From contig NW_026515671.1 in the NCBI RefSeq assembly GCF_025526975.1, forward strand, positions 1,612,001-1,676,000: DNA of 64,000 nt, in the 5' to 3' direction. The notes beneath the pieces are model-generated. The model saw nothing but the letters and a program-made list of their open reading frames with translations, was not told the origin of the DNA and searched no databases. The stretch comes from Fimicolochytrium jonesii. Its lineage: Eukaryota. Shown here piece after piece: positions 1 through 64,000 of this stretch. Numbering within the stretch: the stretch's first letter is position 1; each line of letters starts with the position of its first letter. Both the position numbers and the translations under genes were made by a program.

Positions 1-3000
1 CTCGGCCCCTTTAGTATACTGTGAGAAATTGACGGGCCCTGAGGCGCGTTTGAACAGCATCGGATTGCGGCGGGTGAGGTCCACCCCGACTTGGCTGCGG
101 CGCGGTTGTTTCTGGCCGTCGCGCGCTCGGGCATACAGCACGGTGATTAGGTCGAGGTATCGTTCGGGAATTGGTTTGGTGATGGTGGTGATGCTCTCCG
201 GGCCGGCGGTTGTCGTAGGTCTCGCGGGCGTGAGGGAGATCGGGGTCTCTGTGCCGGAGGCTGGTGGGGTGTCCGCCCCGGACGACGACGTAAGTGATCC
301 AGGCGACGAGATGTCCGACGAAACTTCCGCAAGCCGAGAAATCGAGAGGTCACAGGAAGTTTTCGCAGGTTCAGATGAGACATCGGACAAGCTCCCTTCT
401 GGTTCAGACGACGAGGTGTCCGGCGACAACACGTCCGGCGGCTGGGAAGGCGAGATGTCACCCAAAGTTTTCGCAGGTTCAGATGAGACATCGGTCAAAC
501 TTTCCGCATGCCGAGCGCCCGCACTAGTTCGCGCGGCCCTCATCTCCAACTCCCGCAACGCTTTAACAATCTCATCCGCCGCCCCAAACTTCCTCTCCAA
601 AAAAATGCGCGCCTTCCTCGTACCGACCCCCTGCTGAACCTGCCCTCTTAGCGCCGCGAGAGCCTCCTTCGCCCTACTCATCATCCCCTCCACCCTGAAC
701 AAAATCACCAACTGCACCAACGTCTCCGGTTGCACCTGCACCCCCGTGTCCCGCATCTGCTGCCGAACCCTCACCGCGTTGACAACATCCCCGGTCGATG
801 CATATGCCGACAACACCGCGTTCCAGTCCTCCCGGAACGCTTTCAAACCACACTGATTGAACCAGCCCAGTACACTTTCCGTCGCGAGGCCGTTGCCGAC
901 TTGGCTAAACCCGGTGAGGAGGACGCGAAGGGTTGCGATGCCGACGTGCAGGCCCGCTTGGAGGAGCGTCTGTGAGAGTTGCGAAAGAGTGCCAGTTTTG
1001 TTGTCCATGGCATGTACGAGACGGACAGCTAGGTTCGTATCGGTGCGCACCCTGAGGTGTTTGAAGCCGCGTTTCTTGATTTGGAGCCAGGCGGAGACAA
1101 GTTTGGCCCGTTGAACGAGATCGGAGGGGGTGGGGATGGTGCCGTCTAGGTTTGGGACCGGTGGAGAGGTTGAGTTGGGGAGAGGGGTCGTTTCGGCAGG
1201 CTTCATCTTCTGGCGCAGTTCAGCGGCTGTGGCGTGCCTGCCTGCTTCCTCACAGGCATGTATCACGATGTTGAACATGTCTTGACGAGCAGGTTTCTTC
1301 ATCGCCGCGTTGCGTTGCTCAAACAATGCCAAGACCTTGGAAATGTTCAGATTCTTGACGTAAAAGTGGATCAACTCAAAGAAGAGCACATCATCAGGTC
1401 CCCACTTGTCATTTAGTTCCGCAAAAACCTTCACGATCTCCGCTTCATGGTTGCCTGCCGTGCATCCCTGCATGTACGCCGCCGCCGCCCGCCTTTTCAA
1501 GTGATGCTCCAAAAACTGATCCAACAGCAGTCGGGCAGCACTGAACTGTCCCATATGCGCATAACACAGCATGAGATTTAGTTCCCCATACCGATCCACA
1601 AAAAGAATCTTGTTCTCACTCGCCGTCTGCAACACCCGGTCCACCATTGTCGGACTCTGCAGCCGCGCAAAGAAGTAAATAAACTCCTGGTAAACACCGA
1701 TATCCGGGGGGGTGCCCGTGGCGGTATAGTACTGCCACAGCTTGGTGAGGAACGTGACGTGGTCGCGGCGGTCCCAGGGCTCTCTCTTGCCATTGCGTTT
1801 GTAGGTGTACAGCACGTACTTCAGCGCTTCGGCAGTGAGCCAGGGTGCGTCGCCGGCGCTTTCAACTTGGGGGTAGAGTACCCACACGGACATCTGGTAG
1901 TTTTGTGAGACAGCCCTGTAGAACTCTTCGAGCAGGGCTGGGTTGTTGGGGGTGGCGGATCGGGAGGCGGGTGGCTTGACGGGGGTGCTGTGGGACCGCG
2001 CACTCGTTGGTGGGTTTTTGTCACGAACCAACTTCAGCTCCAATTCACTTCCATAGAGATCCAATTCAGTCACATCTAGCCTCCTTGCCGATGATTTCTC
2101 ATTTCCAGGTGTGCCGTCCTGCCCCAACCGAGCGTTCTTTTGCGGCTCAGCCTCTCTCTCGATTCCAATCTCCTGCGACGCACTCGTTCCCGCATGCGAG
2201 TGATCCCGGCTCTTGCCCCGGGACGGCCTTGACTCCGGTTCACTCTCACCGTCCCTCCTCCGCGCCGGTTGCACCTTTCGAGATGTGCTACCCAGCCTCC
2301 GCTCCAATTCATTCCCAACCTGCATCTTCTGTTCTGCCTCACGGCCCCATGCTGCCTCTTCTGCGGGGGTTCGCAATAAGTTCCCCCTCCAGTGTTTACG
2401 CTGCCTCCGATCGCTCTTTTCAAATTCCAGCACCGGACTCTTTCCCACAGCCGCCAAAGCCGCAGCCCAATCCACCGTATCCGGCGCCTTCGACAACCCT
2501 CCATTCCCCTCCTTCCCTCGCGTTGCACCATCGGACCCATCAACACCCTGCATCGGTAACAACGCCCCCTCCGCCGGATCCCTTTTCCTTTCCTGTCGGT
2601 GCCGAACTAGTGTTGATGCATCTTCCGTTGATGGAAACGACTTTCCCCCCCGCTCGCCACTGACATCCGCCTTCGAAGCGGCCAGGTACTGGTCAACAGC
2701 CCGTTTGTCGGGCAGTCCGGTGGTGAGTGCAGCGGTTGCTTCTTTCTTAGCGCGGGGTGCTGTCATCGAGCGATAAGCTGCCGCTGCGGCTTCTGTCGGC
2801 GTGGGTATTACTGGAGCATCGGTTCCAGTCGCAGCCCTATCACCAGGTTCGGCGTGCGTCGTCCGTTCCGAAGACGACGCACCACCATGCGCTGCACCCT
2901 CCCCTGTCGGCACCGAGAGGTTTGCTGCTGCTGCTTCTGTCGGTGTGGTAAGTGGGGCATCCACTGCTTTGTCCCCCTGTTCGCCATGGGTAATCGCCTC

Positions 3001-3180
3001 CGCCACCGGACCAGGAACCGACGACGACGAAACCTCGCTACTCAAGAACCGCCGACCAACCCTCCGGGCCAAATTTATTGATCCACCAGCATTCCGCCGG
3101 TGATATACGGCAGCATTTAGCCGAAAGAAGCGGTGGACAAGGAGGTCGGTTATGGGCAGCCGATGGGTGAATGCACGCAT
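1..3180 (-). CDS. Pentatricopeptide-repeat (PPR) protein, probably mitochondrial; 3' end runs off the window
   Basis: Manual translation shows an open minus-strand frame from ATG 3180 (MRAFTHRLPITDLLVHRFFRL..., Arg-rich presequence-like) to base 1 with no stop. PPR-like motifs: MFNIVIHACEEAGRHATAAELRQKM and WNAVLSAYASTGDVVNAVRVRQQMRDTGVQ. Probably absent from the ORF track because there is no stop in the window. Confidence 0.8.
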   Translation of the reverse strand, partial: MRAFTHRLPITDLLVHRFFRLNAAVYHRRNAGGSINLARRVGRRFLSSEVSSSSVPGPVAEAITHGEQGDKAVDAPLTTPTEAAAANLSVPTGEGAAHGGASSSERTTHAEPGDRAATGTDAPVIPTPTEAAAAAYRSMTAPRAKKEATAALTTGLPDKRAVDQYLAASKADVSGERGGKSFPSTEDASTLVRHRQERKRDPAEGALLPMQGVDGSDGATRGKEGNGGLSKAPDTVDWAAALAAVGKSPVLEFEKSDRRQRKHWRGNLLRTPAEEAAWGREAEQKMQVGNELERRLGSTSRKVQPARRRDGESEPESRPSRGKSRDHSHAGTSASQEIGIEREAEPQKNARLGQDGTPGNEKSSARRLDVTELDLYGSELELKLVRDKNPPTSARSHSTPVKPPASRSATPNNPALLEEFYRAVSQNYQMSVWVLYPQVESAGDAPWLTAEALKYVLYTYKRNGKREPWDRRDHVTFLTKLWQYYTATGTPPDIGVYQEFIYFFARLQSPTMVDRVLQTASENKILFVDRYGELNLMLCYAHMGQFSAARLLLDQFLEHHLKRRAAAAYMQGCTAGNHEAEIVKVFAELNDKWGPDDVLFFELIHFYVKNLNISKVLALFEQRNAAMKKPARQDMFNIVIHACEEAGRHATAAELRQKMKPAETTPLPNSTSPPVPNLDGTIPTPSDLVQRAKLVSAWLQIKKRGFKHLRVRTDTNLAVRLVHAMDNKTGTLSQLSQTLLQAGLHVGIATLRVLLTGFSQVGNGLATESVLGWFNQCGLKAFREDWNAVLSAYASTGDVVNAVRVRQQMRDTGVQVQPETLVQLVILFRVEGMMSRAKEALAALRGQVQQGVGTRKARIFLERKFGAADEIVKALRELEMRAARTSAGARHAESLTDVSSEPAKTLGDISPSQPPDVLSPDTSSSEPEGSLSDVSSEPAKTSCDLSISRLAEVSSDISSPGSLTSSSGADTPPASGTETPISLTPARPTTTAGPESITTITKPIPERYLDLITVLYARARDGQKQPRRSQVGVDLTRRNPMLFKRASGPVNFSQYTKGAE

Positions 3181-3865
3181 TCTTCGAAAGTGCCGTGATG
3201 CTCGACGTATTCTAGATCTATGGCTGCAACGCGGACGGAGCCCTACATGTACATGAAGGAGGGAATCATCGAATTATTCCCACTTGATAAATGATTGCGA
3301 TATAAAAGTGGGTGAATTCCATTCGCCAGAAAGGTCAATGTCGATTGATTCCTTCTCATGCAGACCCGTTTCTGACAGCGGTGCCATTTTGACAGGGTTT
3401 GGCACTGACAGGTTTGGCAAGATCTCGAGGATTTTTCAGGCCAACCCGGAAACAGCAGCGTTCCTGGGTTGACAAAAAGAAGAACAACCGCCAACAACAG
3501 TGAACAGATGAGAAGGGCCAAGATCGCGAGAGGGAGCTTCCTGGGTTCTTATTCTCATTGACATTCACCGCTGGGGTCGACAGCTCTCAAGGCTATAGCT
3601 TGCGGTTTGCCATAGCCTGTTTGTTCGGTCAGGAGTGGTCAATCTAATTATGCTCTTCTCCATCTGCAGCAGCAGCTGAACCTCTCAAAGTAAGACGAAG
3701 GAAAATATAGATAGATGTAGAATGTGTGTATACAGTAGTTCGTTGTAAAGACCCGTCTATGTAAAATGGTGCCCGTGGCAGGGAGATTTGAGATCGTCCG
3801 TCCAATCCTCCCCAACGTCGTCGGAGGCTTTTCGACGCACTGATCTGGGATCTCCAACCCCTTGT

Positions 3866-6656
3866 TCATTGAATGCCCACCATCCCCATAATCGGAAACC
3901 CGACACTCAACACCATCACCCACGCCACCACCGAGCACAGCAACCCGACTTTGATGAAATCGCCGACGGTCACCCAAGGCGTGCCGCTGGAATCCTCGAG
4001 GGATATCGCATTCATGTTGGGGAAGGAGGAGACGGGGAGGCCCATTGCTCCTGAGCACATCATTGCTGTGATGCGAGATCGAAAATTATTTCAGCTGCGA
4101 AAAGCGATAATTATGCAAAAATGAGGACATGTAAATCATACCAGCAGCCATGACAAGCGTATTGGCCCTCGGATCCGGCAACGTAGCCCCCACTTTCAAG
4201 ATAATCGGCAAGATGATCAGCGCGCCGACCGTATGGCTGATGAACGTGGTTCCCACCAAGACCAGGCCCGAGAACAGTGCGAGGCATTTGAAGACGGACA
4301 TGCCGGCGAGATGCGGGGTGAGCGCGTTGGTGATTTCGAGAAGGAGGCCGCTGGAGTCGACGGCTTTGCCGAGGGCTATGCCGCCCATGGCGAGCATTAC
4401 GACTGGGGGGATGAAAAGTTGGCGTCAGCAATCGGAGATCATGTTTCCTGAGTGACAAGTTGACAATGACGCAAGGACAAGAACCCACCAGACCACAACA
4501 TCGAATTCCAATCATCCTTAGTCAGCAACCCGGCCCCATAGAACGCAACGATGGGTATAATTGCAATCACACCCATATCCCCAAAATACTGCTCCAGCCC
4601 GCTCCCAAAGCACCACAGCAAGATCGTCACCAATGTGACCGCAATAATATACCACTGCTTCCTCTCCAACGGATGGTCCTTGAAATAGTTCCTGGAGGTA
4701 TTCTCAGCGCCAAACAGCTGGACGGGGGCCGCGCCTTCGGTTTGCGAGGGGCGGTAGATGGCGAGGAGGAGGCCCCAGATGATCAGGTCCATGATGATGA
4801 CGACCGGGAGGGAGACAGCGAACCATTGCGGCCAGGACGGGGCAGGGTTCATGGTTCCGATGGCGATGATGTTTTGGGGGGAGGAGATGGGGGAGGCCAT
4901 GCCGCCGACGTTGGCGGCCATGGCGATGCCCATGATGAGGCAGCGACCGTAGGAGGAGCCGAGAGGGAGGTTGCGCAGGATGGGCTGTGAGGAAGGATAG
5001 CTGAGTAAGCACAGGCTGGGAGGAATCGGAGACTTACAACCATCATCCTACTTACGGTGACAAGCGAAAAACACAACACAGGCGCCGCAACATTGCTAAT
5101 CCACATACTCGCAAATGTGCTCACAAACATGTTGGCCAGAAGCACCCACTGCGGCTTGCTGCCCGCCTTCCCCAGGACAAACGACGCCAGTCCCTTTGCG
5201 ATGTTGTGCTTGCTGAGCGCTGCTGCCAATGAGAAGCCACCGAGCAGCAGCATGATCACAGGACCGAACATGTCTGAGAAGATCTTCTTGGCGCCGTCTT
5301 TGGCTGTCATGCGGTTGTAGTCGGTGATGTGCCCTTTTGCGTTGATGACGGGTGTGCGGAGCACTCGGAGAAATACCACGAGGAAGGGAACCAGAATGGC
5401 GGTGATGAACAACGGAAGGACCTATGAGGGCAGGGATGCTGGTCAGATGAGAGGCACCGAAGAACCAGTAGACGAACTGCTCAGCATACCTCAAAAGCCC
5501 AAAGCAATGAGGCGAAGACCAGTATAGCCAAGCAGTTCCGCTGCTCCGGCGCCTCAAAGGTAGGGTACAGCAACAAGAACGCAAACACGCCCAGACAAAG
5601 CACGACTTGCAGCAGTTCCCGAGATATCCTAATGGTCACACCCAACAAAGTGAACTCGGTATAAATTGATTTCCCGGTCTTCGACTGTGCCCGCAGCGCT
5701 ATCGTCTCCCTCTTCCGCTCCTGCTCGATCATGTCCTTCCAGACCGTGTTCCTCTCCCAAATCACTCTTTCCCGCAATGTTCCCTTAAGATCCGTCCATG
5801 CTAGGGCGATCTTGCCATCTGTGCGGAGCGTCGCATACATCTCGACAATCTGGTTGATCTGCTGGTTGAGGGCTTCTTTCGATTGAGCGCGGAATGGTTT
5901 GGCCACTTCGACCTTCGTGGCCATATATTGCCGGCGGAGTTTGTTACCCGTCACTTTGTCATACTTTTTGATGATTTTGCTGAACCCTGTGTAATTCAGC
6001 TCGATGTAGTCCTTCAATTCGGAAAGAAGGATGAACAGGTCGATGGCACGCTTTGCGAAGCGGGTTCGGTATGGCTTCATAGCCTTCGAGGCCCACAATT
6101 GCGTCGTGAAGGAGACTCCGGACATGCGGGACCGTGGGCTGCCTGTTCGGTTGACAGGAGCGGAACCTCTCCGAGGCCAGGTCGACGATCCCGGTGATGT
6201 TGGCGACTGCGTCGGCCCCACCGATGCGACGGCGTCTCCTTCGACCGCGGGCTCCTCTACCAGGAGCCCATTTTCGATATCCGCCTGTGGTTTCGCATAG
6301 TCCTCCGCTGTTGCAACGTCCGTCACTAACTCGTCCACCAAAGACGTCAGCTCTCGCTCCTTTTTGGTGTAGAAGGCTGTTATCCGCTCGAGCTGCTCGT
6401 CCAACGCTTTGACGAAGAATGCGTTGCCCTCCTCGGCTGGCAATTTCGATAGGAGTGGCTGAGCTTCCTCAACGGCCGGCGAGCCTTCGTCGTTCTCGTT
6501 GTCGACCTGTATGTCCCTCGGTGAAGCAGGTAAGCGCTCGAACCCGAGCATTGCTTTTTCGATGGCATAGATGGCTTTCTTCAGCTGCGAGTATGCGAGG
6601 TAGTTCTCCTGCCATTCTGGCGAGGCGTTGATCTGGATGGAGTGCGAGAATTTCAT
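3866..6656 (-). CDS. PHO91: SPX-domain low-affinity phosphate transporter (Pho87/Pho90/Pho91, SLC13/DASS family), multi-exon
   Basis: N-terminal SPX (MKFSHSIQINASPEWQENYLAYSQLKK; LNYTGFSKIIKKYDK). Later exons carry SMWISNVAAPVLC, GIAMAANVGGMASPISSPQN, FISHTVGALIILP and GAMGLPVSSFPNMNA. The exact paralog is uncertain. Confidence 0.9.
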
Positions 6657-7798
6657 GCTGGGCTAGAAGTTCGGGTGCTATTGCTGGGTAGAACGACGGT
6701 CCTCCGCGGAAATAGAGACCCGTCTAGTGGAGAGATGTATGCAAACGTCAATTCAGGACTGTGTGGGGCACTTTTTCTCAGGGGTTCCGGCGTGGGAACT
6801 GAAAAAGACAACAAAGACGACGCCCGACGAGATCACCAAAAGCCGCGATGACAGCGCTCAACAATGAAGTCGCGCTGTCGAACGCCCGCCCGGGCTCCCC
6901 GTCTCTCCCGTTCGACACCACATACCCAAACCCTCCATATGCATACTAGCATGACATGGGGAAGGGACATAGAACTAGTCGTCTCCCAGCCGCATGACTC
7001 TGCCAGCAATCGACTCATCAGCTGAAGACGGCCGTTGAGAACTGTAGGCACTGAGAGCGTGCTATCTTGCTGTGTCTAGTACTCATCCATCGACGGGAAG
7101 CATTGTCTACGAACTACGTTGCCATGTGCATAAAAAGGCGCTGCAGATTAAAATACCGCTGTGACCTGGCGAACAGCATCTTCGTACGGAAATTCCTGAT
7201 CGCATGCTGCTGTAAATGCCTGTAACGTACTGAAGAAGCGCATCAAGCTCGCCAGTGGCTACATTGAAGGACAAATCACACCAACACATCTCAGCTGGAA
7301 CAGTGACGACGTTCAACGACATTTCTTATCAAACATATAGAGTGTCATGGCCTGAAGACAATTGCCGCTCTCTGTCCTCGCTGTGTCGTGACGGATTGTG
7401 AAACCAAAAATCTCGTGTACTTGTGTCTTTCCTTATGAGAAGATTCATCTGAGGAAGGGATGGGATGTGCATCGAAGCTACTTGGCGGAGCTAGGTACGT
7501 GCGAAAGGAACATGCCCCCTAAGAGGACCACCAGCAGGAGCAAACGGCAGGAAAGAAGGGTATCAAGTAGCGGTGATAGGGTTATGACACTGTCTGACGT
7601 TCGGACACGCGCGTTTCGGACGTCCGACGCTGAATTCTGGACTTGAACACCCCGCCTTTCAACCAACGCACAGAACGCTACCCACAGAACGCTCCCTTCG
7701 TCTTCCACCCCTGCCTACCGCCTCTGCTGCCCCCCGCAACGATACAGTCTTTTGATACGGAATAGGAGCAGGACTTGCCTCTCGTCTTACTGTGAGAA

Positions 7799-10318
7799 AT
7801 GACAACCGACAAGGACCCCGCTGGCCCGCAGGACGACGATGCCACTCAACTCATAACACAGACCCAGGACATGGCCATGGACGTCGACGACGAGCCAGCA
7901 GTGGATGAAGGAGTAGTCAAAGGCGATGGGGATGCCGAGAGTCATAGCAGGACAAAGCGACAAAGCTCGACAGAACAGGCGGAAGCAGCGCCAAATCCCA
8001 CAGACCCATCCCCAACAAAGAAAGTAAAACTAGAACCCCCTCACCCGTCCTCCTCCTCTTCCTCCGACGACGAAAACTTCATAGACGACGGCGATGACGA
8101 CGATCTCATGGATATAGAGGTCGAGGCCATCGCTTCACAAGCCGAGGCCGCAGCAGCGATGATGAAATCCGAGCCAATAGCACGACGACCACCACCGCCG
8201 GCACAACCGTCCGCCAGCACGAACGGCGAGATGGCGCAGTTCCAGAGCTGGCTGCATATCTTTTATCAGCGGCTGTTTCCGTTCACGGACTTTTATCGGT
8301 GGTTGGCTTATGGCGAGAGTAAGTGTGAAAACGATAGACACCTATCGTGTTTGGGGGACATGGCAATGGGGATGTTAAACCTCTGTTTGTTTCTCCTTTG
8401 CCAGTGTCAAAAGGCTACTTTGCAAACCGCGAATGGAGTTTCACCCTCGCCTCTGACGTCTACATCCGTTTCCAGTCGTACAAAACGGCTGACGAGCTCA
8501 AATCTGAGATTCTCCGACTGTGTCCCGTGAAGATCGATATCGGCGCTGTGTACAATATCGCGGTACGCCCACTTTACTTCCTTTTTTTGTTGCTGGAGAG
8601 AACGCAGCTGATGGGAATGTGATTCTCAGCCCAAGGATAAGAAGACGGTGGGACCGTCGGCGTTCCGACCACGGGAGAGGGAGCTGGTGTTTGATATCGA
8701 CATGACGGATTACGATGATATCAGGACATGCTGCAGGTGAGCAGCCCCCATTTCAATAGGATTACAGCGGAGCTGCACACCTCAAACCTGCCCATCTCCC
8801 TACCCAGCGGCGCCGAAATCTGCCTAAAATGCTGGGACTTCATGACCATCTCCATCAAAATCCTGCATCGCGCACTCACCGGTAAACGTCCCCACCTCCC
8901 CCCTCCAATACCCCTCCCAATCTCACACCCTCCCCATAAACAGAGGACTTTGGCTTCAAACACCTCCTCTGGGTCTACAGCGGCCGTCGCGGCGTGCACT
9001 GCTGGGTCGCCGACGAACGCGCCCGATCCATGTCCCCCGAAGCTCGCTCCGCCGTCGTGGCGTACCTCGAGGTCGTCAAAGGTGGATATCATCAGAGGGG
9101 ACAAGGGGATGAGGATCCGATGGATGAGAGGAATTTTCATCCGAGTCTTGTGTGAGTTTTGTGATTACGGGGTGGCGTGATGCCCAGATTGGCACAAAGA
9201 ACTGCCCTCCATCTGATTTTGGTTTGTCTTGGTTTATGGATTGTAGACGGGCGTATGCGGTTCTCAAGAAACATTTCGCGAAAACGATTTTGCTGAATAT
9301 GGACGTGCTTGGGAGTCGCGAGCATTGGATGAAGCTGTTGCAGCTTGTGCCCGATCACGGTAAGCTCCTACTTTGCTCAGCCAGACCAGAAACGTCATAC
9401 GCACGGAGAACCTTTTAGCCTGGGAAATCTCTGATCGTGTTCTTCTTTTGTGGGCTTCCCGTATGCGCTCCTACTCATCCCACTGAATTGAATACAGAAA
9501 TGAGAACGCGACTAGACAAGGAATGGACAGACGAAACCCCCGACAGCGACTCCGGAACGACCTCAGAGGAGCGGTGGAATCGGATCGTGGGCGAGTTGCG
9601 GGGCAAGAAGGTAATGTCTCTACTCTCCTTTTCCGACATCCTTCCCGCCTTCCCCCCATAGTACTGCACCCTGCGCGCGAATTTCGTGGCGGATATCGAT
9701 ATGACGGATGATTGCGCGGATCAAAGAATGATGCCACGAAACTGATGCTATGATACCCATACCAGGGCGCAGCATTCGAAACGGCCGACCGCGCAATCAT
9801 CTTCCGATACACGTACCCGCGCCTCGACGCCAACGTCTCCATTGGGTTGAATCATCTGCTGAAGGCCCCGTTTTGCGTGCATCCGAAGACTGGTAAAAAT
9901 CGCCTCTCCATACCCCTCCTCACTCACTTTTACAATGCACCTGGGTATTCACATATATGAATTTTTAGGAAGGGTATGCGTCCCAATCGACCCAACGCAA
10001 TGCGACACCTTCAACCCGCTCACGGTCCCCACCATCCAATCCCTGCTCGACGAGTTGAACGCGTGGAGCGCCAAAAACAACAATCCCTCCTATATCGAAG
10101 CCGAGAGTCGTCGAAAAATCCCAGGTAAGACCATTGCGCGCGATATAGTGGGTGTGGGTGTGTCGTCTTGAGCACCTGTAACACACAGCGTATGTTTTTT
10201 AGATTACCAGAAAACATCGCTGGAACCGTATGTGAAGTATTTTAGGCAGGGGTTCTTGGACCCGATGGCTAGTGAAGTTAGGCAGAGGATGCGGGAGAGG
10301 GTTGATATGTCTTTTTGA
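7799..10318 (+). CDS. PRI1: DNA primase small (catalytic) subunit, multi-exon
   Basis: Motifs [73 protein letters not shown] and [29 protein letters not shown], on GT-AG separated exons. Confidence 0.95.
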
Positions 10319-10799
10319 TGGGTGAGGATGGGATGTCGGGGGATTGGGAGATGTGAGACATGAGGCGGCTCGAGAGGTGAGAGACGACGGCGCGCGGGAT
10401 GGACTTCGTGCTGGCATGCGTTTTACTGTATATAATCCAATGAGTCTGATCCCCAGTACATGTTGTCCCATAAACATACAAGGCTGCGTCGTCCAAAGTC
10501 ACTCAGACCAAAGTCACTCAATTAGAAATGTACACATTACAACAACAAACTGGCAGACTGAGAACCTCACGCTATACATTCACATTTCGAAAAGCCTTTT
10601 CATATCGGCGCCTCTGTTTCGGTTCCATTGCGGGTATTCTCCAGCATCACATCTTTTCATAACCATACTCAAACTCCCAACAAGTCGAATTGTCTCTTCC
10701 CAAAAATGAACCCCCCACCGCCGAAATTGACCAGCGCTCATAGTAGCCCATCACTAGTCGTGGGTCGCAAGTTTCCCGTTCAAAAATGGATCCAAAACA

Positions 10800-13142
10800 T
10801 CACTTCCCCTCCCCAACAACCCCACTAACCCACTCCCCAATCCCAGCCGCCCCGTCCTCCATCGAATGCCCGTCTTCCATCTCCGTCTCTCCATCATCAA
10901 CCCTCGCCTTCTTATCTTTATGCGGCGTCCAAATATTTTTCAACCTTTCAAACCCACGCATCAATTTACCCGCTTTCTCCATCACCACATCATCATCACC
11001 ACCATCGTCGTTGGAAGACGAATCAGGCGCCGAGTCCGATGAGGGTGCGTTGTCATCGATATCGGCGACATTACTGATATTATCCTGATCGTTGTCAGAG
11101 TCCGAATCGATGACAATAATTTCCGTTTGTGTTTTGGGGTGGCCGGTGTGGGTGCGCTTAAGGTGGTTGGCGGGAGGTGTCGGGAGTGCGACGATATGGG
11201 GCACGGGGTATGTGATTGCCGGGTACGTCTTGTGAGCAGCACCTGGTGTAAGGCCCGGCGTGACGGGGTAATTGGAAGAATAAGCGGAGGGACTGGCGCT
11301 GGAGATGGTGACAGTAGACTCCAAACGCGACGTGATCGCAACAGCGGGCGCGGGCGTCTCGGAGACGATCACGACGTCGTCGTCGGAGGAGATGTCGACC
11401 CACTGTGCGTCTTTCGGGGTGGTGGGGGAGAGGTCGCCGTAGTCGATGGTGATGGGTGTTGGGGGGAGGGTGCGGGTATGGATTACCGAGCGGGTGATCG
11501 TGCGTATCTTGGTCGCTTTCTTGGCGCGCTGTTGCGGTTGGCCTGGGTGAAACATGTCCCAGAGGGCTGCGGCTAGTCTTCTGTGCTTATCGGTAGCGTT
11601 CCCGGGTATAGTGCGCGGCCGGGGGAGCTGGAAGGGTATCGGTTCGTGATTGGCCGGTGTGCGCTTATCGCCTTGAATCTTTAACCAGAGCTCGGCAGGC
11701 GTCATGTACATCGAGCGGCTGCGAAAGGTGTCGGTGCGGGAGTTCCAGACGTGTTTGGAGGTGGTGTCGGTTTCCTTGTGGGGCACGCTGTCGAGGGTGT
11801 GATGCATGTGGCGCGTGTCCATGTAGTCGACGTCCGGGGCGTATTCTCGGATGTGGCTCAGGTACATATCATGTTTCATTTTTGCATAATGCTCTACCAC
11901 GCCCCGGAGAAGGTTGGCGGAAACCGCACCGCTCGGTGGGAGCTCGACTTGTCTGACGGGTGGGAGCGCGACTTGTCTGATGGCCGGTCCAGCAGACACC
12001 GGACCGTCTGTTGTGAGCGCGACTTGTCTGATGGCCGGTCCAGCGGACACCGGACCGTCTGTTGTGAGCGCGACTTGTCTGATGGCCGGTCCAGCGGCAA
12101 CCAGACCGTCCGATGTGAGCGCGACTCTCTTGACACTAGAGCGAGTTTTCTTGACCTTGGGCGCTTCCCGCACTGGGGAGTCAACAAGCCTAACAACACG
12201 CAGCGGTGCCTTGGATGCCGATGGCTTTTCCGGAGCTCCGTTCGCCTGCGGTGCTGCCGTCGATGATACTGGCTTCTTCACTAGATGGGTCGGCAGCACG
12301 GCGATGGATGATGATGATGGCTTGTCCGCTGCTCCGTTCGTCTGCAGCACTGCCGTGGACGTTGATTGGTTCCTCAGTACTCCTTGAGGCTGCACTGCGG
12401 TGGATGACGAATTTTGCTTTTCCGCTACTCCTTGAGCCGGCAGCAATTCCATCTCCGCAGCTTCCCTGCCCTCTTGCTCTGCTTCCACCGCCGCTTTTCT
12501 CTCCTCCTCCCACTCTTGCTTCGCCCGGCGCTTGGTCGCCTTCGACTCCGTCGGCATGTATCGTAGTCTTCTCAAAGCTTTCTTTGACTTGCTGGCCTTG
12601 TCGTTCCCCCTTACGTACCATCCTTCAATGTTTGCATCCTTGACCTCTTGCGTCATGGTGCCATCGACCCGTTTCGGTAGAGGAGGTAGAGTAGCTAGAA
12701 ATTTAGATACTCGTGCTAAGCGTGACGACGCGACCGGCTTGGCTTTATTGGGAGTCCTCCTGAGTTTCTCGATGATCTTGGCTGTAGGCTTGGTCTTGGC
12801 TAGTATTTTCGCCACTTTTGCTACAGCTTTCGCCATAGGCTTCGACGCGGGTATCGTTACGAGTCCGACCTTTGTAGTCGTTGTGTTTGTCGACGAACTC
12901 GCTACTTTCCACTTCGCCGGAAGCGGGACCGCGACGTCGTCGCTGAAGGATCGGAGGGATTGACCGCTGAAGACGCCGGTTCTTGTTCCGTACTCTGTCG
13001 TTCCGAGCGAGGCTGCTGAACGAGAAGGAAGGGAAGAGGAGGAAGGACGGGGAGGAAGAGGGATGGGAGGAGCCGTCCGTGAAGACGCACCTTCCGGGAG
13101 GGCCGGTTTGGGTGCTACTGCCGTGGTTGAGACGTCGCTTAT
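10800..13142 (-). CDS. Long low-complexity Pro/Ser/Thr/Lys-rich exon or ORF, possibly the 3' part of the upstream FHA gene
   Basis: 678-aa ORF whose frame appears to extend upstream to a candidate TTAG acceptor near 13143. It contains 17-aa tandem repeats. Confidence 0.55.
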   Translation of the reverse strand: MSDVSTTAVAPKPALPEGASSRTAPPIPLPPRPSSSSLPSRSAASLGTTEYGTRTGVFSGQSLRSFSDDVAVPLPAKWKVASSSTNTTTTKVGLVTIPASKPMAKAVAKVAKILAKTKPTAKIIEKLRRTPNKAKPVASSRLARVSKFLATLPPLPKRVDGTMTQEVKDANIEGWYVRGNDKASKSKKALRRLRYMPTESKATKRRAKQEWEEERKAAVEAEQEGREAAEMELLPAQGVAEKQNSSSTAVQPQGVLRNQSTSTAVLQTNGAADKPSSSSIAVLPTHLVKKPVSSTAAPQANGAPEKPSASKAPLRVVRLVDSPVREAPKVKKTRSSVKRVALTSDGLVAAGPAIRQVALTTDGPVSAGPAIRQVALTTDGPVSAGPAIRQVALPPVRQVELPPSGAVSANLLRGVVEHYAKMKHDMYLSHIREYAPDVDYMDTRHMHHTLDSVPHKETDTTSKHVWNSRTDTFRSRSMYMTPAELWLKIQGDKRTPANHEPIPFQLPRPRTIPGNATDKHRRLAAALWDMFHPGQPQQRAKKATKIRTITRSVIHTRTLPPTPITIDYGDLSPTTPKDAQWVDISSDDDVVIVSETPAPAVAITSRLESTVTISSASPSAYSSNYPVTPGLTPGAAHKTYPAITYPVPHIVALPTPPANHLKRTHTGHPKTQTEIIVIDSDSDNDQDNISNVADIDDNAPSSDSAPDSSSNDDGGDDDVVMEKAGKLMRGFERLKNIWTPHKDKKARVDDGETEMEDGHSMEDGAAGIGEWVSGVVGEGK
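11964..12126. repeat. Coding minisatellite, 51-bp unit, about 3.2 copies
   Basis: GAGCGCGACTTGTCTGATGGCCGGTCCAGC.. recurs at 11964, 12015 and 12066, with a partial copy at 12117. It encodes AGPAIRQVALTTDGPVS repeats on the minus strand. Confidence 0.9.
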
Positions 13143-13407
13143 CTAATTGAGAAATTGAGAAGAGAGTTCATCCAGTGAGGGATTACAAGAATGAGTGATG
13201 TGCGAAGTTGTGAACCCCCAAAGTACAATGTGCGAGAAGCGATACCCGACTAGCTACGCTTGCGAACAAGAATGTTGGGCGGTGAGACTCGTATAAACTC
13301 GTGCAGCGAGGTTCCTCCGAGAAGAAGAACCAGATGGCGCGCTCTGTTCGCAATGAATCCAGAAGATTCGAAGCTCACTCCGCTCGCTATCGCTATCGCT
13401 TTCAACC

Positions 13408-14100
13408 TCAAGCATTGTTGCGCCGCGCATCGCTACGGATAAGGATACTTTCGATATCGCTCGATGCACTTACCGCTTTCGAGCCGACTTTGTCAACAAC
13501 AAACATAGGAACGACACCAGTAGTAGTAGCAACGGGAGCAGTACAAGGAGCAGGGAAAGCAGAAAGAGGGCTAGCCTTGGGCACCCAAGTAACTCTCAGA
13601 GCAACCAGTGGTTCACCCACCATCTTCACACCCAAGACGACAATATCGCCGGTCACGAGTGTGTAAGGCGCCTCCGCAGCAAGCTTTGGAGGCAAAGGCT
13701 TGCCGAACTCGGTCACGCCTTTGCAGACAAAAGTGCCGTTCTTGGACTTCAAGTCCTCGAGTAGCACCTGTCCTTTCGCAAAGAAGATACGAGCGTGGTC
13801 ACCCGAGATGATTTGGCTACCAAATACCCACTCCGCGACTGGCTTGTCTGCGGTTAAACAGAAACCGTCGCAGCGGTGCCAGTCGGATGAACGCGCGCGA
13901 CCCAGCACGACTCCTGTGAGGTTCGAGACTGGGACCAGCGGCGCTCGCCTGACGAGAGAGCTTTGAGACTGAGCGGTGGTTGAGGCGGCATGGTTGTTGA
14001 CGCGCTCGATGATCAGCGTTCCGCCGGCAGAGGTTGCAGAAGCACCAAAGTTGTTGAAGATGACGCCCGGCACCTGCCACCAGTTGGTGGTGCTAGGCAT
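13408..14100 (-). CDS. FHA-domain protein (5' exon)
   Basis: FHA signature LGR...ISGDHARI...LEDLKSKNGTFV...LVTGDIVVLG. A candidate GTAAGT donor near 13472 suggests splicing to downstream exons. Confidence 0.75.
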   Translation of the reverse strand: MPSTTNWWQVPGVIFNNFGASATSAGGTLIIERVNNHAASTTAQSQSSLVRRAPLVPVSNLTGVVLGRARSSDWHRCDGFCLTADKPVAEWVFGSQIISGDHARIFFAKGQVLLEDLKSKNGTFVCKGVTEFGKPLPPKLAAEAPYTLVTGDIVVLGVKMVGEPLVALRVTWVPKASPLSAFPAPCTAPVATTTGVVPMFVVDKVGSKAVSASSDIESILIRSDARRNNA

Positions 14101-14986
14101 CGAAAGCTAGCAAGAGGGAGAGAAGGATGGGAGTTGTCGGAGGTTGTCGTTGTCGTCCTTCAGATCTGAGCGTGGGAAAATGGGGGCGAAAGTGGGAAAG
14201 CTTGTCGCGCGCGAGACCCGCTTGGACCTGCTTCCTCGCTCCCACCCATCCTCGCTTCCTCTGCGCTTCCTCGCTGCGCCCACTCGTGTTTGATGATGAT
14301 TAGCTCCCAGTTGGCTGGCGAAGCGCGCTTCTACATTACCCGTTTGTTTAAAGCAGAGCTTATCCTGGTGGCGACTCGGTTCTCAATCATGAAGTCGTAT
14401 CATCCGCATGCACCGCGAGTTCGAATCTCTCTGGGGCCCAACCTCTTTTTAGTCTTATTGCGTTTTCCACGCGTCCGAAGAAATACGGGTCAAAAAGGAA
14501 AACGTCGGGCGCAACGTCGAATTTCTTCGGCCACATGGACATTGAGACCCAGGACTTCGTCTCCCGTATACCCAAACGCCCTTCAACACCGAGCAAGCAC
14601 TGGCGCTGGTACCAGCTGCTCACCGGTCATTCTGTTGTATATGGGCGGTCTGATTCTCTCTTGCAACCACTTCAAAACGGCACGGCGCCTAGCGAACACT
14701 TTTCAACGAAAAACACATACCGCCGGCGTTTGTCAGAAGAGACAAAGAAGATAGATATATACTTGGAGTCAACAAGGGGGAATTTCACGGTCACTGTATA
14801 GTGCCGATACACGGAAAGACTTGTTTAGACGAGGAATAGAGGCCGCAGAACGCAGACTAGAGAATTTGGGACCAACAGCGGGACCAGAGGAAAACTTCGA
14901 TACGACCACATCGAAAATAGACAATTCGCTATAGAGCACATACGAGAAAGATGTCGAAAGGAAGGATGGCCGACGGCCTACGGGTC

Positions 14987-16113
14987 ATGAGCTCATACTT
15001 CAAACGGTCGTTCAAATACGTGGCCGACGAGGCTGTCGCAGGTACATACACATTTGCCCGTGCAACCGAAACGCACTCCCACCTACCTCATCCACTTACT
15101 GCTCACTCATTCGAACAGCAATAAAATTCGACACGAGTTGGAAAAAGGAGATGCCGCTGTTCCAATTCTCGACCGTGAACGATCTGCAGGACTGGGTGGT
15201 CGGCTCTGATGCGGATATTGGGGGCTTGTCGGAGGCGTATTGGGGGTTGACGCCGCAACAGACTGGTGAGTCGGGCGGAGTTGGAGATGAGAGAAGGGGC
15301 GTTGGTGTTTTCAGCGAGTGGCCTGCAGGGTGAGACATTGAACTGACTGGCTGGGCCTCCTACGACTAGCACTGTTTTGGGGATCAATATCAACGCAAAT
15401 ACCAGAAGGTGCCAAGCTGGAACGGAGTGGCTATGCTGGAATAAGATCACAGGTACGCAGCACGGCGTTGCCTGCCCATTCAACTCGCCTGAAACCTATC
15501 ATCTAACTTTCTCCTCGAACACACTACCAGCAACGCCCCCTAACCCTCTTCCACCACCCGCGCTATGACACCACCCTCTTCCGCTACCTCGCCATCCGCG
15601 CAAAAGGCGACCAACGCCAATGGTTTGTGAATCTGCAAACTGATAGCATTTATCCGACGTATCTATGGCAGCATCGGCTGTACTTTCAGAGACCGGGGGA
15701 GTGGGAGACTATCATGGTGAGGTTTTGCGCTCTCCTTGTACTAATCCCCCCATCGAAAATCTGTGCTAATCCCATCAGCCTCAAAATCTCCATCCTAGAT
15801 CCCCTTCCGCGACTTCGTCCTAACCAGCAACGGCTACGTCCAAAAACGGCAACTCACGATGGACCGCTCCAAAATAAAAACAGTCGGGTTCTCCATCGTC
15901 CGCCAGCCGGGCGACTACGCGTTGGAGCTCGACTGGGTCAAGGCCGTCAACTCTACACGCACGTTCGGCGATTACGATATCCTGGACCCGGGCGAGTATA
16001 TTGACCCCGAGGGGAATTTGAGGAAGGTTGAGGGGGGGCAGACGTTGAGGGAGGCGCTCGGGGCGCAGATTCGGATTTGGCCGGAGAAGGAGGGAAAGGG
16101 GGGTGATAATTGA
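14987..16113 (+). CDS. CIA30: Complex I intermediate-associated protein 30 (CIA30/NDUFAF1), multi-exon
   Basis: Motifs WVVGSDADIGGLS, ERSGYAGIRS, YLAIRAKGD.RQWFVNLQTDS, LWQHRLY..RPGEWETIMIPFRDFVLTSNG and YALELDWVKAVN. Confidence 0.9.
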
Positions 16114-16379
16114 GGTGGTGATGAGCGTATTTCCTCCTTTCGGCGTAGTGGAGAACGGGCTCCACTTTGGTAGATTCTGAGCGACAATCCCTCTTGGCGC
16201 CTTCCAGTCGGCGGATCTCCGTAGATTCTCAGCACCTTAGGCTACCACCCAACTCACTTTGCATGTATATAGCTCTCCCATATCCACCCAGCATCGATAT
16301 CCATAACGTTTTTCGTAAGAATAGCGATGTGGTTAATGGCTGCGTGGTTCCGATCGAGCAACTCCCGCAGCACCTCTGA

Positions 16380-16718
16380 TTACAACTTAGCCTTCCCAAC
16401 CCACTTCTTCTGCTGTGGTGGTGCCCTCGCACTCGCAAACGCTGGATGCATCACCGCAGCATTCCACACCTTCCCCTCCACAGTCCCAAGTCCGGATGCC
16501 CCGTGGCCCCTCCGATCACCCCCGCTGTGGCCCACCCAGGCGGGGTGCACGCGTGTGGCGTCGAGTGGTGGTGTCCGTGGTGGTGTCCGTGGTGGTACTG
16601 TGGTTGCGGAGGTGCGAGGGATGGGTTGGTGGGAAATGGGGCGGGGCACTCGGGAAGGGAGTGCACGGTGTGGGATTGGGTGTAAGGACCGTGCTTCGAG
16701 GGTGGTTGGGGGCGGCAT
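16380..16718 (-). CDS. Small Pro-rich hypothetical protein
   Basis: ATG-started frame MPPPTTLEARSLHP...KWVGKAKL with base-composition pattern like neighbouring genes. No recognisable domain. Confidence 0.3.
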   Translation of the reverse strand: MPPPTTLEARSLHPIPHRALPSRVPRPISHQPIPRTSATTVPPRTPPRTPPLDATRVHPAWVGHSGGDRRGHGASGLGTVEGKVWNAAVMHPAFASARAPPQQKKWVGKAKL

Positions 16719-17083
16719 TGTGGGATCGTGGGATCGTTGCTGTCGGTTGGTCGGGACTATGGGACTACTACGTACTATGAATAGTCGGTGTGGGAACTTT
16801 GACGTTGTGGGTGGATGTCTGTTCGTTTCCAACTTTGCAGCCTTCGGCGATGTCACCCTTCTCAAGGCTCACGCGTCGCCCTTTTCACATGTCAGAAAGG
16901 TTGAGGGCCTCGACGGGGTTGCTGCTCAGTTTTTTGCACCGACTTCGGCCTTGGGAGAGCAGCGAGATGGAGATTAATACAGTACAGGTGCTATGGTAAT
17001 GATATCCTACAGCGCTAAAAAAAATGGGGACTGCCATCCCCACCAGCCCCAGCCTGTTACATCCCCGTCCGTCCCAGACCCCA

Positions 17084-19568
17084 CTACGCCCACGCACTAC
17101 CCCCCAAATCCTCCTCAAACTCCATCCCACTCCCCGTAGGCGTCTTCGCGCTCGCAAACTCACTCTTCAACGCCGCACTCGCCCCCCACAGATCCGTCGC
17201 GACCGCGGTCGAGCCCCAGGGGTCGTAATGGGGTTGTGAGTGGGCTGAGTGTAATTCGTCGTCTGCGAGGTTTGGTGTTGTGGTAGATGAGGGATTGAGA
17301 GCAGCTTCCATTTGGGCGGAGAGTGAGAGGGAGGGGTCGGTTGTTGTGAATGTCAGGGAGGGGCGTGCGGGTTCGATGTCCGAGTCGGGTTCTGAGTCTG
17401 TTTCGACTTGGTGGTGGTATTGCTCCTGTTGTGGTTGCTGTTCTTCCGGTGCTGGTGGGGGTTGGATGTAGGGACTTGTGGGTGACTCTACCGCGACGGG
17501 TTTGGGTGGTGCCGGGAATGTGGCAAACGTGGGTTGGCGGACATCTGCGGGTTGGGTTTGGATGGTTTGTGGGCTGGGTTTGACCAAGCGTGGTGGTTGT
17601 GGGGATCCGCGTGGGGAGGAGGGTGGCGTTGCGCGTTTTACTACTTTCACGGGGACATCTGCCACTCGCTGTGGTTTCGGGCCTGATCCGTTCTCTGCTG
17701 CTGCGGTTGATGCGGCGGGTCGTGGCCGGGACCCGGCAGTCGCAACCGCGGTCGGTCGGCCTTGTGGGGCTCCAGACGTAGGTCTTACGGGTTTGGCACC
17801 CTGCGGTGTTGCGACGCGGTTCGTTGCACCCAGCGGATCCGGGTTCGCAGACCGTTGTTGCTGTACCCTAGCCGTCGCCAACGGCGCGCCAGTTAACGGA
17901 TCAATAGCCGCACCACCCTGCTGGCGTTGCGCGTTCTCAATCCGTTCAAGGGCCCCATTGCTCGAGGTCGGCGTGACCGGCGTAACAGGCGACGCCTGCG
18001 CCTGTGCCGACCCCGTGATCTGCTTCGCCATCCGCACCCTCTCGGACAGGTATCCCCACCACGTCGCCGACTGATCCATATTGGCGCCCTTAAACTTATG
18101 TTTCTTCTCCCCGCCAAACATGCCGCCCGCCTTCTCCTGTATGAAGAACTCCTCCGGCTCCTTCTCGTTCATCATCAGCGGGCCAACGACGCAGTCGGGG
18201 AGGTAGAGGCTTAGTTCCGGTTCAGATGCTTTGTTCTGCGCCGCGACTTCCTCCTCCTCCGTTAAAATCGAGACCAGTGGGCTGTTGGCGTTCGCGGAGG
18301 GCGTGGGTGTCGCGCTCGGGATCACGTGCAGGTAATTGGCCGTGGTGACGACCACCATGACCTCCTTCCACGCTTTGCGGAACATGGTCGAGTCCTTCTT
18401 GTACATCATGCCCTCCTTCGTCGAGTGTATCAGCGGGTGGCTCTGCCCCTCATACGCAATCATATCCTCCGTGATGCTGACGGCGTCCGGCGGTAATATG
18501 CGATCGATATGCTGCTGACTGAAGGATTGCCAGTCCTTTGCGACGTCCAGCGTGCTCAGGGTAGCTTTCAGCTTACGGAAGGTGGCTTGTGCGCTGGTGA
18601 GGTCTTTGTTTTGCCAGTCGAAGAAGGTGGAGAGAGTTAATTGCAGGGTCTGCACGATGCTGGATTCGAAGGTCGCAAAGTGTTTTTGCTGGTTCAGGAG
18701 GGTGGCGCGGTAGTGGTCTTGCTTGTGGAGGCAAAGTGCGATATGTCGTTTCAGGCCTATAATGGATATATCATGAGCAAGGGAGTCCTTTCGACATCCC
18801 AACCGAATGCTCTGGATAAGAAAACACATACTTTTATTCACAGTCCACGGATCCCTCCAAGCACTCGACTCCTTCTCCACACCACTATACGCCTCCCCCC
18901 CATGCCTCGCCAGCGCAATCCTCAGCTGCGCCGCCAGCTTCACATACGTCTCCCGATCATGCTGCAGCTCCTTATCCAACCCTGTCCACTCCCGATCCGT
19001 ATCCGCCCCCTTCTTCCTCAGATCCGCCAGCAGCGACCTCAGATCCGGTAACAGGTACTGATCCAGCAACTCTGCGGCTTCCGTATTCTCCTGCGCGGCC
19101 TGGATGTGCGAGGATAGCAGGCCCTGGAAGAGGAACTGGGTGGTTTCGTCCGGCCCGAAAATAGCTTCTCCGTCCCGCGTCCGAACGGGGCTTTGAAAGT
19201 CCCGGGCGAGCTTGCTGTAGCTCTCGGCCATGCGCTTTTGGTGCTCGATGACGGCTTCAAATTGGGTGATCAGACGCTTGACGAGCTGCGCCCAGCCGTT
19301 CAGCCGTTGGAGGAATATCTGCGGAGGGAGTAAAATGGACATGTAAGGGTTTCCAGCAAGTTTGCGACGGACGACGATGCGATACCAGGGAGCCCATACA
19401 TACCTCTGTGGCACTCAGTGGCACAACGCCATGGGTAGGGTTATCTGCAAAAGGTGCCTTTTGGAGTGGCTTGCTGACGGATTGCTGCTGGTGCAATGAG
19501 GCTTTCCGCGAGGTGACAGCGGGAGAACCGCCCAGGGACTCCATGGACGACGCCCGGGAGGCTGCCAT
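17084..19568 (-). CDS. Slm1/Ask10-like protein: helical BAR-type region, PH domain, low-complexity tail; multi-exon
   Basis: FLQRLNGWAQLVKRLITQFEAV helical region. PH domain KEGMMYKKDSTMFRKAWKEVMVVVTTANYLH...PELSLYLPDC...HKFKG...TWWGYL. Confidence 0.8.
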
Positions 19569-19978
19569 GGCGTGTTAGTAGCTCGGGCGAACAGGTGGAA
19601 GTGGGAAAGGGACTGGTGTCAGTCTCTCGAACAAAGGCAACGGCAGTTGGGAAAAACTGCGAAATGCGACGAGCGGTCAGGTCGCTTGCATTTTTATCTG
19701 CTTAGCCGCCGGGTGACGCGACAACAACCACGCCAGGTGAATCTTCACGTCCAGGGCAGCCAAGGCTCCACGAGTCTCAAGAAACATGCATATCATACTG
19801 CAACTTCATAATCACCTCCTCCCTCTGCGTCGCACACTCACGCACGCCTCGAAGCCTCGTATCCTAAACATCTCAAGGGAAACTCCGTTCACATTCTGTC
19901 ATGAAGTCTAATTGGATATATATGAAAGGCCTCACTCTTTGCTCCAGCAATCTGCGGATAGAGCTATAGGTACATTTC

Positions 19979-21140
19979 CTATCGAGCGGGTTTAGCCTCG
20001 TCCTTCTTCTCCTGCTTGGCCGCCTCCTTCAAGAACTTTGGCTGCGGGGTTCCTTCGCCGGTTTGTTCCCTAAAATTCATAACTTACGTCAGTAAGCTGC
20101 CGTTGCACACCTCTCCGCTAAAAAAAAAGCAACCCACCAAGGCGATTGCAAATCAAAAGCACGGAGGTGCTGTGTCAACTCCAAAGGCTCGGCAACGACA
20201 CGCTTCTTCTCGTCATCGTATCGAACTTCCACGTAACCCGTCAACGGGAAATCCTTCCGTAAAGGATGACCCTCAAACCCATAGTCGGTCAAGATCCTCC
20301 GCAAGTCCGGGTGGTTGACAAAGTAGATGCCGTACATGTCGTACGCTTCCCGCTCAAACCAGTTGGCACCGGGGAAGTAAGGCGTCATCGAGGGCACGGG
20401 AGACACCTCCGTGGCATATGTCTTCACGCGGATACGGGTGTTGTAGCGAAGAGACAACATGTTGTAGACGACCTCAAAACGGTTTGAGCGGGTCGGGTAG
20501 TCAACGCCGGACAGGTTGGCGATCTGTTTGAACTGGCAGGCGGTGTGGTCGCGAAGAAAGAGCATGGTGGGGACGAGACCAGACGGCGCGACGTAGAGCG
20601 TGAGTTCATCTTTGTAAAGGGAGAATTGTTGAATGTACTTGGGCAGGCAGGAGGCGATGAAGCGACCGTATTCGTGCAGCTCTTTGTCCTGGACCGGTTC
20701 AAGAGGCCTGGCGGTGGAGGCGGTTGCGAACCCTAGGAGTAAGAAGGACGCTCAGATGTTGCTCACTTCACACACGGCTTGGACAATGGAAGAGTCTACA
20801 GAGATAAACGAAGTCGTGCTTCTGCAAAAGGGGATCTATGGGAAGCGTACCTGCTGTCACGTTGGCAGATACTCTTGGGTGTGCGATTGCTGAAAGAGTG
20901 CGAGCGATATATCAGTTATCGACGGATACACTCAAGATGTATCTCTTCGGCTTTCTCAAGCTTCACACGGCAACCAGCCTTCCAACTTGGAACATGCAGA
21001 TACAAGTGGATTCCGCATACACTAGCCATTTCCACTTCTGATCTGTCTGGGTGCCTTGCTCACGTACCTCTGGGCGCAATGCGTTGAACGAAGGATGGGT
21101 GCAGCCGCGCGGTGACCGTCCTTGCTGTGAGGAAAACCAT
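19979..21140 (-). CDS. NDUFS3: NADH:ubiquinone oxidoreductase 30-kDa subunit (NDUFS3/Nad9 homolog), multi-exon
   Basis: [19 protein letters not shown] and [51 protein letters not shown]. Presequence-like first exon at 21140. Confidence 0.95.
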
Positions 21141-21529
21141 TGTGACTCGATGGGCGACTGCAAAGGGGCGGTGGGATGCCTGTTGTCGGAAGCTCGCAGA
21201 CAACGAGTTGCAGGAGAGTGTGGCCCTGCTGGTAGGTGTGGTGGTGAGATGGCCAGCGAGTGGGCAGTCTGTGCAGTTTCTACGTCTGCTGATCCCAGAG
21301 CTCCCAGAATCCCAGGTTGGGTCTGTTTTCGTTCAAGCCGCGCCACTTGCAGACTTCGTACCAGAATTCAAGTCTCCCGCGTGCATGCAAGGTGCTGGGT
21401 TCAAACTCCGTCACCGAAGCATTTTCCCACGCATTCCAGCAGTCGGATGTATCATCCATACGCCCCACCGACAGCAGCACTTTCAAGCTCCGAATACGCA
21501 AGTCTATCAAAGTCGCTACTCCACCAGCC

Positions 21530-24500
21530 ATGAGCGATTTCGACCTATTGTCTCCAGTTCCTGGAGGCCCGAAATGTATGGAGCGTTTGCTTTTCTTGCA
21601 AGGTCCTACTGTGAACTGGCCTTCTTAAGCACTCTCGTACGTACTCAGGGGTCATAGGAGTCTGTGCCATGGACACCAAAGGTGCGTTGGGGAAGAATGC
21701 TTGCAGCTGGAGTCTAATCGCGTCTGTGTTGCAATTTTCTCACGGTTTCCCACGCAGCCCGGTCGAAGCCCATGCGGAATATTTTGAACCGACTTGTATC
21801 CACCGGACACTTTGAGGCTGTCATTTTTGGAGATAAGGTCATTTTGGACGAAGGTAAGTAGTCGACCGGCTCGTGAAGTAGAGACCGGCACTCGTAGACT
21901 GTGATGAACAAATTTCTGACCTCCCTTCCCAACAGCGGTTGAGAACTGGCCAAGTTGCGATTTCCTAATTTCGTTCTTCTCCAGTGGGTTTCCTTTGGAG
22001 AAGGCTATTCGATACGTCAAGCTGCGGCAGCCGTTTTGCGTGAACGATCTGCCGATGCAGCAACTATTGTGGGATCGACGTTTGGTGTTGATGATTCTCG
22101 ACAAAGTGGGCGTGCCAACACCTAGGCGATTGATCAGCCACACTGGGAACGGCCCGTTCTTGTCCGAAGACATCCTCGAGAGGTTAGACAACCTAGGCAT
22201 CAAAGTGCCCACGGATCCACAGCCACATGTCGTCCCTGAACTTATCAACAACGATACGCTCAAAGTGGGAGATCAAACTATCAAGAAGCCATTCGTGGAG
22301 AAACCAGTATCTGGGGAAGATCACAACGTCTACATATATTACTCCTCCGCGATGGGCGGAGGCGTTCGGAAACTTTTCAGGAAAGTGGGAAACAAGTCCA
22401 GCGAGTTCTGCCCGGACGTGGTGGATATCCGTCGGGATGGGTCCTACATCTACGAGGAGTTTATGAATGTGGACAACGCGGAAGATGTGAAAGTGTACAC
22501 TGTCGGTGACCGCTACACGCATGCTGAGACACGGAAATCGCCGGTGGTGGACGGCGTTGTGCGCCGTAATGCTGAGGGCAAAGAGGTCCGATACATCACG
22601 GCCCTGACGGATGAGGAAAAGGAGATGGCCAAGCGAGTCACTGTAGCGTTCGGGCAAACCGTCTGTGGATTCGATCTCTTGCGTGCGGATGGCAAGTCCT
22701 ACGTTATCGACGTGAATGGGTGGTCTTTCGTCAAGGGAAACGACGACTATTATGACAAGTGCTGCTCGACGCTCAGGCAGATTTTCTTGGAGCATACGAC
22801 GACCTTGAAGCCTGGGAAACTGAATAAGGAGCCAAGCATTGAGAACCAGTGGAAGCTCAAAGCTTTCCTTTCTGTCATGCGCCACGCTGATAGAACACCG
22901 AAGCAGAAGATGAAGGTGGGCATCATCGACTAGTTCTTTGCTGATCATCGTTGAGCATGACTAACCCACTCCCATTCTCCAGTTTGTTTTCGGTAGCAAG
23001 CCTTTTGTGGATCTGTTGAACGGGCAGGAGGGCGAAGTAGTCTTCAAAAAACTCGAACAGCTCAACAAAGTCGCCGAAGCATGCCGCATCGCCCTCGAAA
23101 CCAAATCTGAGGACGAGGCCACACTCCAACAGCTACGTGAGGTCCTTGCAGCAAAGTCTCGGTTTTCCGGTACCAAAGCACAGATCAAACCTCAGTTCAA
23201 CAAGTCGAATAAAACACTGGAAAAGGTGCAATTGATCGTCAAGTGGGGTGGAGAGTTTACACACGGTGGCCGGCATCAAACTAAGGAGATTGGGGAGAAT
23301 TATCGCAAGGATCTTATGCTCATCAACAAGGATCTGTTGGACGACGTGCAGATATACAGCAGCTCCGAGCAGCGTGTAACGGCCACCGCCGATTTCTTTG
23401 TCCGCTATTTCCTCAAACTCGACGATGTTCCCAAGAATATCATAGTGGTCAGCAAGGAGATGTTGGACGATTCGAATGCGGTGAAGGAACAGACGGAGAG
23501 CCTGAAAGGTCGAATTCAGAGGATTCTGAATGGGGAGGAGTTGACAGAGGATGGGAGCGTTGATAGTGCCGCGGCCAAATCGGCGGAGCTGGATGAGACT
23601 ATCGACATTCTGAGGAAACTGCGGAACGTGATGAGGGAGAAGTTTACCAAATTGGATGTGGATGTGATTCAAAGACGGTGGTGTTGCTCGGAAACGCCCA
23701 TGCTGTTCAAGGTTTGCTCATTCATGCTTGCAGCGAAGAGGAGACCAGGTGGCTTACGGCGTATTGGGTGTGTCGTATAGGAACGGTGGGAGAAGATGAT
23801 GAAGGACTTCTGTGACGTGGAGCGGAAATCGTTTGATCCGTCAAAGATCTCCGAGCTGTACGATTCGTTGAAGTATGATTTGATACACAAGTATGTACCG
23901 TCCTGACTCTATGTTGCCGCTGTCGCTTCCAATTTCATCGAGAATGAGTGCTGACGATGGGTTCCTCTTCTTTCCAGCCGAGATTTCTGCATGACCATTT
24001 TCGGCGCAACAGAGGGCAGCGACCTAGTCAAACAGCTTTACGCGAAATCAAAAGCCATGTTTGATTTCGTTGCGCCAAAGGAATACGGAATCGAGGTAGA
24101 CATCCAACCAGCTGTACCTCATCTCTCAACACGAACGCGAAAAAGGACTCACCCTTTCCCCCAAATCAGAACGAAGAAAAGCTCGAAATCGGCGTCCTCT
24201 CCTCCGTTGCCCTCCTCCGCCAGCTCGTTGCCGACCTCCAACTCGCCCGCTCGAGCCCCAAACCCAGCGCGCGTTTCTACTTTACAAAAGAGTCCAAAAT
24301 CATCGCTTTACTGAACATCGTTCTCCTCTGCGGCCTGCCCACCCGCATAGGAAAAGTCGACGAGCTCGATTACCTCACCCAAATCACGTTTGAGCTCTAT
24401 GAACGTGCACGCGGACTCGGGACTGAGGATGACGAACAGTTGGCGAGGGAGTATAGTCTAAGGATTGGGTTCAGCCAGGGAGCGCATCATGCCGAGCTTG

Positions 24501-24634
24501 TGGATCTGCATTTGGATAGTAAGCATTCGTTGAGTGTGGCGCCGAGGATATGGATTAGCGATCATGTTAGTTTGGATGAGGCGTTGGGATACCTTACGCC
24601 GAGGATGAATGGGAGCCCGGTGCCGCCTAAGTAG
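21530..24634 (+). CDS. VIP1: Inositol hexakisphosphate/diphosphoinositol pentakisphosphate kinase (Vip1/Asp1/PPIP5K), multi-exon
   Basis: [21 protein letters not shown]-grasp kinase motifs [30 protein letters not shown] and [11 protein letters not shown]; His-phosphatase motif [12 protein letters not shown]. Confidence 0.95.
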
Positions 24635-25187
24635 AGATAGGATTTTTCATAGAGCCATGTAGAGCAGAAACTTCGAGGTCAACACTGCACATTGATGCCG
24701 TTGTATTTCCGTCGTCGATGTTTCATTTTGTGCGTTCATCACCCTTCATATAACACTTTAATACACCTATGTAGACAGAGCGAGATGTCCGGTGCGATGA
24801 ATATGCACATGCAGTTTATATGTGCGTCGCTGATACTCTGTTTCTGTCTATGTGTCCCTCGTGTCCTTTTCTCGTACGGAAAAGGCGGATCTTCATATCC
24901 GGGGCTTGGGACAATTTGCGGCGCGAGGCGTTCGATTCCGTTCCATTTTGGACTTTTTCGGCGGAAGGGCAAGAAGGGAGAGGACACGGACAGGGTCATT
25001 TAGGCTGCGGATTCACACTCGCTCACCCTCACCTCACCTCACACACCTCATATCTACGGCGAGGGCCACTCACTCAACCCTGTACGACGTCTCCGTTTGC
25101 GAAGAACGTCCGACTCACCTTCACCTCACATTTGAGTTCTTGAGATCAGCAATCATCACCACCCCGAAACTACGAAGTAACATAGCC

Positions 25188-26433
25188 ATGGCAGTACGAC
25201 TCCTGCGGCGGATACCGCTCTATCTGGCCATCTTGGCTACAGCAGCCCTGCTTGTGTCTGCTGAAGAAGTGGAGGAAGAGCCGCCGTTCACATTGTTTGC
25301 GTACTCGTTATCTGCGCCATATATAGGTATGCAAATCATCAGTACTTGCAGAGCCAGGAGAGGCAAGGCGGAATGCTGATAGGATACTTTCGTTTCGGCA
25401 GAGGAGCAATTGCAAAACCGGTGGTGGGATTTTGGCGGCGACACCATCATGGAAGTCAACAACTACATCCGCCTAACCCCCGACCGCGGCTCCAAAGCTG
25501 GCTACCTTTGGGCCAAGCATCCCTTCACAACCAAATCCTGGATGACCGAGTTCGAGTTCAAAGTCCACAGTACCACATCCGGGCTGCACGGGGACGGATT
25601 CGCTTTCTGGTACACGTCCGAAAAAAACACTCGCGGCCCCGTGTTTGGGTCCAAGGACAAGTTCTCCGGGCTCGGCGTGTTCTTCGACACCTTCAACAAC
25701 GGCCGGCACGCGCTACCCTTCCCACGGGTGAACGCCATGGTCGGCGACGGCAAGACAGCGTACGACTACAAGGACGGTGTGACGGGCCAGGTGGGCAGCT
25801 GCGAGCTGGATTTTAGGAACAAGGAGGATCCGACGTGGGCGAGGGTCAAGTATGTGCAAGAGACGAAGCGGCTGCAGGTGTGGTCGAATGCGGGGAATGC
25901 GGGGAGGAGGGATGAGGATTTCAAGCTGTGCTTTCAGGCGGATAACGTGGTGTTGCCGCCGTCGGGGTATATTGGGTTCTCGGCGCATACGGGAGGGGTG
26001 AGCGATAATCATGATATTATCAGTGTGAAGACGCAGGCTATCACTGTCGTAAGTATCCGTTCGTGTATGCCTTGCGTTTGCGAGGGAAGAAGGGGGAGTC
26101 TTCAGCTTGCGGAAATCACCGCCGTTGCAAGATGTTCCCTCTATCATCCCATCCTACAATTACCATAAACTAACCCCCCTCCTAATTACTCAGCGCACCA
26201 AACCCAACTCCGCCTCCTCCAATCAAGACACTGCCAAAGGCCCCTCCGCCGAAAAAGTCCCCACCTACTACGCCGACAGCAAAATGGACTCCACGAAAGC
26301 AACGAGTAAGAGCAGCAGCGGGTTCGTCGAGTTCCTCAAAGTCCTCTTTGGGCTCGCTGCGCTGGGCGCGGTGTGTACCGGCGCGTGGATGTATGCGCAA
26401 CGGCAGCAGGAGCGGTCTTTCAAGCGGTTCTGA
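25188..26433 (+). CDS. L-type lectin cargo receptor (VIP36/LMAN2/Emp46-47-like), multi-exon
   Basis: Signal peptide, WWDFGGDT, IRLTPDR, GDGFAFW, FSGLGVFFDTFNN, GYIGFSAHTGGVSDNHDI, then a C-terminal TM segment and a KRF tail. Confidence 0.9.
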
Positions 26434-28184
26434 GGTGAAACACGAGACCTTCGTGTCGTGGACGGGGAAACCAAGGAGATGGGGATTAGTGGTAGTCGAA
26501 TGAGGCGTAGGAGCAAGGTGGCACGGGTCCATCTTGAAACGGTAGAACGAGATCTGTGAATAGCGGCTGATTCGTCTAGAAGCTGTTCCCTCCGAGGGAA
26601 GAGGGAATATGGGCTATCGAAAATCACTCATAGGTTAGATTATTTCCCATCATATTTCATTCAACCCGAATTCCCATCATTGTACATCATTTGAATTCGC
26701 GTCCCCGTTTTCGTTGGTGGTTTTTGGCGTAGCCTCCAGAGCCATATCTTTTTGATGAACCCTTTACCTCTGAATCTCTGAGCCACCCTACTTCTGCTGT
26801 ACAGAGCCCAACCCCAGCATTTCTCGTCATCGGGAAACCTGCAGAGCAGCTTAGTCATATAGTGCAGACAAACCTTTATCTGAACGATTGCCCCGCGTCC
26901 ATCCCGGCCAACGCACTCAGTGCAGGCGCGGACGTTGGGAGATCGAACCCCAGATGCGTAAGATGAAATTTATTTTGTCTTTCGCGACTGCAATCCAAAA
27001 ATGATGAACTTCGTATCACTCAGCTCACCTCGAGTTCGGGCGGTTTAACAATCCGCTCCATGAGATAAATAGTGTTCTGATCCCGGATTCCTTTGTTTTG
27101 CTTTCGCACGGAGGGATGAATGTTTCTCTGGGCGTAGGGGCTCTCTGGGTGTACCTAGACAAAGCGTCGAGCCTCGCCTTCTCCTTCCATTTTAAAGGAG
27201 AAATCTCAGCTGATATTTTCGACGATGTCCCTTGCTTTTGAAAAGTGCGTGATCTTACAACCCAGGGGCAATCGCGGATTTTCAACACCCGATGACCTGA
27301 AAACCCAGGGGCAGCAAGTCTACGCCACGCTCTCTCAACACGTTGCGCTTACGCGTTGTGGCAAGGAACGCGTGCATAAGCAACACGTCGCAAGAAGCGA
27401 ACCGTTATTATTGGGGCCTGAACTCGAACGGAGGCGACATCCGGCTCTGCATGTTTTCCCTCGAGTCGCCTTCCGTCTCATTGCTTCTCGACAAGTATAA
27501 CAAGACCCACCTTCTCTCATCTGCCCTGTCAATTTGTCAATTTCTTCTCCAGGATGTCTGTTCCCGCTCCCTCTAAGGCTCCGAAGTTGGACGCACAAAC
27601 CAGTAACCCATCCGTAACCTCTCTCTTCATCTTCCCCTCTCGCTTGGCTTGGAAGATAGCCGCGCGAGATTCTCGCCGATGGTTCACGCGTGAAGGGCAG
27701 ACAGGAACTATACACCATCATCCCAGAGCCTTTCTAACTTCACCAGCCCAAGGTAACTATCATAACCCACTCTCCGCCAATCTCAGCTCCCTCGTCTTTT
27801 CATGCTCTCGTTCTCCGGTTTTGCGATGTTATCTTCGACATCACTTGGGTATCGTCGCCCACGTAAAACGCGTGGGAATCCGACCGCTTGGGTCCGGAGG
27901 CAGTTGAGGGAGGGAGACGGGGAGCCCATATGCCCCGCCCCCTGCAGCATCGGCGATATGTCGGCGCGGGCTACGGGGCCCTGCTCATCACGCGTTCACT
28001 CGTGAAGAGGGTCGCGTGCGGTGCGGGGCAATGGTCGGCACGATTCGTCCAAGTGCATGAGTAGACCTTGGAGGAGATTGGCAATCTCGCCCCCTATCGC
28101 CCCAACCATCGTCTCCCACGTCTAGACTTCCCACCACTTCGTCAAACATCCTCCGTCGCACTGGGTAATCGCATTCACCACCAA

Positions 28185-28787
28185 ATGCCAACCATCCCAA
28201 TGTCGCCGACCCACGCGAACCTCCAAATCCACCCCCTCACCCGCCAGCACCACCCCCAAATCCCCCTCCTCGCGCACACAGTCCAGCACCACCTAACCCA
28301 CACCCGCCACTCCCTCCAACACCTCCGTGCCGAATTCCTTCGTGGCGACTTTACGGAGGCCAATGCGCCGCACGGACGGAGGGTGTGGGTTTTGCTTGAC
28401 AGTAGTGGGAGCCACGAGGGTGATGACGGTGATGGGCAAGTGGCAGGCATGGTCTGCATCGACCCCCTCGCCCCCTCCCTCCGCTCGACATGGGGCGTCC
28501 CCAAAACGGAGGAGGCGTGGATGCTCCATTCGCTCATGATCCAACCGGAATTGCAGGGTGGGGGTCGGGGTATTGGGGGTTGGTTTCTGGGGAGTGTTTT
28601 GGAACGGGTAAAAAGTGATGATGATGTATCCGCACGACCACGAACAAGACTTTTCCTGGACTGCTGGGCAGGCAACGCGTCCCTCCGTGCGTTCTACGAG
28701 CGGGCAGGATGGACGTTGTGGGGGATTTTCAGAGAAAGGGAGGGTGCGGAGGAGTGGGATGTGAGTGTTTATGGTACGTGGGTGTGA
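28185..28787 (+). CDS. GNAT-family acetyltransferase, intronless
   Basis: Acetyl-CoA motif A LHSLMIQPELQGGGRGIG and motif B LFLDCWAGNASLRAFYERAGW. Confidence 0.8.
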   Translation: MPTIPMSPTHANLQIHPLTRQHHPQIPLLAHTVQHHLTHTRHSLQHLRAEFLRGDFTEANAPHGRRVWVLLDSSGSHEGDDGDGQVAGMVCIDPLAPSLRSTWGVPKTEEAWMLHSLMIQPELQGGGRGIGGWFLGSVLERVKSDDDVSARPRTRLFLDCWAGNASLRAFYERAGWTLWGIFREREGAEEWDVSVYGTWV

Positions 28788-29250
28788 TTCTGGGACATGC
28801 ATATTTTACATTCCAAATGATGACTTTAGGGGGGATGTGTAATGTGCGGTAAATACATAGCGTATGTCACGAATAAGATAACCATAACGAGTTCGCCGGA
28901 CTGAGGGGTGGGAACTATGTACATGCCGTGCCGATGGAGAGGCGAGGGGCTGGGCGTGCTTCCATTCATTCCGATGGCGAATTCCTCCAAGCATCATGCG
29001 GGGCCAGGTATCATGCGAAGCCTGCTATGTCATCGTCGTCCTCAGCCTGATCCTCGTCACTTTCACCGTCATGGCTCTCAATCTCCCCGTCACCGTCACC
29101 GCCGTTGGGACCGCCACCGTCAAGGTCCCACCCAGCAAACGGCCTTAGTCGTCCAACCGCCGCTCTGTTGTTTCGTATCAAGAGAATAGTAGATGCGGTG
29201 AGCTCCGATACCCAGCAATACCACACACACAAACGAACAACAAATATTTC

Positions 29251-31611
29251 TCACCTAAACCCCGCCATCCAATCCGCTTCCGGCACCTGCCCCGGTCCGT
29301 TGCCCAACTGAAACTGCCCCCGTCCCCTGCCCGCCGTCAGCCGCCCATCTCTTTCCTCATAATACCACTCGTCCTCCCAATCCCCCTCCTCATTCTCCTC
29401 CTCCTCCAACCCGTTGCCCGGATCTAGATCCCCGAGATCATCCCCATCCCCATCCCCATCCCCCCGTCGCAGTCGTCTTATCTGATCCGCGAGGGCCGCG
29501 AGCGCTGTCCTGAGACCGCCGCCGGCTGCGGTCACGGGGTTGGTGAAGTCGAGGGAGAGGCCCGTGGGTGCGCGGGAGGTGGTGCTTGGTGGAGGAAGCG
29601 GGTCGTGGGATTGGAGGTCGGTTGAGGCGAGCGTGCGGGGGAGGGCGGAGGTTATGTTTGGGAAGTCTGCGAAAGTCACACCGGGGGTGAGTATTGTGTG
29701 AGTGGGATGGCGGTGGGAGATGAAGATACGGGTTGGTGGAAGCATGACATACCCGAAATGAAAATATGCCTCGACAAATTCCTCGGCACCTCCCCTTCCC
29801 CAACCCCGCTCCCCCGCTCCCCGCCTTCCGCCAGCACAGATTTCACACCCTCCCTCAACCACGCCAACACCTCAGGGACCTTCCACATCGAATGCGCGCG
29901 CTCGACATACAATTCCACCTGTAACCGCAACGCCAAGGAGTCAGTCTCGTCGACGAAGAAGGGCGTGTCGGGGGTTACGCCGGCGACGCTGGAGCCGCAT
30001 TTGTCGAGGAGGAGGGGGATGAGGGTTGGGAAGGTGCGGATGGCTGTGTGGAGGAGGGTTGTGCTTTCTGCGTGTAATGATGAAGAAGACGATTTGTGGT
30101 TTTTGGCCTCGACGGCCCATTTGGCGAGTGCGAGGCTGTACGCGTGGTTCGGATAGTCGAGCAGTCCCAGGGACTCTTGATAAGCGTCTACGAAGCGGAG
30201 GTACCATTCCTCCTCCTTCGCGTTCAGCGCATACGCGTCGATGCTGTACAGCGTTCCAAGCGGGTCGGCGTCAATATCGAGCGCCAGGAGGAACTTCGCA
30301 AACTCGAACGAGGTCCGCCAGCACCCGCGACGCGCGAGGTATCCGATATGTCTAAACAGGGCCAAATGGAACGCTCTATTCTCAAACCGCTGGTAGGGCA
30401 GCCGCGCGAGGCCCGTGGCGGCATTGAACATGGAATGAAACGCGCGTTCAAACGCATACAGCGCGCGTTCGACGAGTTCAGCGGCCATAGCGATATCCCC
30501 GCCGTGTTTTGCAATCTCGCTGAGCTGGAGGAGGGTGTCAATGTGGTACGGGTACATCTGCAGCAGGTTCTGAATGGTGTTTGGGTCGTGGGTGTTGACG
30601 CACTGGATGAAGACGTGCTGGATCTCCTGGTACGCGCGGGAATGGACGAAGGTGAAGTAGAGGGTGCCGTCGTCGGCGGTGGATTCGAGTTCCATGGTCA
30701 GGCCGAGTTTGTCGGGTTTGGGCCAGTGTTCGCGGGGGACGGCTAGGGCGGTGCGTTTGGCGCTGCGGATGTACTTTTTGCGCCGGATTTCGTCGTTGAC
30801 GACCCGGGAGCCGAACATTTTACGCATTTCGGCATCGGCGTCGAGCCAGCGGGGGTCGATGGATAGGAGGTCGCGGCGGGCGGAGTCGGTGTTGTTGGGG
30901 TTAGTAGGTTCTGTGGATGTTGGCGTTAAGATGTCGCCGAACCTGGTTGAAATCGGGATTCGTCAGTCTTGTACTCATCGTCGACCGGCCTTCCCAGTCA
31001 GCATTGCCCTCTCCCGTTCGCAACGCAACTCACTTTTCATTCAACTCCCTCAGCGTCCGATCAATCTCATCCATCCCGTCCTCAACAGCCTTCCCCTTCC
31101 CCTTCCCCTTTCCTTCATTCTCCACCACGACCTCCTTCCCTCCACCCTTCCCCTTCTTCTTGTTCTTTTTCTTCTTCGATTTCCTCTTTGCTGCTGGCTT
31201 GCCTATCCGCTCCTCCTCCTCGTCATCCTCAGCGTCGTCTTCGTCATTGTCTTGCCCATTGACGGTGGCTGCTGCTGTTGTTGTGGCGGCCTTGAGTCCC
31301 TTTGCGGTATCTGAGTCTGCCCCCTCTTCGTCGCTTTCATCGCTATCAACGTCATCGCCACCCAACTGCCATGGAAGTGTTGACTGTTGTCAGCAACACA
31401 TAAGAGATCACTCCTGAGAATCCTCCCCTCAACTCACCAAAGCAAACAAACTCTGCTGTCCACCCGCCGGATGCTGACTATCACCCTCTCCCTCCTCGTC
31501 GGTGGTGACTTCGTTGTCGGGGTTGAGGCTGTTGGTGTTCTGTTTCGGTTGGACGGCTAGCGGGACGAGACCGTCGCGTTCTCGCATGAGCTTGCGGTAG
31601 GCTCGGGACAT
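29251..31611 (-). CDS. RQC1: Ribosome quality control protein Rqc1 / TCF25 (Nulp1), multi-exon
   Basis: MSRAYRKL start, LDADAEMRKMFGSRVV, YPYHIDTLLQLSE, ENRAFHLALFRHI..LARRGCWRTSFEFAKFLLALD..DPLG and DPLPP. Confidence 0.92.
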
Positions 31612-32954
31612 CTTGAAGAGACGGGTTCTTGGAATGGGAGCGACTTGGGAGGGGTGCGCTGCTTATGAAACTGTGAGGGGAAGTGGCTGTTGTGGCTGGG
31701 TTGAGTTCCGGATATGTGGATAATAATGCGTTTGTTTGCGAGAGTTGCGAGGGTCGCAATTGCGAAAACAACGTCGGACTTGGCCACCAGCGCCCGCCGC
31801 CTCTTCTTCTTCCGTGGCTGTCCAACAAGCCAACCAACAAACAAACCGCAACCATACTCTACTATGATACTATGATGTTCATCAACGCAGCTGGGAACTG
31901 GCTCAATGTCAATGTCCTTCACCGAAAGTTTGATTTGAAGGTCAACTGATTCAAGTCTCTATATCTATCCCATCATACTGTTCCTTGAACTGGGCTTCCT
32001 TCTACCTCGATTCGAATGATTACGCTTGTTTCTTCCCGCATCTCGACTATAAGCGCCTAGTAATCCTGCGATAGCCCCTTCCTTTCTCCTTGAGCGCTTT
32101 CTTGACAGAATGTCCGCACTCTCAACGGCTCCTGTCTCATCTCGGGGACGGGGGGACTTTCTGTGGATGTCGATTTCAGGTGGTCCTTGCTTATGAGCGC
32201 GTGAAGGTGCCCCTCTCTTTTCCCTTCCGCTTCGTAGGACGTCCGCTGGTACACTACCATTCATGGTATTGTAGGACTTCGGACAAGACCAGGCACGTCT
32301 AAGCGACTCAGGACAATTGATCGAGAAAAGAGTAGAACGCCTTAGCGTATCTGGACTCTAAATATCTCTGTCGCATCTGTGCAAGACGATTACGACATGG
32401 TTGGGAGGTAGCGCCCTAAGCTTCTAACAATGACAATTTCGCGCTCCATTCGCTTGTGAGGTAGGTGGATAGCTGGACACGTGTGGTATTCCCCATCTTC
32501 GCCAGGGCTGAGTGCTGGAGCGTGATGCCTGTAAATGCCCTGTCCTTTGCCCCATTCCGACATCCCGGGAGGTAACTGGAGAAGTGACGTACTGAGACGG
32601 CGTGCATGTACAGGATAGGTGCAGGAGCGGCATAGCCCGATCCCAGGCAGCGTTCCCATATGTGTATAGTGTGCATGCGAGGCACATTACAGTGTGTCCG
32701 AGAGCTTTGGCGAGGGAGACGCGTGATGCTGCTGCTTCTCTTCCGTCCCCTTGCGAATGCGAAGTCCCTTTTTGGTGTTGTGAAAGGCATTCCCACGTTG
32801 GTAGATCTAACGCCACCAGCAACTGGCGCTCAGCTGATGAACAACCTCAGCTCAGACAGATACCCTGCACCCCCGTGGGTATAGATAAGAAGTACTCCTA
32901 CGCAGTCCTCGTCGCAAAGTGCAGTCCCAACGCTCTTCCAGGAACCGCACCAGA

Positions 32955-35900
32955 ATGCTGGCGGACCCGGCTGTCCTGCCCCCAGGCTCAGCAACAGCGG
33001 CGGCGGCTGCGGCCATCCAGCAGCAGCAGCACAGCAAAGATCACAGCAAAGAAGCTCCTCCTCCAAGCCGCAGAGGCGTATCAGAAGCTGCCCAAGGCGA
33101 ACGAGCCGTCCGTCGCCAGCAACGCGGGCGCTTCCTCGCCTTTGTCGAAGAAGAGACTAGCAAACACATGGAAAAGCGAGTCCGGAATCTGGTCAATGAC
33201 GAGCTCGTCCGGCGATGCGGCGCCGCCCTCCTTGTCTCCGCAACCCATGCCATGGCCATTGACACACTCTGGCAGCACGTCGACACCGCCAACGATCTCG
33301 CAGAGACGCAGGACAATCTTCTTGCACAGGCTGTCGAGTTCGTGAGAAGTTACGTCAAGAATGCTATCCTGGACAAGTTATCCTGGTCGGACGAGGCTAC
33401 GCGATTGCAGGAACAGGAAGCGCTCGTCCATCGTGATGTGAGCGCTCTGATTGAGCGACAGATGCGGTCCATGGACATCCATCGGTTTTTCAAGTCTAGG
33501 GAGTTGGTCGTCATTGAATATGAGAAGGAGCTGTGGAGGTTTGAGATGTCGACAAAGGAGCCCCCTGAGATGATGTTGGAACCGGGGATTCCCGCGGAGT
33601 GCCTCGATACGCCTGGGAAAGCGCAGGTTGTCGTAACGGAAGAGCACATCACGTTGGAAGTGACGCTTGACGAGACTCAGCAGGGTGGTGAGGAGAAAAT
33701 GGTCGAGAAATCTGCCGCCGACACCGCAGCAGCTGAAGAAGAACCGAAAAAGAAACCCAAGAAATCGAAAAAGAAAATGGCAAAGCTCAGAAAAAGGATG
33801 CTTAAATTCAGCGAACGCGTCCTCCAAAAAGCCATCGTCGTCACCGAAGACTACTGCAAAGTTGCCCGCTGCGTCCAACAGATCCAGGTCGAAGCCGCCA
33901 AACACACCGAAGAAGGTCAATTCGTCGGATCACCCCTGCTAGGCGTCGAACGCCCCGACGAACTCTCCACAATGACCTGCACCATCCTTGGCATGGAGTT
34001 CCGCAAACTCTACCAAACCTTCGAACCCTCCCAACGCGTCCAACAAGACCGCAAAAGAGTCCAAGAAAATATGCAGTTCATCGTCGACAGAGCCTACCGC
34101 GGCCACGTCAAGATACACGTGGAGCTCTTCGGCTCCTCAATCAACAATCTCGGCTTCTCAACCTCCGACGTCGATATCTGTCTCCGCATCCCGCAGTCCC
34201 ACGGGTTGGATGAGGACGAGTTTGCGCGACTCACCAACATGTTCCGTCTTGCGAATATCCTGAGGAGGTTTGGGATGCAAGATGTGCGGCCGGTCGCGTC
34301 GGCTAGGGTGCCGATCTGCAAGTTTGTGCATCCGGAGACGGGGTTGCAGTGTGATGCGAATTTTGGGAATGAGTTGGGGGTTAAGAATTCATTGCTTTTG
34401 AGGACGTATACGTTGATTGATCCGAGGGTTAGGCCTTTGGTTATGTTGGTGAAGAATTGGGCGAAGAATAGGGATCTTAATGATGCTGCTGATGGAGGTA
34501 TGGATCGGAATTCCCATCTTCTTGTGGCTGTTGTCATCTCACTTTCCTTGGGCTCACTCAAAAGTAACACCACCATTTCACGCATTTCACAGGAACGATC
34601 ACCTCCTACGCCTACTCGCTGATGGTCCTCAACTTTCTTCAAATCCGCGGCATCATCCCGTCGTTGCAAGAGCTTTACGAGGATCCTGTCCGCCAGACTC
34701 TCGAAGTTCTTCTACCCATCCCGGTCCCACGCATGCGCCGCAGAAGGGGTGGGAACGACCAGAAGAAGAAACAGCAGGGCAATGGACTTGCCGCGGCGGA
34801 AGAAAAGGAAAAGCACAAAGGAGCGAAGCCGGTGGATGATGGGAAGAAGGCTGGTGATGACAAAGAAAACGAATCCGACGACGAAGAAGAGGCCAGTGAC
34901 GACGACGCATCGGAACCCGAAACCGGAGACACCACCACCCTGCCCCCCAAACGCCGCTTCACCGTCGACGTCTCCTTCATCTCCACCCCCACGCACCCCT
35001 CCCTTGCCCCCTACCATGCGCACTCCAAAACCCTCACCCCGCACGACATCTGGTGCGGCCCCTCCGGAATCGCCGCCCTGTTCCACGCCTTCATGACCTA
35101 CTACGCCTGGGACTACCGCTTCCGCCACGACCAGGTCGTCTCAGTGCGCACCGCCCGCGTTATGAGGGAACTCACACCGGAATTGATGGGGACGTGTCGG
35201 AAGAGTATGGGCATGGCGCTGGTGGTTGAGGACCCGTTTCAGTTGGATCGGAATTGTACGGGGAGCTTGAAACATCCCGGGGTGCTGGTGAGGGAGATGA
35301 GGAGGGCGTTGATGATTATGGGGCGGGTTGCTGCTGGCGCCGCGGAAGAACCTATCATCAAAACCCCCGCTGTTGTCAAGTCTACACCGATGACACCCAC
35401 CGAGCTAATGGAATCCCACCCCCGCCTCCTGAACATGCAACCCCTCGGCGTCGCGACCGCCGTCCGCACCCTGATGGAAGAGACCGCGTACGTGCTGCAG
35501 AAGAAGGAGGATGCGGCGGCCGCGGGGTTGGAGTACGCGCATCGGGCGAGTCGGAATACCGTATTCCGCCCTGTTATTGCCGATGGTGGTGCGGATGGGG
35601 GTGGCCTTAGAGGCGGACGGGGCGGCTATCGGGGCCGGGGAGGGTTTGGGGGGCGAGGCGGTGGGTTGGCGCATGGACCGCCGTCTGGCGGTTATGGGAA
35701 TGGGAATGCGCGACAACAGCAATCGCCGCCGATGGCGAATGCGTTCCCGCCGTTACCGGATGTGAAACGTGCGCCTGGGACTGGGAATGCGAGTGCGAGG
35801 ATGGATACCGGGCGGGGGAGGAACACTGGAAGTGGTGGCAGAGGGTATCACAGCGCCGGTGGAAGAGGCGGCGGACGAAGCGGAGCGACACATACCCAAC

Positions 35901-36250
35901 CGCACACTCAACAACACACCACCCGTCCGGGACCGGCCTCAGTCGCGCAACCGACTGGGAAGGCCCAACAACAACAACCGAAAAACAATATACCCTCACG
36001 CGCTGCTTCGCAGTCCAACATCCCCACCGCTACCACCTCAACAACAAAACCGACACCGTCAACGTCAGCGACGGCACCTAAACCGACATTCCCCCGAAAA
36101 CCGATGAAGCATACATCTGCGCTTGGGACACCCGGCGTAGGCAAAGCTAAACTCACGAACAATACGAACGTGAACGCGGCGAAAGCGGTCGGGATTGGGA
36201 AAGCTGTCGGGAAGAGGGGTGAGGATAAGGGTGTTGTTGTTCCGCGATGA
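32955..36250 (+). CDS. Cid1/Cid13-family non-canonical poly(A) polymerase or terminal uridylyltransferase, with RGG-rich tail
   Basis: FGSSINNLGFSTSDVDIC, ARVPICKF, QCDANF and VKNWAKNRDLND, then an intron, then SYAYSLMVLNFLQ and the PAP-associated motif VEDPFQLDRN. Confidence 0.9.
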
Positions 36251-37226
36251 AACTGTGGGAACTATGGGGGTGGGTGGGGTGGTTTGAATAGCGGAGGGGA
36301 GTGAGGAGATTTGCTCTCGCCTCACTCTGTTGCGAAACCGGGTGTCGAGATTGGATTGGGGATGTAAATATGGTTCCGATTGTGTGTTGAGATGTTTTCT
36401 TCTGGCTCCTTTCTTTTAGAGAACGATGGGGCCGTTTGTGGTTGTTTGGGGTTGGGTTCTGTATATACTTGTTTGTGTTGCGAAGAAATCGAATCTAGAG
36501 ATCGGTGTATATGACTTGACGAGCCTGTCTAATGGTAACGGAATAGAGATTCGCTTTTGCCTATCCCAGTGGCTGCCTATGCTCTGGAGTAGCGGGGACA
36601 TAGGGTATATGAAAGGGGTCGGGGTACGCTCTTGTTGCTCAGTCTGTGTCGTTCTCATGCGTCATGCGCGGGTAGTGAGGGGTGAACACAATCCATATCT
36701 ATGTCTAATATCTACGGGCGACTCGAGGAGGTGTGGGGCCTTCTGTCTGCCTACCGGCGACCGGAATGCGAGAGGTGCGGCCACGCGTGGCTACCGGTGC
36801 ACACATTGACCAGATTCTCGCTTCCCACCGGCTTTCCTCGCTTCAGAGCTGTTCGTGATTCCTGTGGATGGGTATCGCCTCGCTCTATCGGCGTGCATTC
36901 CCATGTGCTGCTGACGAGATCCCGGTGGGCCCGAGTTGCCCTGGGTGTGGGGTCTCGAGATTGCCGCCACCCCACCGTTTTCCGGCTGAACCTGCCGTGG
37001 ATGTCGGCGGTGCGCCCTTCAATGCGACGGTTTTCTCAACGTGCGGATTCCACGAAGGGAAGGGTGTCCCCGCGGTTACGTCAGCCCGTGTCTAGAATTC
37101 TCCATTGCTATGCGCGCAATCCACACCTGTGCGTAGTCTCCCAAACTTTGCATCGCCGCATCGCCTGCCTAGTTCGGAGTCTCCACTACCACCCTCGCAC
37201 GGACAACCCCAGCTCCCCTCTCGAGT

Positions 37227-38624
37227 TTACGTGAGTATCTCGACAAGCGTAGCAAGATGGGCCTCCAGCCGATCGAACCGGGCATCGACATGGGCGCGGA
37301 GGTCGGCGATCTGGGCGTCGATGTGGTCTTTCAGAGCTATTGTAAGTTTGTCTAATTCTGGTTCTCCTTTCGAGTCCGGGGGGCGGGTTCTTTCGCTATG
37401 CTGCTGTTGCTGGTTATTTGATGTTGGAGCGGACGCAGCATCGCCCTCAGAGGGCGAGAGTGTGGATGTGACCGGAACCATGGGAAGATCCGCGCTTTCC
37501 ACCTCTTCGCCCGGTTCGGTTGGTAATGCCGGTGTAGCACCACCAACCCTCATCCCACCCAACTGTGCCATCAACCCCCACACCCCCGCATTCTCCCGTC
37601 GGTCCTGCATCATATTCCCCAGTATCTGCGGTGTGAGATTCAAGTTCATCAATCCGGGGAGTATACTCGACTGTTGTTGTTGTTGTTGTTGTTGTTGTTC
37701 GACTTGGGTTAGAAGATGCATGGCGGATGGGGATATGGGGACGTCAAGGGAGTGGAGGAGGGTGCGGACGCGGGGGAGGTTTAGGGAGGTGTTCTGCTGT
37801 GGTGGATGAATGAGATGGAGTAAGAGATGGATGAGGAGAGTGGATAGAGGGGTGGTGCACACATACCATTCCAGCATCGAGTAAACCCGCCATTGCGGTC
37901 ATGGATGACGGTTCATGCAATCCGGGATCGTGCTCACAGGCCATGTCGATGCTCCATAGTCGTAACCACGTCTTCTGCTCTTTTGGGAGTAAGAACTAGA
38001 ACCAAACATTACGATGATCAGAGATCCGCTTTTGCCACGATCCCTCAGAAATGTCTGGTGAGGGGAGTATTGCCCCTTTGGCGCAATGTGGCTCGCTCCG
38101 CTCGCCCTCGCTTCGCTCACGGCAGTACAACACAATCGCTCACTTCGCTCGCGGCCAGACACCCTGCACAATACTACCTTTATATCACACCCCTCCACAC
38201 ACCCCCTCGACCCATCCACTATCAATTCATGAATATACGCCATCCACTCCTCCCCACCCACGTTTACATCCACCGCGTCAACGACCTCCGCCGTCCCACA
38301 ATATTCGTCAGCGTGATACACCTCCGTATTCTTTGCAGTGGACACGATGCGCAGCCGCGTCCATGTTGTTGACGTCGTGATATTCGGTGGGTGGAAGGAG
38401 AGGTGGAGGGTGGGTGGGGACGGTGATGCTTCAGGGGGTGATCTGAAAAGCGTGGAAGGTGAGGTTTGAAGATAGTGTGGGGAGACAGGTGGGTTGGTTG
38501 GGGTGAGAAGGGTGGCCAGGTGGATGTGGATGTTGGATTGGAGGCTTGCGAGCTCATCGGGAGTGGACGGCCAGGAACAGGATGCGAGGGCTGAGAGGAG
38601 TGGGAGTTGAGGTGGTCCCGCCAT
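37227..38624 (-). CDS. PAAT/C10orf88-like protein, multi-exon
   Basis: IVSTAKNTEVY..DEYCGT, LNLPRVRTLLHSL..PISPSA..LL..V.QQ and the C-terminal LKDHIDAQIADLRAHVD coiled coil match my recollection of the three conserved blocks of animal C10orf88. Confidence 0.7.
37672..37699. repeat. (TGT)n / (CAA)n microsatellite encoding a poly-Gln tract
   Basis: About 9 TGT units, read as QQQQQQQQQQ on the minus strand. Confidence 0.9.
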
Positions 38625-38723
38625 TGTCTGAGGAGGAAAGCGCTGTATGAGTGAATATGTGTGCCAAAACAGGAAAAAAGGAAGGAGGGGAAAAGCGGGA
38701 AGAGCGCCGAGTGACTTTGCGCG

Positions 38724-38740
38724 TGAGTCACCGTGAGTCA
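38724..38740. promoter_or_regulatory. Tandem TGAGTCA (Gcn4/AP-1 type bZIP) sites in a divergent promoter
   Basis: GTGAGTCACCGTGAGTCACC: two perfect sites with starts 10 bp apart, between the PAAT-like and CPS1 start codons. Confidence 0.4.
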
Positions 38741-38922
38741 CCGCACACCTCGCATTCCGTCACACTTCGCACTTCACACTTCCATCTTCGCAGACTCAAC
38801 GCAACCCCCAGCCGTCTCCCACCCACCTCTCCAACCTCAGCGGAGAGCGAATAAGAGCAGTCACCTGAGGAACTTCCCTTCGCCTAGTATAGATAAAGTA
38901 GCTTCCTGCCGCGGTCTCCAAG

Positions 38923-41080
38923 ATGCTTCCGATCGCTACCATCGCGACTGAAAAGGGGTCGCCAGTCCATCCAGAATTGCCGACGTCACACTCAGATCTT
39001 GAGCAGGCTCGAGCTATAATCCGCGCCAAGGAGACCAAAGAGCACAGAAAGGCCATATGTTTCGGCCTCGCCATCTTACTCTTGCTGGCCTGTTATTTCT
39101 TCGACAACATTACCCCAAGACCCTTCACGGACCCGTTCAGCGAGCTTCCCCTCGACCTGGATGCTTTCGACGACTTTGGCAATGACGACGATGCCATCTG
39201 TAGGCAGCCCGCCCCCCGGGTTCCCCAGCAGAACCAAAACATCACGGAACGCAACTACGATGGCCTCTTCCGCGACCCCGAATGGCGCAAGGAGGCCGGT
39301 GAACGTCTGGCGCAAAGCGTGCGTATCGACACCCAGACCTTTGACCACCTCCGCGATATCATGCCGACCCCAGAGGGCACGCCAGACATCCCCGAACGGG
39401 CCGGATTCGACAAGTTCAAGGAGTGGATCGCCAAAGCTTACCCCCTGACGCACAAGCATTTGAAGAGGGAGTTGGTCAACAGATACGCGTTATTGTACAC
39501 GTGGGAGGGCAAGGAGGATGTCAAGACGGCCAAACCGCTCGTGCTATGCTCGCACATCGATACTGTGCCTGTGCCCGCTTCGTCGCTTGATCAGTGGGTG
39601 CATCCCCCGTTCTCCGGTCATTTCGATGGGGAGTATATCTGGGGTCGTGGGAGCGTGGACACCAAGAACACCCTTGTTGCGATTGTGGAGGCCGTTGAAA
39701 ACTTGTTGGCGGCTGGGTTCAAGCCCAAGCGTACTGTTATCTTGGCCTTTGGATTTGATGAGGAGATTAGCGGATACCAGGTGGTTATATCGATCTTCCA
39801 GATTCGGCAGCGCATTTCAGGGGATGAGCTTTTTCAGATGGGCTGACCGATGTTTTCTCCATGTTGCAGGGCGCCCGGTTCCTCTCCAAGAAGCTTCTCG
39901 ACCGTCTTGGCCCCGGCGGCGTAGAACTCCTCATCGACGAAGGTCCGGGCATCGGCACCGAATACGGCGCCACCTTCGCCTCCATCGGCATCTCCGAAAA
40001 GGGCTACACCGACTCAACCCTCACCCTCTCCACCGCCGGCGGGCACTCCTCCATCCCGCCCAAACACACCAACATCGGCCTGATGGCGCGCATCATTGCG
40101 AACATCGAAGAGAACGTGTACACCCCCGAACTGTCCGACGACAACCCTTTCCTGCTCAACTTGCAGTGTACCGCCAAGTATGGCCCGGAGATGAACCCGT
40201 GGTTGAAGAAGGCGATTAGGAATGTGGATAAGGTCCGCCCGGCTCTGGTTAAGTATTTGGCGAGGGATGTGCAGACGAGGTATATGATGCAGACGTCGCA
40301 GGCTGTGACGATGATCAATGGGGGTGTCAAACGTAAGTGTCCGACTCGCGACGCGTATCAAGTGGATGCGACGCACACGTTCTCTACGCGTTCAGATTCG
40401 AACTCAGGTCTTGCGTTTCTTCCAACCCCAGTCAACGCCCTCCCCGAACAAACAATCGCCTCAATCAACCAACGCATCGCCATGCACTCCTCCGTCGAAA
40501 CCGTCGAACACCACCTCATCGGGCTCCTCACACACCTCTCCGACCCCTCCCGACTAGCCCTCAACTTCACATCCACCAACCACCTCAACGTCACAAAAAC
40601 CCACTTTGAAACACCTGACGCTGTTGGCGCATTACATTATGAGACTTTCATCCCGGCGTTGCAGCCCGCGCCCGTGAGTCCGGTGGATACGCCGGCGTGG
40701 GACTTGATTGCGGGAACTGTGAGGAGGGTCAGTGCGAGGAACTGGGAGGTGAAGGAGGGGAAAGAGGAGAAGGAGGAGGAGGAGGAGGGGATTATTGTAC
40801 GCCCGGAGTTGATGCCTGCCAATACGGATACGAGGCATTATTGGGATCTGACGAAGAACATCTTCAGGTTCGTTCGGACAGTCCTTTTCTGATGAATGTG
40901 GCCTTTTTCCTGATGATTGGATCAAAACATCGTTCATATGCACACAGATACGACCCGATCCGCGCCGACAAGATCTTTGGCATCCACACTGTCAATGAAC
41001 GCATCGCGCTTTCGTCTTTCATCGAGAGCGTTGCGTTTTTCCATGAGATTGTGCGTAACTTTCAGGAAGTCGAGTTCTGA
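38923..41080 (+). CDS. CPS1: Gly-Xaa carboxypeptidase (peptidase M20A, carboxypeptidase S), multi-exon
   Basis: N-terminal TM anchor, then SHIDTVPV, WGRGSVDTK, FGFDEEISG, EKGY, GGHSSIPP, ANTDTRHYWDLTKNIFRF and IHTVNE. Confidence 0.93.
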
Positions 41081-42168
41081 AACGTGTCCAGTGATCCCAT
41101 TTCTGATGGAATTGAAGCGGCGTCGGCGGACGTTAGCTTTCCTCTGTTCGACAACTTCTTCTTGATTTGGCGTACTGTAGATATCGTGTATGACGGGTTT
41201 ACGTAGGATGCACACGAAGGCTGTTTCTTGATTCGAAATTTCATTGCATTGTCATATCTTCTGCGACTTTATCATGCACAATTCCATGTCTCATTCCGGG
41301 GTTCCTTCGTGGTTGGGGTTTGCAGACAGGCGGAAACGCGAACAAACCTTCTTGCCCTCGTGTCCACCTTGACATGGAAGTCCCTTGAACAGGAAGATCT
41401 AACACATGAACGAGCGAAATGTGAAAAGGGTAGTTGGGAGTGTGACCACCGTTGTCTGTAATCTTGTTCAGCGCTACTCGCAGCGGAAATGGACGATCAC
41501 CTTGACCTTGACCGGTATCGTAGAGACGGGTCTGGATCCAGGAGATTTTGTCTCATATGTCGTCTAGAAAATCCTGTTCTTGCCTTCATGGACATAAGGT
41601 GTTGACGAAAACGACGTGGTTAAGTGGTTACCAAATCCCCGGGATCATGGCATCCCTTCACGAAACCTCAAAAGCCCGACAAATCACCTCGCGGCCACTT
41701 CTGAATACATTGACGTTCTTTGATGAAGGATGGTGGCAGGGTGGGGAAGGTCTGTTTTTTCGGAATTTTGACCTGCAAACCGTGGGACCGAAGGATGTGG
41801 AACACGGAGTTTGATCAACCCCCGCAAGAGTCGAAAAGCAACGAGAGAAGCACAAGGTCGCGCGATCAAAGCCGACGCAACCCTCTTTAACGTGTTTCGC
41901 GAAATTAGCTTTGAGGCCCTAATACCGAGGCCGTCGATTGCGGCCAACTGAAATGTTCTCACACCGCCAACCCCAACCTCGCCACACATCATAAACATAG
42001 AGCGAATGTAACACTTTAAAAACGTGGATTCCAACTATTTACAGAAAGGAATATGGGCAAACTAAAAATGCTACGAATGACGACGGGCAAGCTACGGAAC
42101 CACTATCTCAATTAAAGCTACATGGAGGTTTACAGGAAGGCGGTAGGTATCCGGAGGTTTTGCTCTCT

Positions 42169-42927
42169 CTAGAAAACTTGTCCCTCTTCCATCTCCTCAA
42201 ACACCGGCCTGTAAAAGTAGAGGTGGCTGTTGCGACCTGAACCTTTACGGGAGGCGACTCTCTTCACTCTCAGGTTGCGGGTAAGGTAATTGAAGTATGC
42301 GTTATAGTTCTCGGGGGGTACGATTCCATTCTCAACGGGAGAATGGAGAAACTCCGCCAAGATGATGCGCATTACGTCGTTCTGGCGCTGGAAGGCCAAC
42401 CTTGGTAGGATATCGGTCTCGAAGCGGCCCGTAAAGCTTCTGTACTTGTTGTTCCGAATCTTCATGTCCCAGTAGTCTCGAATTGCATTCCGAAAGTGAT
42501 CTTCCGCATGGCAGAAGTGGTTGACCAGTTCCGCAGGCCGCATGGCTACGGTTGGACGAGTCGGCCTGATTCGGGAATGAAACGAATGTTCGAAAAGAAT
42601 TTAGAACGGGTATGCGAGGCTATTTGGCTCGATATTGGTTTCCGCAACTTACACAGGGTTGCTGACCGCCGCTTCAGAAGGTCCACGTCGTTCGAGGGCC
42701 TCCACGCAGGCAGCCAACTCCACCTGCCCTTGTTGCAGGTTAACTATGCGCTCCGTGTGAGCCGCTATTTGATTTTTGTTTGCGGTGATTCGCTTCCTGT
42801 TTACCGTAATTGCTCTCTTGTTTGCCGTGATTCCCTTCTTGTCTTCCGCTATCAAAGCTTCGAGCCGGTCTTGCCTCTCGTTATACGATTGATGCCATGC
42901 TCGAATCTTGGGGTTGGTAGGAACCAT
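42169..42927 (-). CDS. Orphan two-exon protein (about 223 aa) with an Asn-layer coiled coil
   Basis: Intron 42566-42652 (GTAAGT..TCAG) joins ORFs 42649-42927 and 42169-42543 in frame. Heptads ITANKRA-ITVNRKR-ITANKNQ-IAAHTER. Confidence 0.65.
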
Positions 42928-44017
42928 CTCGTCTGGACGCCGAGGAGGAAGTGGGAGCTGGGATATAGGGTGGCCTAGTGAATGTTGACGAGAAGGAGCT
43001 TTGAACGAAGCAATGCCGACATCCGGGCTTGACGGGCTTCTTATAAGACGACTGGCGGCTGCCGCTTCATGGACGCCGAGCTGTTCAAGTCGCCGTCGAA
43101 ACCTGACGGTTGTGTGAGCCTCATTTTCTGGCTGTGATCATGTGTTTGATGAAGAAAGATTGCACCCTTTTTCTTGTGCTACCTCCCTCCGTTGGGGCGA
43201 TAAGGTGAGGAGGGGGGGGGGGGTGGGGAATTTCCCGGAAATATTGAATGACAGGCCCAGAGGTGGCTGCAGGACATCACCAGGTGCAACCCATGTCCCG
43301 CCGTCGCCACAGGTCGCTCACTTATTGTGCTGCGGAGACCTTCCCCATGCCGAGGAGCCGGCGTAATGCTCTTGCTACTTTTTTTTGATCGATGGGTTGA
43401 TCCAACGAGACAGTATGGTTTCAGGGGGCGCCTTTTCGCCCATGTCAACATCACGCGCATGTGGTGTATGGGTATTCATTCGTCTTGAAAACGCATGCAG
43501 TATCGTCGGTGGAACCAGCCTCCCCTCTGGCAAGTTCCTTTCTTTTGTGCACACTGAAGCCAGCCACCTGCTTCGAGCTCCAACCCCAGCTCCCCACTCT
43601 GTGGCTGCACTGCTGTCCCCTCCTCCCCTTCTCTTGGCAGCCTCGGCAATGTCGGCAATGTCGGCAGTTTTGACCTGGGAATTGCAATCGCAAAGGGAAG
43701 TTAGCTGAAGTTCTTTGTATCGTTGTTGTTCTGCCAGTGTCGCTCACCAGTTTGGACTTAGGGTGTCCACAAAGTCTTGGTACGAGTTCGGGGTTCGGCC
43801 ATGTCTCGGTGTGTGTGTGTGTCGGCGAGACTTGTCAGGGTGGAACAGGTTCCAAAAAGGGCCCCGATATGTGTTCCTGTCAAGGATCCTCATGTGATCT
43901 GTGGCTTAGAACATGTGACTTGCAGACAGTTTATCTCTTTTCTTCCCCTATTTGAGCTTCGGCTCGTCGTTGTTACTGTAGTACGCTTTTGTTCTTTAGT
44001 CAAAAATATCATTCTCA

Positions 44018-44832
44018 CGTGTACGGATCGGGCGTCCGATCGGGCGTCGGGCGTTAGCATTAGGGCTCCGTCCCGTCCGAAGTAAAGATCCGCCTCGCTC
44101 AAAAACTGGTAGGCGTAACTTCGGAACCAACCATGGGATGGGCCGGGTTTGCCGCGGCCCGGGTACAGGCCCGGGCGTCCCATGGGCTCTCACCGGGATG
44201 GGATGGGACAAAGCTTCTGAGACCCGCTGTTTGGGCTGTTTGGAAAGGCGGAAGCGCAAGACGAAGCGGGTCGGGCGCCGCCGCGTTAGCTTCTGTTCGC
44301 GCGGGCCGCTCGGAGGATCGGAGGCGGCGGGCGTGGGCATTCGTATTACAGTATTTCATGTATCACAACGCTTCTGCAACTCCGCCGAGTCGCCGACATT
44401 CCATGAATCGTACTGTATGTTCTCTCATATGATCGTCGAATCTATTATGTCGATCACAATCGATGTGTCATCGATGTTCCATTGTATAGCCTGTAGGCGC
44501 CCGTAATTCATTAAAAAGTAGTACGGCGCCCTCGCTCCGAGTCGCTCGTCGAATCTACTATGTCAATCCCAATCGATGTCTCATCGAGGTTCCACTAAAA
44601 AGTAGTACGGCGTCAAAGATTCTCAGCAACGGCCGAGGCAGTATGGCATGTCGCCATAACCTGGTTTCTGGACGACACCCCACGCCTGGCAGGTCGACGG
44701 GCCAATTGAAAGCGGCGGTAATTGTCTTGGTGTCATCTTTCACAGACACAACCGGCAGCGGCAGCGGGTGCAACTCATTCGTGTACGGATCGGGCGTCGG
44801 ATCGGGCGTCGGGCATTAGCATCGGGCGTCGG
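44018..44832. mobile_element. Repeat-rich, non-coding, TE-like segment (possible non-autonomous element remnant)
   Basis: About 43-bp direct repeats CGTGTACGGATCGGGCGTC..TTAGCAT at 44018 and 44780; a GC-rich hairpin CCATGGGATG..CGTCCCATGG at about 44131-44185; an internal duplication at about 44433-44528 and 44547-44612. Confidence 0.45.
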
Positions 44833-45018
44833 AAAACGTTCAGGAAAGCCAACTGTGGATTGAGCCAGTCCGCAGCCCACTGTGATTTCGCACATACAGT
44901 AAGATGCCTTGTTTGGCGATGTTCTATAAAACAGAATCGCAAGAATAGACAGCCCACATCACAAAGTCATCGCTCTCCCTGGTTATCCCAATTCCGACCC
45001 CATCGTCTAATATCTCAA

Positions 45019-45774
45019 ATGACCGTTTCAAACGCAAGTCCTACTGTATGGTTCATCACCGGCGCCAACCGGGGCATCGGGCTCGGCATTGTTCAACTGC
45101 TCGCCCAGCGGCCCGACACTATCGTGATAGCTACGACTCGTAATCCTGCAGAAGCGCTGGAGCTCGCCGAGCTTGCCCAAACCCACACCAACGTTCACAT
45201 TGTCAAACTCGAAGTCACCTCCGACGCCGATCATATCAAGGCACTTGAGGATATCGCTCGGATCGCCCCAACCGGTGTGGATGTGCTGCTCGCCAATGCC
45301 GGAGTGAACCCCATGCCCCCTGCCCTGGCGCTTGACGTGCCCTTGAGCCAAGTGCAGGCCGCATTCGACGTCAATACATTAGGTCCCCTTCGGGCCTTTC
45401 ACACACTCTACCCGCTGCTCAAGATGAAGACCACCCGCAAAGTTTTCTTCACATCATCTGAGATGGGGACGTTCGATAAGCTTCCGATGGCCATGTTCCC
45501 TACGTTCGCGTACAACCTCTCCAAGCTCGCAGCGCGGTACACGGCGATGGAGATTGCTCGAGATCTCAAAGGGGAAGAGTTCACCGTCATCCCCATCCAT
45601 CCAGGCTGGGTCGCGACTGAAATGGGCAACAAAGGGGCAAAGCTTTTCGATCTTGAACAAGCACCCGTCTCTATCCTGGAGAGCGCCGGTGGTATCATCA
45701 AGACGATTGAGGCGGCGACCACGCAGGATAGTGGTAGATTTCTGAACTGGAAAGGGGAGGAGGTGCCGCTTTGA
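45019..45774 (+). CDS. Short-chain dehydrogenase/reductase (C-factor/CsgA-like), intronless
   Basis: TGANRGIG, DVLLANAG, YNLSK catalytic motif, IHPGWVATEMG and SGRFLNWKG. Confidence 0.93.
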   Translation: MTVSNASPTVWFITGANRGIGLGIVQLLAQRPDTIVIATTRNPAEALELAELAQTHTNVHIVKLEVTSDADHIKALEDIARIAPTGVDVLLANAGVNPMPPALALDVPLSQVQAAFDVNTLGPLRAFHTLYPLLKMKTTRKVFFTSSEMGTFDKLPMAMFPTFAYNLSKLAARYTAMEIARDLKGEEFTVIPIHPGWVATEMGNKGAKLFDLEQAPVSILESAGGIIKTIEAATTQDSGRFLNWKGEEVPL

Positions 45775-46000
45775 TAGAATTGCTACGGCCTAGCCCTCTG
45801 TACTTATACCCTTGTCGCCCCCGAAACCCTGTTTTTAAACCTATAATTCCGACAAGTGAACTCATGAGAAGCAGAATTTGAGGTGTTATTGGTTCACTAG
45901 GGAAATCCTAACCTCCAGATCGGGCGTTTCAACTGGATTTGGAGGCCAGTGCTGGCATCTGCTTCAGCATGACGGTACCAACGCTAAGAGTTGCGGGTTC

Positions 46001-46444
46001 CTAACCGTGGGCATGGATCCGCACCGTCTTAGGCTCTTCTATGCCTGCATGCAAAGCTGACGAAGTCCTAGCGCAAGGGCACGGTTTGGAAACGGCACGC
46101 CACGAAATGGCACGATCACCGACCGATGTGCTGACCGTCCGGCCTTTTGAACAGTAAGTGCCGGCCAAGAGGCTCCAGTCTAGCCCCTTCTCCTGATCCG
46201 TCTCCGTTTCGGTCTCATCTTCGACGTCGGGCCAGTTGTAAATCCTGCCGGGAACAAAGTTCGGCAAGGTTGAAGCTCTCGTCGTACCCTTGGACATAGC
46301 AGTGAACCCGTCTATGCTGTCATAGAGGGAACGGATAGTTGCCGGCGTATATATACTATACCGTTGCATCCAGGGTTGGCGAAATCCGGTCGAGAAAGTC
46401 GACATTGCGAAAAGCGGAATCAATGCGGCTTCATTCCACCGCAC
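46001..46444 (-). other. Possible coding fragment of unknown function
   Basis: 147-codon open frame with protein-like composition but no clear start or domain. Confidence 0.2.
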
Positions 46445-46868
46445 GGTGACAGAGACATCCGCTGCGAGTCATTTAATCACTCTTGTCCCTTCCTGGGAGC
46501 GCTATGCCATGGTACGACGTAATCTCATATATAGTAGTGATAGAAAATGTCCAAACAGCGTTACCTAATCGAATGTATAGGTTGCATTCGATTAGGTCAC
46601 GCTGTTTGGACATTTTCTATGTAGCCGTCCCCTTGATCGCAAGGATAGAGCAGCAAACTCCTTGCATGAGAACATATGGGATTCAAAATACGTGATTCAA
46701 TCATAGGAAGAGCGACAAGAACGAAAGAGCGATTTCTATCCACCCCTGATTCACAAGCTCTCCCCCAACGCCCCCAACCGACGTTCTTCCGATGTGTCGC
46801 CGTCCCGGATCGATGTGCAAGAGTCCGGGCCGTTCGAAGGTACCTCATCTCCTGTTTCCTGTCAGATC

Positions 46869-48410
46869 TCAGAAAGTGGACCCATATCGAGTTTCGAGGG
46901 TATCAACGAGAGTTTGCGGGCTTTCATGGCGGGCGCGAGGGGCCTTCAGCTCGTTGACCTCGCCGGCATACACATCCTCGTCATCGTCGTCGTCCTCCCG
47001 TTCCTCCTCGAAGCGGGATTCGTTCTCTGCGGCCGCGGTAAGAATGGCGGGTATCTGTTGCTTGATCAGCTCCTGCCGCTTGATGACAGCGTCCGCCGCA
47101 ATCGCGACCATTGCGTTGGCGAGGGCCAACCGATCCTCGAGCAGTTGTGTGTTGGATTGCATGAGACGACGGTGTCGGTAGACAACGTCCGCAGTCGCAT
47201 CAGGGCGAACCATGTCAAAAACGTGAAGCTCCACAACGTCTCCTACGATCGAGGCTGCGAAGATATACAGTTGATTGTCTGGCACGCCCATTATCCGATA
47301 GAGATCCAGGGTTGGCTTTGCAACACAGGCCAGCTGAGGTACCGCGTCGCCAGCACCCAGGTCTTTGCATTCCAGGAGAAACACCGGAACCGCGAAGAGC
47401 GACGTCTGGATGGTTGCGCCTGGAAAAGCTGATCCTTCAACAGCAGCAATAAAATCCGGTTTGGGCAGCGTCGATTCAATGGCGACTGTTCTTGGGAGCG
47501 GCAGATTGACGTTGCTGTACACAAAGAGCACCACAGAGAGAATTAGATTCGTGACACGGGAGCTGTTGAATGGAGAAACGCGAAACGCTGTATACGCACG
47601 AGAAGTCTGTAAAGCCCTTCTCTCCCAGAGGAAAAAATCGGACGAGAGACATGGACACTCGTCGCTCAAAAGCGAGCTCTCCGCGACAAAAATTCGGGCC
47701 GTCGGTGACATCCAGCCCCGTGGAGACGGCGGTGGCGAAAGCGTACATAGAGCTATGCGTGAGGTCTTCCCCCTCCTCATCGAAGGACATGAGAGGCTCG
47801 AGCTTCCGTGCGACTATGGGTGGCAGATGTTCCTGTGTACATGCGCGGTGCGGCAGACCGCAGACGTAAGCACAATGTTCTTCCAACTGACGGGACATGG
47901 CAAAGGTTCAGAACGACAAAATCAGATCACACCTTTAAGGCAAACGGAAAAACACAACACTTCGAGGCGTCGAGCACAGCCTGTACCGGTCCCGCGGCCG
48001 TTGCCAAATTGTCGAACTTGAATCCAACCCCCCGAAGTACTGCACGAGGGACATTACTGAGATAAAGGCGTCAAGTTAGTGTCCTTTATATCCATGTTCA
48101 CCCCACCAAGCTGAATGAGAATTTTTCCTCCTACTTGGGAACGAACGTTGCCTCCGTTGGCGGTACGACCCGAATGCCGAACTGGCCGGCTAAGTCTGCG
48201 TAGGCTAGCGAGAGCTGTTAGTATGTCCAAAAGCCAAGAAAGACAAGCGTTTACGTACCTTGCGAAAAAGCCAGCTGTCTGGTTCGGAGCGGAGTCGCCG
48301 GACGCTTTGCGGCCGGGCTGTTGCTCCTGGACGTCAGTGCTGAGGATGACAGTCGAGAGGGACAGTGTGTCAGGCGGAGAGTGACAAGCGGTTTGTTGTG
48401 GCAGAGTCAT
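46869..48410 (-). CDS. PD-(D/E)xK restriction-endonuclease-fold protein (Crinkler/CR-REase-like), multi-exon; start uncertain
   Basis: KPDFIAAVEG...VFLLECKDLG..AVPQL motif. Candidate introns at about 47516-47598 and 47887-47933 join upstream exons in frame. Acidic tail. Confidence 0.55.
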
Positions 48411-48857
48411 TCCAGTGCTATGTTGATGTCACATGGGAGAAACAGTATCCTGTACGTAGTGTCTGTAGTGACTGGTATCAAGCCACGTCAAGTCAACCCT
48501 CGTCAGCGCAACAAGGACTGAAGTAACACCGTGTCACCGGAGCTTCTGTTCCGTTTGCTCGGATGTTGACCCGTGGTGCGCTACGCTAGGATTAGCCTTT
48601 ACAGTAGGGTTGCGTGTTGTTATGGTACAGGTTAGTTACCCAAAAACGTCACCAAGTTTATGTCGCTTCTTATATGTACTGTATTCTGTACATATGTATG
48701 TACGTCTGGGCAGAAAGACGACCGACGCCAACCAAATCTCCACACGGCATCAACATGGCATCGTTTGTCTGCAATGGACCACAAACACAAGCCCCTCAAA
48801 TAAAGAAGAATCATTCTTCGCATAAAGCGCAATGAGCACTGCTGTCTCTGGTTGTGT

Positions 48858-51800
48858 TCAAACATCTAAGGGCCCTGGCCCTGGAATCGCGCTTCCCTTT
48901 TTGTCGTCGCTGCCACTTTCGCCCTTCCGTTCTGCCGTAGGTGGCAAAGTCGGTCTCCTTCCTGCCGAGGTCCCCACCACGCTTAAATCTCTACCCCTCC
49001 CACCCGCATTTACGGACCGGCAACTTTTCTCCACATCTTTCTGCTGGAGTTGGGTAAGCAGCGCGGACCAATTGGTTGCATCTGCCTCGCTCAGTTGCAT
49101 TTCGATCGTGCCGATCTTCCCACCAGCTATGATCCGCAGGACTTGCTTCTTCTCCCGCACTGGATCCAGTTCAAACTTGAAAGTATCCTCTCTCCAATTG
49201 CAGGATAGAGCCGAGCACTTGAAGACAAACGATACGAAGTCAGTTTCAGTATGTTCCCCACGATACGTCGGTCATCAGATGGATCGGCAGTATGGACTCA
49301 CATCAGGATACACATAAATGACCGTATGGTGCGCCGGCAGACATATCACATGGACATCCCTCCATGGGCCAAACATGAGCTTCGGCTTGAATCGCGCCAT
49401 CATTTGATGTTGGACCACATTCGCTAGACCCTCTTGCGCATGATTCGACACCGTCTGGCTAGTGATCGAACTCTGTCGGCTATCATCAACCCGGGCCGTT
49501 GCTCGGATGCCCGCTTTTAGTCCCAATCCGTTTGATGGCTTCAAGTCGGATTCTCCTTTTCTCAGGATCAGCCATGCCTTTGGGGCGAAGGTCACGGTGA
49601 GAATGACGAACGATGCGGACCAGATCGCGATCGCGCGAACCATGAAGACTAGGCTTGGCGTTGTTCCTGGCATGAAGACGACGGGAAAGCCGAGGAGACA
49701 AAAGACGATCACGTTGTAGGAAGCAATGCCGAGCTGCTTTGATTCGTTGTACTGCAGGGCGACATTGCGATTCTGGTCATGATTGAGCACACCGGAGAAT
49801 AGTTTCAGTGAGACGCAAATATCCGCACACAACCGTATCCACTCACCACGAACGCAAATAAAACAGTGACCCCCAGAATGAAACCGTTATATGCCATCAA
49901 CATCGTGCTCCACGTATTATTGGCAGACTGGCACACAAGGTAGTGATCCGTCGATTCCGGATTCATCATGACCGGTATTGGAGGGGAAGCGGCGCCCCAG
50001 ACAGCGATCATGATTACATTAATCAGAACAAGCGGGACCGTCGCCTGTAACAATCGCATATCTTTCAGCGCCTTTTTGGATGGCCTCGGATTGTTAAAAA
50101 TGTAGTAGATGCGGAGGTTCTTGATGCAGAGACTCCCCAGCGATAGCGAAAAGCCGATGGCGAGAAGGGCGGGTGCAACTATACAGCTGGCTCGGGTGAC
50201 GGGACCAGCATAGAACAGGTTCGAGATGAAGGTCAAGGCAAGACCCAATAAGATCAGGCCCAGGAAGATCGGACTGGCGGCTTTGATGACTTTCCGTTTG
50301 ACGTAAATTCTGGTGAACACCGCGGCGGCCAGGATACCCAGCAAGCCGACGCTGCTCAAGAATGCAACGAAGATTCCCAGCGGAGCGCTGTAGGCTGTGT
50401 ATGGAACGCAAGGTATCACGACTTGGATGGCGATGGGATCAGAAGTTCTCAGATCATCTATCACTTGGTAGGAAAGGGTGTCGATCCCACAACCTGTCGG
50501 GTGGAAGGTCAGATCAAGTCGATAGATGTGTGAGGAGGTATTGGAAGTCGCGGACAGAAGCTCGGCATTAGAGATGCGCTCGCCCGCTGCATTTGTCAGA
50601 TATCCTATCCCCGGAGGCTTGGTGATTTGAAACTTCGGAGTCCGCTCGTCCCGTTCATAAGCTTCAAGCATCACGGTGAATGGCAGAACATCTCCGGTGC
50701 CACCATTGAGACGTGATACCGGATAGCTCATTGCCATTCCCTCGGGGGCCGTCGCCGGATGAACCAGGGAGGTCAAGTGGATGGTGACGGTGCTCGTTTC
50801 GGATAGCTGGGAGAGATCCCCAATGCAGTCCGTCGCCCCGTAGTCAAACCCATCGACGCCACTCTTTGAGGGGTCGGGCACGTACACGACTCGATACTGC
50901 ATGTCGGTGACATAGCCAGCTTCTAACCGGTCAGTCCCCACGTTCTCAATTGCATCAATCTCCTTCCATCCGTCGAGTTTATAGTTGGCACGATCCAGCC
51001 TAATTGCATCCGTCTGGAAAGGTGTGCCACAGACGCCCGGCGAGTTCATCAGGTAGGTCTGCGATATATATGTGCCCCTTGATGAGTACAGGTCTTTCTG
51101 CGCTGCGCCTTTCCACACTGCGATCCAGTCGTTGGTGGCAGGATGCCGGACGGAGATGATCTCCGTAGTTCCCGGATTCAGATTTTCGTATCTGTTTCCC
51201 AAGTTTTCTTTCAGCAGATGAAACGAAGGATGAGGTCCGGTGAGTGCAAGAAACCTACGAGTTGATGCTAACAATATGCGTCGCTAAATCATATCCAACC
51301 TCAACGAACTCCATCGCATTCGGCGAAGGCGGGCAGTTCCATCCCCATGGATTTGCAGGACCCTTTGGTTCGCACTTGACACCCCTCGGCGTACTTGGAC
51401 ACCAGGAATCTTCAGAGCCGCCATAGCCGAGATCCGCGCGACTTGCATCATATTTCTCTGGCGCGCCTAGCAGAGCATTGACACCATAGCCAGAGTATTC
51501 ATCTGTCCAATAATACTGGGTGCTAAAACGCAGAGTCGGATCACTCGGCCAGGGGATGGTTCGGTTCGGGTACTGTGGAACTCGGCTAACCCATTGCTTC
51601 TTTCGTGGCTGACTGATCCGCCACGGTGTAAAGTACTCTGTAATGGCTTCCCCAATGTAATTCGGTGGATTAGTTTCATTGTATTGATACAGCTTGCCGA
51701 GTGTCGGAAGCGAATTGATGGTGCACACCAGAAGCCGCTCATCCGAGTCTTGAGTGATTGCATTCAATTGAATGATGATCGAGGATGCGTTTTCTTCTGA

Positions 51801-54548
51801 GATGTACGTGCTGAGGAATGGAAAGCCGTCCCATCCGATGTTGCTCGGTTGCTTCGGGGCCGCTGTCCACAGGGGGAAACGGGATGCAGATCCACCGCCC
51901 AGCTGACCGGCATAGGATCCAGCAGGCCCGCATAAAGATGCCTCAGTCGTGCTTGCGGAAACCGGTGCACCGCAAGCTGCAATACCCTTGCTGCCCTCAT
52001 TTAAATGCCACACTACGCTCAAATTGGCCGTCTCTTGCGGTCTGAGGAGAACATTCAAATTCCTCGATCCTCCCACAACCCCTTTCGACGAATTGAAAAT
52101 GGCAATCTCGTCCAATCCACCCTCGTATCCTTTCCCGATTACGAGCCCCGTTCCGCTGGATGGTATGCCGGCGGTGGAAACATGTACGTCTTGTACATTA
52201 TTGTTCACGTATATACTGATCTCTCCGCTCGAGTCTTTGCTCACAGCTACATGCGACCACTGCTGGGAGGTGATATTTGCGCGGAGGAGCGGTTGACCGG
52301 CGACGGCAAAACGCAAGACGTTGTGCACTTGATCCATAGTGAGAACAAGCGTATCGTCTGCGGTAGCCCATATGCGTGCCGCAGTAGACGACGATACGGG
52401 GTCTGGCCATAACCACATCTCCATAGTGAACTCCGCCATCCCCAAAAGTGGGTAGTTCGGGAAATCTATATGGTGTCGATTTGCAAATGTCAGATAAAAG
52501 GTGTTGACGCCAGCAACGGCCGGAATCCCGGTCCTTGCGGCGAGGTTGATTGTCGCGACGGCGTTGTTGGTTGAGACTATCCCATGCTCGCCTACTACGC
52601 TGAACTCGAACGTGTCAAATGGGGCACCGTGTTCATTGGGGTGTGGTACATATTGGATGCCGTCTACTTCGGTGTTCACGACATCACCGACACTCAACAG
52701 CTCCTTTCGTTGCGGGACGTCGTTCCAGATCAAGGTCGCTCTATAGATTGAACCGCGAATTGGAAGTGTCTGCACAATCGCACCTTTAAATGGCCCTTGT
52801 GCAAAGGGGCGTGCCGTCAGAGGGATGAAGATGTTTGCAGCCCCCGCTACGACATCCACGTGAACATTCCGAGCAGTCAGCGATTTGGCAACGATGAGTG
52901 TCACGGTCGCCGATGTCGGCGCTGATGTGCCGTCGGAGATCTGGTACGTGAATGTACAGCTAGCATCCACTGCCGCGGTGGAGGACACCCAAATTGTGTC
53001 ACTGTTGCCCGGGATAACGCTCCCATCAACGGCGGGTGTGACGGAGTCTAGGTATATAGACCATCCGGCTGCCGTGGAACAGGTTTGAAGTGACTGGATT
53101 GACGTGGTGATCTGTGCATTGGGGACGTCAGAAGAACCGGGAAGCTTGACGCTGGATAAGGACGCCGACGGAATGAAGGCCCGCACTCGTCGGCTGCCAG
53201 TCAAGGGGGCATCGGAAGGGATCCAAGAAGGTCGTCGGTTGCATTCGACGTTCTGTTTGCATGTGCCACAGTCAGTCAACATGAGAGAAATCAACATCAC
53301 GGTTGGGATCCTCCCACTTACGTCCGAGACTCCAATTCTCCCAGCGGGGCATTCGACAACATCCGCAAACGCATTCTGACCTCCCAGCACCAGTGGGTTC
53401 GCAGTTGCATCAACCTCATTCAAAATAGTCTTGCTATCGCTTTCCAGTATGTCCATCCCCCATTTTGCGAATAAGCCCGCGGTGCTTCCCGGGAGCACGT
53501 GGTGCATATCCGCTTGAATCTCTTCCTGCGTCCGAACAACGTTCCATATCTTCGTTGAAAAAGGTGAAGGAGCGTTGACGTAAGTCAATATCGAGTGCAA
53601 CGACAAAAGCGCAAACCCACCCGAACTTCATCCATAACCCCCACAAACGCCTTCAGGTCCTGAAACGAGCCATAGAATGCATCCTGGTCCTGCCCCAACA
53701 CCAAAGCGACCGTGCTCGTAAGATTAGCGCCCACTAAGTAGTCTTGCGTCTCGGTGTTTTCATCGCTGTATTCTAGGTCGCCGTTGAGGTAGAAGTGGGC
53801 TACTCCTGTTGTGACCTGTGAGGGTGTGAGTTGTTGCCCGAAAGGGGAAGCATGTGTGGGCGATGAAGGGATACGTACATCCAGTGTGAGCGCTTTAATG
53901 GAAGCAATCCGTGTGCAGATCAACAGTTAGTCAAGCTATGCGTCCCCGGAACGACGCAACATATCCATTGACCCTACCCATATGCTGCCACTCCCCCAAC
54001 CGAAGATCCGTCCAATTCGTCGCAGACTAATAGCAAGCCGCATCAGCCCAAATATCAACAAAAGCACATTACCCAAGAAAAATCACAAACCAAAATGGCC
54101 CCTGCGGTATTCGACAACAACGACGCATAGCCATTCTGTACATTAATGTAATCATCATCAGCGCCATCATCCACCCCCTCAAAATTGAATGAATGCAACA
54201 CGGCGAGGGAGAAGTAGTGCGGGTTTTGGGAGACGAAGGGGAAAAAATTGGTTCTGCGGTTGTGAGGAAATGTCGGGTTAGCTATTTTCTTCATCACATA
54301 TAAAGGAGGGACGCTGTCCATCACTCATACTTCGCCCAAAACTCGATCGTGAAAGTACTTGGAGGCCACTGCGTTACGATTTGGCCGTACGAGACCCCGT
54401 CGACGATGCCTTGGCTTCCGATGCCGGCAACTGTGGTTGTGTTGTAGAAATACAATGCGTTGCCTGCGCCGCCGGCATACAAGGTCGCTTCCGTATAGGG
54501 AAAGGCGACGCAGGCTAGAAGGAACAGGAGAAGGAGACAGATGGACAT
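48858..54548 (-). CDS. Class C (7tm_3, GABA-B-like) GPCR with very large LamG/Ig-like/FBXL4-like ectodomain and PH-like cytoplasmic tail, multi-exon
   Basis: Signal peptide MSICLLLLFLLACVAFP; LamG motifs FTIEFW, VGVMDEVR, FTMEMW, QWSHVAV and GGLDEIAIF; 7TM motifs KVIKAASPIFL, GFSLSLGSLCIKNLRIYYIF, YNESKQLGIASYN and TFAPK. Confidence 0.88.
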
Positions 54549-54943
54549 TGCGTGGAAGTACGACACTTTGCAAGAGTAGGGGCGCCGTTTGGGGCCGCTG
54601 CCGGAGAGCTTGAGGAATTACTTCCTCAGAGGGCAGAAAAGTCTTTTGCGATATTGACTGGCTCCACCGCGATATTGACGGACGCTTTCATTTCAAATCC
54701 GGGATTGGTTGAGAATTCTCTAATTGTCAGAAAGTCGTACCCTGAGCAGCAGAATTGGGAAGAGAGAGAGAGATCCGAGCCCTGGAGGGAGGACGGAACC
54801 TAACTGTCGGAGGGCCGTCTTTAGTCCAGATTGTACCTTGCCTTCATCTACTGTGTCAGCGTCATTTCGGTTTGCGGAGTCGCGATTACCCAAGCATCCC
54901 ATTCATTCATTACCGTCGTTCGAAAACAACCCTGACTCCAAAA

Positions 54944-55100
54944 TGTATGAAAATCATACAACAACGCAAACAACACCGTGGGTCTCTCTACAACATACAA
55001 GAAGTATTGTCGCATATCTTGCGATGCACGCAGGTCCGTGTGCCATCGCGGGTGGGAATAGCTAAATACGTGAGGCTAACTATCTAAGGAGACTAGAAAA
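54944..55100 (-). ncRNA. Candidate Fanzor omega-RNA scaffold
   Basis: Four consecutive stem-loops directly 3' of the Fanzor stop, at 55058-55083, 55021-55049, 54989-55014 and 54944-54960. GTCTC (55089-93) and GAGAC (54982-86) could close the first three. Confidence 0.45.
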
Positions 55101-55102
55101 CT

Positions 55103-55965
55103 TCACCACAACTGTGCATCAGCTAACCAGCCCGGACCATTCCATCTCGGTCGATGACCGTTGTAGTGTGAATATTGATGAATCAGGAACCGAAAGTTGG
55201 CGGCAGCTTGAATGTCTCTGTCAAAGATGGGCGGCATATCAGGAGGTATCTGGCATGTTGGGCACTATCAAGTCTCCAGTTTCTGCCCATCTCGTTGCGG
55301 GACTCTGGGCACCTTGGAAACAACATCGGTTCCGCTTCATCTGCTTCTTGCTCGCACTATCGTCGGAGTCCGTGCCTGGCCGGAGCCTCCCGGTGTCGAC
55401 GATACCAGTACTTGGGACGATGTTTGCATGTGCCATAGGGTTGCCAAGAAGCCCTGGTGTCGTGGATATTGGCTTCTGGAAATTGTCCGGCGAGGGTCTC
55501 GTAGCCTGCCATTGAATTATGGCATTGTGTCGTAGTGCCCATTTCAGGCATGATGAAGACAGTTGCGCCGGCAACGGCCAGTTGTCTGGCAAGGCTCTTG
55601 ATTGGCACGGTGCCATGTGGTTTCTGCCAGCCACGACGTGTGAAATCACCAGAACCAAAGGCGAAAACGGGTTGATGTTCCAAGCTGAATGCGAGCCTGT
55701 CTTCTGGGTGGATGTTATTCCGTGGGGCATTGGTGTGACGATCGTAGTGGTGGTTTCTAAGGCATCGCATTCGGACCTTGTACCGATGGTTTCTTCTCAG
55801 GCCGGCGCCTCTGGCCAGGCCAGATGTGTGGCCAATTCGTTGCGTGGATGCCCAACGCTCGTGGGTGACGCGCTTCATGAGGTGGAGGGCATCATCCATC
55901 AACGCTCGCTGCTGATGTATCTTCCAAAAGTGTTATGGATGACGCGCCCATACCATAAGCTTACC
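55103..55965 (-). pseudogene. Fanzor1 (TnpB-derived RuvC nuclease), C-terminal half, disrupted
   Basis: WYGRVIHNTFGRYI/QRAL helix, VFAFGSGDF..HGTVPIKSLARQLA..VFIMPEMGTTTQC (rearranged RuvC-II Glu plus TT-x-x-C), CPTC, FDRDIQAAANF (RuvC-III) and GHRP. In-frame TAGs at 55357 and 55265 plus two apparent frameshifts. RuvC-I not found. Confidence 0.78.
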
Positions 55966-55977
55966 TACTGACAGCCG

Positions 55978-56059
55978 CCAATGTCAACTGCCAATGTCAA
56001 ACGCCAATGTCAATGTCAATGTCAGTGTCAATGTCAGTGTCAATGTCAATGTCAATGCC
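55978..56059. repeat. (CAATGT)n hexanucleotide tandem array
   Basis: About 12 CAATGT/CAGTGT units abutting the 5' break of the Fanzor relic. Confidence 0.9.
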
Positions 56060-56213
56060 ACTCCCCCTCTCTCCTCTCATTTCGCCAATCCCGCCTCGGC
56101 TTCTCCACATCACCCCACTACTTCTCCATAGCCAGGCCACTCCTCCTCTCTGCTCTCATTTCGCCAATCCCCCCTCGGCTTCTCCACACCCCCCACCACT
56201 TCTCCATAGCCAG
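56058..56213. repeat. Tandem duplication of about 77 bp
   Basis: CCACTCC..CTCTCATTTCGCCAATCCC..CTCGGCTTCTCCACA..ACTTCTCCATAGCCAG occurs twice head-to-tail. Confidence 0.85.
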
Positions 56214-56493
56214 CAGCTGTAGCAATGATCTCTACGCTCGCCACGCACGCTCTAGGAGCATAGCTGGCGCCCCCGCCGGTCCCCTCTTGTTGTTGTTGTT
56301 CTCTGGCCTGCTGGGTTGCCTATCTATAACTAGCCGCCCTCTCTTCGTCCATTCCCTTCCTCCCCAGCAGATCAACACCAGTTCTTCTCATCTCCTGTTC
56401 TAGTCCTTGTTTCTTGTTTTGCCAATACAATCTCTTGTCGCCTATCACTCTCGCCTTGTCTTCTCTACTTCGCTTCCGCCTCAGTCGTCGAGA

Positions 56494-57720
56494 TCATAAC
56501 AGAAGCAATCTTGTGAAAAATTTGTTGGCCGGCTCTTCAGTTCTCTCTTCCGGCCGACGGCCGGCAATTTCCACCCGGTACCACCGCGCCAAAGCGCCGA
56601 CGTGTTGTCTTGCTCCCGCCGCATCCCGGTTCCTCATCGAACCCAAAAGTCTGGCCAACGACTGACCCAGCTCCACGCTCATCGTCTCCAGTCCGAAACG
56701 CTCTCCAGTAAGGATGTCCTGGAGAGGACCGTCAAATATCAACTGAACCGCAGTTCCGGCAAAACAGGTACCACCGGCACTCGGTATGCCAAATCTTGTT
56801 TGAACCCCACCCCCCCGGCCTCCCCGTGAGCCCGGTGTCATTGTTCCCCGGCCTCTATCTCCCCGGCCTCCATCTCCCCGGCCTTGATCTCCCCCGCCTC
56901 GCTCCGGCCGCGCTCCACGAGACCCAGTCCTACGGCTACCAGGAGGGGGGTTGAAGCCTTGTGGACTAGGCATCAACGGAGCTGGCATGGTTTCGATGGC
57001 ACTCCACACAGGCAAGTCTTCGATTGGAAGGCTTTGCGATCCACGGGCGAGGGTGTCGTCGTTGTTTCTGTCAGGCGGAAAGGGGATGTGCACCCGGACA
57101 CCTTCAATTGACCGGAGCAGGTGGTGCGTGTAGGGCCCGGTTGAAGATTCCGACTCGGTGCTGGTTGTTGCTCGTCGAGGCTGGGGGTCAGGAAGGTCCT
57201 CAAAAGTGAGAGGCACCACAATCCGAAGGATGGTTCTCCGGGGATTCGCCGGGTCTGGCGAACGCGTGAGGCCCATGGACATGGGGATGGTCACATTGGG
57301 AGGGAAGACAAGCCACCCGTCCCGGTTGATGGAAAACATTGCCGAAGGCTGAATGTACCCATGTCCCGACTGGCTATGGGAGCCGTCGCCTCCATCTCCA
57401 TCATGCTCTCCAGGTGGTTGGTCAGGCTGCTCCGCGGGGTTCGGCTTGTCGGATCGTTGAGGCTGTACCGGCGGGATCGGTGGCTGAGGTGCTGGAGGTT
57501 CCGGTGGTTGAGCTTGTTCAGCTTGTTCAGGTCGTTCCGGCTTGGTTGCGGTTTGTTCGGTGGTCAACGGCTCTGGCCTTTCTGGGTGTCCCGTTGACGG
57601 ACCCAATGGGGCTGGTAGATTTACACCGGCTTGCTGTGTGCTTGGTCCTGCCGTCCTAGAAGGCCTAAGGGGAGGCGGAGGCTTTGGGATTCCAACGGGC
57701 AGATTAGGTTCATTGGCCAT
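56494..57720 (-). pseudogene. Pro/RGG-rich ORF ending in a truncated USP (peptidase C19)-like domain
   Basis: RFGIPSAGGTCFAGTAVQLIF resembles the USP Cys box (GLxNxGNTCY/FxNSxLQxL), and EEPANKFFTRLL resembles the QxDAxEFLxxLL box. No His box before the stop. Confidence 0.5.
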
Positions 57721-57800
57721 GGTGGAAGTTGTTGGAACGGATGCTTGAACACGGGGGAAACTTGCGGAGGGGTCTTGATTTCTACGACGTGGGTAGAAAC

Positions 57801-57885
57801 AATTGAGAATGCAAAGTATACGTACTAGAAAAGGGTGGATATCAATTGAGAATACAAAGTATACGTACTATAAAGGGTGGATATC
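57801..57885. repeat. 43-bp tandem direct repeat (2 copies)
   Basis: AATTGAGAATGCAAAGTATACGTACTAGAAAAGGGTGGATATC followed by a near-identical copy, about 80 bp upstream of the USP-like ORF start. Confidence 0.9.
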
Positions 57886-58025
57886 TTTCCAAAATGCCAA
57901 GAAGTCTAAGCAATAGGGGCTTGGGGAAGTGTCAATGTTCCAGTAGAATACCGTCTTTTCGAGGATGGAGAAGTCAGCGCTGTTGATGATTGATGACCAC
58001 TTGCACATTTGAGCCCTATATATAC

Positions 58026-60450
58026 CTAATTCGAGACGACATTTGACCGGCCTTCCAACGCAGCCTTATTAATCTCCTGCTGGAGAAGGATATGGGCGAC
58101 TTGATGCCAGTTTGTTTGACAGCGGCATGACAAGTTGGATAAGGTAACGTAGCAGGCAGGACGACCGTCCGGTATCGTTATCGTTCTAACCTGAATCCAA
58201 CGGGCAGCTGGCCGCTTCGTATAAACTGTAATAACCGAAACATAAGACACTGACCAAGCCTGTCACACTCAGCCACATGCTGTGCTCAGGGTCTCCTCAG
58301 GTGCTCAGCTCACAGTGTGGAGGAGGGGCATAATATTATGGTGGATTTGTGACGCCCAACAACAGTGAATATTCCCTCTGTCCATGCAGTTGGAAGGAGA
58401 GTAAAGATTCTCGTCTCAACATTTTGGATCTAGATCTTAGAGTTCATCGCATTCGATTAAGTTCTGGCAACAAACCGTTGACGTACATAAATGTACATGT
58501 TACAAAAGAAATCCGGGTTGACTTGACTTGAGGACGACGACGACGACAAATAGAGAGAGCGGGCGCTCCGACCAGCCTGCATCCTGAGCCCGCCACCCGT
58601 CAGTCTCGAGTCAAACACAAAGCATCCCAGCACGTTCCTAAAAATAGTAGGTGCCAAGATGCGACCGGTGATCCACAACAGGTTGCTGACGCACGATAGG
58701 GCACCCGTTCTTCCCATGGCATTGTTCAGCAAGCCAGGCACAAATCTTACACCACGCTTTAGAGAGAAGATCCCTAAAAATAGTTCCCAACTCAGGCGTG
58801 ATGCTCGAAATGCGTAGGTCGTGCCTTCATATAGCATGAGCGGCCCCGGGGCCGTCCGTAACGCTCCCCGTGTTGCTTCACAACGGCCGTGCCATCATCT
58901 TGACGTCTTGGTATACTGCTTCAGGGCATGAAGAAGTAGCATCTATTGCAAAAGGAAAGACAGATGTGAGGACGATGATCTGGACGACGACTGGATAAAA
59001 CCCGATTGATGCCTACCTCTCGAGAGCTAATCCCCGGCAGTCATCACAATCTCAAACAGATTAGTGTTTGAATTGTGGGAGCTGCAATATGTCCCACATA
59101 TGCAGGTAAGGAGAGCGAAGAACGCATCTGGAGGCAACAAAGAATAGTGGAACATTAGAAGGCGAGACCGAAGAACGCCACTTTGAATGGAAGGTGGACT
59201 TGCTTACCAACGAGATGCCAGTTCTTCGACAACGACGACGCATAGCGACTCTCACCATCATTGCATGAGATGGAGTGCATCAACGGAGTACATGACCTAA
59301 GGTGAGAAACAAAGGTGGATATAAGATAGCGACGACGACGATGGGCTAATGGTGCATGAGCAGTTGGAGTCACAACGGTACTTACCATCAATCATGTAAA
59401 CCTCCGGCGAAATGTACTGCACGACACATCAGCGTTAACGATGGAGCGCATATGCACTGATAGACCTGGATGAGTAAGATGAATAAGACGAGGGAAATTG
59501 GGTTAGCAAAGACCGTATAATAAGGGTTGATTGATTTGCAGAGGTAATACTAACCATGTGTGTGATCTAAGACCAGCAAAGGAGCGCCCATTGGTTGCAC
59601 GTAGTCGGCAGTGAACGTATGCTGCGATTGGCATTGGCCTTGTAGCGACGAATGGCTTGTGATTGATCTGTGACTGGGACAGTGAGTTTAGAATGGGACA
59701 ACCGGCAACGAACACCTGTCGCACACGAGTATGGTATGGAAACAGACCAGCTTGAACGAGTGCCAAACGAAAGAGATGTGGCGATGATTAATTCTGGCGA
59801 TGATCGCGATGAAGCATCTGGAGGTGAACTTTGTGGCGCTGGGAGTACAGTACGTTCAGGCTGGAGCGTATTTGTAGAGTAACTGTCACTTAAGTGAACC
59901 GAAGAGATTGCAGATGAGTAGATTGGATCAGATCGGGATCTAGATTGGGGGAACGCCTTGTTGAAAAAAAGTGAACGAGGTAAGGCGCAAGGACACAGAC
60001 TTTTATACGTATGTACCCGGAAGCGACGCGTCCCTCGGTGGCAAATGGGGTCGCATAGCCACTCACACGTGTTTTGCCCAGATTCGTATGGACACATCTA
60101 TTAGTTTTCCGTTTTTTTGCCTGAATTTAAATAGCAACAGTGGTTTTCTGCACGCGTTCAGGACAGATGACAGTTATTAACACTGAGTTGGGTGCGGACC
60201 ATCGACGCATAGAAAATGACAAGGCCGACGGGTCCGAGACGTTAGATGTAGGAGCCGGGAAGATCCGTGAGGGATGGGGGGACTCGGGAGTACGTGTAAT
60301 GGAAGGCAAAGTAACACTGTACTGTACGCATGGGCTTTATTCACGCGTATCGACCACCCTCAGACGTGTTGGGCGACGGGCTGAATGCGGCGCATGTGCA
60401 AGTATCAATACCGAGAGAGGGTTAGATTCTCGCTGCATATACAAATGAAA
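58026..60450 (-). mobile_element. Highly decayed multi-exon gene, possibly a Mutator (MULE)-type transposase relic
   Basis: SWIM-like YVTLSNLSCRCQTNWHQVAHIL at about 58085-58150 (third Cys absent). Several GT..AG intron-like segments at about 58930-59385 and many stops. No DDE triad confidently seen. Confidence 0.3.
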
Positions 60451-61840
60451 CGTCCACGCTTGTTTCTTCTGATGTGCATGAATCGTATGTGAAAAGGCGG
60501 CAGTGAGGTGTCGCTCTAAGCTGAGCTGAACTTGGCCAGGAGGCGTAAGGAAGTGGTTGCGTTACTTCATATCGAGTCAAGGGCCGTCCTGCAGAGGTGA
60601 GAGAGGTGTGCGAACAAAGCTACCCCACCAAATCGGAGGTGCATCGAGCATCTGTTTGTATCAAATTCCGGTCCGCAAAGGTGAATAAAAGGCTTTCAAG
60701 CGAGCGAAGCGAACGGCAGTACATCGACAGAGGCGCAGACGTTCTGTTCAGGCGGAAGTCGCCAAATCCCATTCAAAAATGCTTCTCGATTGGAAAATCT
60801 TAGGATTAGGCGGCGGTGCCGGAGCCAGTAGTGGCTCTTTGAGGTCAGGTCAGTGACTCTCGTGGCGTCCTTCCTGTTTGGCCCGCCCGCCTGCGCCGAG
60901 CCGTGCCGCTGGCGTAGGAGGAAGATCCGCCGGGGTGGCGACCACCACTGGCAAGTTTCAACGAGGTCATTTCAGTCATCCGCACGTATGCGCTTCGTGG
61001 AACTTGCTATCTGCTTGTCGATACCCACACTTTAGTTCTCGAAGATGTTCCCCACCATATCATAACCCCGGCCCCTCTTTCCATTTACCGTGGAACGCAT
61101 TGGGTGGGAGCGTTCATTATTTGTAGTGAATTTCGTATTCCTCGAAGCGGAGTCGTTGACGGGGAACTCCCTGAGCGTCCATCCTCGAGACCTGACCCAA
61201 TGATAGACGGACCAGATGGTGTATAGTTCGCTGCTATTCCGTGCTATTAGAAAGGTACTGGCCTACTCTGCAAACGCGTGTGTCATCAACTACTGAAGAA
61301 CACGCTAGATGTGACTTGGGTGTTACAATGTAACCCTAACCCTAACTTATTCCGTGCGGAAGGCTAAGGCGTGGCATGGCAGCCGGATCACACCCCCCTC
61401 AGATTCTACGATGCCTCAGGATCTACTTTGCTTAGAAAATGGCGATGCATCAGGAAGAGGGAAAACCCCTGTTACACTGCTTATGTGGGTGCTGGGGGTA
61501 TATATATATGATGGGAGAAAGAAGCCCTGCGAGGGCAAACTGTTGAAATCGGCAAGACGTGTCCGATTCGATTTCGCCTGATTTCGCCTTCCCCTCAAGG
61601 TCTTACAGAACTCAGAATTCGCTCACAATCCTCCCCAATTTCCACAGCATCGGTTCCCTCAAACTCAAGCTCAGCACGGAGATAGCCTTCACTTCCACGT
61701 TCAGGTCCCGCTCTATTTGCCAACGCCAGCATCCTCGTCGGAAACGAGATCCTAACGAACCCTACAAAAGGAAAAAAGCGGAGCTTATCGGCATTCCTCC
61801 ACACAATTCCCCCATCCCCAAAAACCCCATCCTACAAACA

Positions 61841-62560
61841 ATGAGCAGCACACACATTGACGCACCGGTAACAACGCCTTCAGATCCCCCAGCTCTGACC
61901 GATGCCATGGAAATCGATGACGCCCCCACACCCTCATCCTCCAGCGACCACCCAACCCCCAATCAGTCCACAGTCACCGACACCGCAACAGTTACCCTGC
62001 CACAGCGGCCCAACCAAGCCGAAGGCAAGGGACCAGCAGTAAAGGAGAAGGAGGAAGAAGAGGAGGAAGAGGAGAGCTCGTCGGAGGAGGATGAGGCTGG
62101 AGCGGACGCAACGTTGGGAAGGCAGGATAAGGAGACGATGCGGAAGGATAGAAGTTTGGCGGAGTTGTTAATGATGATGGATGAGTATAAGCCTATTGTG
62201 AGTGTTTAAAGATTCCCCGCTTCCCCAGGCATCTGTTCTTCTTTTGCAGAATCCTTGATTAAACTCCCCACCTCCCATAAACAGCTGCCCGACTCAGTAA
62301 CTGACTACTACATGACCCGCTCCGGCTTCGAATGCGAGGACACCCGCGTCAAGCGTCTCCTCGCCCTCGCCGCGCAAAAGTTCATATCAGACATCGCCGT
62401 TGATGCGCTGCAGTACTCGCGCATCCGCTCGCAGCAGCCGCTGCCGAAGGACCGTAGGAGCGTCGTGAAGGATAAGAGGACGGTGCTGACCATCGATGAT
62501 TTGTCGGCCGCGTTGGCGGATCATGGGGTCAATATCAAGAAACCGGAGTATTATTTGTAG
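61841..62560 (+). CDS. TAF10: Transcription initiation factor TFIID/SAGA subunit 10, two exons
   Basis: LAELLMMMDEYKPI|LPDSVTDYYM..SGF, RVKRLLALAAQKFISDIA.DALQY and VLTIDDLSAAL..HGVNIKKPEYY. Confidence 0.95.
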
Positions 62561-62848
62561 ATTGACTGCGTGCGGGAGGGGAGTGGAGTTGGGAATGGAG
62601 AGTGGAATGGCAAGTGCGACACGGAAACCGCACAAAGCGAGGTTGGCTTCGCTTCGACAAACATAAATTATCATCCGAGTCAAGAAATATCGTCGACATC
62701 AACCCCAGCCCTATCCCTCGACTTTGCCCCCCAAAAATTAGCCTTCTGTCCCTACTATACAATCCACCCCACGCTCGCAGAGCCCCGCATACATTTTGGA
62801 ACACCCTCCCTTCATCTGTACATAAATTCTTTCCTCAAAACTCGTCGA

Positions 62849-64000
62849 TCAAACCTCCAGTAGATAAACACTATTGTACATGCCCCCCAAATCCATGCCT
62901 GCAAACACAACCATCGCGTCTTTTGCCGTAATCGCGATTTGCGCTGTGGTGTTGGACGGGTCGGCGTCTGCCATTGACCCGATGAGCGGTGCGTATTCCG
63001 TGATGGCGCATGCGTCGTGGCCAAGGCGAGCACCTGGCGGGCCGGGTGGGAGAGATGCTGGGTCGAGTTTTGTCCATACTGTGTGGACTGCAATGAGGTG
63101 GAAAAGGCGTGGTTGGTTGATGGAAACACGCTGTGAGACGGATGAAAACCATACCAGTCTCGAACACGTAAACGTCTTCAAATGCTTGAGTTTTGGGTGT
63201 CCGTGTCAGACCTCCGTATACATAAATCTTGTCCCGGTTCACAGTCGCCGAGTGCCCTGAGCGAGGCGACGGCACGTCTCCTGTCCCTTCCAAGCATTTC
63301 CATTCCCTACTCACTGATACGGATGATGGTTTAGTTGAACATCCCAAACGAGATCCCATTCGACCACCGAGGGACCGGAGGGGCAACGCACCTGTATCAA
63401 ACACCCACACATCATCAAACGTCACGTCACCAGCCATGCCACCAAACAAGTAGATTTTCGTTCCTACGGCCGTGAACGTGTGCCCTAAACGCGGCGCAGG
63501 TGCCGGCTGCTGCGACGGGGCCGTTAGTCGCGTCCAGAATCTGTTTGCTGTTTCGTTGTCAACATCATGGTCACTTGCGTCTCATCTATCACACTGTGTG
63601 TCGCTTCCATGATCAACCCACCAACATCGAAACAATACACGCATCCATCGTCCACAGCCTTGTCATGTTCCGCTCCACCGCCAAAAATGTACACCCTCCG
63701 CGACCCGCTACGTTGATCTTCTATCGCGGCTACGGACCGCAGCGTCCGGGCTGATGGCGCCGTGCCTTTCGTGCATAGAGATGTCCATTGCTGCTTATCT
63801 GGGCGGTGGATATCGAACGAACATCAGGATTCGGCCTGCCTCTCGTAAGGGACATCAATCGCACACGCGTAGCAAACTAACCCAGGTCAAACGTCCAGAC
63901 ATCGTTGAGCAGGCCGTCGTTCCCCGCGCCGTACATCACGAGCAGCTGGGATGCGGCGCTTTCGGAGCCTGGGATGATGACCGCGGCGTGCTCGTACCGC
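62849..64000 (-). CDS. Kelch-repeat protein (RABEPK/p40-like), multi-exon; 5' part outside the window
   Basis: Kelch blades RYEHAAV..LLNDVWTFD, PRLGHTFTAVGTKIYLFGG..FDDVWVFD, PSPRSGHSAT..IYVYGG and ARLGHDAC..VVFAG. Confidence 0.85.

Follow-up and report, generated by a model that had tools for sequence, protein, structure and literature searches.

The activation of G-protein-coupled receptors that belong to class C is known almost wholly through the Venus flytrap domain. An earlier note on the DNA studied here had assigned this domain to the animal receptors in general, which is too broad, since GPR158/179 use a Cache domain. Early-diverging fungi have non-flytrap class C receptors, among them the pectin-lyase-fold and SBP type II kinds of gut fungi (PMC5168858) and the OpuAC, LysR, PBP and BMP types (PMC3251606). 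The closest described relative comes from Capsaspora owczarzaki, whose protein CAOG_05078 Krishnan et al. listed in 2012 among the glutamate receptors as one with a Pentaxin domain (PMC3251606); that report names no further domain and no species besides Capsaspora. Adhesion receptors typically contain LamG, pentraxin and Ig units of cadherin-like kind (PMC3251606); among them, GPR126/ADGRG6 and GPR144 carry a pentraxin domain within a long multi-domain arm on a seven-helix (7TM) domain, and the calcium site described for GPR126, which has a PTX domain, lies in its CUB domain (PMC6954182).

Here we describe a receptor gene of the chytrid Fimicolochytrium jonesii, analysed in a window of 64,000 nucleotides (contig NW_026515671.1, positions 1,612,001 to 1,676,000). 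Its product shares with the non-flytrap receptors of early-diverging fungi a class C 7TM, a long exchanged ectodomain and a proposed carbohydrate-sensing role, and differs from them in the folds of its ectodomain; the consulted parts of PMC5168858 and PMC3251606 mention no LamG, Ig or galactose-binding-like domain for a fungal receptor.

Results

The gene occupies 48858..54548 of the window on the minus strand, as do all features below, and the ATG at 54548 and the stop codon at 48858-48860 are its exact limits. Ten exons (54331-54548, 54091-54253, 53978-54026, 53879-53892, 53621-53815, 53322-53549, 51259-53252, 49847-51191, 49302-49772 and 48858-49217) are separated by nine introns of 63-85 nt, all GT-AG, and splice into a single open frame of 1678 aa. 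The translation is identical, letter for letter, to P0003, the NCBI model of F. jonesii (KAI8824548.1/XP_052928434.1), which bears out the single receptor of roughly 1700 aa proposed earlier. Colinear orthologs are present in Geranomyces (51% identity over 1585 aligned positions) and Gaertneriomyces, and P0005 and P0006 are orthologs over their full length. Repeat analysis of the gene found short chance pairs only, and single-protein patterns, which reach close relatives only, returned no related locus from metagenome or viral contigs.

A Pfam scan identified 7tm_3 (aa 1221-1467, E 2.5e-47), Laminin_G_3 in two stretches (E 2.7e-28), Pentaxin (E 1.4e-15), Ig_SibA (E 6.6e-8) and Big_9 (E 2.9e-5), so both the LamG and the 7tm_3 assignments are supported; rows for Toxin_R_bind_N, which overlaps the second LamG domain, and S1 (E 0.06-0.27) fell below the cut-off and were dropped. 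The hydropathy profile has one hydrophobic stretch at the N-terminus, also seen in P0005 and P0006 and predicted to be a signal peptide (aa 1-21, 54486..54548, cleavage site placed by eye), and seven segments at the C-terminus. The five motifs quoted in the earlier note are all present, at residues 448, 490, 801, 1143 and 1189. Its two LamG domains, Ig units and 7TM stand, and the order is corrected to signal peptide, pentraxin-type LamG, Ig, Ig, LamG, Ig split by an insert of predicted galactose-binding-like fold, Ig, 7TM and predicted PH-like tail, with four Ig-like units rather than three and two of them between the LamG domains.

The 7TM covers aa 1221-1470 (49569..50392) and scores 162 bits against 7tm_3, for which the cut-off is 33.5. 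Its top PDB sequence matches are GABA-B2 (E 1e-24), and GPR156 is one of the closest solved 7TMs. The predicted structure (mean pLDDT 77.8) superposes on mGlu1 with Z 29.1 and rmsd 2.5 over 256 aligned residues; natural class C chains range from Z 23.4 to 29.1, against at most 17.5 for the other natural GPCRs listed. Class C receptors are marked by a K3.50-E/D6.35 lock and the motif FxPKxY (PMC8163086). The TM3-ECL2 cysteines C1290 and C1374 and the lock residue K1311 are invariant in all 18 alignment rows, and E1412 and FAPKAW (FAPK at 1464-1467), in which W replaces the Y of FxPKxY, were read from the sequence; TM3 was numbered by alignment to GABA-B2 and TM6/7 by motif. The 7TM is class C, as had been claimed, and resembles GABA-B2, GPR156 and mGlu in sequence, predicted fold, lock residues and FxPK motif.

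Unlike these receptors, the F. jonesii protein has no match to a Venus flytrap or to a nine-cysteine domain, and its tail is predicted to be PH-like rather than a coiled coil. Pfam gave no ANF_receptor match at E up to 1, other domains occupy the ectodomain, and a flytrap is rejected, in agreement with the earlier reading. The protein likewise has no Pfam match to GPS, GAIN or 7tm_2, and an Ig unit lies immediately before TM1. GPR126/ADGRG6 and GPR144, in contrast, undergo GAIN/GPS autoproteolysis and carry a 7tm_2 domain. The term 'adhesion-like' therefore holds only as an analogy, and membership of the adhesion class is rejected.

The first LamG domain (LamG1) is of pentraxin type and spans aa about 25-275 in exons 1-6 (53364..54476), with Laminin_G_3 at 59-225 and Pentaxin at 134-226 (58 bits, cut-off 25). 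LamG1 of an ortholog matches neuronal pentraxins, a SAP-like pentraxin and CRP (NPTX2 E 1.4e-7, NPTX1 E 8.9e-7, CRP E 2.3e-4) and keeps their GQ[DE]QD loop. The calcium ligands of CRP are D60, N61, E138, Q139, D140, E147 and Q150 (PMC6503050). In alignments to CRP 1b09 the pentraxin calcium loop falls at aa 189-203 (53651..53695), where D191, Q192 and D193 correspond to E138, Q139 and D140, Q200 to E147 and K203 to Q150. An acidic triplet at aa 105-107 (54151..54159), which is DDD in F. jonesii and DDN in the orthologs, Capsaspora and Pigoraptor, is the likely counterpart of D60/N61; D106/D107 are matched to these residues by position alone, outside the HMMER alignment to CRP, and the N61 equivalent is D here. 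At the sequence level, LamG1 retains most of the CRP calcium loop and is predicted to bind calcium. Two second-site ligands are altered in the four chytrids, E147 to Q in three and to an S-P region in one, and Q150 to K in all four; with these changes and D at the N61 position, calcium binding would perhaps be partial. Capsaspora has kept the pentraxin consensus (DDN, GQDQD, D at the E147 position and Q at the Q150 position). The loop motif occurs in 8 of the 41 family proteins scanned, all four chytrids, Capsaspora, Pigoraptor and Chromosphaera among them, and is missing from the other 33, so the architecture does not need it. LamG1 differs further from CRP, SAP and neuronal pentraxins in being one domain of a membrane receptor.

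Between LamG1 and the second LamG domain lie Ig-like unit 1 (aa about 305-411, 52887..53207), recognized by Big_9/Cadherin_5 at 342-410 and by our repeat profile, and unit 2 (aa about 414-527, 52539..52880), for which the profile is weak in F. jonesii (E 0.8) and clear in homologs (404-518 of P0011, E 8e-13; 416-527 of P0018, E 7e-10). LamG2 (aa about 538-752, 51864..52508, exon 7; Laminin_G_3 E 2.3e-11) is without the pentraxin calcium loop in a loop comparison. The N-terminal half of unit 3 (aa about 772-830, 51630..51806) is matched by Ig_SibA at 777-828 and by positions 15-48 of the 91 in the repeat profile (E 0.1); the C-terminal half (aa about 1044-1096, 50765..50923) is matched by positions 43-88 of the 89 in Big_9 and by repeat-profile positions 51-90 (E 2e-4). 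Unit 4 (aa about 1118-1216, 50405..50701; repeat-profile positions 18-91, E 5e-6, with Ig/cadherin/PKD-like fold matches) abuts TM1. Foldseek on a weak ectodomain model gave diffuse Ig-like matches only, and Atlas matches to aa 770-1215, all below 0.9, fell in Big_9/cadherin and F5/8C clusters and serve as leads only.

The insert that splits unit 3 (aa about 838-1040, 50933..51608, across intron 7) is tentatively assigned to the CBM32 or F5/8C galactose-binding-like type from a fold search of an ortholog model. Matches to residues 67-257 of that low-confidence model (mean pLDDT 57.6) are dominated by CBM32/F5-8C/f-lectin folds at Z 7-8.7, a range that the search tool calls common, and the same list includes the non-lectins IFT25, neuropilin b1b2 and BIRC6. 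F5_F8_type_C matches three of the seven bacterial-type relatives scanned; the F. jonesii protein itself gave no direct Pfam match to it. The 'FBXL4-like' unit proposed earlier does exist at this place, inside the third Ig rather than beside Ig units, and its name is unconfirmed: profile A1 found no PDB sequence match at E up to 10, and neither FBXL4 nor PAPP-A is among 50 fold rows. One relative, P0008, carries PF25900, which we take to be a pappalysin domain.

The cytoplasmic domain (aa about 1521-1619, 49038..49418) is conserved in four chytrid proteins. The seven strands and final helix of its AlphaFold2 secondary structure (block pLDDT 77-85) suggest a PH-like fold. It has no Pfam match and no usable Atlas match, and it lies outside the fold-search matches, which the 7TM filled. 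Aligned by hhalign to a PH domain of the window it scored 13.0, where 50 shuffles reached up to 16.9.

Discussion

The design itself is not new, and the novelty implied earlier was too high, because a Capsaspora homolog was already reported in 2012 (PMC3251606). CAOG_05078 corresponds to EFW47134.1 and KJE94435.1, and the EFW47134.1 entry in the 2012 supplement represents P0011 in truncated form. The F. jonesii protein aligns with the Capsaspora protein over residues 1-1482 (26% identity, E 4e-114) and shares its ectodomain order, class C 7TM and calcium loop; at its end the latter has coiled-coil-like heptads (by eye), in contrast to the predicted PH-like unit of F. jonesii. New with respect to that report are the fungal members, the retention of most of the CRP calcium loop in LamG1 and the occurrence of the ectodomain on kinases and a guanylate cyclase. 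The supplement of PMC12716839, with its list of the ectodomains found in glutamate receptors of opisthokonts, may already record LamG-type fungal members. An accession search for EFW47134 found PMC3251606 only; literature searches for a zoospore or chytrid LamG GPCR, a PH-bearing chytrid glutamate receptor or a further Capsaspora pentraxin receptor returned nothing, and PMC11730304 contains none of the terms sought.

Among 66 chosen matches scanned with Pfam, 27 contain 7tm_3, four a kinase and two a guanylate cyclase; in unicellular holozoans the same ectodomain belongs also to receptor kinases and to one receptor guanylate cyclase. Since it is found in Capsaspora and on these other receptor types, the ectodomain is not a chytrid invention. 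The insert tree groups chytrids with Capsaspora, Pigoraptor and P0015 (98/98), whereas the 7TM tree does not join the chytrid and Capsaspora 7TMs, although joining them is not rejected (AU p 0.087), and the PH-like tail is similar to the tails that other class C receptors of chytrids carry. The arm, an old sensor, was thus probably re-mounted: it would be an old opisthokont module, the 7TM and tail products of the chytrid class C expansion.

We propose, with about as much confidence as doubt, that the receptor senses a cell or substrate surface in a calcium-dependent manner. The pentraxin-type LamG1 at the tip of the arm would bind calcium and a surface ligand, with a contribution from the predicted sugar-binding fold of the insert; the signal would pass through the Ig units to the class C 7TM, which would couple to a G protein. 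The pentraxin calcium loop and the CBM32-like fold of the low-confidence insert model lend indirect support to glycan or surface sensing, and the presence of the arm on three signalling outputs suggests a sensor rather than a spacer.

An unlikely reading, though one with some weight behind it, makes the insert the real sensor, binding a soluble sugar, oligosaccharide or ion near the membrane, with the LamG domains as accessories. The split Ig with its insert is common to all family members, in most of which the calcium loop is missing, and the insert is the best-conserved part of the ectodomain relative to Capsaspora (36%, with LamG1 at 28% and the 7TM at 25%). Of 109 copies of the insert, 84-98 keep W906, E937, W976, R1018, W1029 and D1033; these residues may, however, be structural core, and the retention of the calcium loop in chytrids and holozoans points to selection on LamG1 in that branch.

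It is rather improbable that the ectodomain serves as a tether, whether mechanical or by binding proteins, in a homophilic way or on a matrix, resembling the arm of adhesion GPCRs without a cleaved agonist. The adhesion-type domain content, the PTX domain of GPR126 and the adhesin and cadherin folds matched by the Ig units would fit such a tether; against it, GAIN/GPS matches are absent, kinases and a cyclase carry the arm as well, and the pentraxin loop itself is retained here, while the calcium site of GPR126 is in CUB.

We give still less credence to a 7TM that is constitutively active or lipid-regulated, or that signals mainly through its tail, with the arm only positioning it. GPR156, close to this 7TM, is reportedly constitutively active or lipid-regulated, and PH-like units are frequent in chytrid class C tails (by eye); yet the inactive-state lock residues are present and the 1200-aa arm is conserved, binding motifs included. 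That ectodomain and 7TM are two separate genes joined by a faulty model is scarcely credible, as exon 8 alone codes without interruption for half of the insert, the C-terminal half of unit 3, unit 4 and TM1-5, and the domain order is identical in three other chytrid proteins and in Capsaspora.

Returning to calcium-dependent surface sensing, the Ig unit directly on TM1 and the candidate calcium site at the tip offer a test of a class C 7TM driven by another arm, and the PH-like tail, which recurs on many class C receptors of chytrids, gives a lead of its own on signalling in those fungi. The prior Capsaspora listing limits the surprise of the design. Should LamG1 bind calcium along with a ligand like that of CRP, recognition of the pentraxin type would be older than animals and would first have been wired to membrane signalling. 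We tentatively suggest, as a possibility on the doubtful side, that the arm is a pre-animal pattern-recognition module, a calcium-binding pentraxin with a nested lectin-like domain, which the opisthokont ancestor wired to a class C GPCR, a receptor kinase and a receptor guanylate cyclase, and which chytrids kept on their own PH-tailed 7TM. Were this true, fungi would hold a membrane-bound forerunner of CRP/SAP ligand recognition, reading host, prey or substrate surfaces.

Gene model and genomic context

Three-frame reading with introns joined gave a single open frame of 1678 aa on the minus strand (54548 to 48858), interrupted by nine introns of 63-85 nt, all GT-AG; exon 8 by itself encodes ectodomain sequence and TM1-5 without interruption. 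A protein search with exon 7 recovered P0003, the F. jonesii database protein (1678 aa; KAI8824548.1/XP_052928434.1), which equals our model at every residue, an identity that may be due in part to the same underlying DNA. F. jonesii is placed in Spizellomycetales, and colinear orthologs are found in Geranomyces variabilis (P0004 and P0005) and Gaertneriomyces (P0006). With one frame identical to P0003 and colinear orthologs, the receptor seen in the earlier note is a real gene, and it encodes a real class C receptor. At its N-terminus the Geranomyces model HDU87_001988 (P0004) has ~340 unrelated residues, whereas P0005 starts there with a signal peptide and the opening strands of LamG; P0004 is probably a mis-joined gene model.

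Upstream of the receptor gene lies a proline- and glycine-rich open frame of 457 aa (56494-57867, minus strand), within a stretch (55969-57901) that has short tandem repeats as well as 43-79 nt spaced ones. Two overlapping frames lie directly downstream (46869-47813, minus strand, with an acidic run at its end; 47338-48021, plus strand), and a Pfam scan of these three frames returned no match. The window also contains a BAR_4 and PH_20 protein (17084-19414, minus) and a short-chain dehydrogenase (44722-45774, plus). Seven other neighbours, read by eye, are presumably ordinary housekeeping genes, which we take to be an SPX phosphate transporter (4439-6662, minus), the NADH dehydrogenase 30-kDa subunit (20089-20751, minus), a Vip1-type kinase (21920-24634, plus), an L-type lectin (25383-26168, plus), TCF25/Rqc1 (29676-30962, minus), a Cid1-like polymerase (32889-36250, plus) and carboxypeptidase S (38902-40892, plus). 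No receptor cluster near the class C gene was seen among the neighbours read by eye within the window.

Membrane domain

Pfam assigns 7tm_3 to aa 1221-1467 with 162 bits, and the closest solved 7TM relatives are GABA-B2, GABA-B1, mGlu, CaSR and GPR156. The AlphaFold2 model of aa 1215-1628, built on an 18-row alignment, has seven helices (mean pLDDT 77.8) and matches mGlu1 with Z 29.1 and rmsd 2.5 over 256 aligned residues. C1215, C1290, K1311 and C1374 are invariant in all 18 rows; K1311 and E1412 match the K3.50-E/D6.35 lock, and FAPKAW matches the FxPKxY motif, both described in PMC8163086. The flytrap, nine-cysteine, GAIN, GPS and 7tm_2 families had no Pfam match at E up to 1 in the whole protein. 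Both the class C membrane domain and the absence of a Venus flytrap, as originally proposed, are thus borne out.

Ectodomain order and the nested insert

The LamG, Ig and 7TM components named in the earlier note were confirmed, but its order, with an 'FBXL4-like' unit between two Ig domains, had to be corrected to predicted signal peptide, LamG1, Ig1, Ig2, LamG2, Ig3 with an insert, and Ig4. A 91-position Ig repeat profile, made from 109 intact repeats of 14 multi-repeat matches, places its first half (positions 15-48) at aa 776-812 (E 0.1) and its second half (positions 51-90) at aa 1052-1095 (E 2e-4); Pfam gives the same split, and the 'FBXL4-like' unit therefore lies nested inside an Ig. 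Among 34 family proteins, the second half immediately follows the insert in 29, the first half precedes it in 23 (within the stretch searched), and both flank it in 19.

This region was modelled from the Geranomyces ortholog with five rows, giving a weak model (mean pLDDT 57.6). For its insert, the fold search brought up galactose-binding-like folds such as CBM32, F5/8C, f-lectin and IFT25, with Z of 7-8.7; the top match was 3ggl_A (Z 8.7, 105 residues aligned at rmsd 2.9). Ig4 matched Ig-like folds, and FBXL4 and PAPP-A were absent among the fold matches of this weak model. Because Z values under 8 are common, as the tool warns, the galactose-binding-like fold of the modelled insert is graded as likely.

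A predicted pentraxin-like calcium site in LamG1

Searches with the ortholog's LamG1 recovered neuronal pentraxins, an SAP-like pentraxin and CRP, and the calcium loop of CRP aligns with exon 5. The CRP calcium ligands are given in PMC6503050 as D60, N61, E138, Q139, D140, E147 and Q150. D191, Q192 and D193 occupy the positions of E138-D140, Q200 that of E147 and K203 that of Q150, while the acidic triplet at aa 105-107 is assigned to D60/N61 solely on its position. The loop motif occurs in 8 of the 41 family proteins scanned (four chytrids, Capsaspora, Pigoraptor, Chromosphaera and the relative P0094) and is missing from LamG2. At the Q150 place all four chytrids have lysine, and Capsaspora and Pigoraptor have glutamine. 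From these alignments we infer that LamG1 has two predicted calcium sites, one intact and the other altered; at the altered one the lysine could take over the anionic-ligand contact.

Distribution of the ectodomain

An Ig3-insert-Ig4 profile gave 4099 matches at E up to 0.001 among 1.84 billion representatives; domains were mapped with custom profiles on the best 150, and 66 chosen as insert carriers were then Pfam-scanned. Among these listed matches, 7tm_3 was present in 27 of the 66 (some partial), 19 of them with LamG or Pentaxin, protein kinase in four and guanylate cyclase in two; further carriers were bacterial-type secreted proteins with tandem inserts. The organism look-up covered 20 relatives, four with an organism name. 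Capsaspora CAOG_05078 (P0011) has the identical full domain order with 7tm_3, the Pigoraptor vietnamica relative is partial, that of Pigoraptor chileana is a receptor kinase, and that of Chromosphaera perkinsii combines two LamG, the insert, a kinase-like domain and guanylate cyclase. Word-indexed, non-exhaustive searches found only four chytrid members, which suggests loss of the ectodomain elsewhere in fungi. The fragment P0023 groups with the chytrid proteins.

Among P0114 (Chromosphaera), P0049 (Pigoraptor), P0015, P0142 and P0107, the ectodomain module is carried by receptor kinases with a single membrane pass and by a receptor that joins a kinase-like domain to guanylate cyclase in a layout resembling that of animal membrane cyclases. 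P0050, P0053, P0076 and P0129 join the insert to Ephrin_rec_like repeats and 9-10 hydrophobic segments with no 7tm_3 match, and are possibly another multi-pass receptor type. P0020, P0028, P0030, P0034, P0060 and P0090 carry the insert in tandem copies; they are secreted proteins of bacterial type, with T9SS tails, subtilase, NHL or dockerin, and form their own branch in the insert tree.

Origin of the chytrid receptor

The receptor ends in a predicted PH-like tail (aa 1521-1619; 49038-49418, minus strand), whereas the Capsaspora protein ends in heptads. Supplement file 1 of PMC3251606 shows the tails of 10 class C receptors from Spizellomyces punctatus; by eye, 8 of them have a similar strand-rich end unit and tryptophan-bearing final helix, whatever the ectodomain. 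One sequence in the Batrachochytrium section of that supplement has a tail of the same kind. A limited literature search found no description of a PH-like tail on chytrid class C receptors. In the insert tree (42 rows) the chytrids, Capsaspora, P. vietnamica and the kinase P0015 form one branch (98/98). In the 7TM tree (29 rows, in which members of this family are the only chytrid class C receptors) the chytrids group as a clade at an open fork; the partner of Capsaspora is P0135 (97/93), and a forced grouping of chytrids with Capsaspora is not rejected (p 0.087). The simplest reading is that an old ectodomain was re-mounted on a chytrid-type 7TM with its tail. Simple vertical descent, the tail being gained later, and transfer from a holozoan are alternatives to re-mounting.

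Relation to known receptors and proposed role

A Pentaxin domain was reported in Capsaspora EFW47134.1 (PMC3251606), a gene model that represents P0011 in truncated form; the calcium-loop motif of this protein occurs once in that paper's supplement file. Other papers describe gut-fungal receptors with ectodomains of the pectin-lyase and SBP II types (PMC5168858), diverse ectodomains in filasterean and holomycotan glutamate receptors (PMC12716839), enrichment of glutamate-class receptors in Chytridiomycota and Blastocladiomycota (PMC12842992), lineage-specific architectures (PMC3971589) and GPR126 (PMC6954182). Our incomplete literature search found no published description of the full architecture in fungi. 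The receptor is the fungal version of an architecture for which Capsaspora gave the first record, and its earlier interpretation as a surface receptor sensing glycans or substrate contact is partly supported. The chances seem to us evenly balanced that it would act as a calcium-dependent surface sensor, for which the pentraxin loop in LamG1 provides a specific, testable candidate binding site.

Follow-up and report, generated by a model that had tools for sequence, protein, structure and literature searches.

Hairpins behind a broken Fanzor-like gene in Fimicolochytrium jonesii: the possible fossil end of a dead element

Introduction

Does the non-coding stretch that directly follows the stop codon of a Fanzor-like gene in Fimicolochytrium jonesii preserve the scaffold of an omega-RNA, or are its hairpins a product of chance? 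In published descriptions (PMC10432273; PMC10530073), the omega-RNA is encoded from the 3' side of the nuclease gene into the flank, and the guide is formed by the next ~14 to 15 bases past the end. The original prediction read positions 55100-54944 on the minus strand as such a scaffold, named four stems in series, and placed the element end and the guide at 54900-54945, in DNA upstream of a GPCR gene. We analyzed the gene, the fold, the candidate boundaries, and the setting of this stretch within a window of 64,000 nucleotides, which is the whole piece of contig NW_026515671.1 under study; all positions are counted from its first letter.

Results

The window reads as part of an intron-rich fungal genome, and the nearest named relatives of the Fanzor-like gene are chytrid proteins. 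On the minus strand, an open reading frame (ORF) of 408 amino acids is followed by a repeat-rich junction, the Fanzor-like relic, and the stretch at 55100-54944, after which some 400 intergenic nt lead to a GPCR-like gene (Table 1). The likely first exon of that gene starts about 400 nt beyond the predicted hairpins, and its later ORFs matched the Pfam families Laminin_G_3 (E 2.5e-11) and 7tm_3 (E 1.4e-34). Taken as a whole, 49275-54548 on the minus strand looks like a GPCR-like gene of class C (7tm_3), whose large ectodomain is made up of LamG and Ig/cadherin-like repeats.

Table 1. Features of the minus strand around the stretch behind the Fanzor-like relic
Feature	Positions	Strand	Basis
Class C GPCR-like host gene, likely first exon, signal-peptide-like start	54321..54548	-	translation; putative exon joining
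6-bp hairpin with UUCG loop, last stem before unstructured DNA; third candidate end	54915..54930	-	fold scan
Perfect 7-bp hairpin, then TTTTG; 54944 as second candidate for the end of the scaffold or element	54944..54960	-	MFE fold
Span closed by GTCTC/GAGAC (5 bp; 55093-55089 / 54986-54982); candidate scaffold end 54982	54982..55093	-	MFE fold; context-dependent
Hairpin 3; in competition with a longer stem that pairs to 54979-54961	54989..55014	-	MFE fold
Hairpin 2, most context-stable stem	55021..55049	-	MFE fold, context folds
Hairpin 1: stem of 9 bp with three G-U pairs, loop of 10 nt	55057..55084	-	MFE fold; lost when upstream context added
Relic coding frame B: CPTC, RuvC-III-like DRD (55222-55214), C-terminal helix, TGA 55105-55103	55103..55264	-	tblastn, family HMM, codon map
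Relic coding frame A: bridge-helix-like region, RuvC-II-like Glu, TT-x-x-C zinc-finger start, long Cys/His insertion	55276..55920	-	tblastn, family HMM
Junction where Fanzor homology ends: 6-, 12-, and 13-nt tandem repeats plus a 79-nt duplication	55931..56213	-	repeat scans, homology limit
Pro-rich 408-aa ORF, C-terminal degenerate USP-peptidase Cys-box-like motif (near 56790-56730)	56494..57720	-	ORF call; UCH clusters 0.86

The gene that precedes the hairpins is homologous to a family of chytrid proteins with the motif order of TnpB and Fanzor, which supports a Fanzor-like nature for the gene that the original prediction called a Fanzor. In tblastn, frame A was 57% identical to the family protein P0002 over 55920-55588 (E 2e-37) and 44% identical to P0003 over 55665-55276 (E 3e-32), while frame B was 44% identical to P0013 over 55246-55133 (E 4e-6) and 47% identical to P0016 (E 4e-5). 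A family HMM built from 13 family proteins, with the window sequence left out, matched frame A with an E value of 1e-46 and frame B with 1.4e-5. Frame A contains a RuvC-II-type Glu codon at 55545, followed by TT and C with the spacing TT-T-Q-C, and this arrangement is conserved across the chytrid family. In frame B, CPTC lies 10 residues ahead of DRD; the first zinc-finger pair has one clear Cys, and a segment of about 90 residues containing further Cys lies between the two pairs.

The gene is a truncated pseudogene. An in-frame TAG interrupts frame A at 55359-55357, a frameshift between 55276 and 55264 joins frame A to frame B, and neither the family profile nor tblastn found Fanzor homology upstream of ~55920, so that the RuvC-I Asp is unmatched in the relic. 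Since homology is absent above this point, the gene seems to lack RuvC-I and the REC/WED part, and with the N-terminal two thirds lost in addition to the stop and the frameshift, the locus cannot supply its own nuclease. The motif LAVDIG near 55990 was rejected as a RuvC-I candidate, as it lies within tandem repeats and far too close to the downstream motif. In the F. jonesii gene model P0003, similarity is lost and the protein terminates near the frame change of the window (55276-55246), possibly because of a shared unspliced intron or a shared frameshift.

The end of the gene is well placed. Frame B, with its CPTC, DRD, and conserved tail, runs to the TGA at 55105-55103, and the stop codon from which the original prediction counted is therefore the true end of the Fanzor-like gene. 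This stop lies 12 residues after a conserved W, compared with 16 residues in P0013, a placement like that in the homologues. An alternative ending, with an 'IDRD' in frame A at ~55154 as RuvC-III and a stop at 55095, was overturned by the family-profile match in frame B. A coding reading of the tail after the stop, suggested by a D..A..DMR look-alike near 55040, had no tblastn support and was unlike the C termini of the homologues.

An exhaustive phmmer search with the read-through protein of the relic (P0001) returned 11 proteins, ten of which form one family; P0011, an unrelated plant repeat protein, was dropped. Named members are KAI8820779.1 and KAI8826597.1 of Fimicolochytrium jonesii, KAI9095457.1, KAI9105506.1, and KAI9102517.1 of Phlyctochytrium arcticum, and KAI8841399.1 and KAI8847026.1 of Chytridium lagenaria. 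These proteins share with the relic 37 to 57% identity, the motifs W-x-K-x-H-G-x-V-P and E-x-G-T-T, the long zinc-finger insertion, and the DRD tail, but all of them are partial gene models of 272 to 410 amino acids with no functional annotation. The order D..E-x-x-T-T..RD, by which TnpB and Fanzor are defined in PMC3627910, could be followed in P0009 (VDPG at 22, within IGVDPG, and EKGTT at 305) and in P0013 (EKGTT at 217 and DRD at 343). In an atlas of language-model features, P0013 matched clusters of PF07282 (Cas12f1-like_TNB) at 0.95. The PF07282 profile itself was found below threshold in 3 of 11 homologues (E 0.004 to 0.04) and was absent for P0001.

General searches placed the family at a distance from known Fanzors. 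The giant-virus Fanzor1 HMM matched neither the relic nor the chytrid family, with an hhalign probability of 1.7%, while a 12-sequence alignment of viral Fanzor1 controls found PpFz1, SpuFz1, and GtFz1 at E < 1e-47. The best-ranked Foldseek match was PpFz1, at a nonsignificant E value of 4.4 and with a query model of pLDDT 56; a single-sequence structure model of pLDDT 32 was unusable, and a wide structure search with VIA-align returned coiled coils only. Sequence searches of the PDB gave no match for the relic protein or the family, Pfam gave none for P0001, and neither word-indexed protein database searches nor an NCBIfam search with the family alignment (A1) gave a useful one. A profile search of proteins returned three, one of them new; the exact relic ORFs were absent from the protein collection searched, and no intact full-length family member was found in the protein searches. 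The chytrid family is very probably a divergent Fanzor-like group, as yet an unproven member, and its proteins would be RNA-guided Fanzors.

A metagenomic locus related to the family (L125) is AT-rich and ends before RuvC-III. By eye, its positions 697-1300 seem to be split by three GT-AG introns, and the family protein P0012 has a 34-residue insertion at the position of the first of these, which resembles a retained intron. Together, the introns of L125 and the insertion in P0012 probably reflect intron-bearing family members in another fungal lineage.

The family may be uncatalogued. All six family accessions tested were absent from the NCBI Fanzor table of PMC10711439, which does contain other Fanzors of the same species. 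The family motifs were not found in eight of the nine supplementary files of PMC10432273 or in the supplements of PMC10711439 and PMC10530073 (one unrelated match in the latter), a search that could miss C-terminal motifs, so that the firm result is the absence of the accessions. Among the papers listed by literature searches, none was seen to describe this group.

The four stems named in the original prediction are present on the minus strand and in the minimum free energy (MFE) fold of 54944-55100. Their core pairs had probabilities of 0.81 to 1.00, and the terminal and bulge-adjacent pairs 0.47 to 0.79. The multiloop proposed earlier was likewise recovered: GTCTC/GAGAC is predicted to enclose the first three hairpins, with closing-pair probabilities of 0.85 to 0.95. 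A fifth stem at 54979-54961, mostly of G-U pairs, had gone unnamed, as had the UUCG hairpin at 54930-54915. By eye and post hoc, the tail begins with GTTTTC, as do two of the tabulated SpuFz1 omega-RNAs. A search of Rfam gave one chance match only (E 6.9).

The folding statistics did not set this stretch apart from shuffled sequence. The MFE of 54944-55100 on the minus strand had a z score of -1.13, with 30 of 200 shuffles folding as well. A repeat run gave 41 such shuffles among 300, and the definedness of the ensemble was equalled by 19 of the 300. Folding no better than shuffles was the first outcome that the original prediction had named as counting against it. At least five hairpins occurred in 38 of 400 shuffles. 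At least ten G-U pairs occurred in 57 of 400, and on the plus strand the same interval folded better (z -2.04 at -40.9 kcal/mol, equalled by 6 of 200 shuffles). The G-U pairs had been taken as a sign of RNA-level structure; their count lies within the shuffle range, and the better plus-strand fold, the opposite of what selected G-U pairs would give, undercuts the argument for a minus-strand RNA. Folded as DNA, the stretch had a z score of -1.14.

The result was similar when other segments were used. Among same-length background segments of this genome, 31 of the 184 sampled had z scores of -1.15 or lower. None of 12 and none of 7 overlapping minus-strand segments reached a z score of -2, the best being -1.69. 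When the fold was extended to 54900-55105, adding 5 nt upstream and 44 nt downstream, the z score was +0.42, and hairpin 1 and the multiloop were replaced by other pairings. Of the sixteen post-insertion segments of 120 nt, 54940-55059 had the lowest minus-strand z score, a shallow -1.34, and 54730-54909 lay at +1.8 to +2.6. The coding tail of the relic showed no scaffold-like fold (z ~0). For these short sequences, the observed/expected CpG ratio was 1.25 in the tail, with no loss, and 0.83 in the coding part of the relic.

As a control, we used the 3' ends of giant-virus Fanzor1 genes. The control loci (L005-L084), found with a Fanzor motif, comprised 80 viral loci with flanks, of which 69 had a complete C terminus and enough downstream DNA and 64 a shared end motif; 32 ends were distinct. 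Over their last 120 nt, these 32 ends had a median z score of -4.0, with 27 at -2 or lower and 31 at -1.15 or lower; as controls they are AT-rich, anchored on known ends, and of another subfamily than the relic. A 7-bp stem with a TNNNCG loop was present in 25 of 34 ends in a 135-nt version of the set, and this first stem-loop was strongly covarying, two-sided changes being seen in 14 of 23 consensus pairs. This stem-loop agrees with PMC11423790, where a first stem-loop of 7 bp is reported for three Fanzor1 structures, and with the loops that the SpuFz1 and PpFz1 entries show in Supplementary file 5 of PMC10432273. By position and conservation, the control ends are probably omega-RNAs, and in many of them the scaffold begins inside the coding tail. 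The giant-virus Fanzor1 elements also have in common a sharp right end and a two-domain 3' structure, which would provide a ready model of a viral Fanzor1 omega-RNA family.

This first stem-loop was not found at the relic. Within 55300-54600, no 7-bp/TNNNCG stem-loop was present, the best site with a complete loop match pairing at 4 of 7 positions, although the motif may not apply to so divergent a family. Hairpin 1 has a stem of 7 to 9 bp, but a loop of 10 to 12 nt. A possible eroded TAGACG-type loop (TAGATA at ~55087) pairs at 4 of 7 arm positions; it was noticed post hoc and was not used. A covariance model of the viral ends gave no match in 50000-60000; among nine held-out loci, the same model scored four close ones above 100 bits and three weakly, and missed L014 and L125. 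Random change of 5% brought the mean z score of the controls to -2.4 and change of 15% to -0.90. Since 15% decay is enough to bring the controls to the level of the relic, its z score fits a moderately decayed scaffold as well as chance.

Nothing around the relic stood up as a terminal inverted repeat or a target-site duplication, and searches of viral, metagenome, and prokaryote loci found no other copy with its 3' DNA; one viral locus search returned four unrelated proteins. A perfect 13-bp inverted repeat (54949-54937 / 62788-62800), the top match among about 330 start positions, was rejected as a terminal repeat, as it would enclose the host gene TAF10. The candidate scaffold ends at 54982, 54944, and 54915 all lie at least 350 nt upstream of the ATG of the host gene. 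A change from structured to unstructured DNA near 54930-54910 gives a weak hint of an end close to where the original prediction had put it, and nothing further supports that placement. With no second copy, terminal repeat, or target-site duplication found, an element end and guide at 54900-54945 are a guess. The proposed origin of the guide, in DNA upstream of the GPCR gene, agrees with the location of the candidate ends, but nothing ties an RNA to regulation of that gene; a guide taken from the flank would target the empty insertion site and implies no link to GPCR function.

On its 5' side, the relic may adjoin multi-copy sequence, as contigs of a soil sequencing run (X1) hint. Three of these contigs end their match at 55931, and one of the three runs on into other DNA. 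The contigs match 55931-56016 and 56231-56502 at ~94 to 98% identity; they are short and of low depth, and none covers 54700-55915, a gap that carries no weight as evidence. The 408-aa ORF had no Pfam match, and its match to UCH clusters of the language-model atlas is a lead only. The ORF may be part of the element of the relic or of another mobile element, and since its frame runs through scattered stops toward the relic, decayed cargo of this element or of a neighboring one is a possible reading. Just upstream of it, 57787-57901 contains three imperfect direct repeats with a period of 42 to 43 nt, which could be subterminal repeats of the left end of an element.

Other parts of the window also contain repeats. 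An 81-nt near-palindrome at 46540-46620, 89% self-complementary and lying among unannotated ORFs, is possibly a MITE or a hairpin relic. In 42169-44822, short unannotated ORFs, two of which were scanned and had no confident Pfam match, occur together with two pairs of direct repeats of 43 to 49 nt (44018/44780 and 44433/44546); these ORFs and repeats suggest another decayed mobile region.

Discussion

We consider it about an even chance that a dead Fanzor-like element has left its right end as a fossil at 55100-54944, and that this end was once transcribed as an omega-RNA whose guide, derived from the flank, directed the cutting of element-free alleles. In this reading, the non-coding stretch would be the decayed 3' end of the element, which once encoded the scaffold. 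In an active ancestor, the RNA would have extended from close to the stop codon past the element end and on into the flank; its structured part would have bound the nuclease, and its last ~14 to 15 bases, derived from the flank, would have guided cutting of the allele without the element. The hairpins would now probably be eroding neutrally. What suggests an omega-RNA is the position of the stretch, right after a Fanzor-like stop, and this part of the original prediction stands; the fold, which does not rise above shuffles and in which the first stem-loop of Fanzor1 was not found, lends it no such support. That the tail belonged to the element at all is likewise an inference.

The most serious competitor, possible though less probable, is that the hairpins arose by chance in host DNA ahead of the GPCR-like gene, as intergenic or promoter sequence, and that the end of the element was deleted or lay at or inside the last codons. 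This would account for a z score of -1.13 shared with many background segments, for hairpin and G-U counts inside the shuffle range, for the better fold of the plus strand, and for the lack of a canonical first stem-loop; at its 5' side the element is already incomplete, and among the viral controls a scaffold start within the coding tail is frequent. However, the coding tail of the relic has no scaffold-like fold, decay can account for the weak z score, and the coding tail is preserved up to a stop in its usual place, so that a break at precisely this point would have to be coincidental.

Two further readings keep the stretch within a mobile element and give it another function. It is distinctly unlikely that the last hairpins serve a carrier of Helitron type as termination signals at the DNA level, instead of or besides an RNA scaffold. 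The perfect 7-bp hairpin followed by TTTTG has the right form, Helitron-borne Fanzors with 3' hairpins and T-rich targets are described in PMC3627910, and the peptidase-like ORF upstream could be cargo, as a lead only; against this, the DNA fold had a z score of only -1.14, no RepHel-like ORF was present among the nearby ORFs scanned, and the 20 to 30 nt before the hairpin had no asymmetric inverted repeat partner within 55900-64000, although the 5' end may itself be lost. The least probable of the readings makes the tail a ghost-like omega-RNA, still produced on its own, which an intact family member elsewhere in the genome would take up in trans. Its stems are individually well defined in the 157-nt fold, and Spizellomyces is reported to have ghost omega-RNA loci working with SpuFz1 (PMC10432273), but a maintained scaffold would be expected to score like the controls, and the intact family member that it would need did not appear in the protein searches.

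A wider proposal, which we regard as doubtful, is that the relic belongs to an uncatalogued and highly divergent clade of fungal Fanzors, spread over chytrids and intron-split members from an AT-rich host, with a nuclease carrying a multi-cysteine zinc-finger insertion of ~90 residues and an omega-RNA in which the 7-bp first stem-loop, conserved elsewhere, was exchanged for a three-hairpin multiloop, here preserved as a fossil. A single decayed locus has little weight; its value is that of a pointer to a divergent Fanzor-like family. If intact members exist and their scaffold lacks the conserved first stem-loop, they would test the published idea of that stem-loop as the invariant core of Fanzor1 RNAs and would form a new group of compact RNA-guided nucleases.

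The known systems show what is shared and what differs. The giant-virus Fanzor1 ends are like the structure predicted for the relic in having a scaffold at the 3' end of the gene and a multiloop closed by a short terminal stem, but they have a sharp conserved boundary, far deeper z scores, and a covarying first stem-loop that lies outside the closing stem, whereas the closing stem of the relic fold encloses hairpin 1. The omega-RNA of GtFz1 (Xu et al. 2024; PMC11423790) retains the first stem-loop of 7 bp and extends over 17 codons of the coding tail, and neither feature was found at the relic; at ~150 nt and with serial stem-loops, the relic tail is nevertheless within the range of GtFz1. Saito et al. 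(2023; PMC10432273) describe Spu-1, the element of SpuFz1, as bounded by inverted repeats of 30 nt, present in many copies that are nearly intact, and equipped with a 75-nt scaffold of two stems with a TTGTCG/TTATCG-type loop. The relic, in contrast, is a single broken copy in which neither an inverted repeat nor a loop of this type was found; its predicted stems are small and number five or six, and its protein has no detectable sequence match to SpuFz1. The two share a chytrid-type host and a non-coding stretch right after the stop codon of the nuclease. An omega-RNA behind a chytrid Fanzor stop is already established, and the stretch described here would at best be a new, degraded example of it.

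Follow-up and report, generated by a model that had tools for sequence, protein, structure and literature searches.

Fanzor1 genes and decayed copies of them are already known from chytrids. The model of an omega-RNA-guided, TAM-dependent RuvC nuclease comes from SpuFz1 (PMC10432273; review PMC13565253). TnpB and Fanzor C-termini carry a [TS][TS]-x-x-C motif followed by RD (PMC3627910), and a Gly-for-Glu swap at RuvC-II combined with a shifted Glu is a Fanzor signature (PMC10530073; bioRxiv 2023.08.09.552727). The sequence described here resembles SpuFz1 (Spizellomyces punctatus, PDB 8GKH), GtFz1 (9CER) and PpFz1 (9CF0) in the order and spacing of the RuvC-II Gly, L-x-C-x-x-C, RD and RP; like the SpuFz1 type it has its shifted Glu seven residues ahead of the first Cys, and it belongs to the same chytrid host group. 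It differs from all three in giving no direct sequence match to them, in an insertion of ~60 aa ahead of RuvC-II, and in being broken.

The locus lies in the Fimicolochytrium jonesii window, by which we mean the whole stretch of 64,000 nucleotides analysed, and occurs there once. On the minus strand, from 55,920 to 55,103, we find the remains of a C-terminus with RuvC-II, zinc ribbon and RuvC-III, which, on the strength of its sequence, is probably a dead member of a divergent Fanzor1-type lineage, that is, the pseudogenised C-terminal half of such a gene. A preliminary description had quoted minus-strand peptides in three frames, and all of them are present where it placed them. The relic and its immediate surroundings consist of the following features.

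55,914-55,964, minus strand: frame A, the first fragment of the preliminary description (WYGRVIHN), in an intron-like stretch GTAAGC...CAG without an open gene.
55,360-55,920, minus strand: frame B, the main relic frame, with the end of the RuvC helix (IHQQRAL) and then an insertion of ~60 aa; recognised from relatives and profile.
55,654-55,656, minus strand: Gly of the RuvC-II strand, in frame B; recognised from relatives and profile.
55,543-55,545, minus strand: shifted Glu, in frame B; recognised from relatives and profile.
55,524, 55,428 and 55,374, minus strand: first Cys, C-x-H word and HGL word, in frame B.
55,357-55,359, minus strand: in-frame TAG stop inside the conserved word H-x-L-x-x-[HY]-C, which the relatives P0002, P0003, P0004 and P0011 read through.
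55,270-55,356, minus strand: frame B past the TAG, with a Cys, FPRC and RNWRL; weak similarity to P0002.
55,265-55,269, minus strand: frameshift between RNWRL and CPTC, across which the Fanzor1 profile aligns.
55,103-55,264, minus strand: frame C, with CxxC, the RuvC-III RD, AAN, GHRP and a stop; matched by P0011 and the Fanzor1 profile.

Frame B reads QRALMDD from 55,911 and reaches upstream to IHQQ at 55,920 (score 88 vs 77 without this extension); its later landmarks are the Gly of FAFG (55,656), the Glu of PEMG (55,545), the Cys of TTQC (55,524) and RNWRL (55,284-55,270). Frame C continues with CPTC from 55,264, RD at 55,219-55,214 and a TGA stop at 55,105-55,103. The TnpB/Fanzor motif is thus found as TTTQC at 55,536-55,522 followed by the RD at 55,219, and the claim that Gly occupies the canonical RuvC-II position while Glu is moved just ahead of the TS motif holds, with a spacing of 37 residues between the two (34-36 in 56/56 viral Fanzor1 sequences). 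Frame A fared differently: the peptide WYGRVIHNTFGRYI, which starts at 55,955 on the minus strand, had been taken as the first part of the relic, yet it scores no better than z -0.7 to 0.4 against P0001, P0011 and P0008, the relatives tested.

A search with frame B among 1.84 billion protein representatives gave ten proteins at E<=0.001, the best at E 8e-31 and 57% identity, with 39-57% identity to the relic over the matched stretches. Five of the ten are unnamed and the named ones are all chytrid, F. jonesii contributing two (57% and 50% identity), Phlyctochytrium arcticum two and Chytridium lagenaria one. The uncharacterised members of this family are KAI8820779.1 and KAI8826597.1 (P0002) in F. 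jonesii, KAI9095457.1, KAI9105506.1, KAI9105535.1 and KAI9102517.1 in P. arcticum, and KAI8841399.1 in C. lagenaria. The chytrid proteins have in common with the relic the motif G-x-G-x-F...W..[GP]HG.VP.K.L.RE.A..GA.V...E.G[TS][TS]; they differ from it in that the named ones are all partial gene models, that DPG is seen in KAI8841399.1 only, and that Asp stands where the first zinc Cys is expected in the members from P. arcticum and C. lagenaria.

Gly, Trp, His, Pro, Glu and Gly are near-invariant across the family. Conservation of the catalytic residues in homologues, which the preliminary description had expected, is largely borne out: the Glu of E-x-G-[TS]-[TS] occurs in 12/13 relatives and RD in both protein relatives that reach this region (as DRD in P0003 and P0011), but a decayed member on a metagenome contig, L001, reads Y-R-Y at the RD word. 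P0008 carries IGVDPG, the RuvC-I DPG, near its N-terminus. We have seen no intact member, because the three catalytic motifs never occur together in any one relative; the gene models are short (99-410 aa) and none reaches the WED/REC region.

In P. arcticum the family is multicopy: one 386-aa protein is found at two accessions, a 99%-identical copy lies on another contig, and there is a more distant fourth. The near-identical copies suggest recent copying, or mobility. The L001 member (L001:697-1556, on a contig of 33% GC) is split by GT-AG introns. Its intron after VPTK coincides with a stretch that P0010 reads through, which suggests an intron position common to the two; the window copy is without such an intron. 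In F. jonesii, residues ~110-190 of P0002, before its Fanzor-like part, look like what we take to be the N-terminus of a fungal Crypton tyrosine recombinase, and this N-terminal stretch had no match in Pfam or PDB.

Beyond these proteins, scans for the family in viral contigs and prokaryotic genomes produced 12 and 48 pattern matches, of which none could be confirmed; metagenomes gave 53 of which one (L001) was confirmed, and plasmids gave one chance match (E 6). A word-index protein search with the family profile returned only three members, already known, and a word-index search with frame B for longer proteins returned none.

The assignment to Fanzor1 was examined against a giant-virus reference, in which 121 stretches with the Fanzor RuvC-III word led to 56 distinct ORFs of at least 330 aa. 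An 18-member viral alignment was validated against SpuFz1, PpFz1 and GtFz1 (E 7e-60, 5e-73 and 3e-49), a 7-sequence profile was made of non-redundant C-termini chosen from 53 viral ORFs with a DPG-like word, and the relic, read through its breaks as X, was the query scored against the Fanzor1 profiles. With the 56-ORF profile, which is dominated by one subfamily, the relic scores 3.6 bits, more than any of 1,000 shuffles. With the 7-sequence profile it reaches 14.1 bits, at a per-sequence E of 1.3e-6, whereas 1,000 shuffles attain 4.1 at most, and when this profile is run over the six frames of the window, frame B ranks first (E 0.012). The alignment proceeds in register with the relic through G-D, E, C, L-x-C-x-x-C, RD, A-N and RP. 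Profile-profile comparison scores 32.5, while 148 column shuffles give 19.7 at most (0/148); a second comparison scores 28.8, with 0/60 column shuffles in a local hhalign control. With the relic as query against 742 viral ORFs, 44 of the top 50 are Fanzor ORFs (base 111/742; the matches are mutually related), while the family HMM as query is barely enriched, with 18 of the top 50.

Could these resemblances be chance, and the family an unrelated fungal protein? Frames B and C match no Pfam family, PF07282 included, NCBIfam holds nothing for the family, and none of frame B, the family profile and P0008 has a sequence match in PDB. For the profile comparison proposed in the preliminary description there is the alignment with a diverse Fanzor1 profile, but HH-suite probabilities are only 4-22%. 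The structural comparison that it proposed gave no match: AlphaFold models of P0011 and P0008 are of low confidence (mean pLDDT 41.8 and 51.5), Foldseek found nothing at E<=0.001 in PDB with them, VIA-align recovered only coiled coils (Z<=6.5), and at this confidence the models are uninformative either way. Against chance stand six ordered motifs that align in register and far outscore their shuffle controls, the DPG and RD of the relatives, and independent hints to PF07282, which annotates 10% of the members of an ESM Atlas cluster at 0.94 and appears below cut-off (E 0.004-0.04) in 3/10 relatives. We regard a chance likeness as very improbable, and the link to Fanzor1, judged from motifs and profiles, as remote but consistent. 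The proposal of a divergent Fanzor1-type family is upheld by the ten relatives and by this distant, in-register profile match.

Whether the family might instead belong to another branch of the TnpB family with a shifted Glu (Fanzor2*, pro-Fanzor or TnpB2) bears on the same data, and Fanzor1 was the only class whose profile was compared, the choice over Fanzor2 or TnpB being suggested by motif order and the profile match. A shifted Glu is common to Fanzor2 and some TnpBs (PMC10530073, PMC13565253), and the TDG/WED and REC2 features specific to Fanzor1 were not found, the models of the relatives being short. However, the H-x-L-x-x-x-C word and the RP tail align with Fanzor1, the named relatives are all fungal, L001 is a fungal-like contig with GT-AG introns, and no relative was found in the prokaryotic genomes or plasmids scanned. 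Another branch is therefore, in our judgement, improbable, and we retain a Fanzor1-type origin.

The lesions argue for a pseudogene. Breakage by a frameshift near 55,268 had been recognised in the preliminary description, which overlooked the in-frame TAG at 55,359-55,357. We interpret this TAG as a nonsense lesion and not an intron edge because it falls in the word read H-x-L-x-x-[HY]-C in relatives; the word is present in 4/13 of them, the others ending earlier or diverging. One tblastn segment with P0002 extends past the TAG to 55,276, although the post-TAG piece of frame B alone reaches only z 1.5 (94/1,000 shuffles). Frame C is better placed, with z 11.8 against P0011 of P. arcticum (0/1,000 shuffles) and E 0.001 against the Fanzor1 profile. 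An intact gene, with the breaks explained as assembly errors, introns or TAG read-through, would agree with the occurrence of introns in the family, both in L001 and in the models of P0010 and P0006/7/9, which run into them. Both TAG and frameshift, however, fall where relatives have coding sequence, the existence of TAG-free host frames of 776-790 codons argues against TAG as a sense codon, and three further stops and a microsatellite follow just 5' of the relic. The sole intron-like stretch, 55,964-55,912, was considered as a rescue of the gene and rejected, as its removal leaves an upstream stop. We find an intact gene very hard to defend.

Upstream of the relic (5' on the minus strand) lie the following features.

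55,969-56,057, minus strand: (GACATT)n microsatellite with three units of 13 nt; V-D-I-G (Asp 55,985), a repeat-confounded RuvC-I candidate, appears in one reading.
56,057-56,213, no strand assigned: tandem duplication of 79 bp, 92% identical.
56,323-56,493, minus strand: charged stretch of 57 codons in frame B, with the words LYWQ and GVDLLG (Asp 56,373).
56,494-57,720, minus strand: orphan open frame of 408 codons in the frame of B, Pro-rich and then RGG-rich.

The RuvC-I DPG was not found at the locus, which offers only the unsupported words VDIG and GVDLLG. The reading HWRLTLAVDIG...YG scores 39 against the RuvC-I of P0008 (z 4.7, 2/1,000, for a 32-residue piece chosen post hoc), but against the 2-kb frame it falls to z 0.8 (41/200); we did not accept this alignment as RuvC-I, because its words derive from repeat units and because of that z of 0.8. 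The WED TDG motif and REC/REC2 gave no significant match upstream of the relic and none in any relative. No inverted repeat stands out around the relic (best 20.3 bits, shuffle median 22.3), there is no Rfam match for an omega-RNA, and the 3' flank folds like its shuffles (z 0.2; windows z -1.3 to 1.9). A 43-bp tandem repeat lies at 57,800-57,885, just upstream of the 408-codon frame.

These upstream frames raise the question of how far the relic extends. The 408-codon frame together with the charged stretch (taken as 56,493-56,113) could represent the N-terminal REC/WED/RuvC-I half, giving a relic of ~870 codons broken up by stops and expanded repeats, a reading that is compatible with the one that we prefer. 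The 408-codon frame shares strand and frame with B, and its length is beyond chance (0/2,000 shuffles attain it). By eye, though without statistical support, the charged stretch at 56,323-56,493 is like the region ahead of RuvC-I in chytrid Fanzor1, its LYWQ...GVD spacing being that of LY[FW]..x..D in catalogued members, and SIEGV is a weak match (E 0.28), in position, to the WED TDG strand. On the other side, the 408-codon frame has no relative in Pfam or protein searches and no significant match to the N-termini of the family or to Fanzor1 profiles, and the lesions are concentrated in the 3' part, with three further frame B stops between the microsatellite and duplication and the 408-codon frame, while the 408 codons themselves are free of them, as would suit a separate gene. 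A longer relic is possible, but we consider it doubtful.

The GC content of the window is ~54%, and its genes, among them PPIP5K, TCF25, TUTase, M20 peptidase and Kelch, are eukaryotic and split by introns. Directly downstream of the relic, at 49,278-54,540 on the minus strand, is a host gene with LamG, Ig/cadherin-like and class C GPCR 7tm_3 (E 2e-34) domains. At 58,400-59,900, also on the minus strand, a GT..AG-split intron-like stretch with a 145-codon frame has no Pfam match; its positions 59,225-59,263 are 79% identical to 54,110-54,148 in the GPCR gene, and the stretch is perhaps a decayed paralogue of that gene. A near-perfect palindrome of 81 bp (89% self-complementary) occurs at 46,540-46,620.

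The zinc ribbon and the insertions around it set the relic apart from Fanzor1 of the SpuFz1 type. From Glu to RD the relic spans 109 residues and P0011 128, compared with about 50-65 in the SpuFz1 type and with 43-63 in 54/56 viral Fanzor1 sequences (135-139 in the remaining 2/56); from the helix to RuvC-II the relic has 85, P0011 66 and P0008 100 residues, and the viral L003 ~25. The long insertions of the preliminary description are confirmed by these lengths, but not as a distinguishing novelty: they are real yet not unique, because other Fanzor1s carry long zinc-ribbon or RuvC insertions. A long zinc-ribbon insertion is likewise present in KAI9105825.1, a P. arcticum Fanzor1 catalogued in Table S2 of Yoon et al., and in the viral L024 and L071, and the RuvC domain of PpFz1 contains an insertion of ~100 aa (PMC11423790). 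We found no relatedness between the insertion of the relic and those of KAI9105825.1, L024/L071 or the PpFz1 FRI domain, the last of which lies ~20 residues upstream of the RuvC insertion of the relic family. One giant-virus contig (L024, L071, L138-L141) holds four related Fanzor1 copies of ~880 aa with a long zinc-ribbon insertion.

Compared with the SpuFz1 type, the relic lacks the second Cys of the first CxxC and has additional C-x-H and Cys words, and TIR and omega-RNA were not found. The first pair had been read as C-H, which the family does not support, His following Cys in only 2/8 relatives that have Cys; among the 12 relatives with the E motif, which are partly non-independent, the first position is Cys in eight and Asp in four. 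The C-x-H/R word further on is near-invariant in the family. In the TnpB/Fanzor superfamily a zinc finger of two CxxC pairs is followed by RD after 5-50 residues; here the second CxxC (CPTC) stands 12 residues before RD, the first pair has one Cys, and more Cys words lie inside the insertion.

If the locus is, as we propose, the pseudogenised C-terminal half of a divergent Fanzor1-type gene, it was probably left by a DNA transposon. By analogy with Fanzors that have been characterised, its undamaged ancestor would have bound an omega-RNA made from the right end of the element, recognised a TAM and guide-matched DNA, and cut with a D-E-D RuvC site made of the RuvC-I Asp, the shifted Glu and the RD Asp. 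Such RNA-guided cleavage of emptied sites would have promoted the re-copying or restoration of the element. The present copy is predicted to make no active nuclease, because the RuvC-I DPG was not found and the RD half is severed by the stop and the frameshift; with one TAG and one frameshift, the earlier verdict of inactivity at this locus stands.

The lineage is apparently uncatalogued in the published Fanzor tables that we searched. The accessions of seven relatives (KAI9105535 left out) have no match in the Fanzor supplement of Yoon et al., which holds rows for F. jonesii (33), P. arcticum (10) and C. lagenaria (1); the Saito tables searched contain none of these three species, motif searches of paper supplements (first 400 characters per cell) gave no match, and literature searches found no description of the lineage. 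A bolder reading, speculative and as a whole rather unlikely, would make the relic a fossil from a fungal lineage of Fanzor1 that bears introns, is uncatalogued and was missed by earlier HMM surveys. The lineage would have remodelled its zinc ribbon, with the Cys pairs split and Asp taking the place of the first Cys in P. arcticum and C. lagenaria, and in P. arcticum it would be mobile to this day. Its intact spliced copies would encode an active nuclease with an N-terminal architecture of its own or a transposase partner, as hinted by the 408-codon frame and by the presumed Crypton-like stretch of the F. jonesii model.

The locus is predicted to be dead and has little to teach in itself; its value is as a way into a Fanzor1-type lineage that escapes standard Pfam and PDB searches and, to judge by the tables searched, published HMM surveys as well. 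Intact copies, should there be any, would extend the range of RNA-guided nucleases known in eukaryotes, and would offer a test of whether cutting can survive when a zinc ribbon is rebuilt or loses a part.

Follow-up and report, generated by a model that had tools for sequence, protein, structure and literature searches.

The locus described here, from Fimicolochytrium jonesii, holds a 408-aa open reading frame (ORF) next to the remains of a Fanzor1 nuclease. We consider it somewhat short of an even chance that the locus is what an internal deletion left of a single mobile element, in which a domain derived from a ubiquitin-specific protease (USP) stood ahead of Fanzor1. The tail of the ORF is probably of USP ancestry, yet it is not a member of the C19 peptidases.

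The 408-aa ORF and its surroundings

The window analyzed is a 64-kb stretch, NW_026515671.1:1,612,001-1,676,000, and all coordinates are those of this window, forward strand. Its genes are intron-rich and of fungal type (SPX plus citrate transporter, PPIP5K, TCF25, TAF10, and a class C GPCR). The ORF-Fanzor locus is bounded by the GPCR gene below ~54850; its other flank is unassigned sequence above ~57900. The features on the ORF side of the locus are as follows.

56494-57720, minus strand: 408-aa ORF; residues 1-310 are Pro/Gly/Arg-rich and mostly disordered, and a USP-thumb-like domain makes up the C-terminus.
57800-57885, no strand assigned: 43-bp tandem duplication, 5' of the ATG of the ORF.
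56734-56790, minus strand: Cys-box-like motif, residues 311-329, with Cys319 at 56764-56766, Ser at -5 and Gly at +3.
56497-56733, minus strand: segment predicted to form three to four helices; EEPANKFFTRLL, at its end, occupies the place of the USP Asp (QxD) box, and the segment alone is not significant.

A reading of the sequence only, made earlier, had described a 408-aa ORF with a Pro-rich/RGG N-terminus, and the translation agreed with this. The 408 codons plus TGA lie within a 457-codon stop-to-stop frame, while none of 1,000 dinucleotide shuffles of the region reached 408 codons (longest frame, 384; median, 160). The remaining five frames across the region contain 6-19 stops each. Pro makes up 19% of residues 1-310, Gly 12%, and Arg 9%, and the RGG repeats are encoded at 56806-56925. 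Codon usage was uninformative: the score of one held-out host exon was just as low as that of the ORF. The 43-bp tandem duplication is a possible left limit. Inside the Pro-rich part, residues ~121-220 (57060-57360, minus strand) are hydrophobic and possibly beta-rich; Pfam and PDB searches with this segment were empty.

Homologs of the ORF were sought with the whole sequence among 1.84 billion representatives, with 0 matches, and with residues 295-408 against 715-2,040-aa proteins, with 0 of 662 candidates. None was present in phage records, among 17 pattern matches in viral contigs, or in prokaryote genomes (0 of 164).

Several other features of the window were observed. Directly downstream of the Fanzor remnant, the class C GPCR (7tm_3; 49278-54850, minus strand) has a large ectodomain with laminin-G/pentraxin and Ig/cadherin-like domains. 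At 58400-59900 (minus strand) there appears to be a host gene spliced at several GT-AG introns; the pieces of it that were scanned gave no Pfam family. At 46540-46620 there is a near-perfect, MITE-like palindrome of 81 bp, and at 44018-44822, upstream of a short-chain dehydrogenase gene, 12-bp tandem units with dispersed 43- and 49-bp repeats. A 780-codon ORF at 10803-13142 (minus strand), adjoined by an FHA exon, contains a coding repeat of 51 bp x3.2 and has no Pfam match.

USP likeness of the ORF C-terminus

At Cys319, the ORF has the G-x4-G-x-T-C-aromatic box with Gln at +7 that is the C19 Cys-box pattern. The Gly, Gly, Thr, Cys, aromatic, Gln, and Pro of the box all stand in the USP register, with 11 of 23 positions identical, and its Pro-Leu agrees with viral USPs although it lies outside the search pattern. 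On inspection by eye, Gln at +7 and Gly at -8 fit the USP register, and an OTU identity of the motif was discarded for that reason.

When the last 108 aa were compared with 45 viral USP thumbs by hhalign, the match had a probability of 57% and an E of 1.1e-4 over 53 columns. Scored without context, the ORF reached 25.1, which was attained by 0/307 same-length window segments and 0/400 shuffles, the best of these controls scoring 18.4. A 197-sequence thumb HMM, 87 of whose members had been fetched by a pattern built on the ORF's own motif, placed the ORF first among 1,308 window ORFs (9.2 bits, E 0.13), and a 13-sequence thumb HMM independent of the motif also placed it first (E 0.69). With a Cys-box-only HMM the ORF ranked second (E 1.4), and with a full-length USP HMM fourth (E 11). 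In the ESM Atlas, residues 300-408 gave top scores of 0.90, and all ten of the best family-bearing matches were of the UCH family or clan; the features shared, 136-146 of 256, fall below the 170 typical of true members.

The USP signal of the tail comes almost wholly from the Cys box. Taken alone, the score of the segment after the box was matched by 52/300 shuffles and 52/243 host segments. In a further comparison 620 of 759 scored shuffles reached its score, and with the box held fixed, 9 of 175 did. The signal depends on ~25 residues that were first picked by eye, and its E values are 0.13-1.4 if the search is taken to cover the entire window.

Other hallmarks of a USP are missing. The Asn five residues before the Cys belongs to the oxyanion hole of USPs. 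This position is Ser in the ORF, whereas all 87 viral USPs fetched by a pattern leaving it free have Asn. At +3, the ORF has Gly where viral USPs have Asn. The sequence-only reading had placed a Cys box and a QxD box about 60 aa apart. Both motifs are present, with 65 residues between the first and EEPANKFFTRLL (56503-56538, from residue 395), but the second reads EEP, and the Asp is invariant in 45/45 sequences of alignment A3. Because of the EEP, the "QxD box" is a positional likeness only: the Cys-to-EEP spacing is 76, and the Cys-to-QxD spacing is 67-85 in those viral USPs (13 of 63) whose QxD is recognizable. Neither the full USP HMM nor a motif scan detected a His box in the six frames of 54900-58100, and the ORF stops 89 residues past the Cys. 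Judged by these residues, the ORF product would be unable to form a Cys-His-Asp triad.

Searches against families and folds did not recover a USP. No Pfam match with an E of 10 or less was obtained for the whole ORF, the last 108 aa gave a single unrelated match (E 0.23), and a PDB sequence search with the ORF gave E 0.13 or worse. Single-sequence models had pLDDT values of 37 and 54, the Cys box being unresolved in the latter; in single-sequence AF2, pLDDT was below 50 across nearly all modelled residues ahead of the last helices. With a low-confidence model as the query, Foldseek returned generic helical matches and none at E 0.001, and VIA gave a best Z of 8.5, with helical bundles or repeats throughout and no USP catalytic domain among the matches listed. 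Compared with the USP catalytic domain (USP7, triad C223-H464-D481; PMC12578725), the ORF has the same Cys-box register, Gln at +7, Pro at +13, and a helical segment of thumb length, but it lacks Asn at -5 or +3, the QxD, the fingers, and the His box, and it falls below the Pfam threshold.

Given a signal this short, the likeness might be accidental. The ORF would then be an orphan gene of the host or of an element, rich in Pro/RGG along its body and ending in a short helical segment, beside an ordinary dead Fanzor. The empty Pfam and fold searches, the joint loss of Asn and QxD, and the choice of the decisive residues by eye would all fit such an origin. We nevertheless think it unlikely, since neither control segments nor shuffles reached the hhalign score, the box keeps the USP register down to a Pro-Leu outside the pattern, and the spacing and helix layout agree with a USP thumb. 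The claimed C19 resemblance holds for the Cys box and for an above-chance match to the thumb profile, and it fails for the other defining features and for Pfam. The ORF probably ends in the eroded front half of a deubiquitinase.

The Fanzor1 remnant and the spacer

The sequence downstream of the ORF contains the following features.

55957-56493, no strand assigned: spacer; (CAATGT)x12.8 at 55979-56057, a 79-bp tandem pair at 56057-56213, then a tract that is pyrimidine-rich on the plus strand.
55357-55956, minus strand: Fanzor1 piece 1, with the helix before RuvC-II, the conserved Gly, the RuvC-II Glu, and TTxxC.
Within piece 1, minus strand: helix before RuvC-II, assigned by eye and broken by a TAA at 55933-55935.
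55642-55665, minus strand: conserved Gly (FAFGSGDF) of piece 1.
55522-55548, minus strand: RuvC-II Glu and TTxxC of piece 1.
55103-55270, minus strand: Fanzor1 piece 2, in a different frame after two tandem stops, ending with the C-terminal RP motif.
55250-55264, minus strand: CxxC of piece 2.
55193-55225, minus strand: RuvC-III RD motif of piece 2.

By its motifs and profile matches, the neighbor of the ORF is identified as a Fanzor1 remnant. An HMM of 19 viral Fanzor1-like sequences, from loci fetched by the RuvC-III motif and picked by eye with TnpB-like and duplicate rows excluded, ranked the two pieces first and second of 1,308 ORFs (E 0.0016 and 0.16). Alignment A2, which contains both window pieces, matched SpuFz1 at 1.2e-63, with SpuFz1, PpFz1, and GtFz1 falling within 1e-63 to 3e-34; the conserved Gly and the RuvC-II Glu (G500 and E536 of SPu-1-1p) are both in the remnant and aligned in A2. 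In the Atlas, the pieces scored 0.95 and 0.94 to fungal clusters and to clusters partly carrying PF07282. In the zinc-finger region TTxxC, CxxC, and RD are present, but with CxxS as the first pair and with the two pieces in different frames.

As had been proposed, the remnant lacks RuvC-I: the RuvC-I Asp and the N-terminal WED/REC half are missing, and a 664-position full-length profile was matched solely at positions 537-645. In comparison with SpuFz1, PpFz1, and GtFz1, the motif order of Gly, RuvC-II Glu, TTxxC, CxxC, and RD is the same (PMC3627910, PMC10432273), but the remnant is without the RuvC-I Asp and the N-terminal half, has stops and a frameshift, and has CxxS as its first pair. Neither an omegaRNA nor a terminal repeat was detected at this locus; in a single-copy fold scan for an omegaRNA, no 100-nt window fell below z -1.3, and Rfam gave no match. 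Pfam and direct PDB searches with the Fanzor piece were empty, its hhalign comparison with the 4-sequence alignment A1 was not significant, and relatives numbered 0 of 663 candidates and none in viral contigs. Three metagenome loci (L001-L003) were rejected as relatives, being off-frame chance matches in bacterial operons. Separately, one giant-virus contig carries three Fanzor1 ORFs of ~980 aa (L005, 4838-7765; L007, 4838-7795; L008, 4847-7783) with a ~100-aa insertion within the zinc finger.

The remnant shares the strand and frame of the ORF, although a shared frame is expected by chance in one case of three. The TGA of the ORF had been placed about 530 bp before the Fanzor fragment, which proved accurate: Fanzor-like sequence begins at ~55956, 537 bp past the TGA, and the open Fanzor frame at 55932, 561 bp past it. 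Beyond the TGA, the shared frame has four stops in the spacer and a TAA, after which Fanzor-like sequence opens.

The Fanzor is interrupted by a TAA, by two stops in tandem, and by a frameshift. At least four lesions were counted, all of them within ~287 Fanzor codons, whereas the 408 codons of the ORF are free of any (binomial P 0.03). An intact ORF beside a lesioned Fanzor is not what joint decay predicts. This imbalance would suit domestication: the nuclease half would have decayed, and the front half of a USP-Fanzor element would have been retained by the host as a gene for a pseudo-USP thumb, non-catalytic and attached to a disordered Pro/RGG scaffold. The start codon stands in a favorable context (CCACC ATG G), and the catalytic support residues were changed by multi-base substitutions rather than by single decay steps, as domestication would also allow. 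However, the searches above gave no homolog of the ORF, and a USP thumb that lacks fingers and palm is unlikely to bind ubiquitin. We regard domestication as very improbable. From the residues and segments that are lost, neither the USP-like domain nor the Fanzor remnant could be functional today.

The spacer was inspected for remnants of the USP finger and palm or of the Fanzor N-terminus (WED/REC/RuvC-I), and none was found. Just ahead of the Fanzor similarity, at 55964-56013 (minus strand), are an AG/GTAAG junction and branch-site-like hexamer repeats; the junction may represent the end of an intron or a splice donor. Within the 64-kb window, there are no terminal repeats and no second copy of the locus, and among inverted repeats at 53500-61500 none was convincing as element ends. 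A 35-nt inverted pair at 54150/57957 was rejected as element ends because one arm lies inside the GPCR gene. CpG O/E was 0.73-0.82 over the ORF, spacer, and Fanzor versus 0.97-1.21 in five host exons, a weak distinction given that further 1-kb windows also reached 0.73-0.85.

These observations bear on whether the two halves ever belonged together. They might instead have arisen separately, if a 5'-truncated Fanzor copy landed beside a truncated fragment that carried a USP-derived domain and came from a host gene or another element; the spacer would then be the terminus of one or the other. Consistent with this, the tandem repeats of the spacer resemble element ends and Fanzor similarity begins just beyond them, the ORF is unbroken while the Fanzor is broken, 5'-truncated Fanzor copies are described as common (PMC3627910), and USPs are known as Helitron cargo without Fanzor (PMC11417382). 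We judge separate origins to be improbable, because two independent truncations would have to meet in the order, strand, and frame of the published USP-Fanzor proteins, and because no RepHel or transposase Pfam family was detected in the 142 of 187 long window ORFs scanned or in the 61 ORFs near the locus.

Published deubiquitinase-bearing Fanzors and the origin of the locus

The sequence-only reading had not recognized a USP paired with Fanzor as a described architecture. The pairing does occur in Data S1 of Jiang et al. 2023 (PMC10530073), and USPs as transposon cargo are in print (PMC11417382). Among the 3,655 Fanzor entries counted by Jiang et al., at least four of family3 have a USP domain within their first 400 residues: Fanzor50_1915, _0973, _0437, and _2107 (1,278-1,755 aa; rows 98, 940, 1470, and 1728; PMC10530073). 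These entries were judged on ~400 N-terminal residues each, and their RuvC parts lie beyond that. In _2107 the USP follows ~270 low-complexity residues, and _0973 has a second Cys box near residue 380 (PMC10530073). Two unclassified entries, Fanzor50_3025 and _2614 (rows 331 and 2647), begin with an OTU-like motif identified by eye (PMC10530073). Data S1 also contains evident gene-model chimeras, one row headed by EF1-alpha and one by a retroelement (PMC10530073), and the four USP rows begin without Met, suggesting that, with the method of Jiang et al., they are perhaps stop-to-stop ORFs. The family3 USP entries are Asn/Gln-rich and appear dictyostelid-like.

In the portions of these entries that were compared, the USP is N-terminal to Fanzor, as at our locus, and _2107 shares the long low-complexity leader. 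Fanzor50_1915 has, by eye, the AVQ box variant and several later thumb residues in common with the ORF. The published entries have canonical Cys and Asp boxes, three have a His box within 400 residues, and all appear as single long ORFs; the ORF domain, unlike them, is degenerate, truncated, and apart from the nuclease. Apparently, the pairing passed unremarked in Jiang et al., at least in the main text: "ubiquitin" and "peptidase" have 0 occurrences in the main texts of PMC3627910, PMC10530073, PMC10432273, PMC10711439, and PMC13565253. The Yoon 2023 and Saito 2023 supplements had no USP-bearing rows among the motif matches listed. No description of a USP-Fanzor pairing was found in the open literature covered; fig. 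S1B of Jiang et al., on extra Fanzor domains, could include UCH.

Co-occurrence was also sought in viral sequence. USP and Fanzor were found together at 0 of 237 viral USP loci, which are not homologs of the ORF and have short flanks in one third of cases, and at 0 of 57 Fanzor/TnpB loci. A weak search with the Fanzor alignment against 876-2,500-aa proteins gave 0 of 3,855. One viral contig (L024) has two USP genes less than 3 kb apart (2280-2633 and 4992-5345).

Helitrons provide a further precedent. PF00443 is a stable cargo of HLE2 Helitrons according to HELIANO (PMC11417382), Fanzor1 is carried by Helitron2 in copies that are often 5'-truncated and internally deleted (PMC3627910), and the Helitron deubiquitinases (VTD/OTU) were proposed to act against ubiquitin-driven clearance of element proteins (PMC9741609). 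Our locus would have in common with HLE2 carrying UCH cargo (PMC11417382) and with the VTD/OTU Helitrons (PMC9741609) a deubiquitinase on a eukaryotic DNA transposon. It differs in that the HLE2 partner is RepHel, with subgroups c and d mostly from lungfish and axolotl as described there, whereas here there is no RepHel or Helitron end. The USP-bearing Fanzors of Data S1 (at least four), the PF00443 Helitron cargo, and the Fanzor1 genes of Helitron2 together raise the likelihood of one element.

A single-element interpretation is plausible. Its ancestor would have carried a low-complexity N-terminus, a USP, and Fanzor, in that order, as one long ORF or two genes, and its middle (USP fingers, palm, and His box; Fanzor WED, REC, and RuvC-I) would have been deleted or replaced. 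By analogy with the Helitron deubiquitinases, the USP may have stripped ubiquitin from the element's proteins, slowing their clearance, while the RNA-guided nuclease would have cut target DNA. The loss of the Asn and of the Asp-box residues suggests that the USP was divergent or non-catalytic before the deletion. The earlier proposal of an ancestral element coupling a deubiquitinase to a nuclease therefore stands in part: Fanzors with an N-terminal USP are published, in the entries named above, but no element ends were found at this locus, and its ORF is intact against at least four Fanzor lesions.

The locus is one dead copy and of modest weight by itself. Because both halves are dead or incomplete, it cannot itself test ubiquitin control of Fanzors, and should the USP-Fanzor link fail, what is left is an ordinary dead Fanzor beside an orphan ORF. 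It is of use chiefly because it points to the apparently intact USP-bearing Fanzors in the public table of Jiang et al., which could be assayed for both activities. A broader proposal, that a fungal Fanzor1 lineage was translated with a USP-derived head and that this, with the USP and OTU-like entries of Jiang et al., reflects a recurrent, independently gained fusion by which the nuclease protects itself from ubiquitin-driven clearance, is speculative, and we lean against it. If true, a built-in deubiquitinase would suggest that Fanzors are under ubiquitin-proteasome control and carry a counter-measure to it, as has been proposed for Helitron deubiquitinases (PMC9741609).
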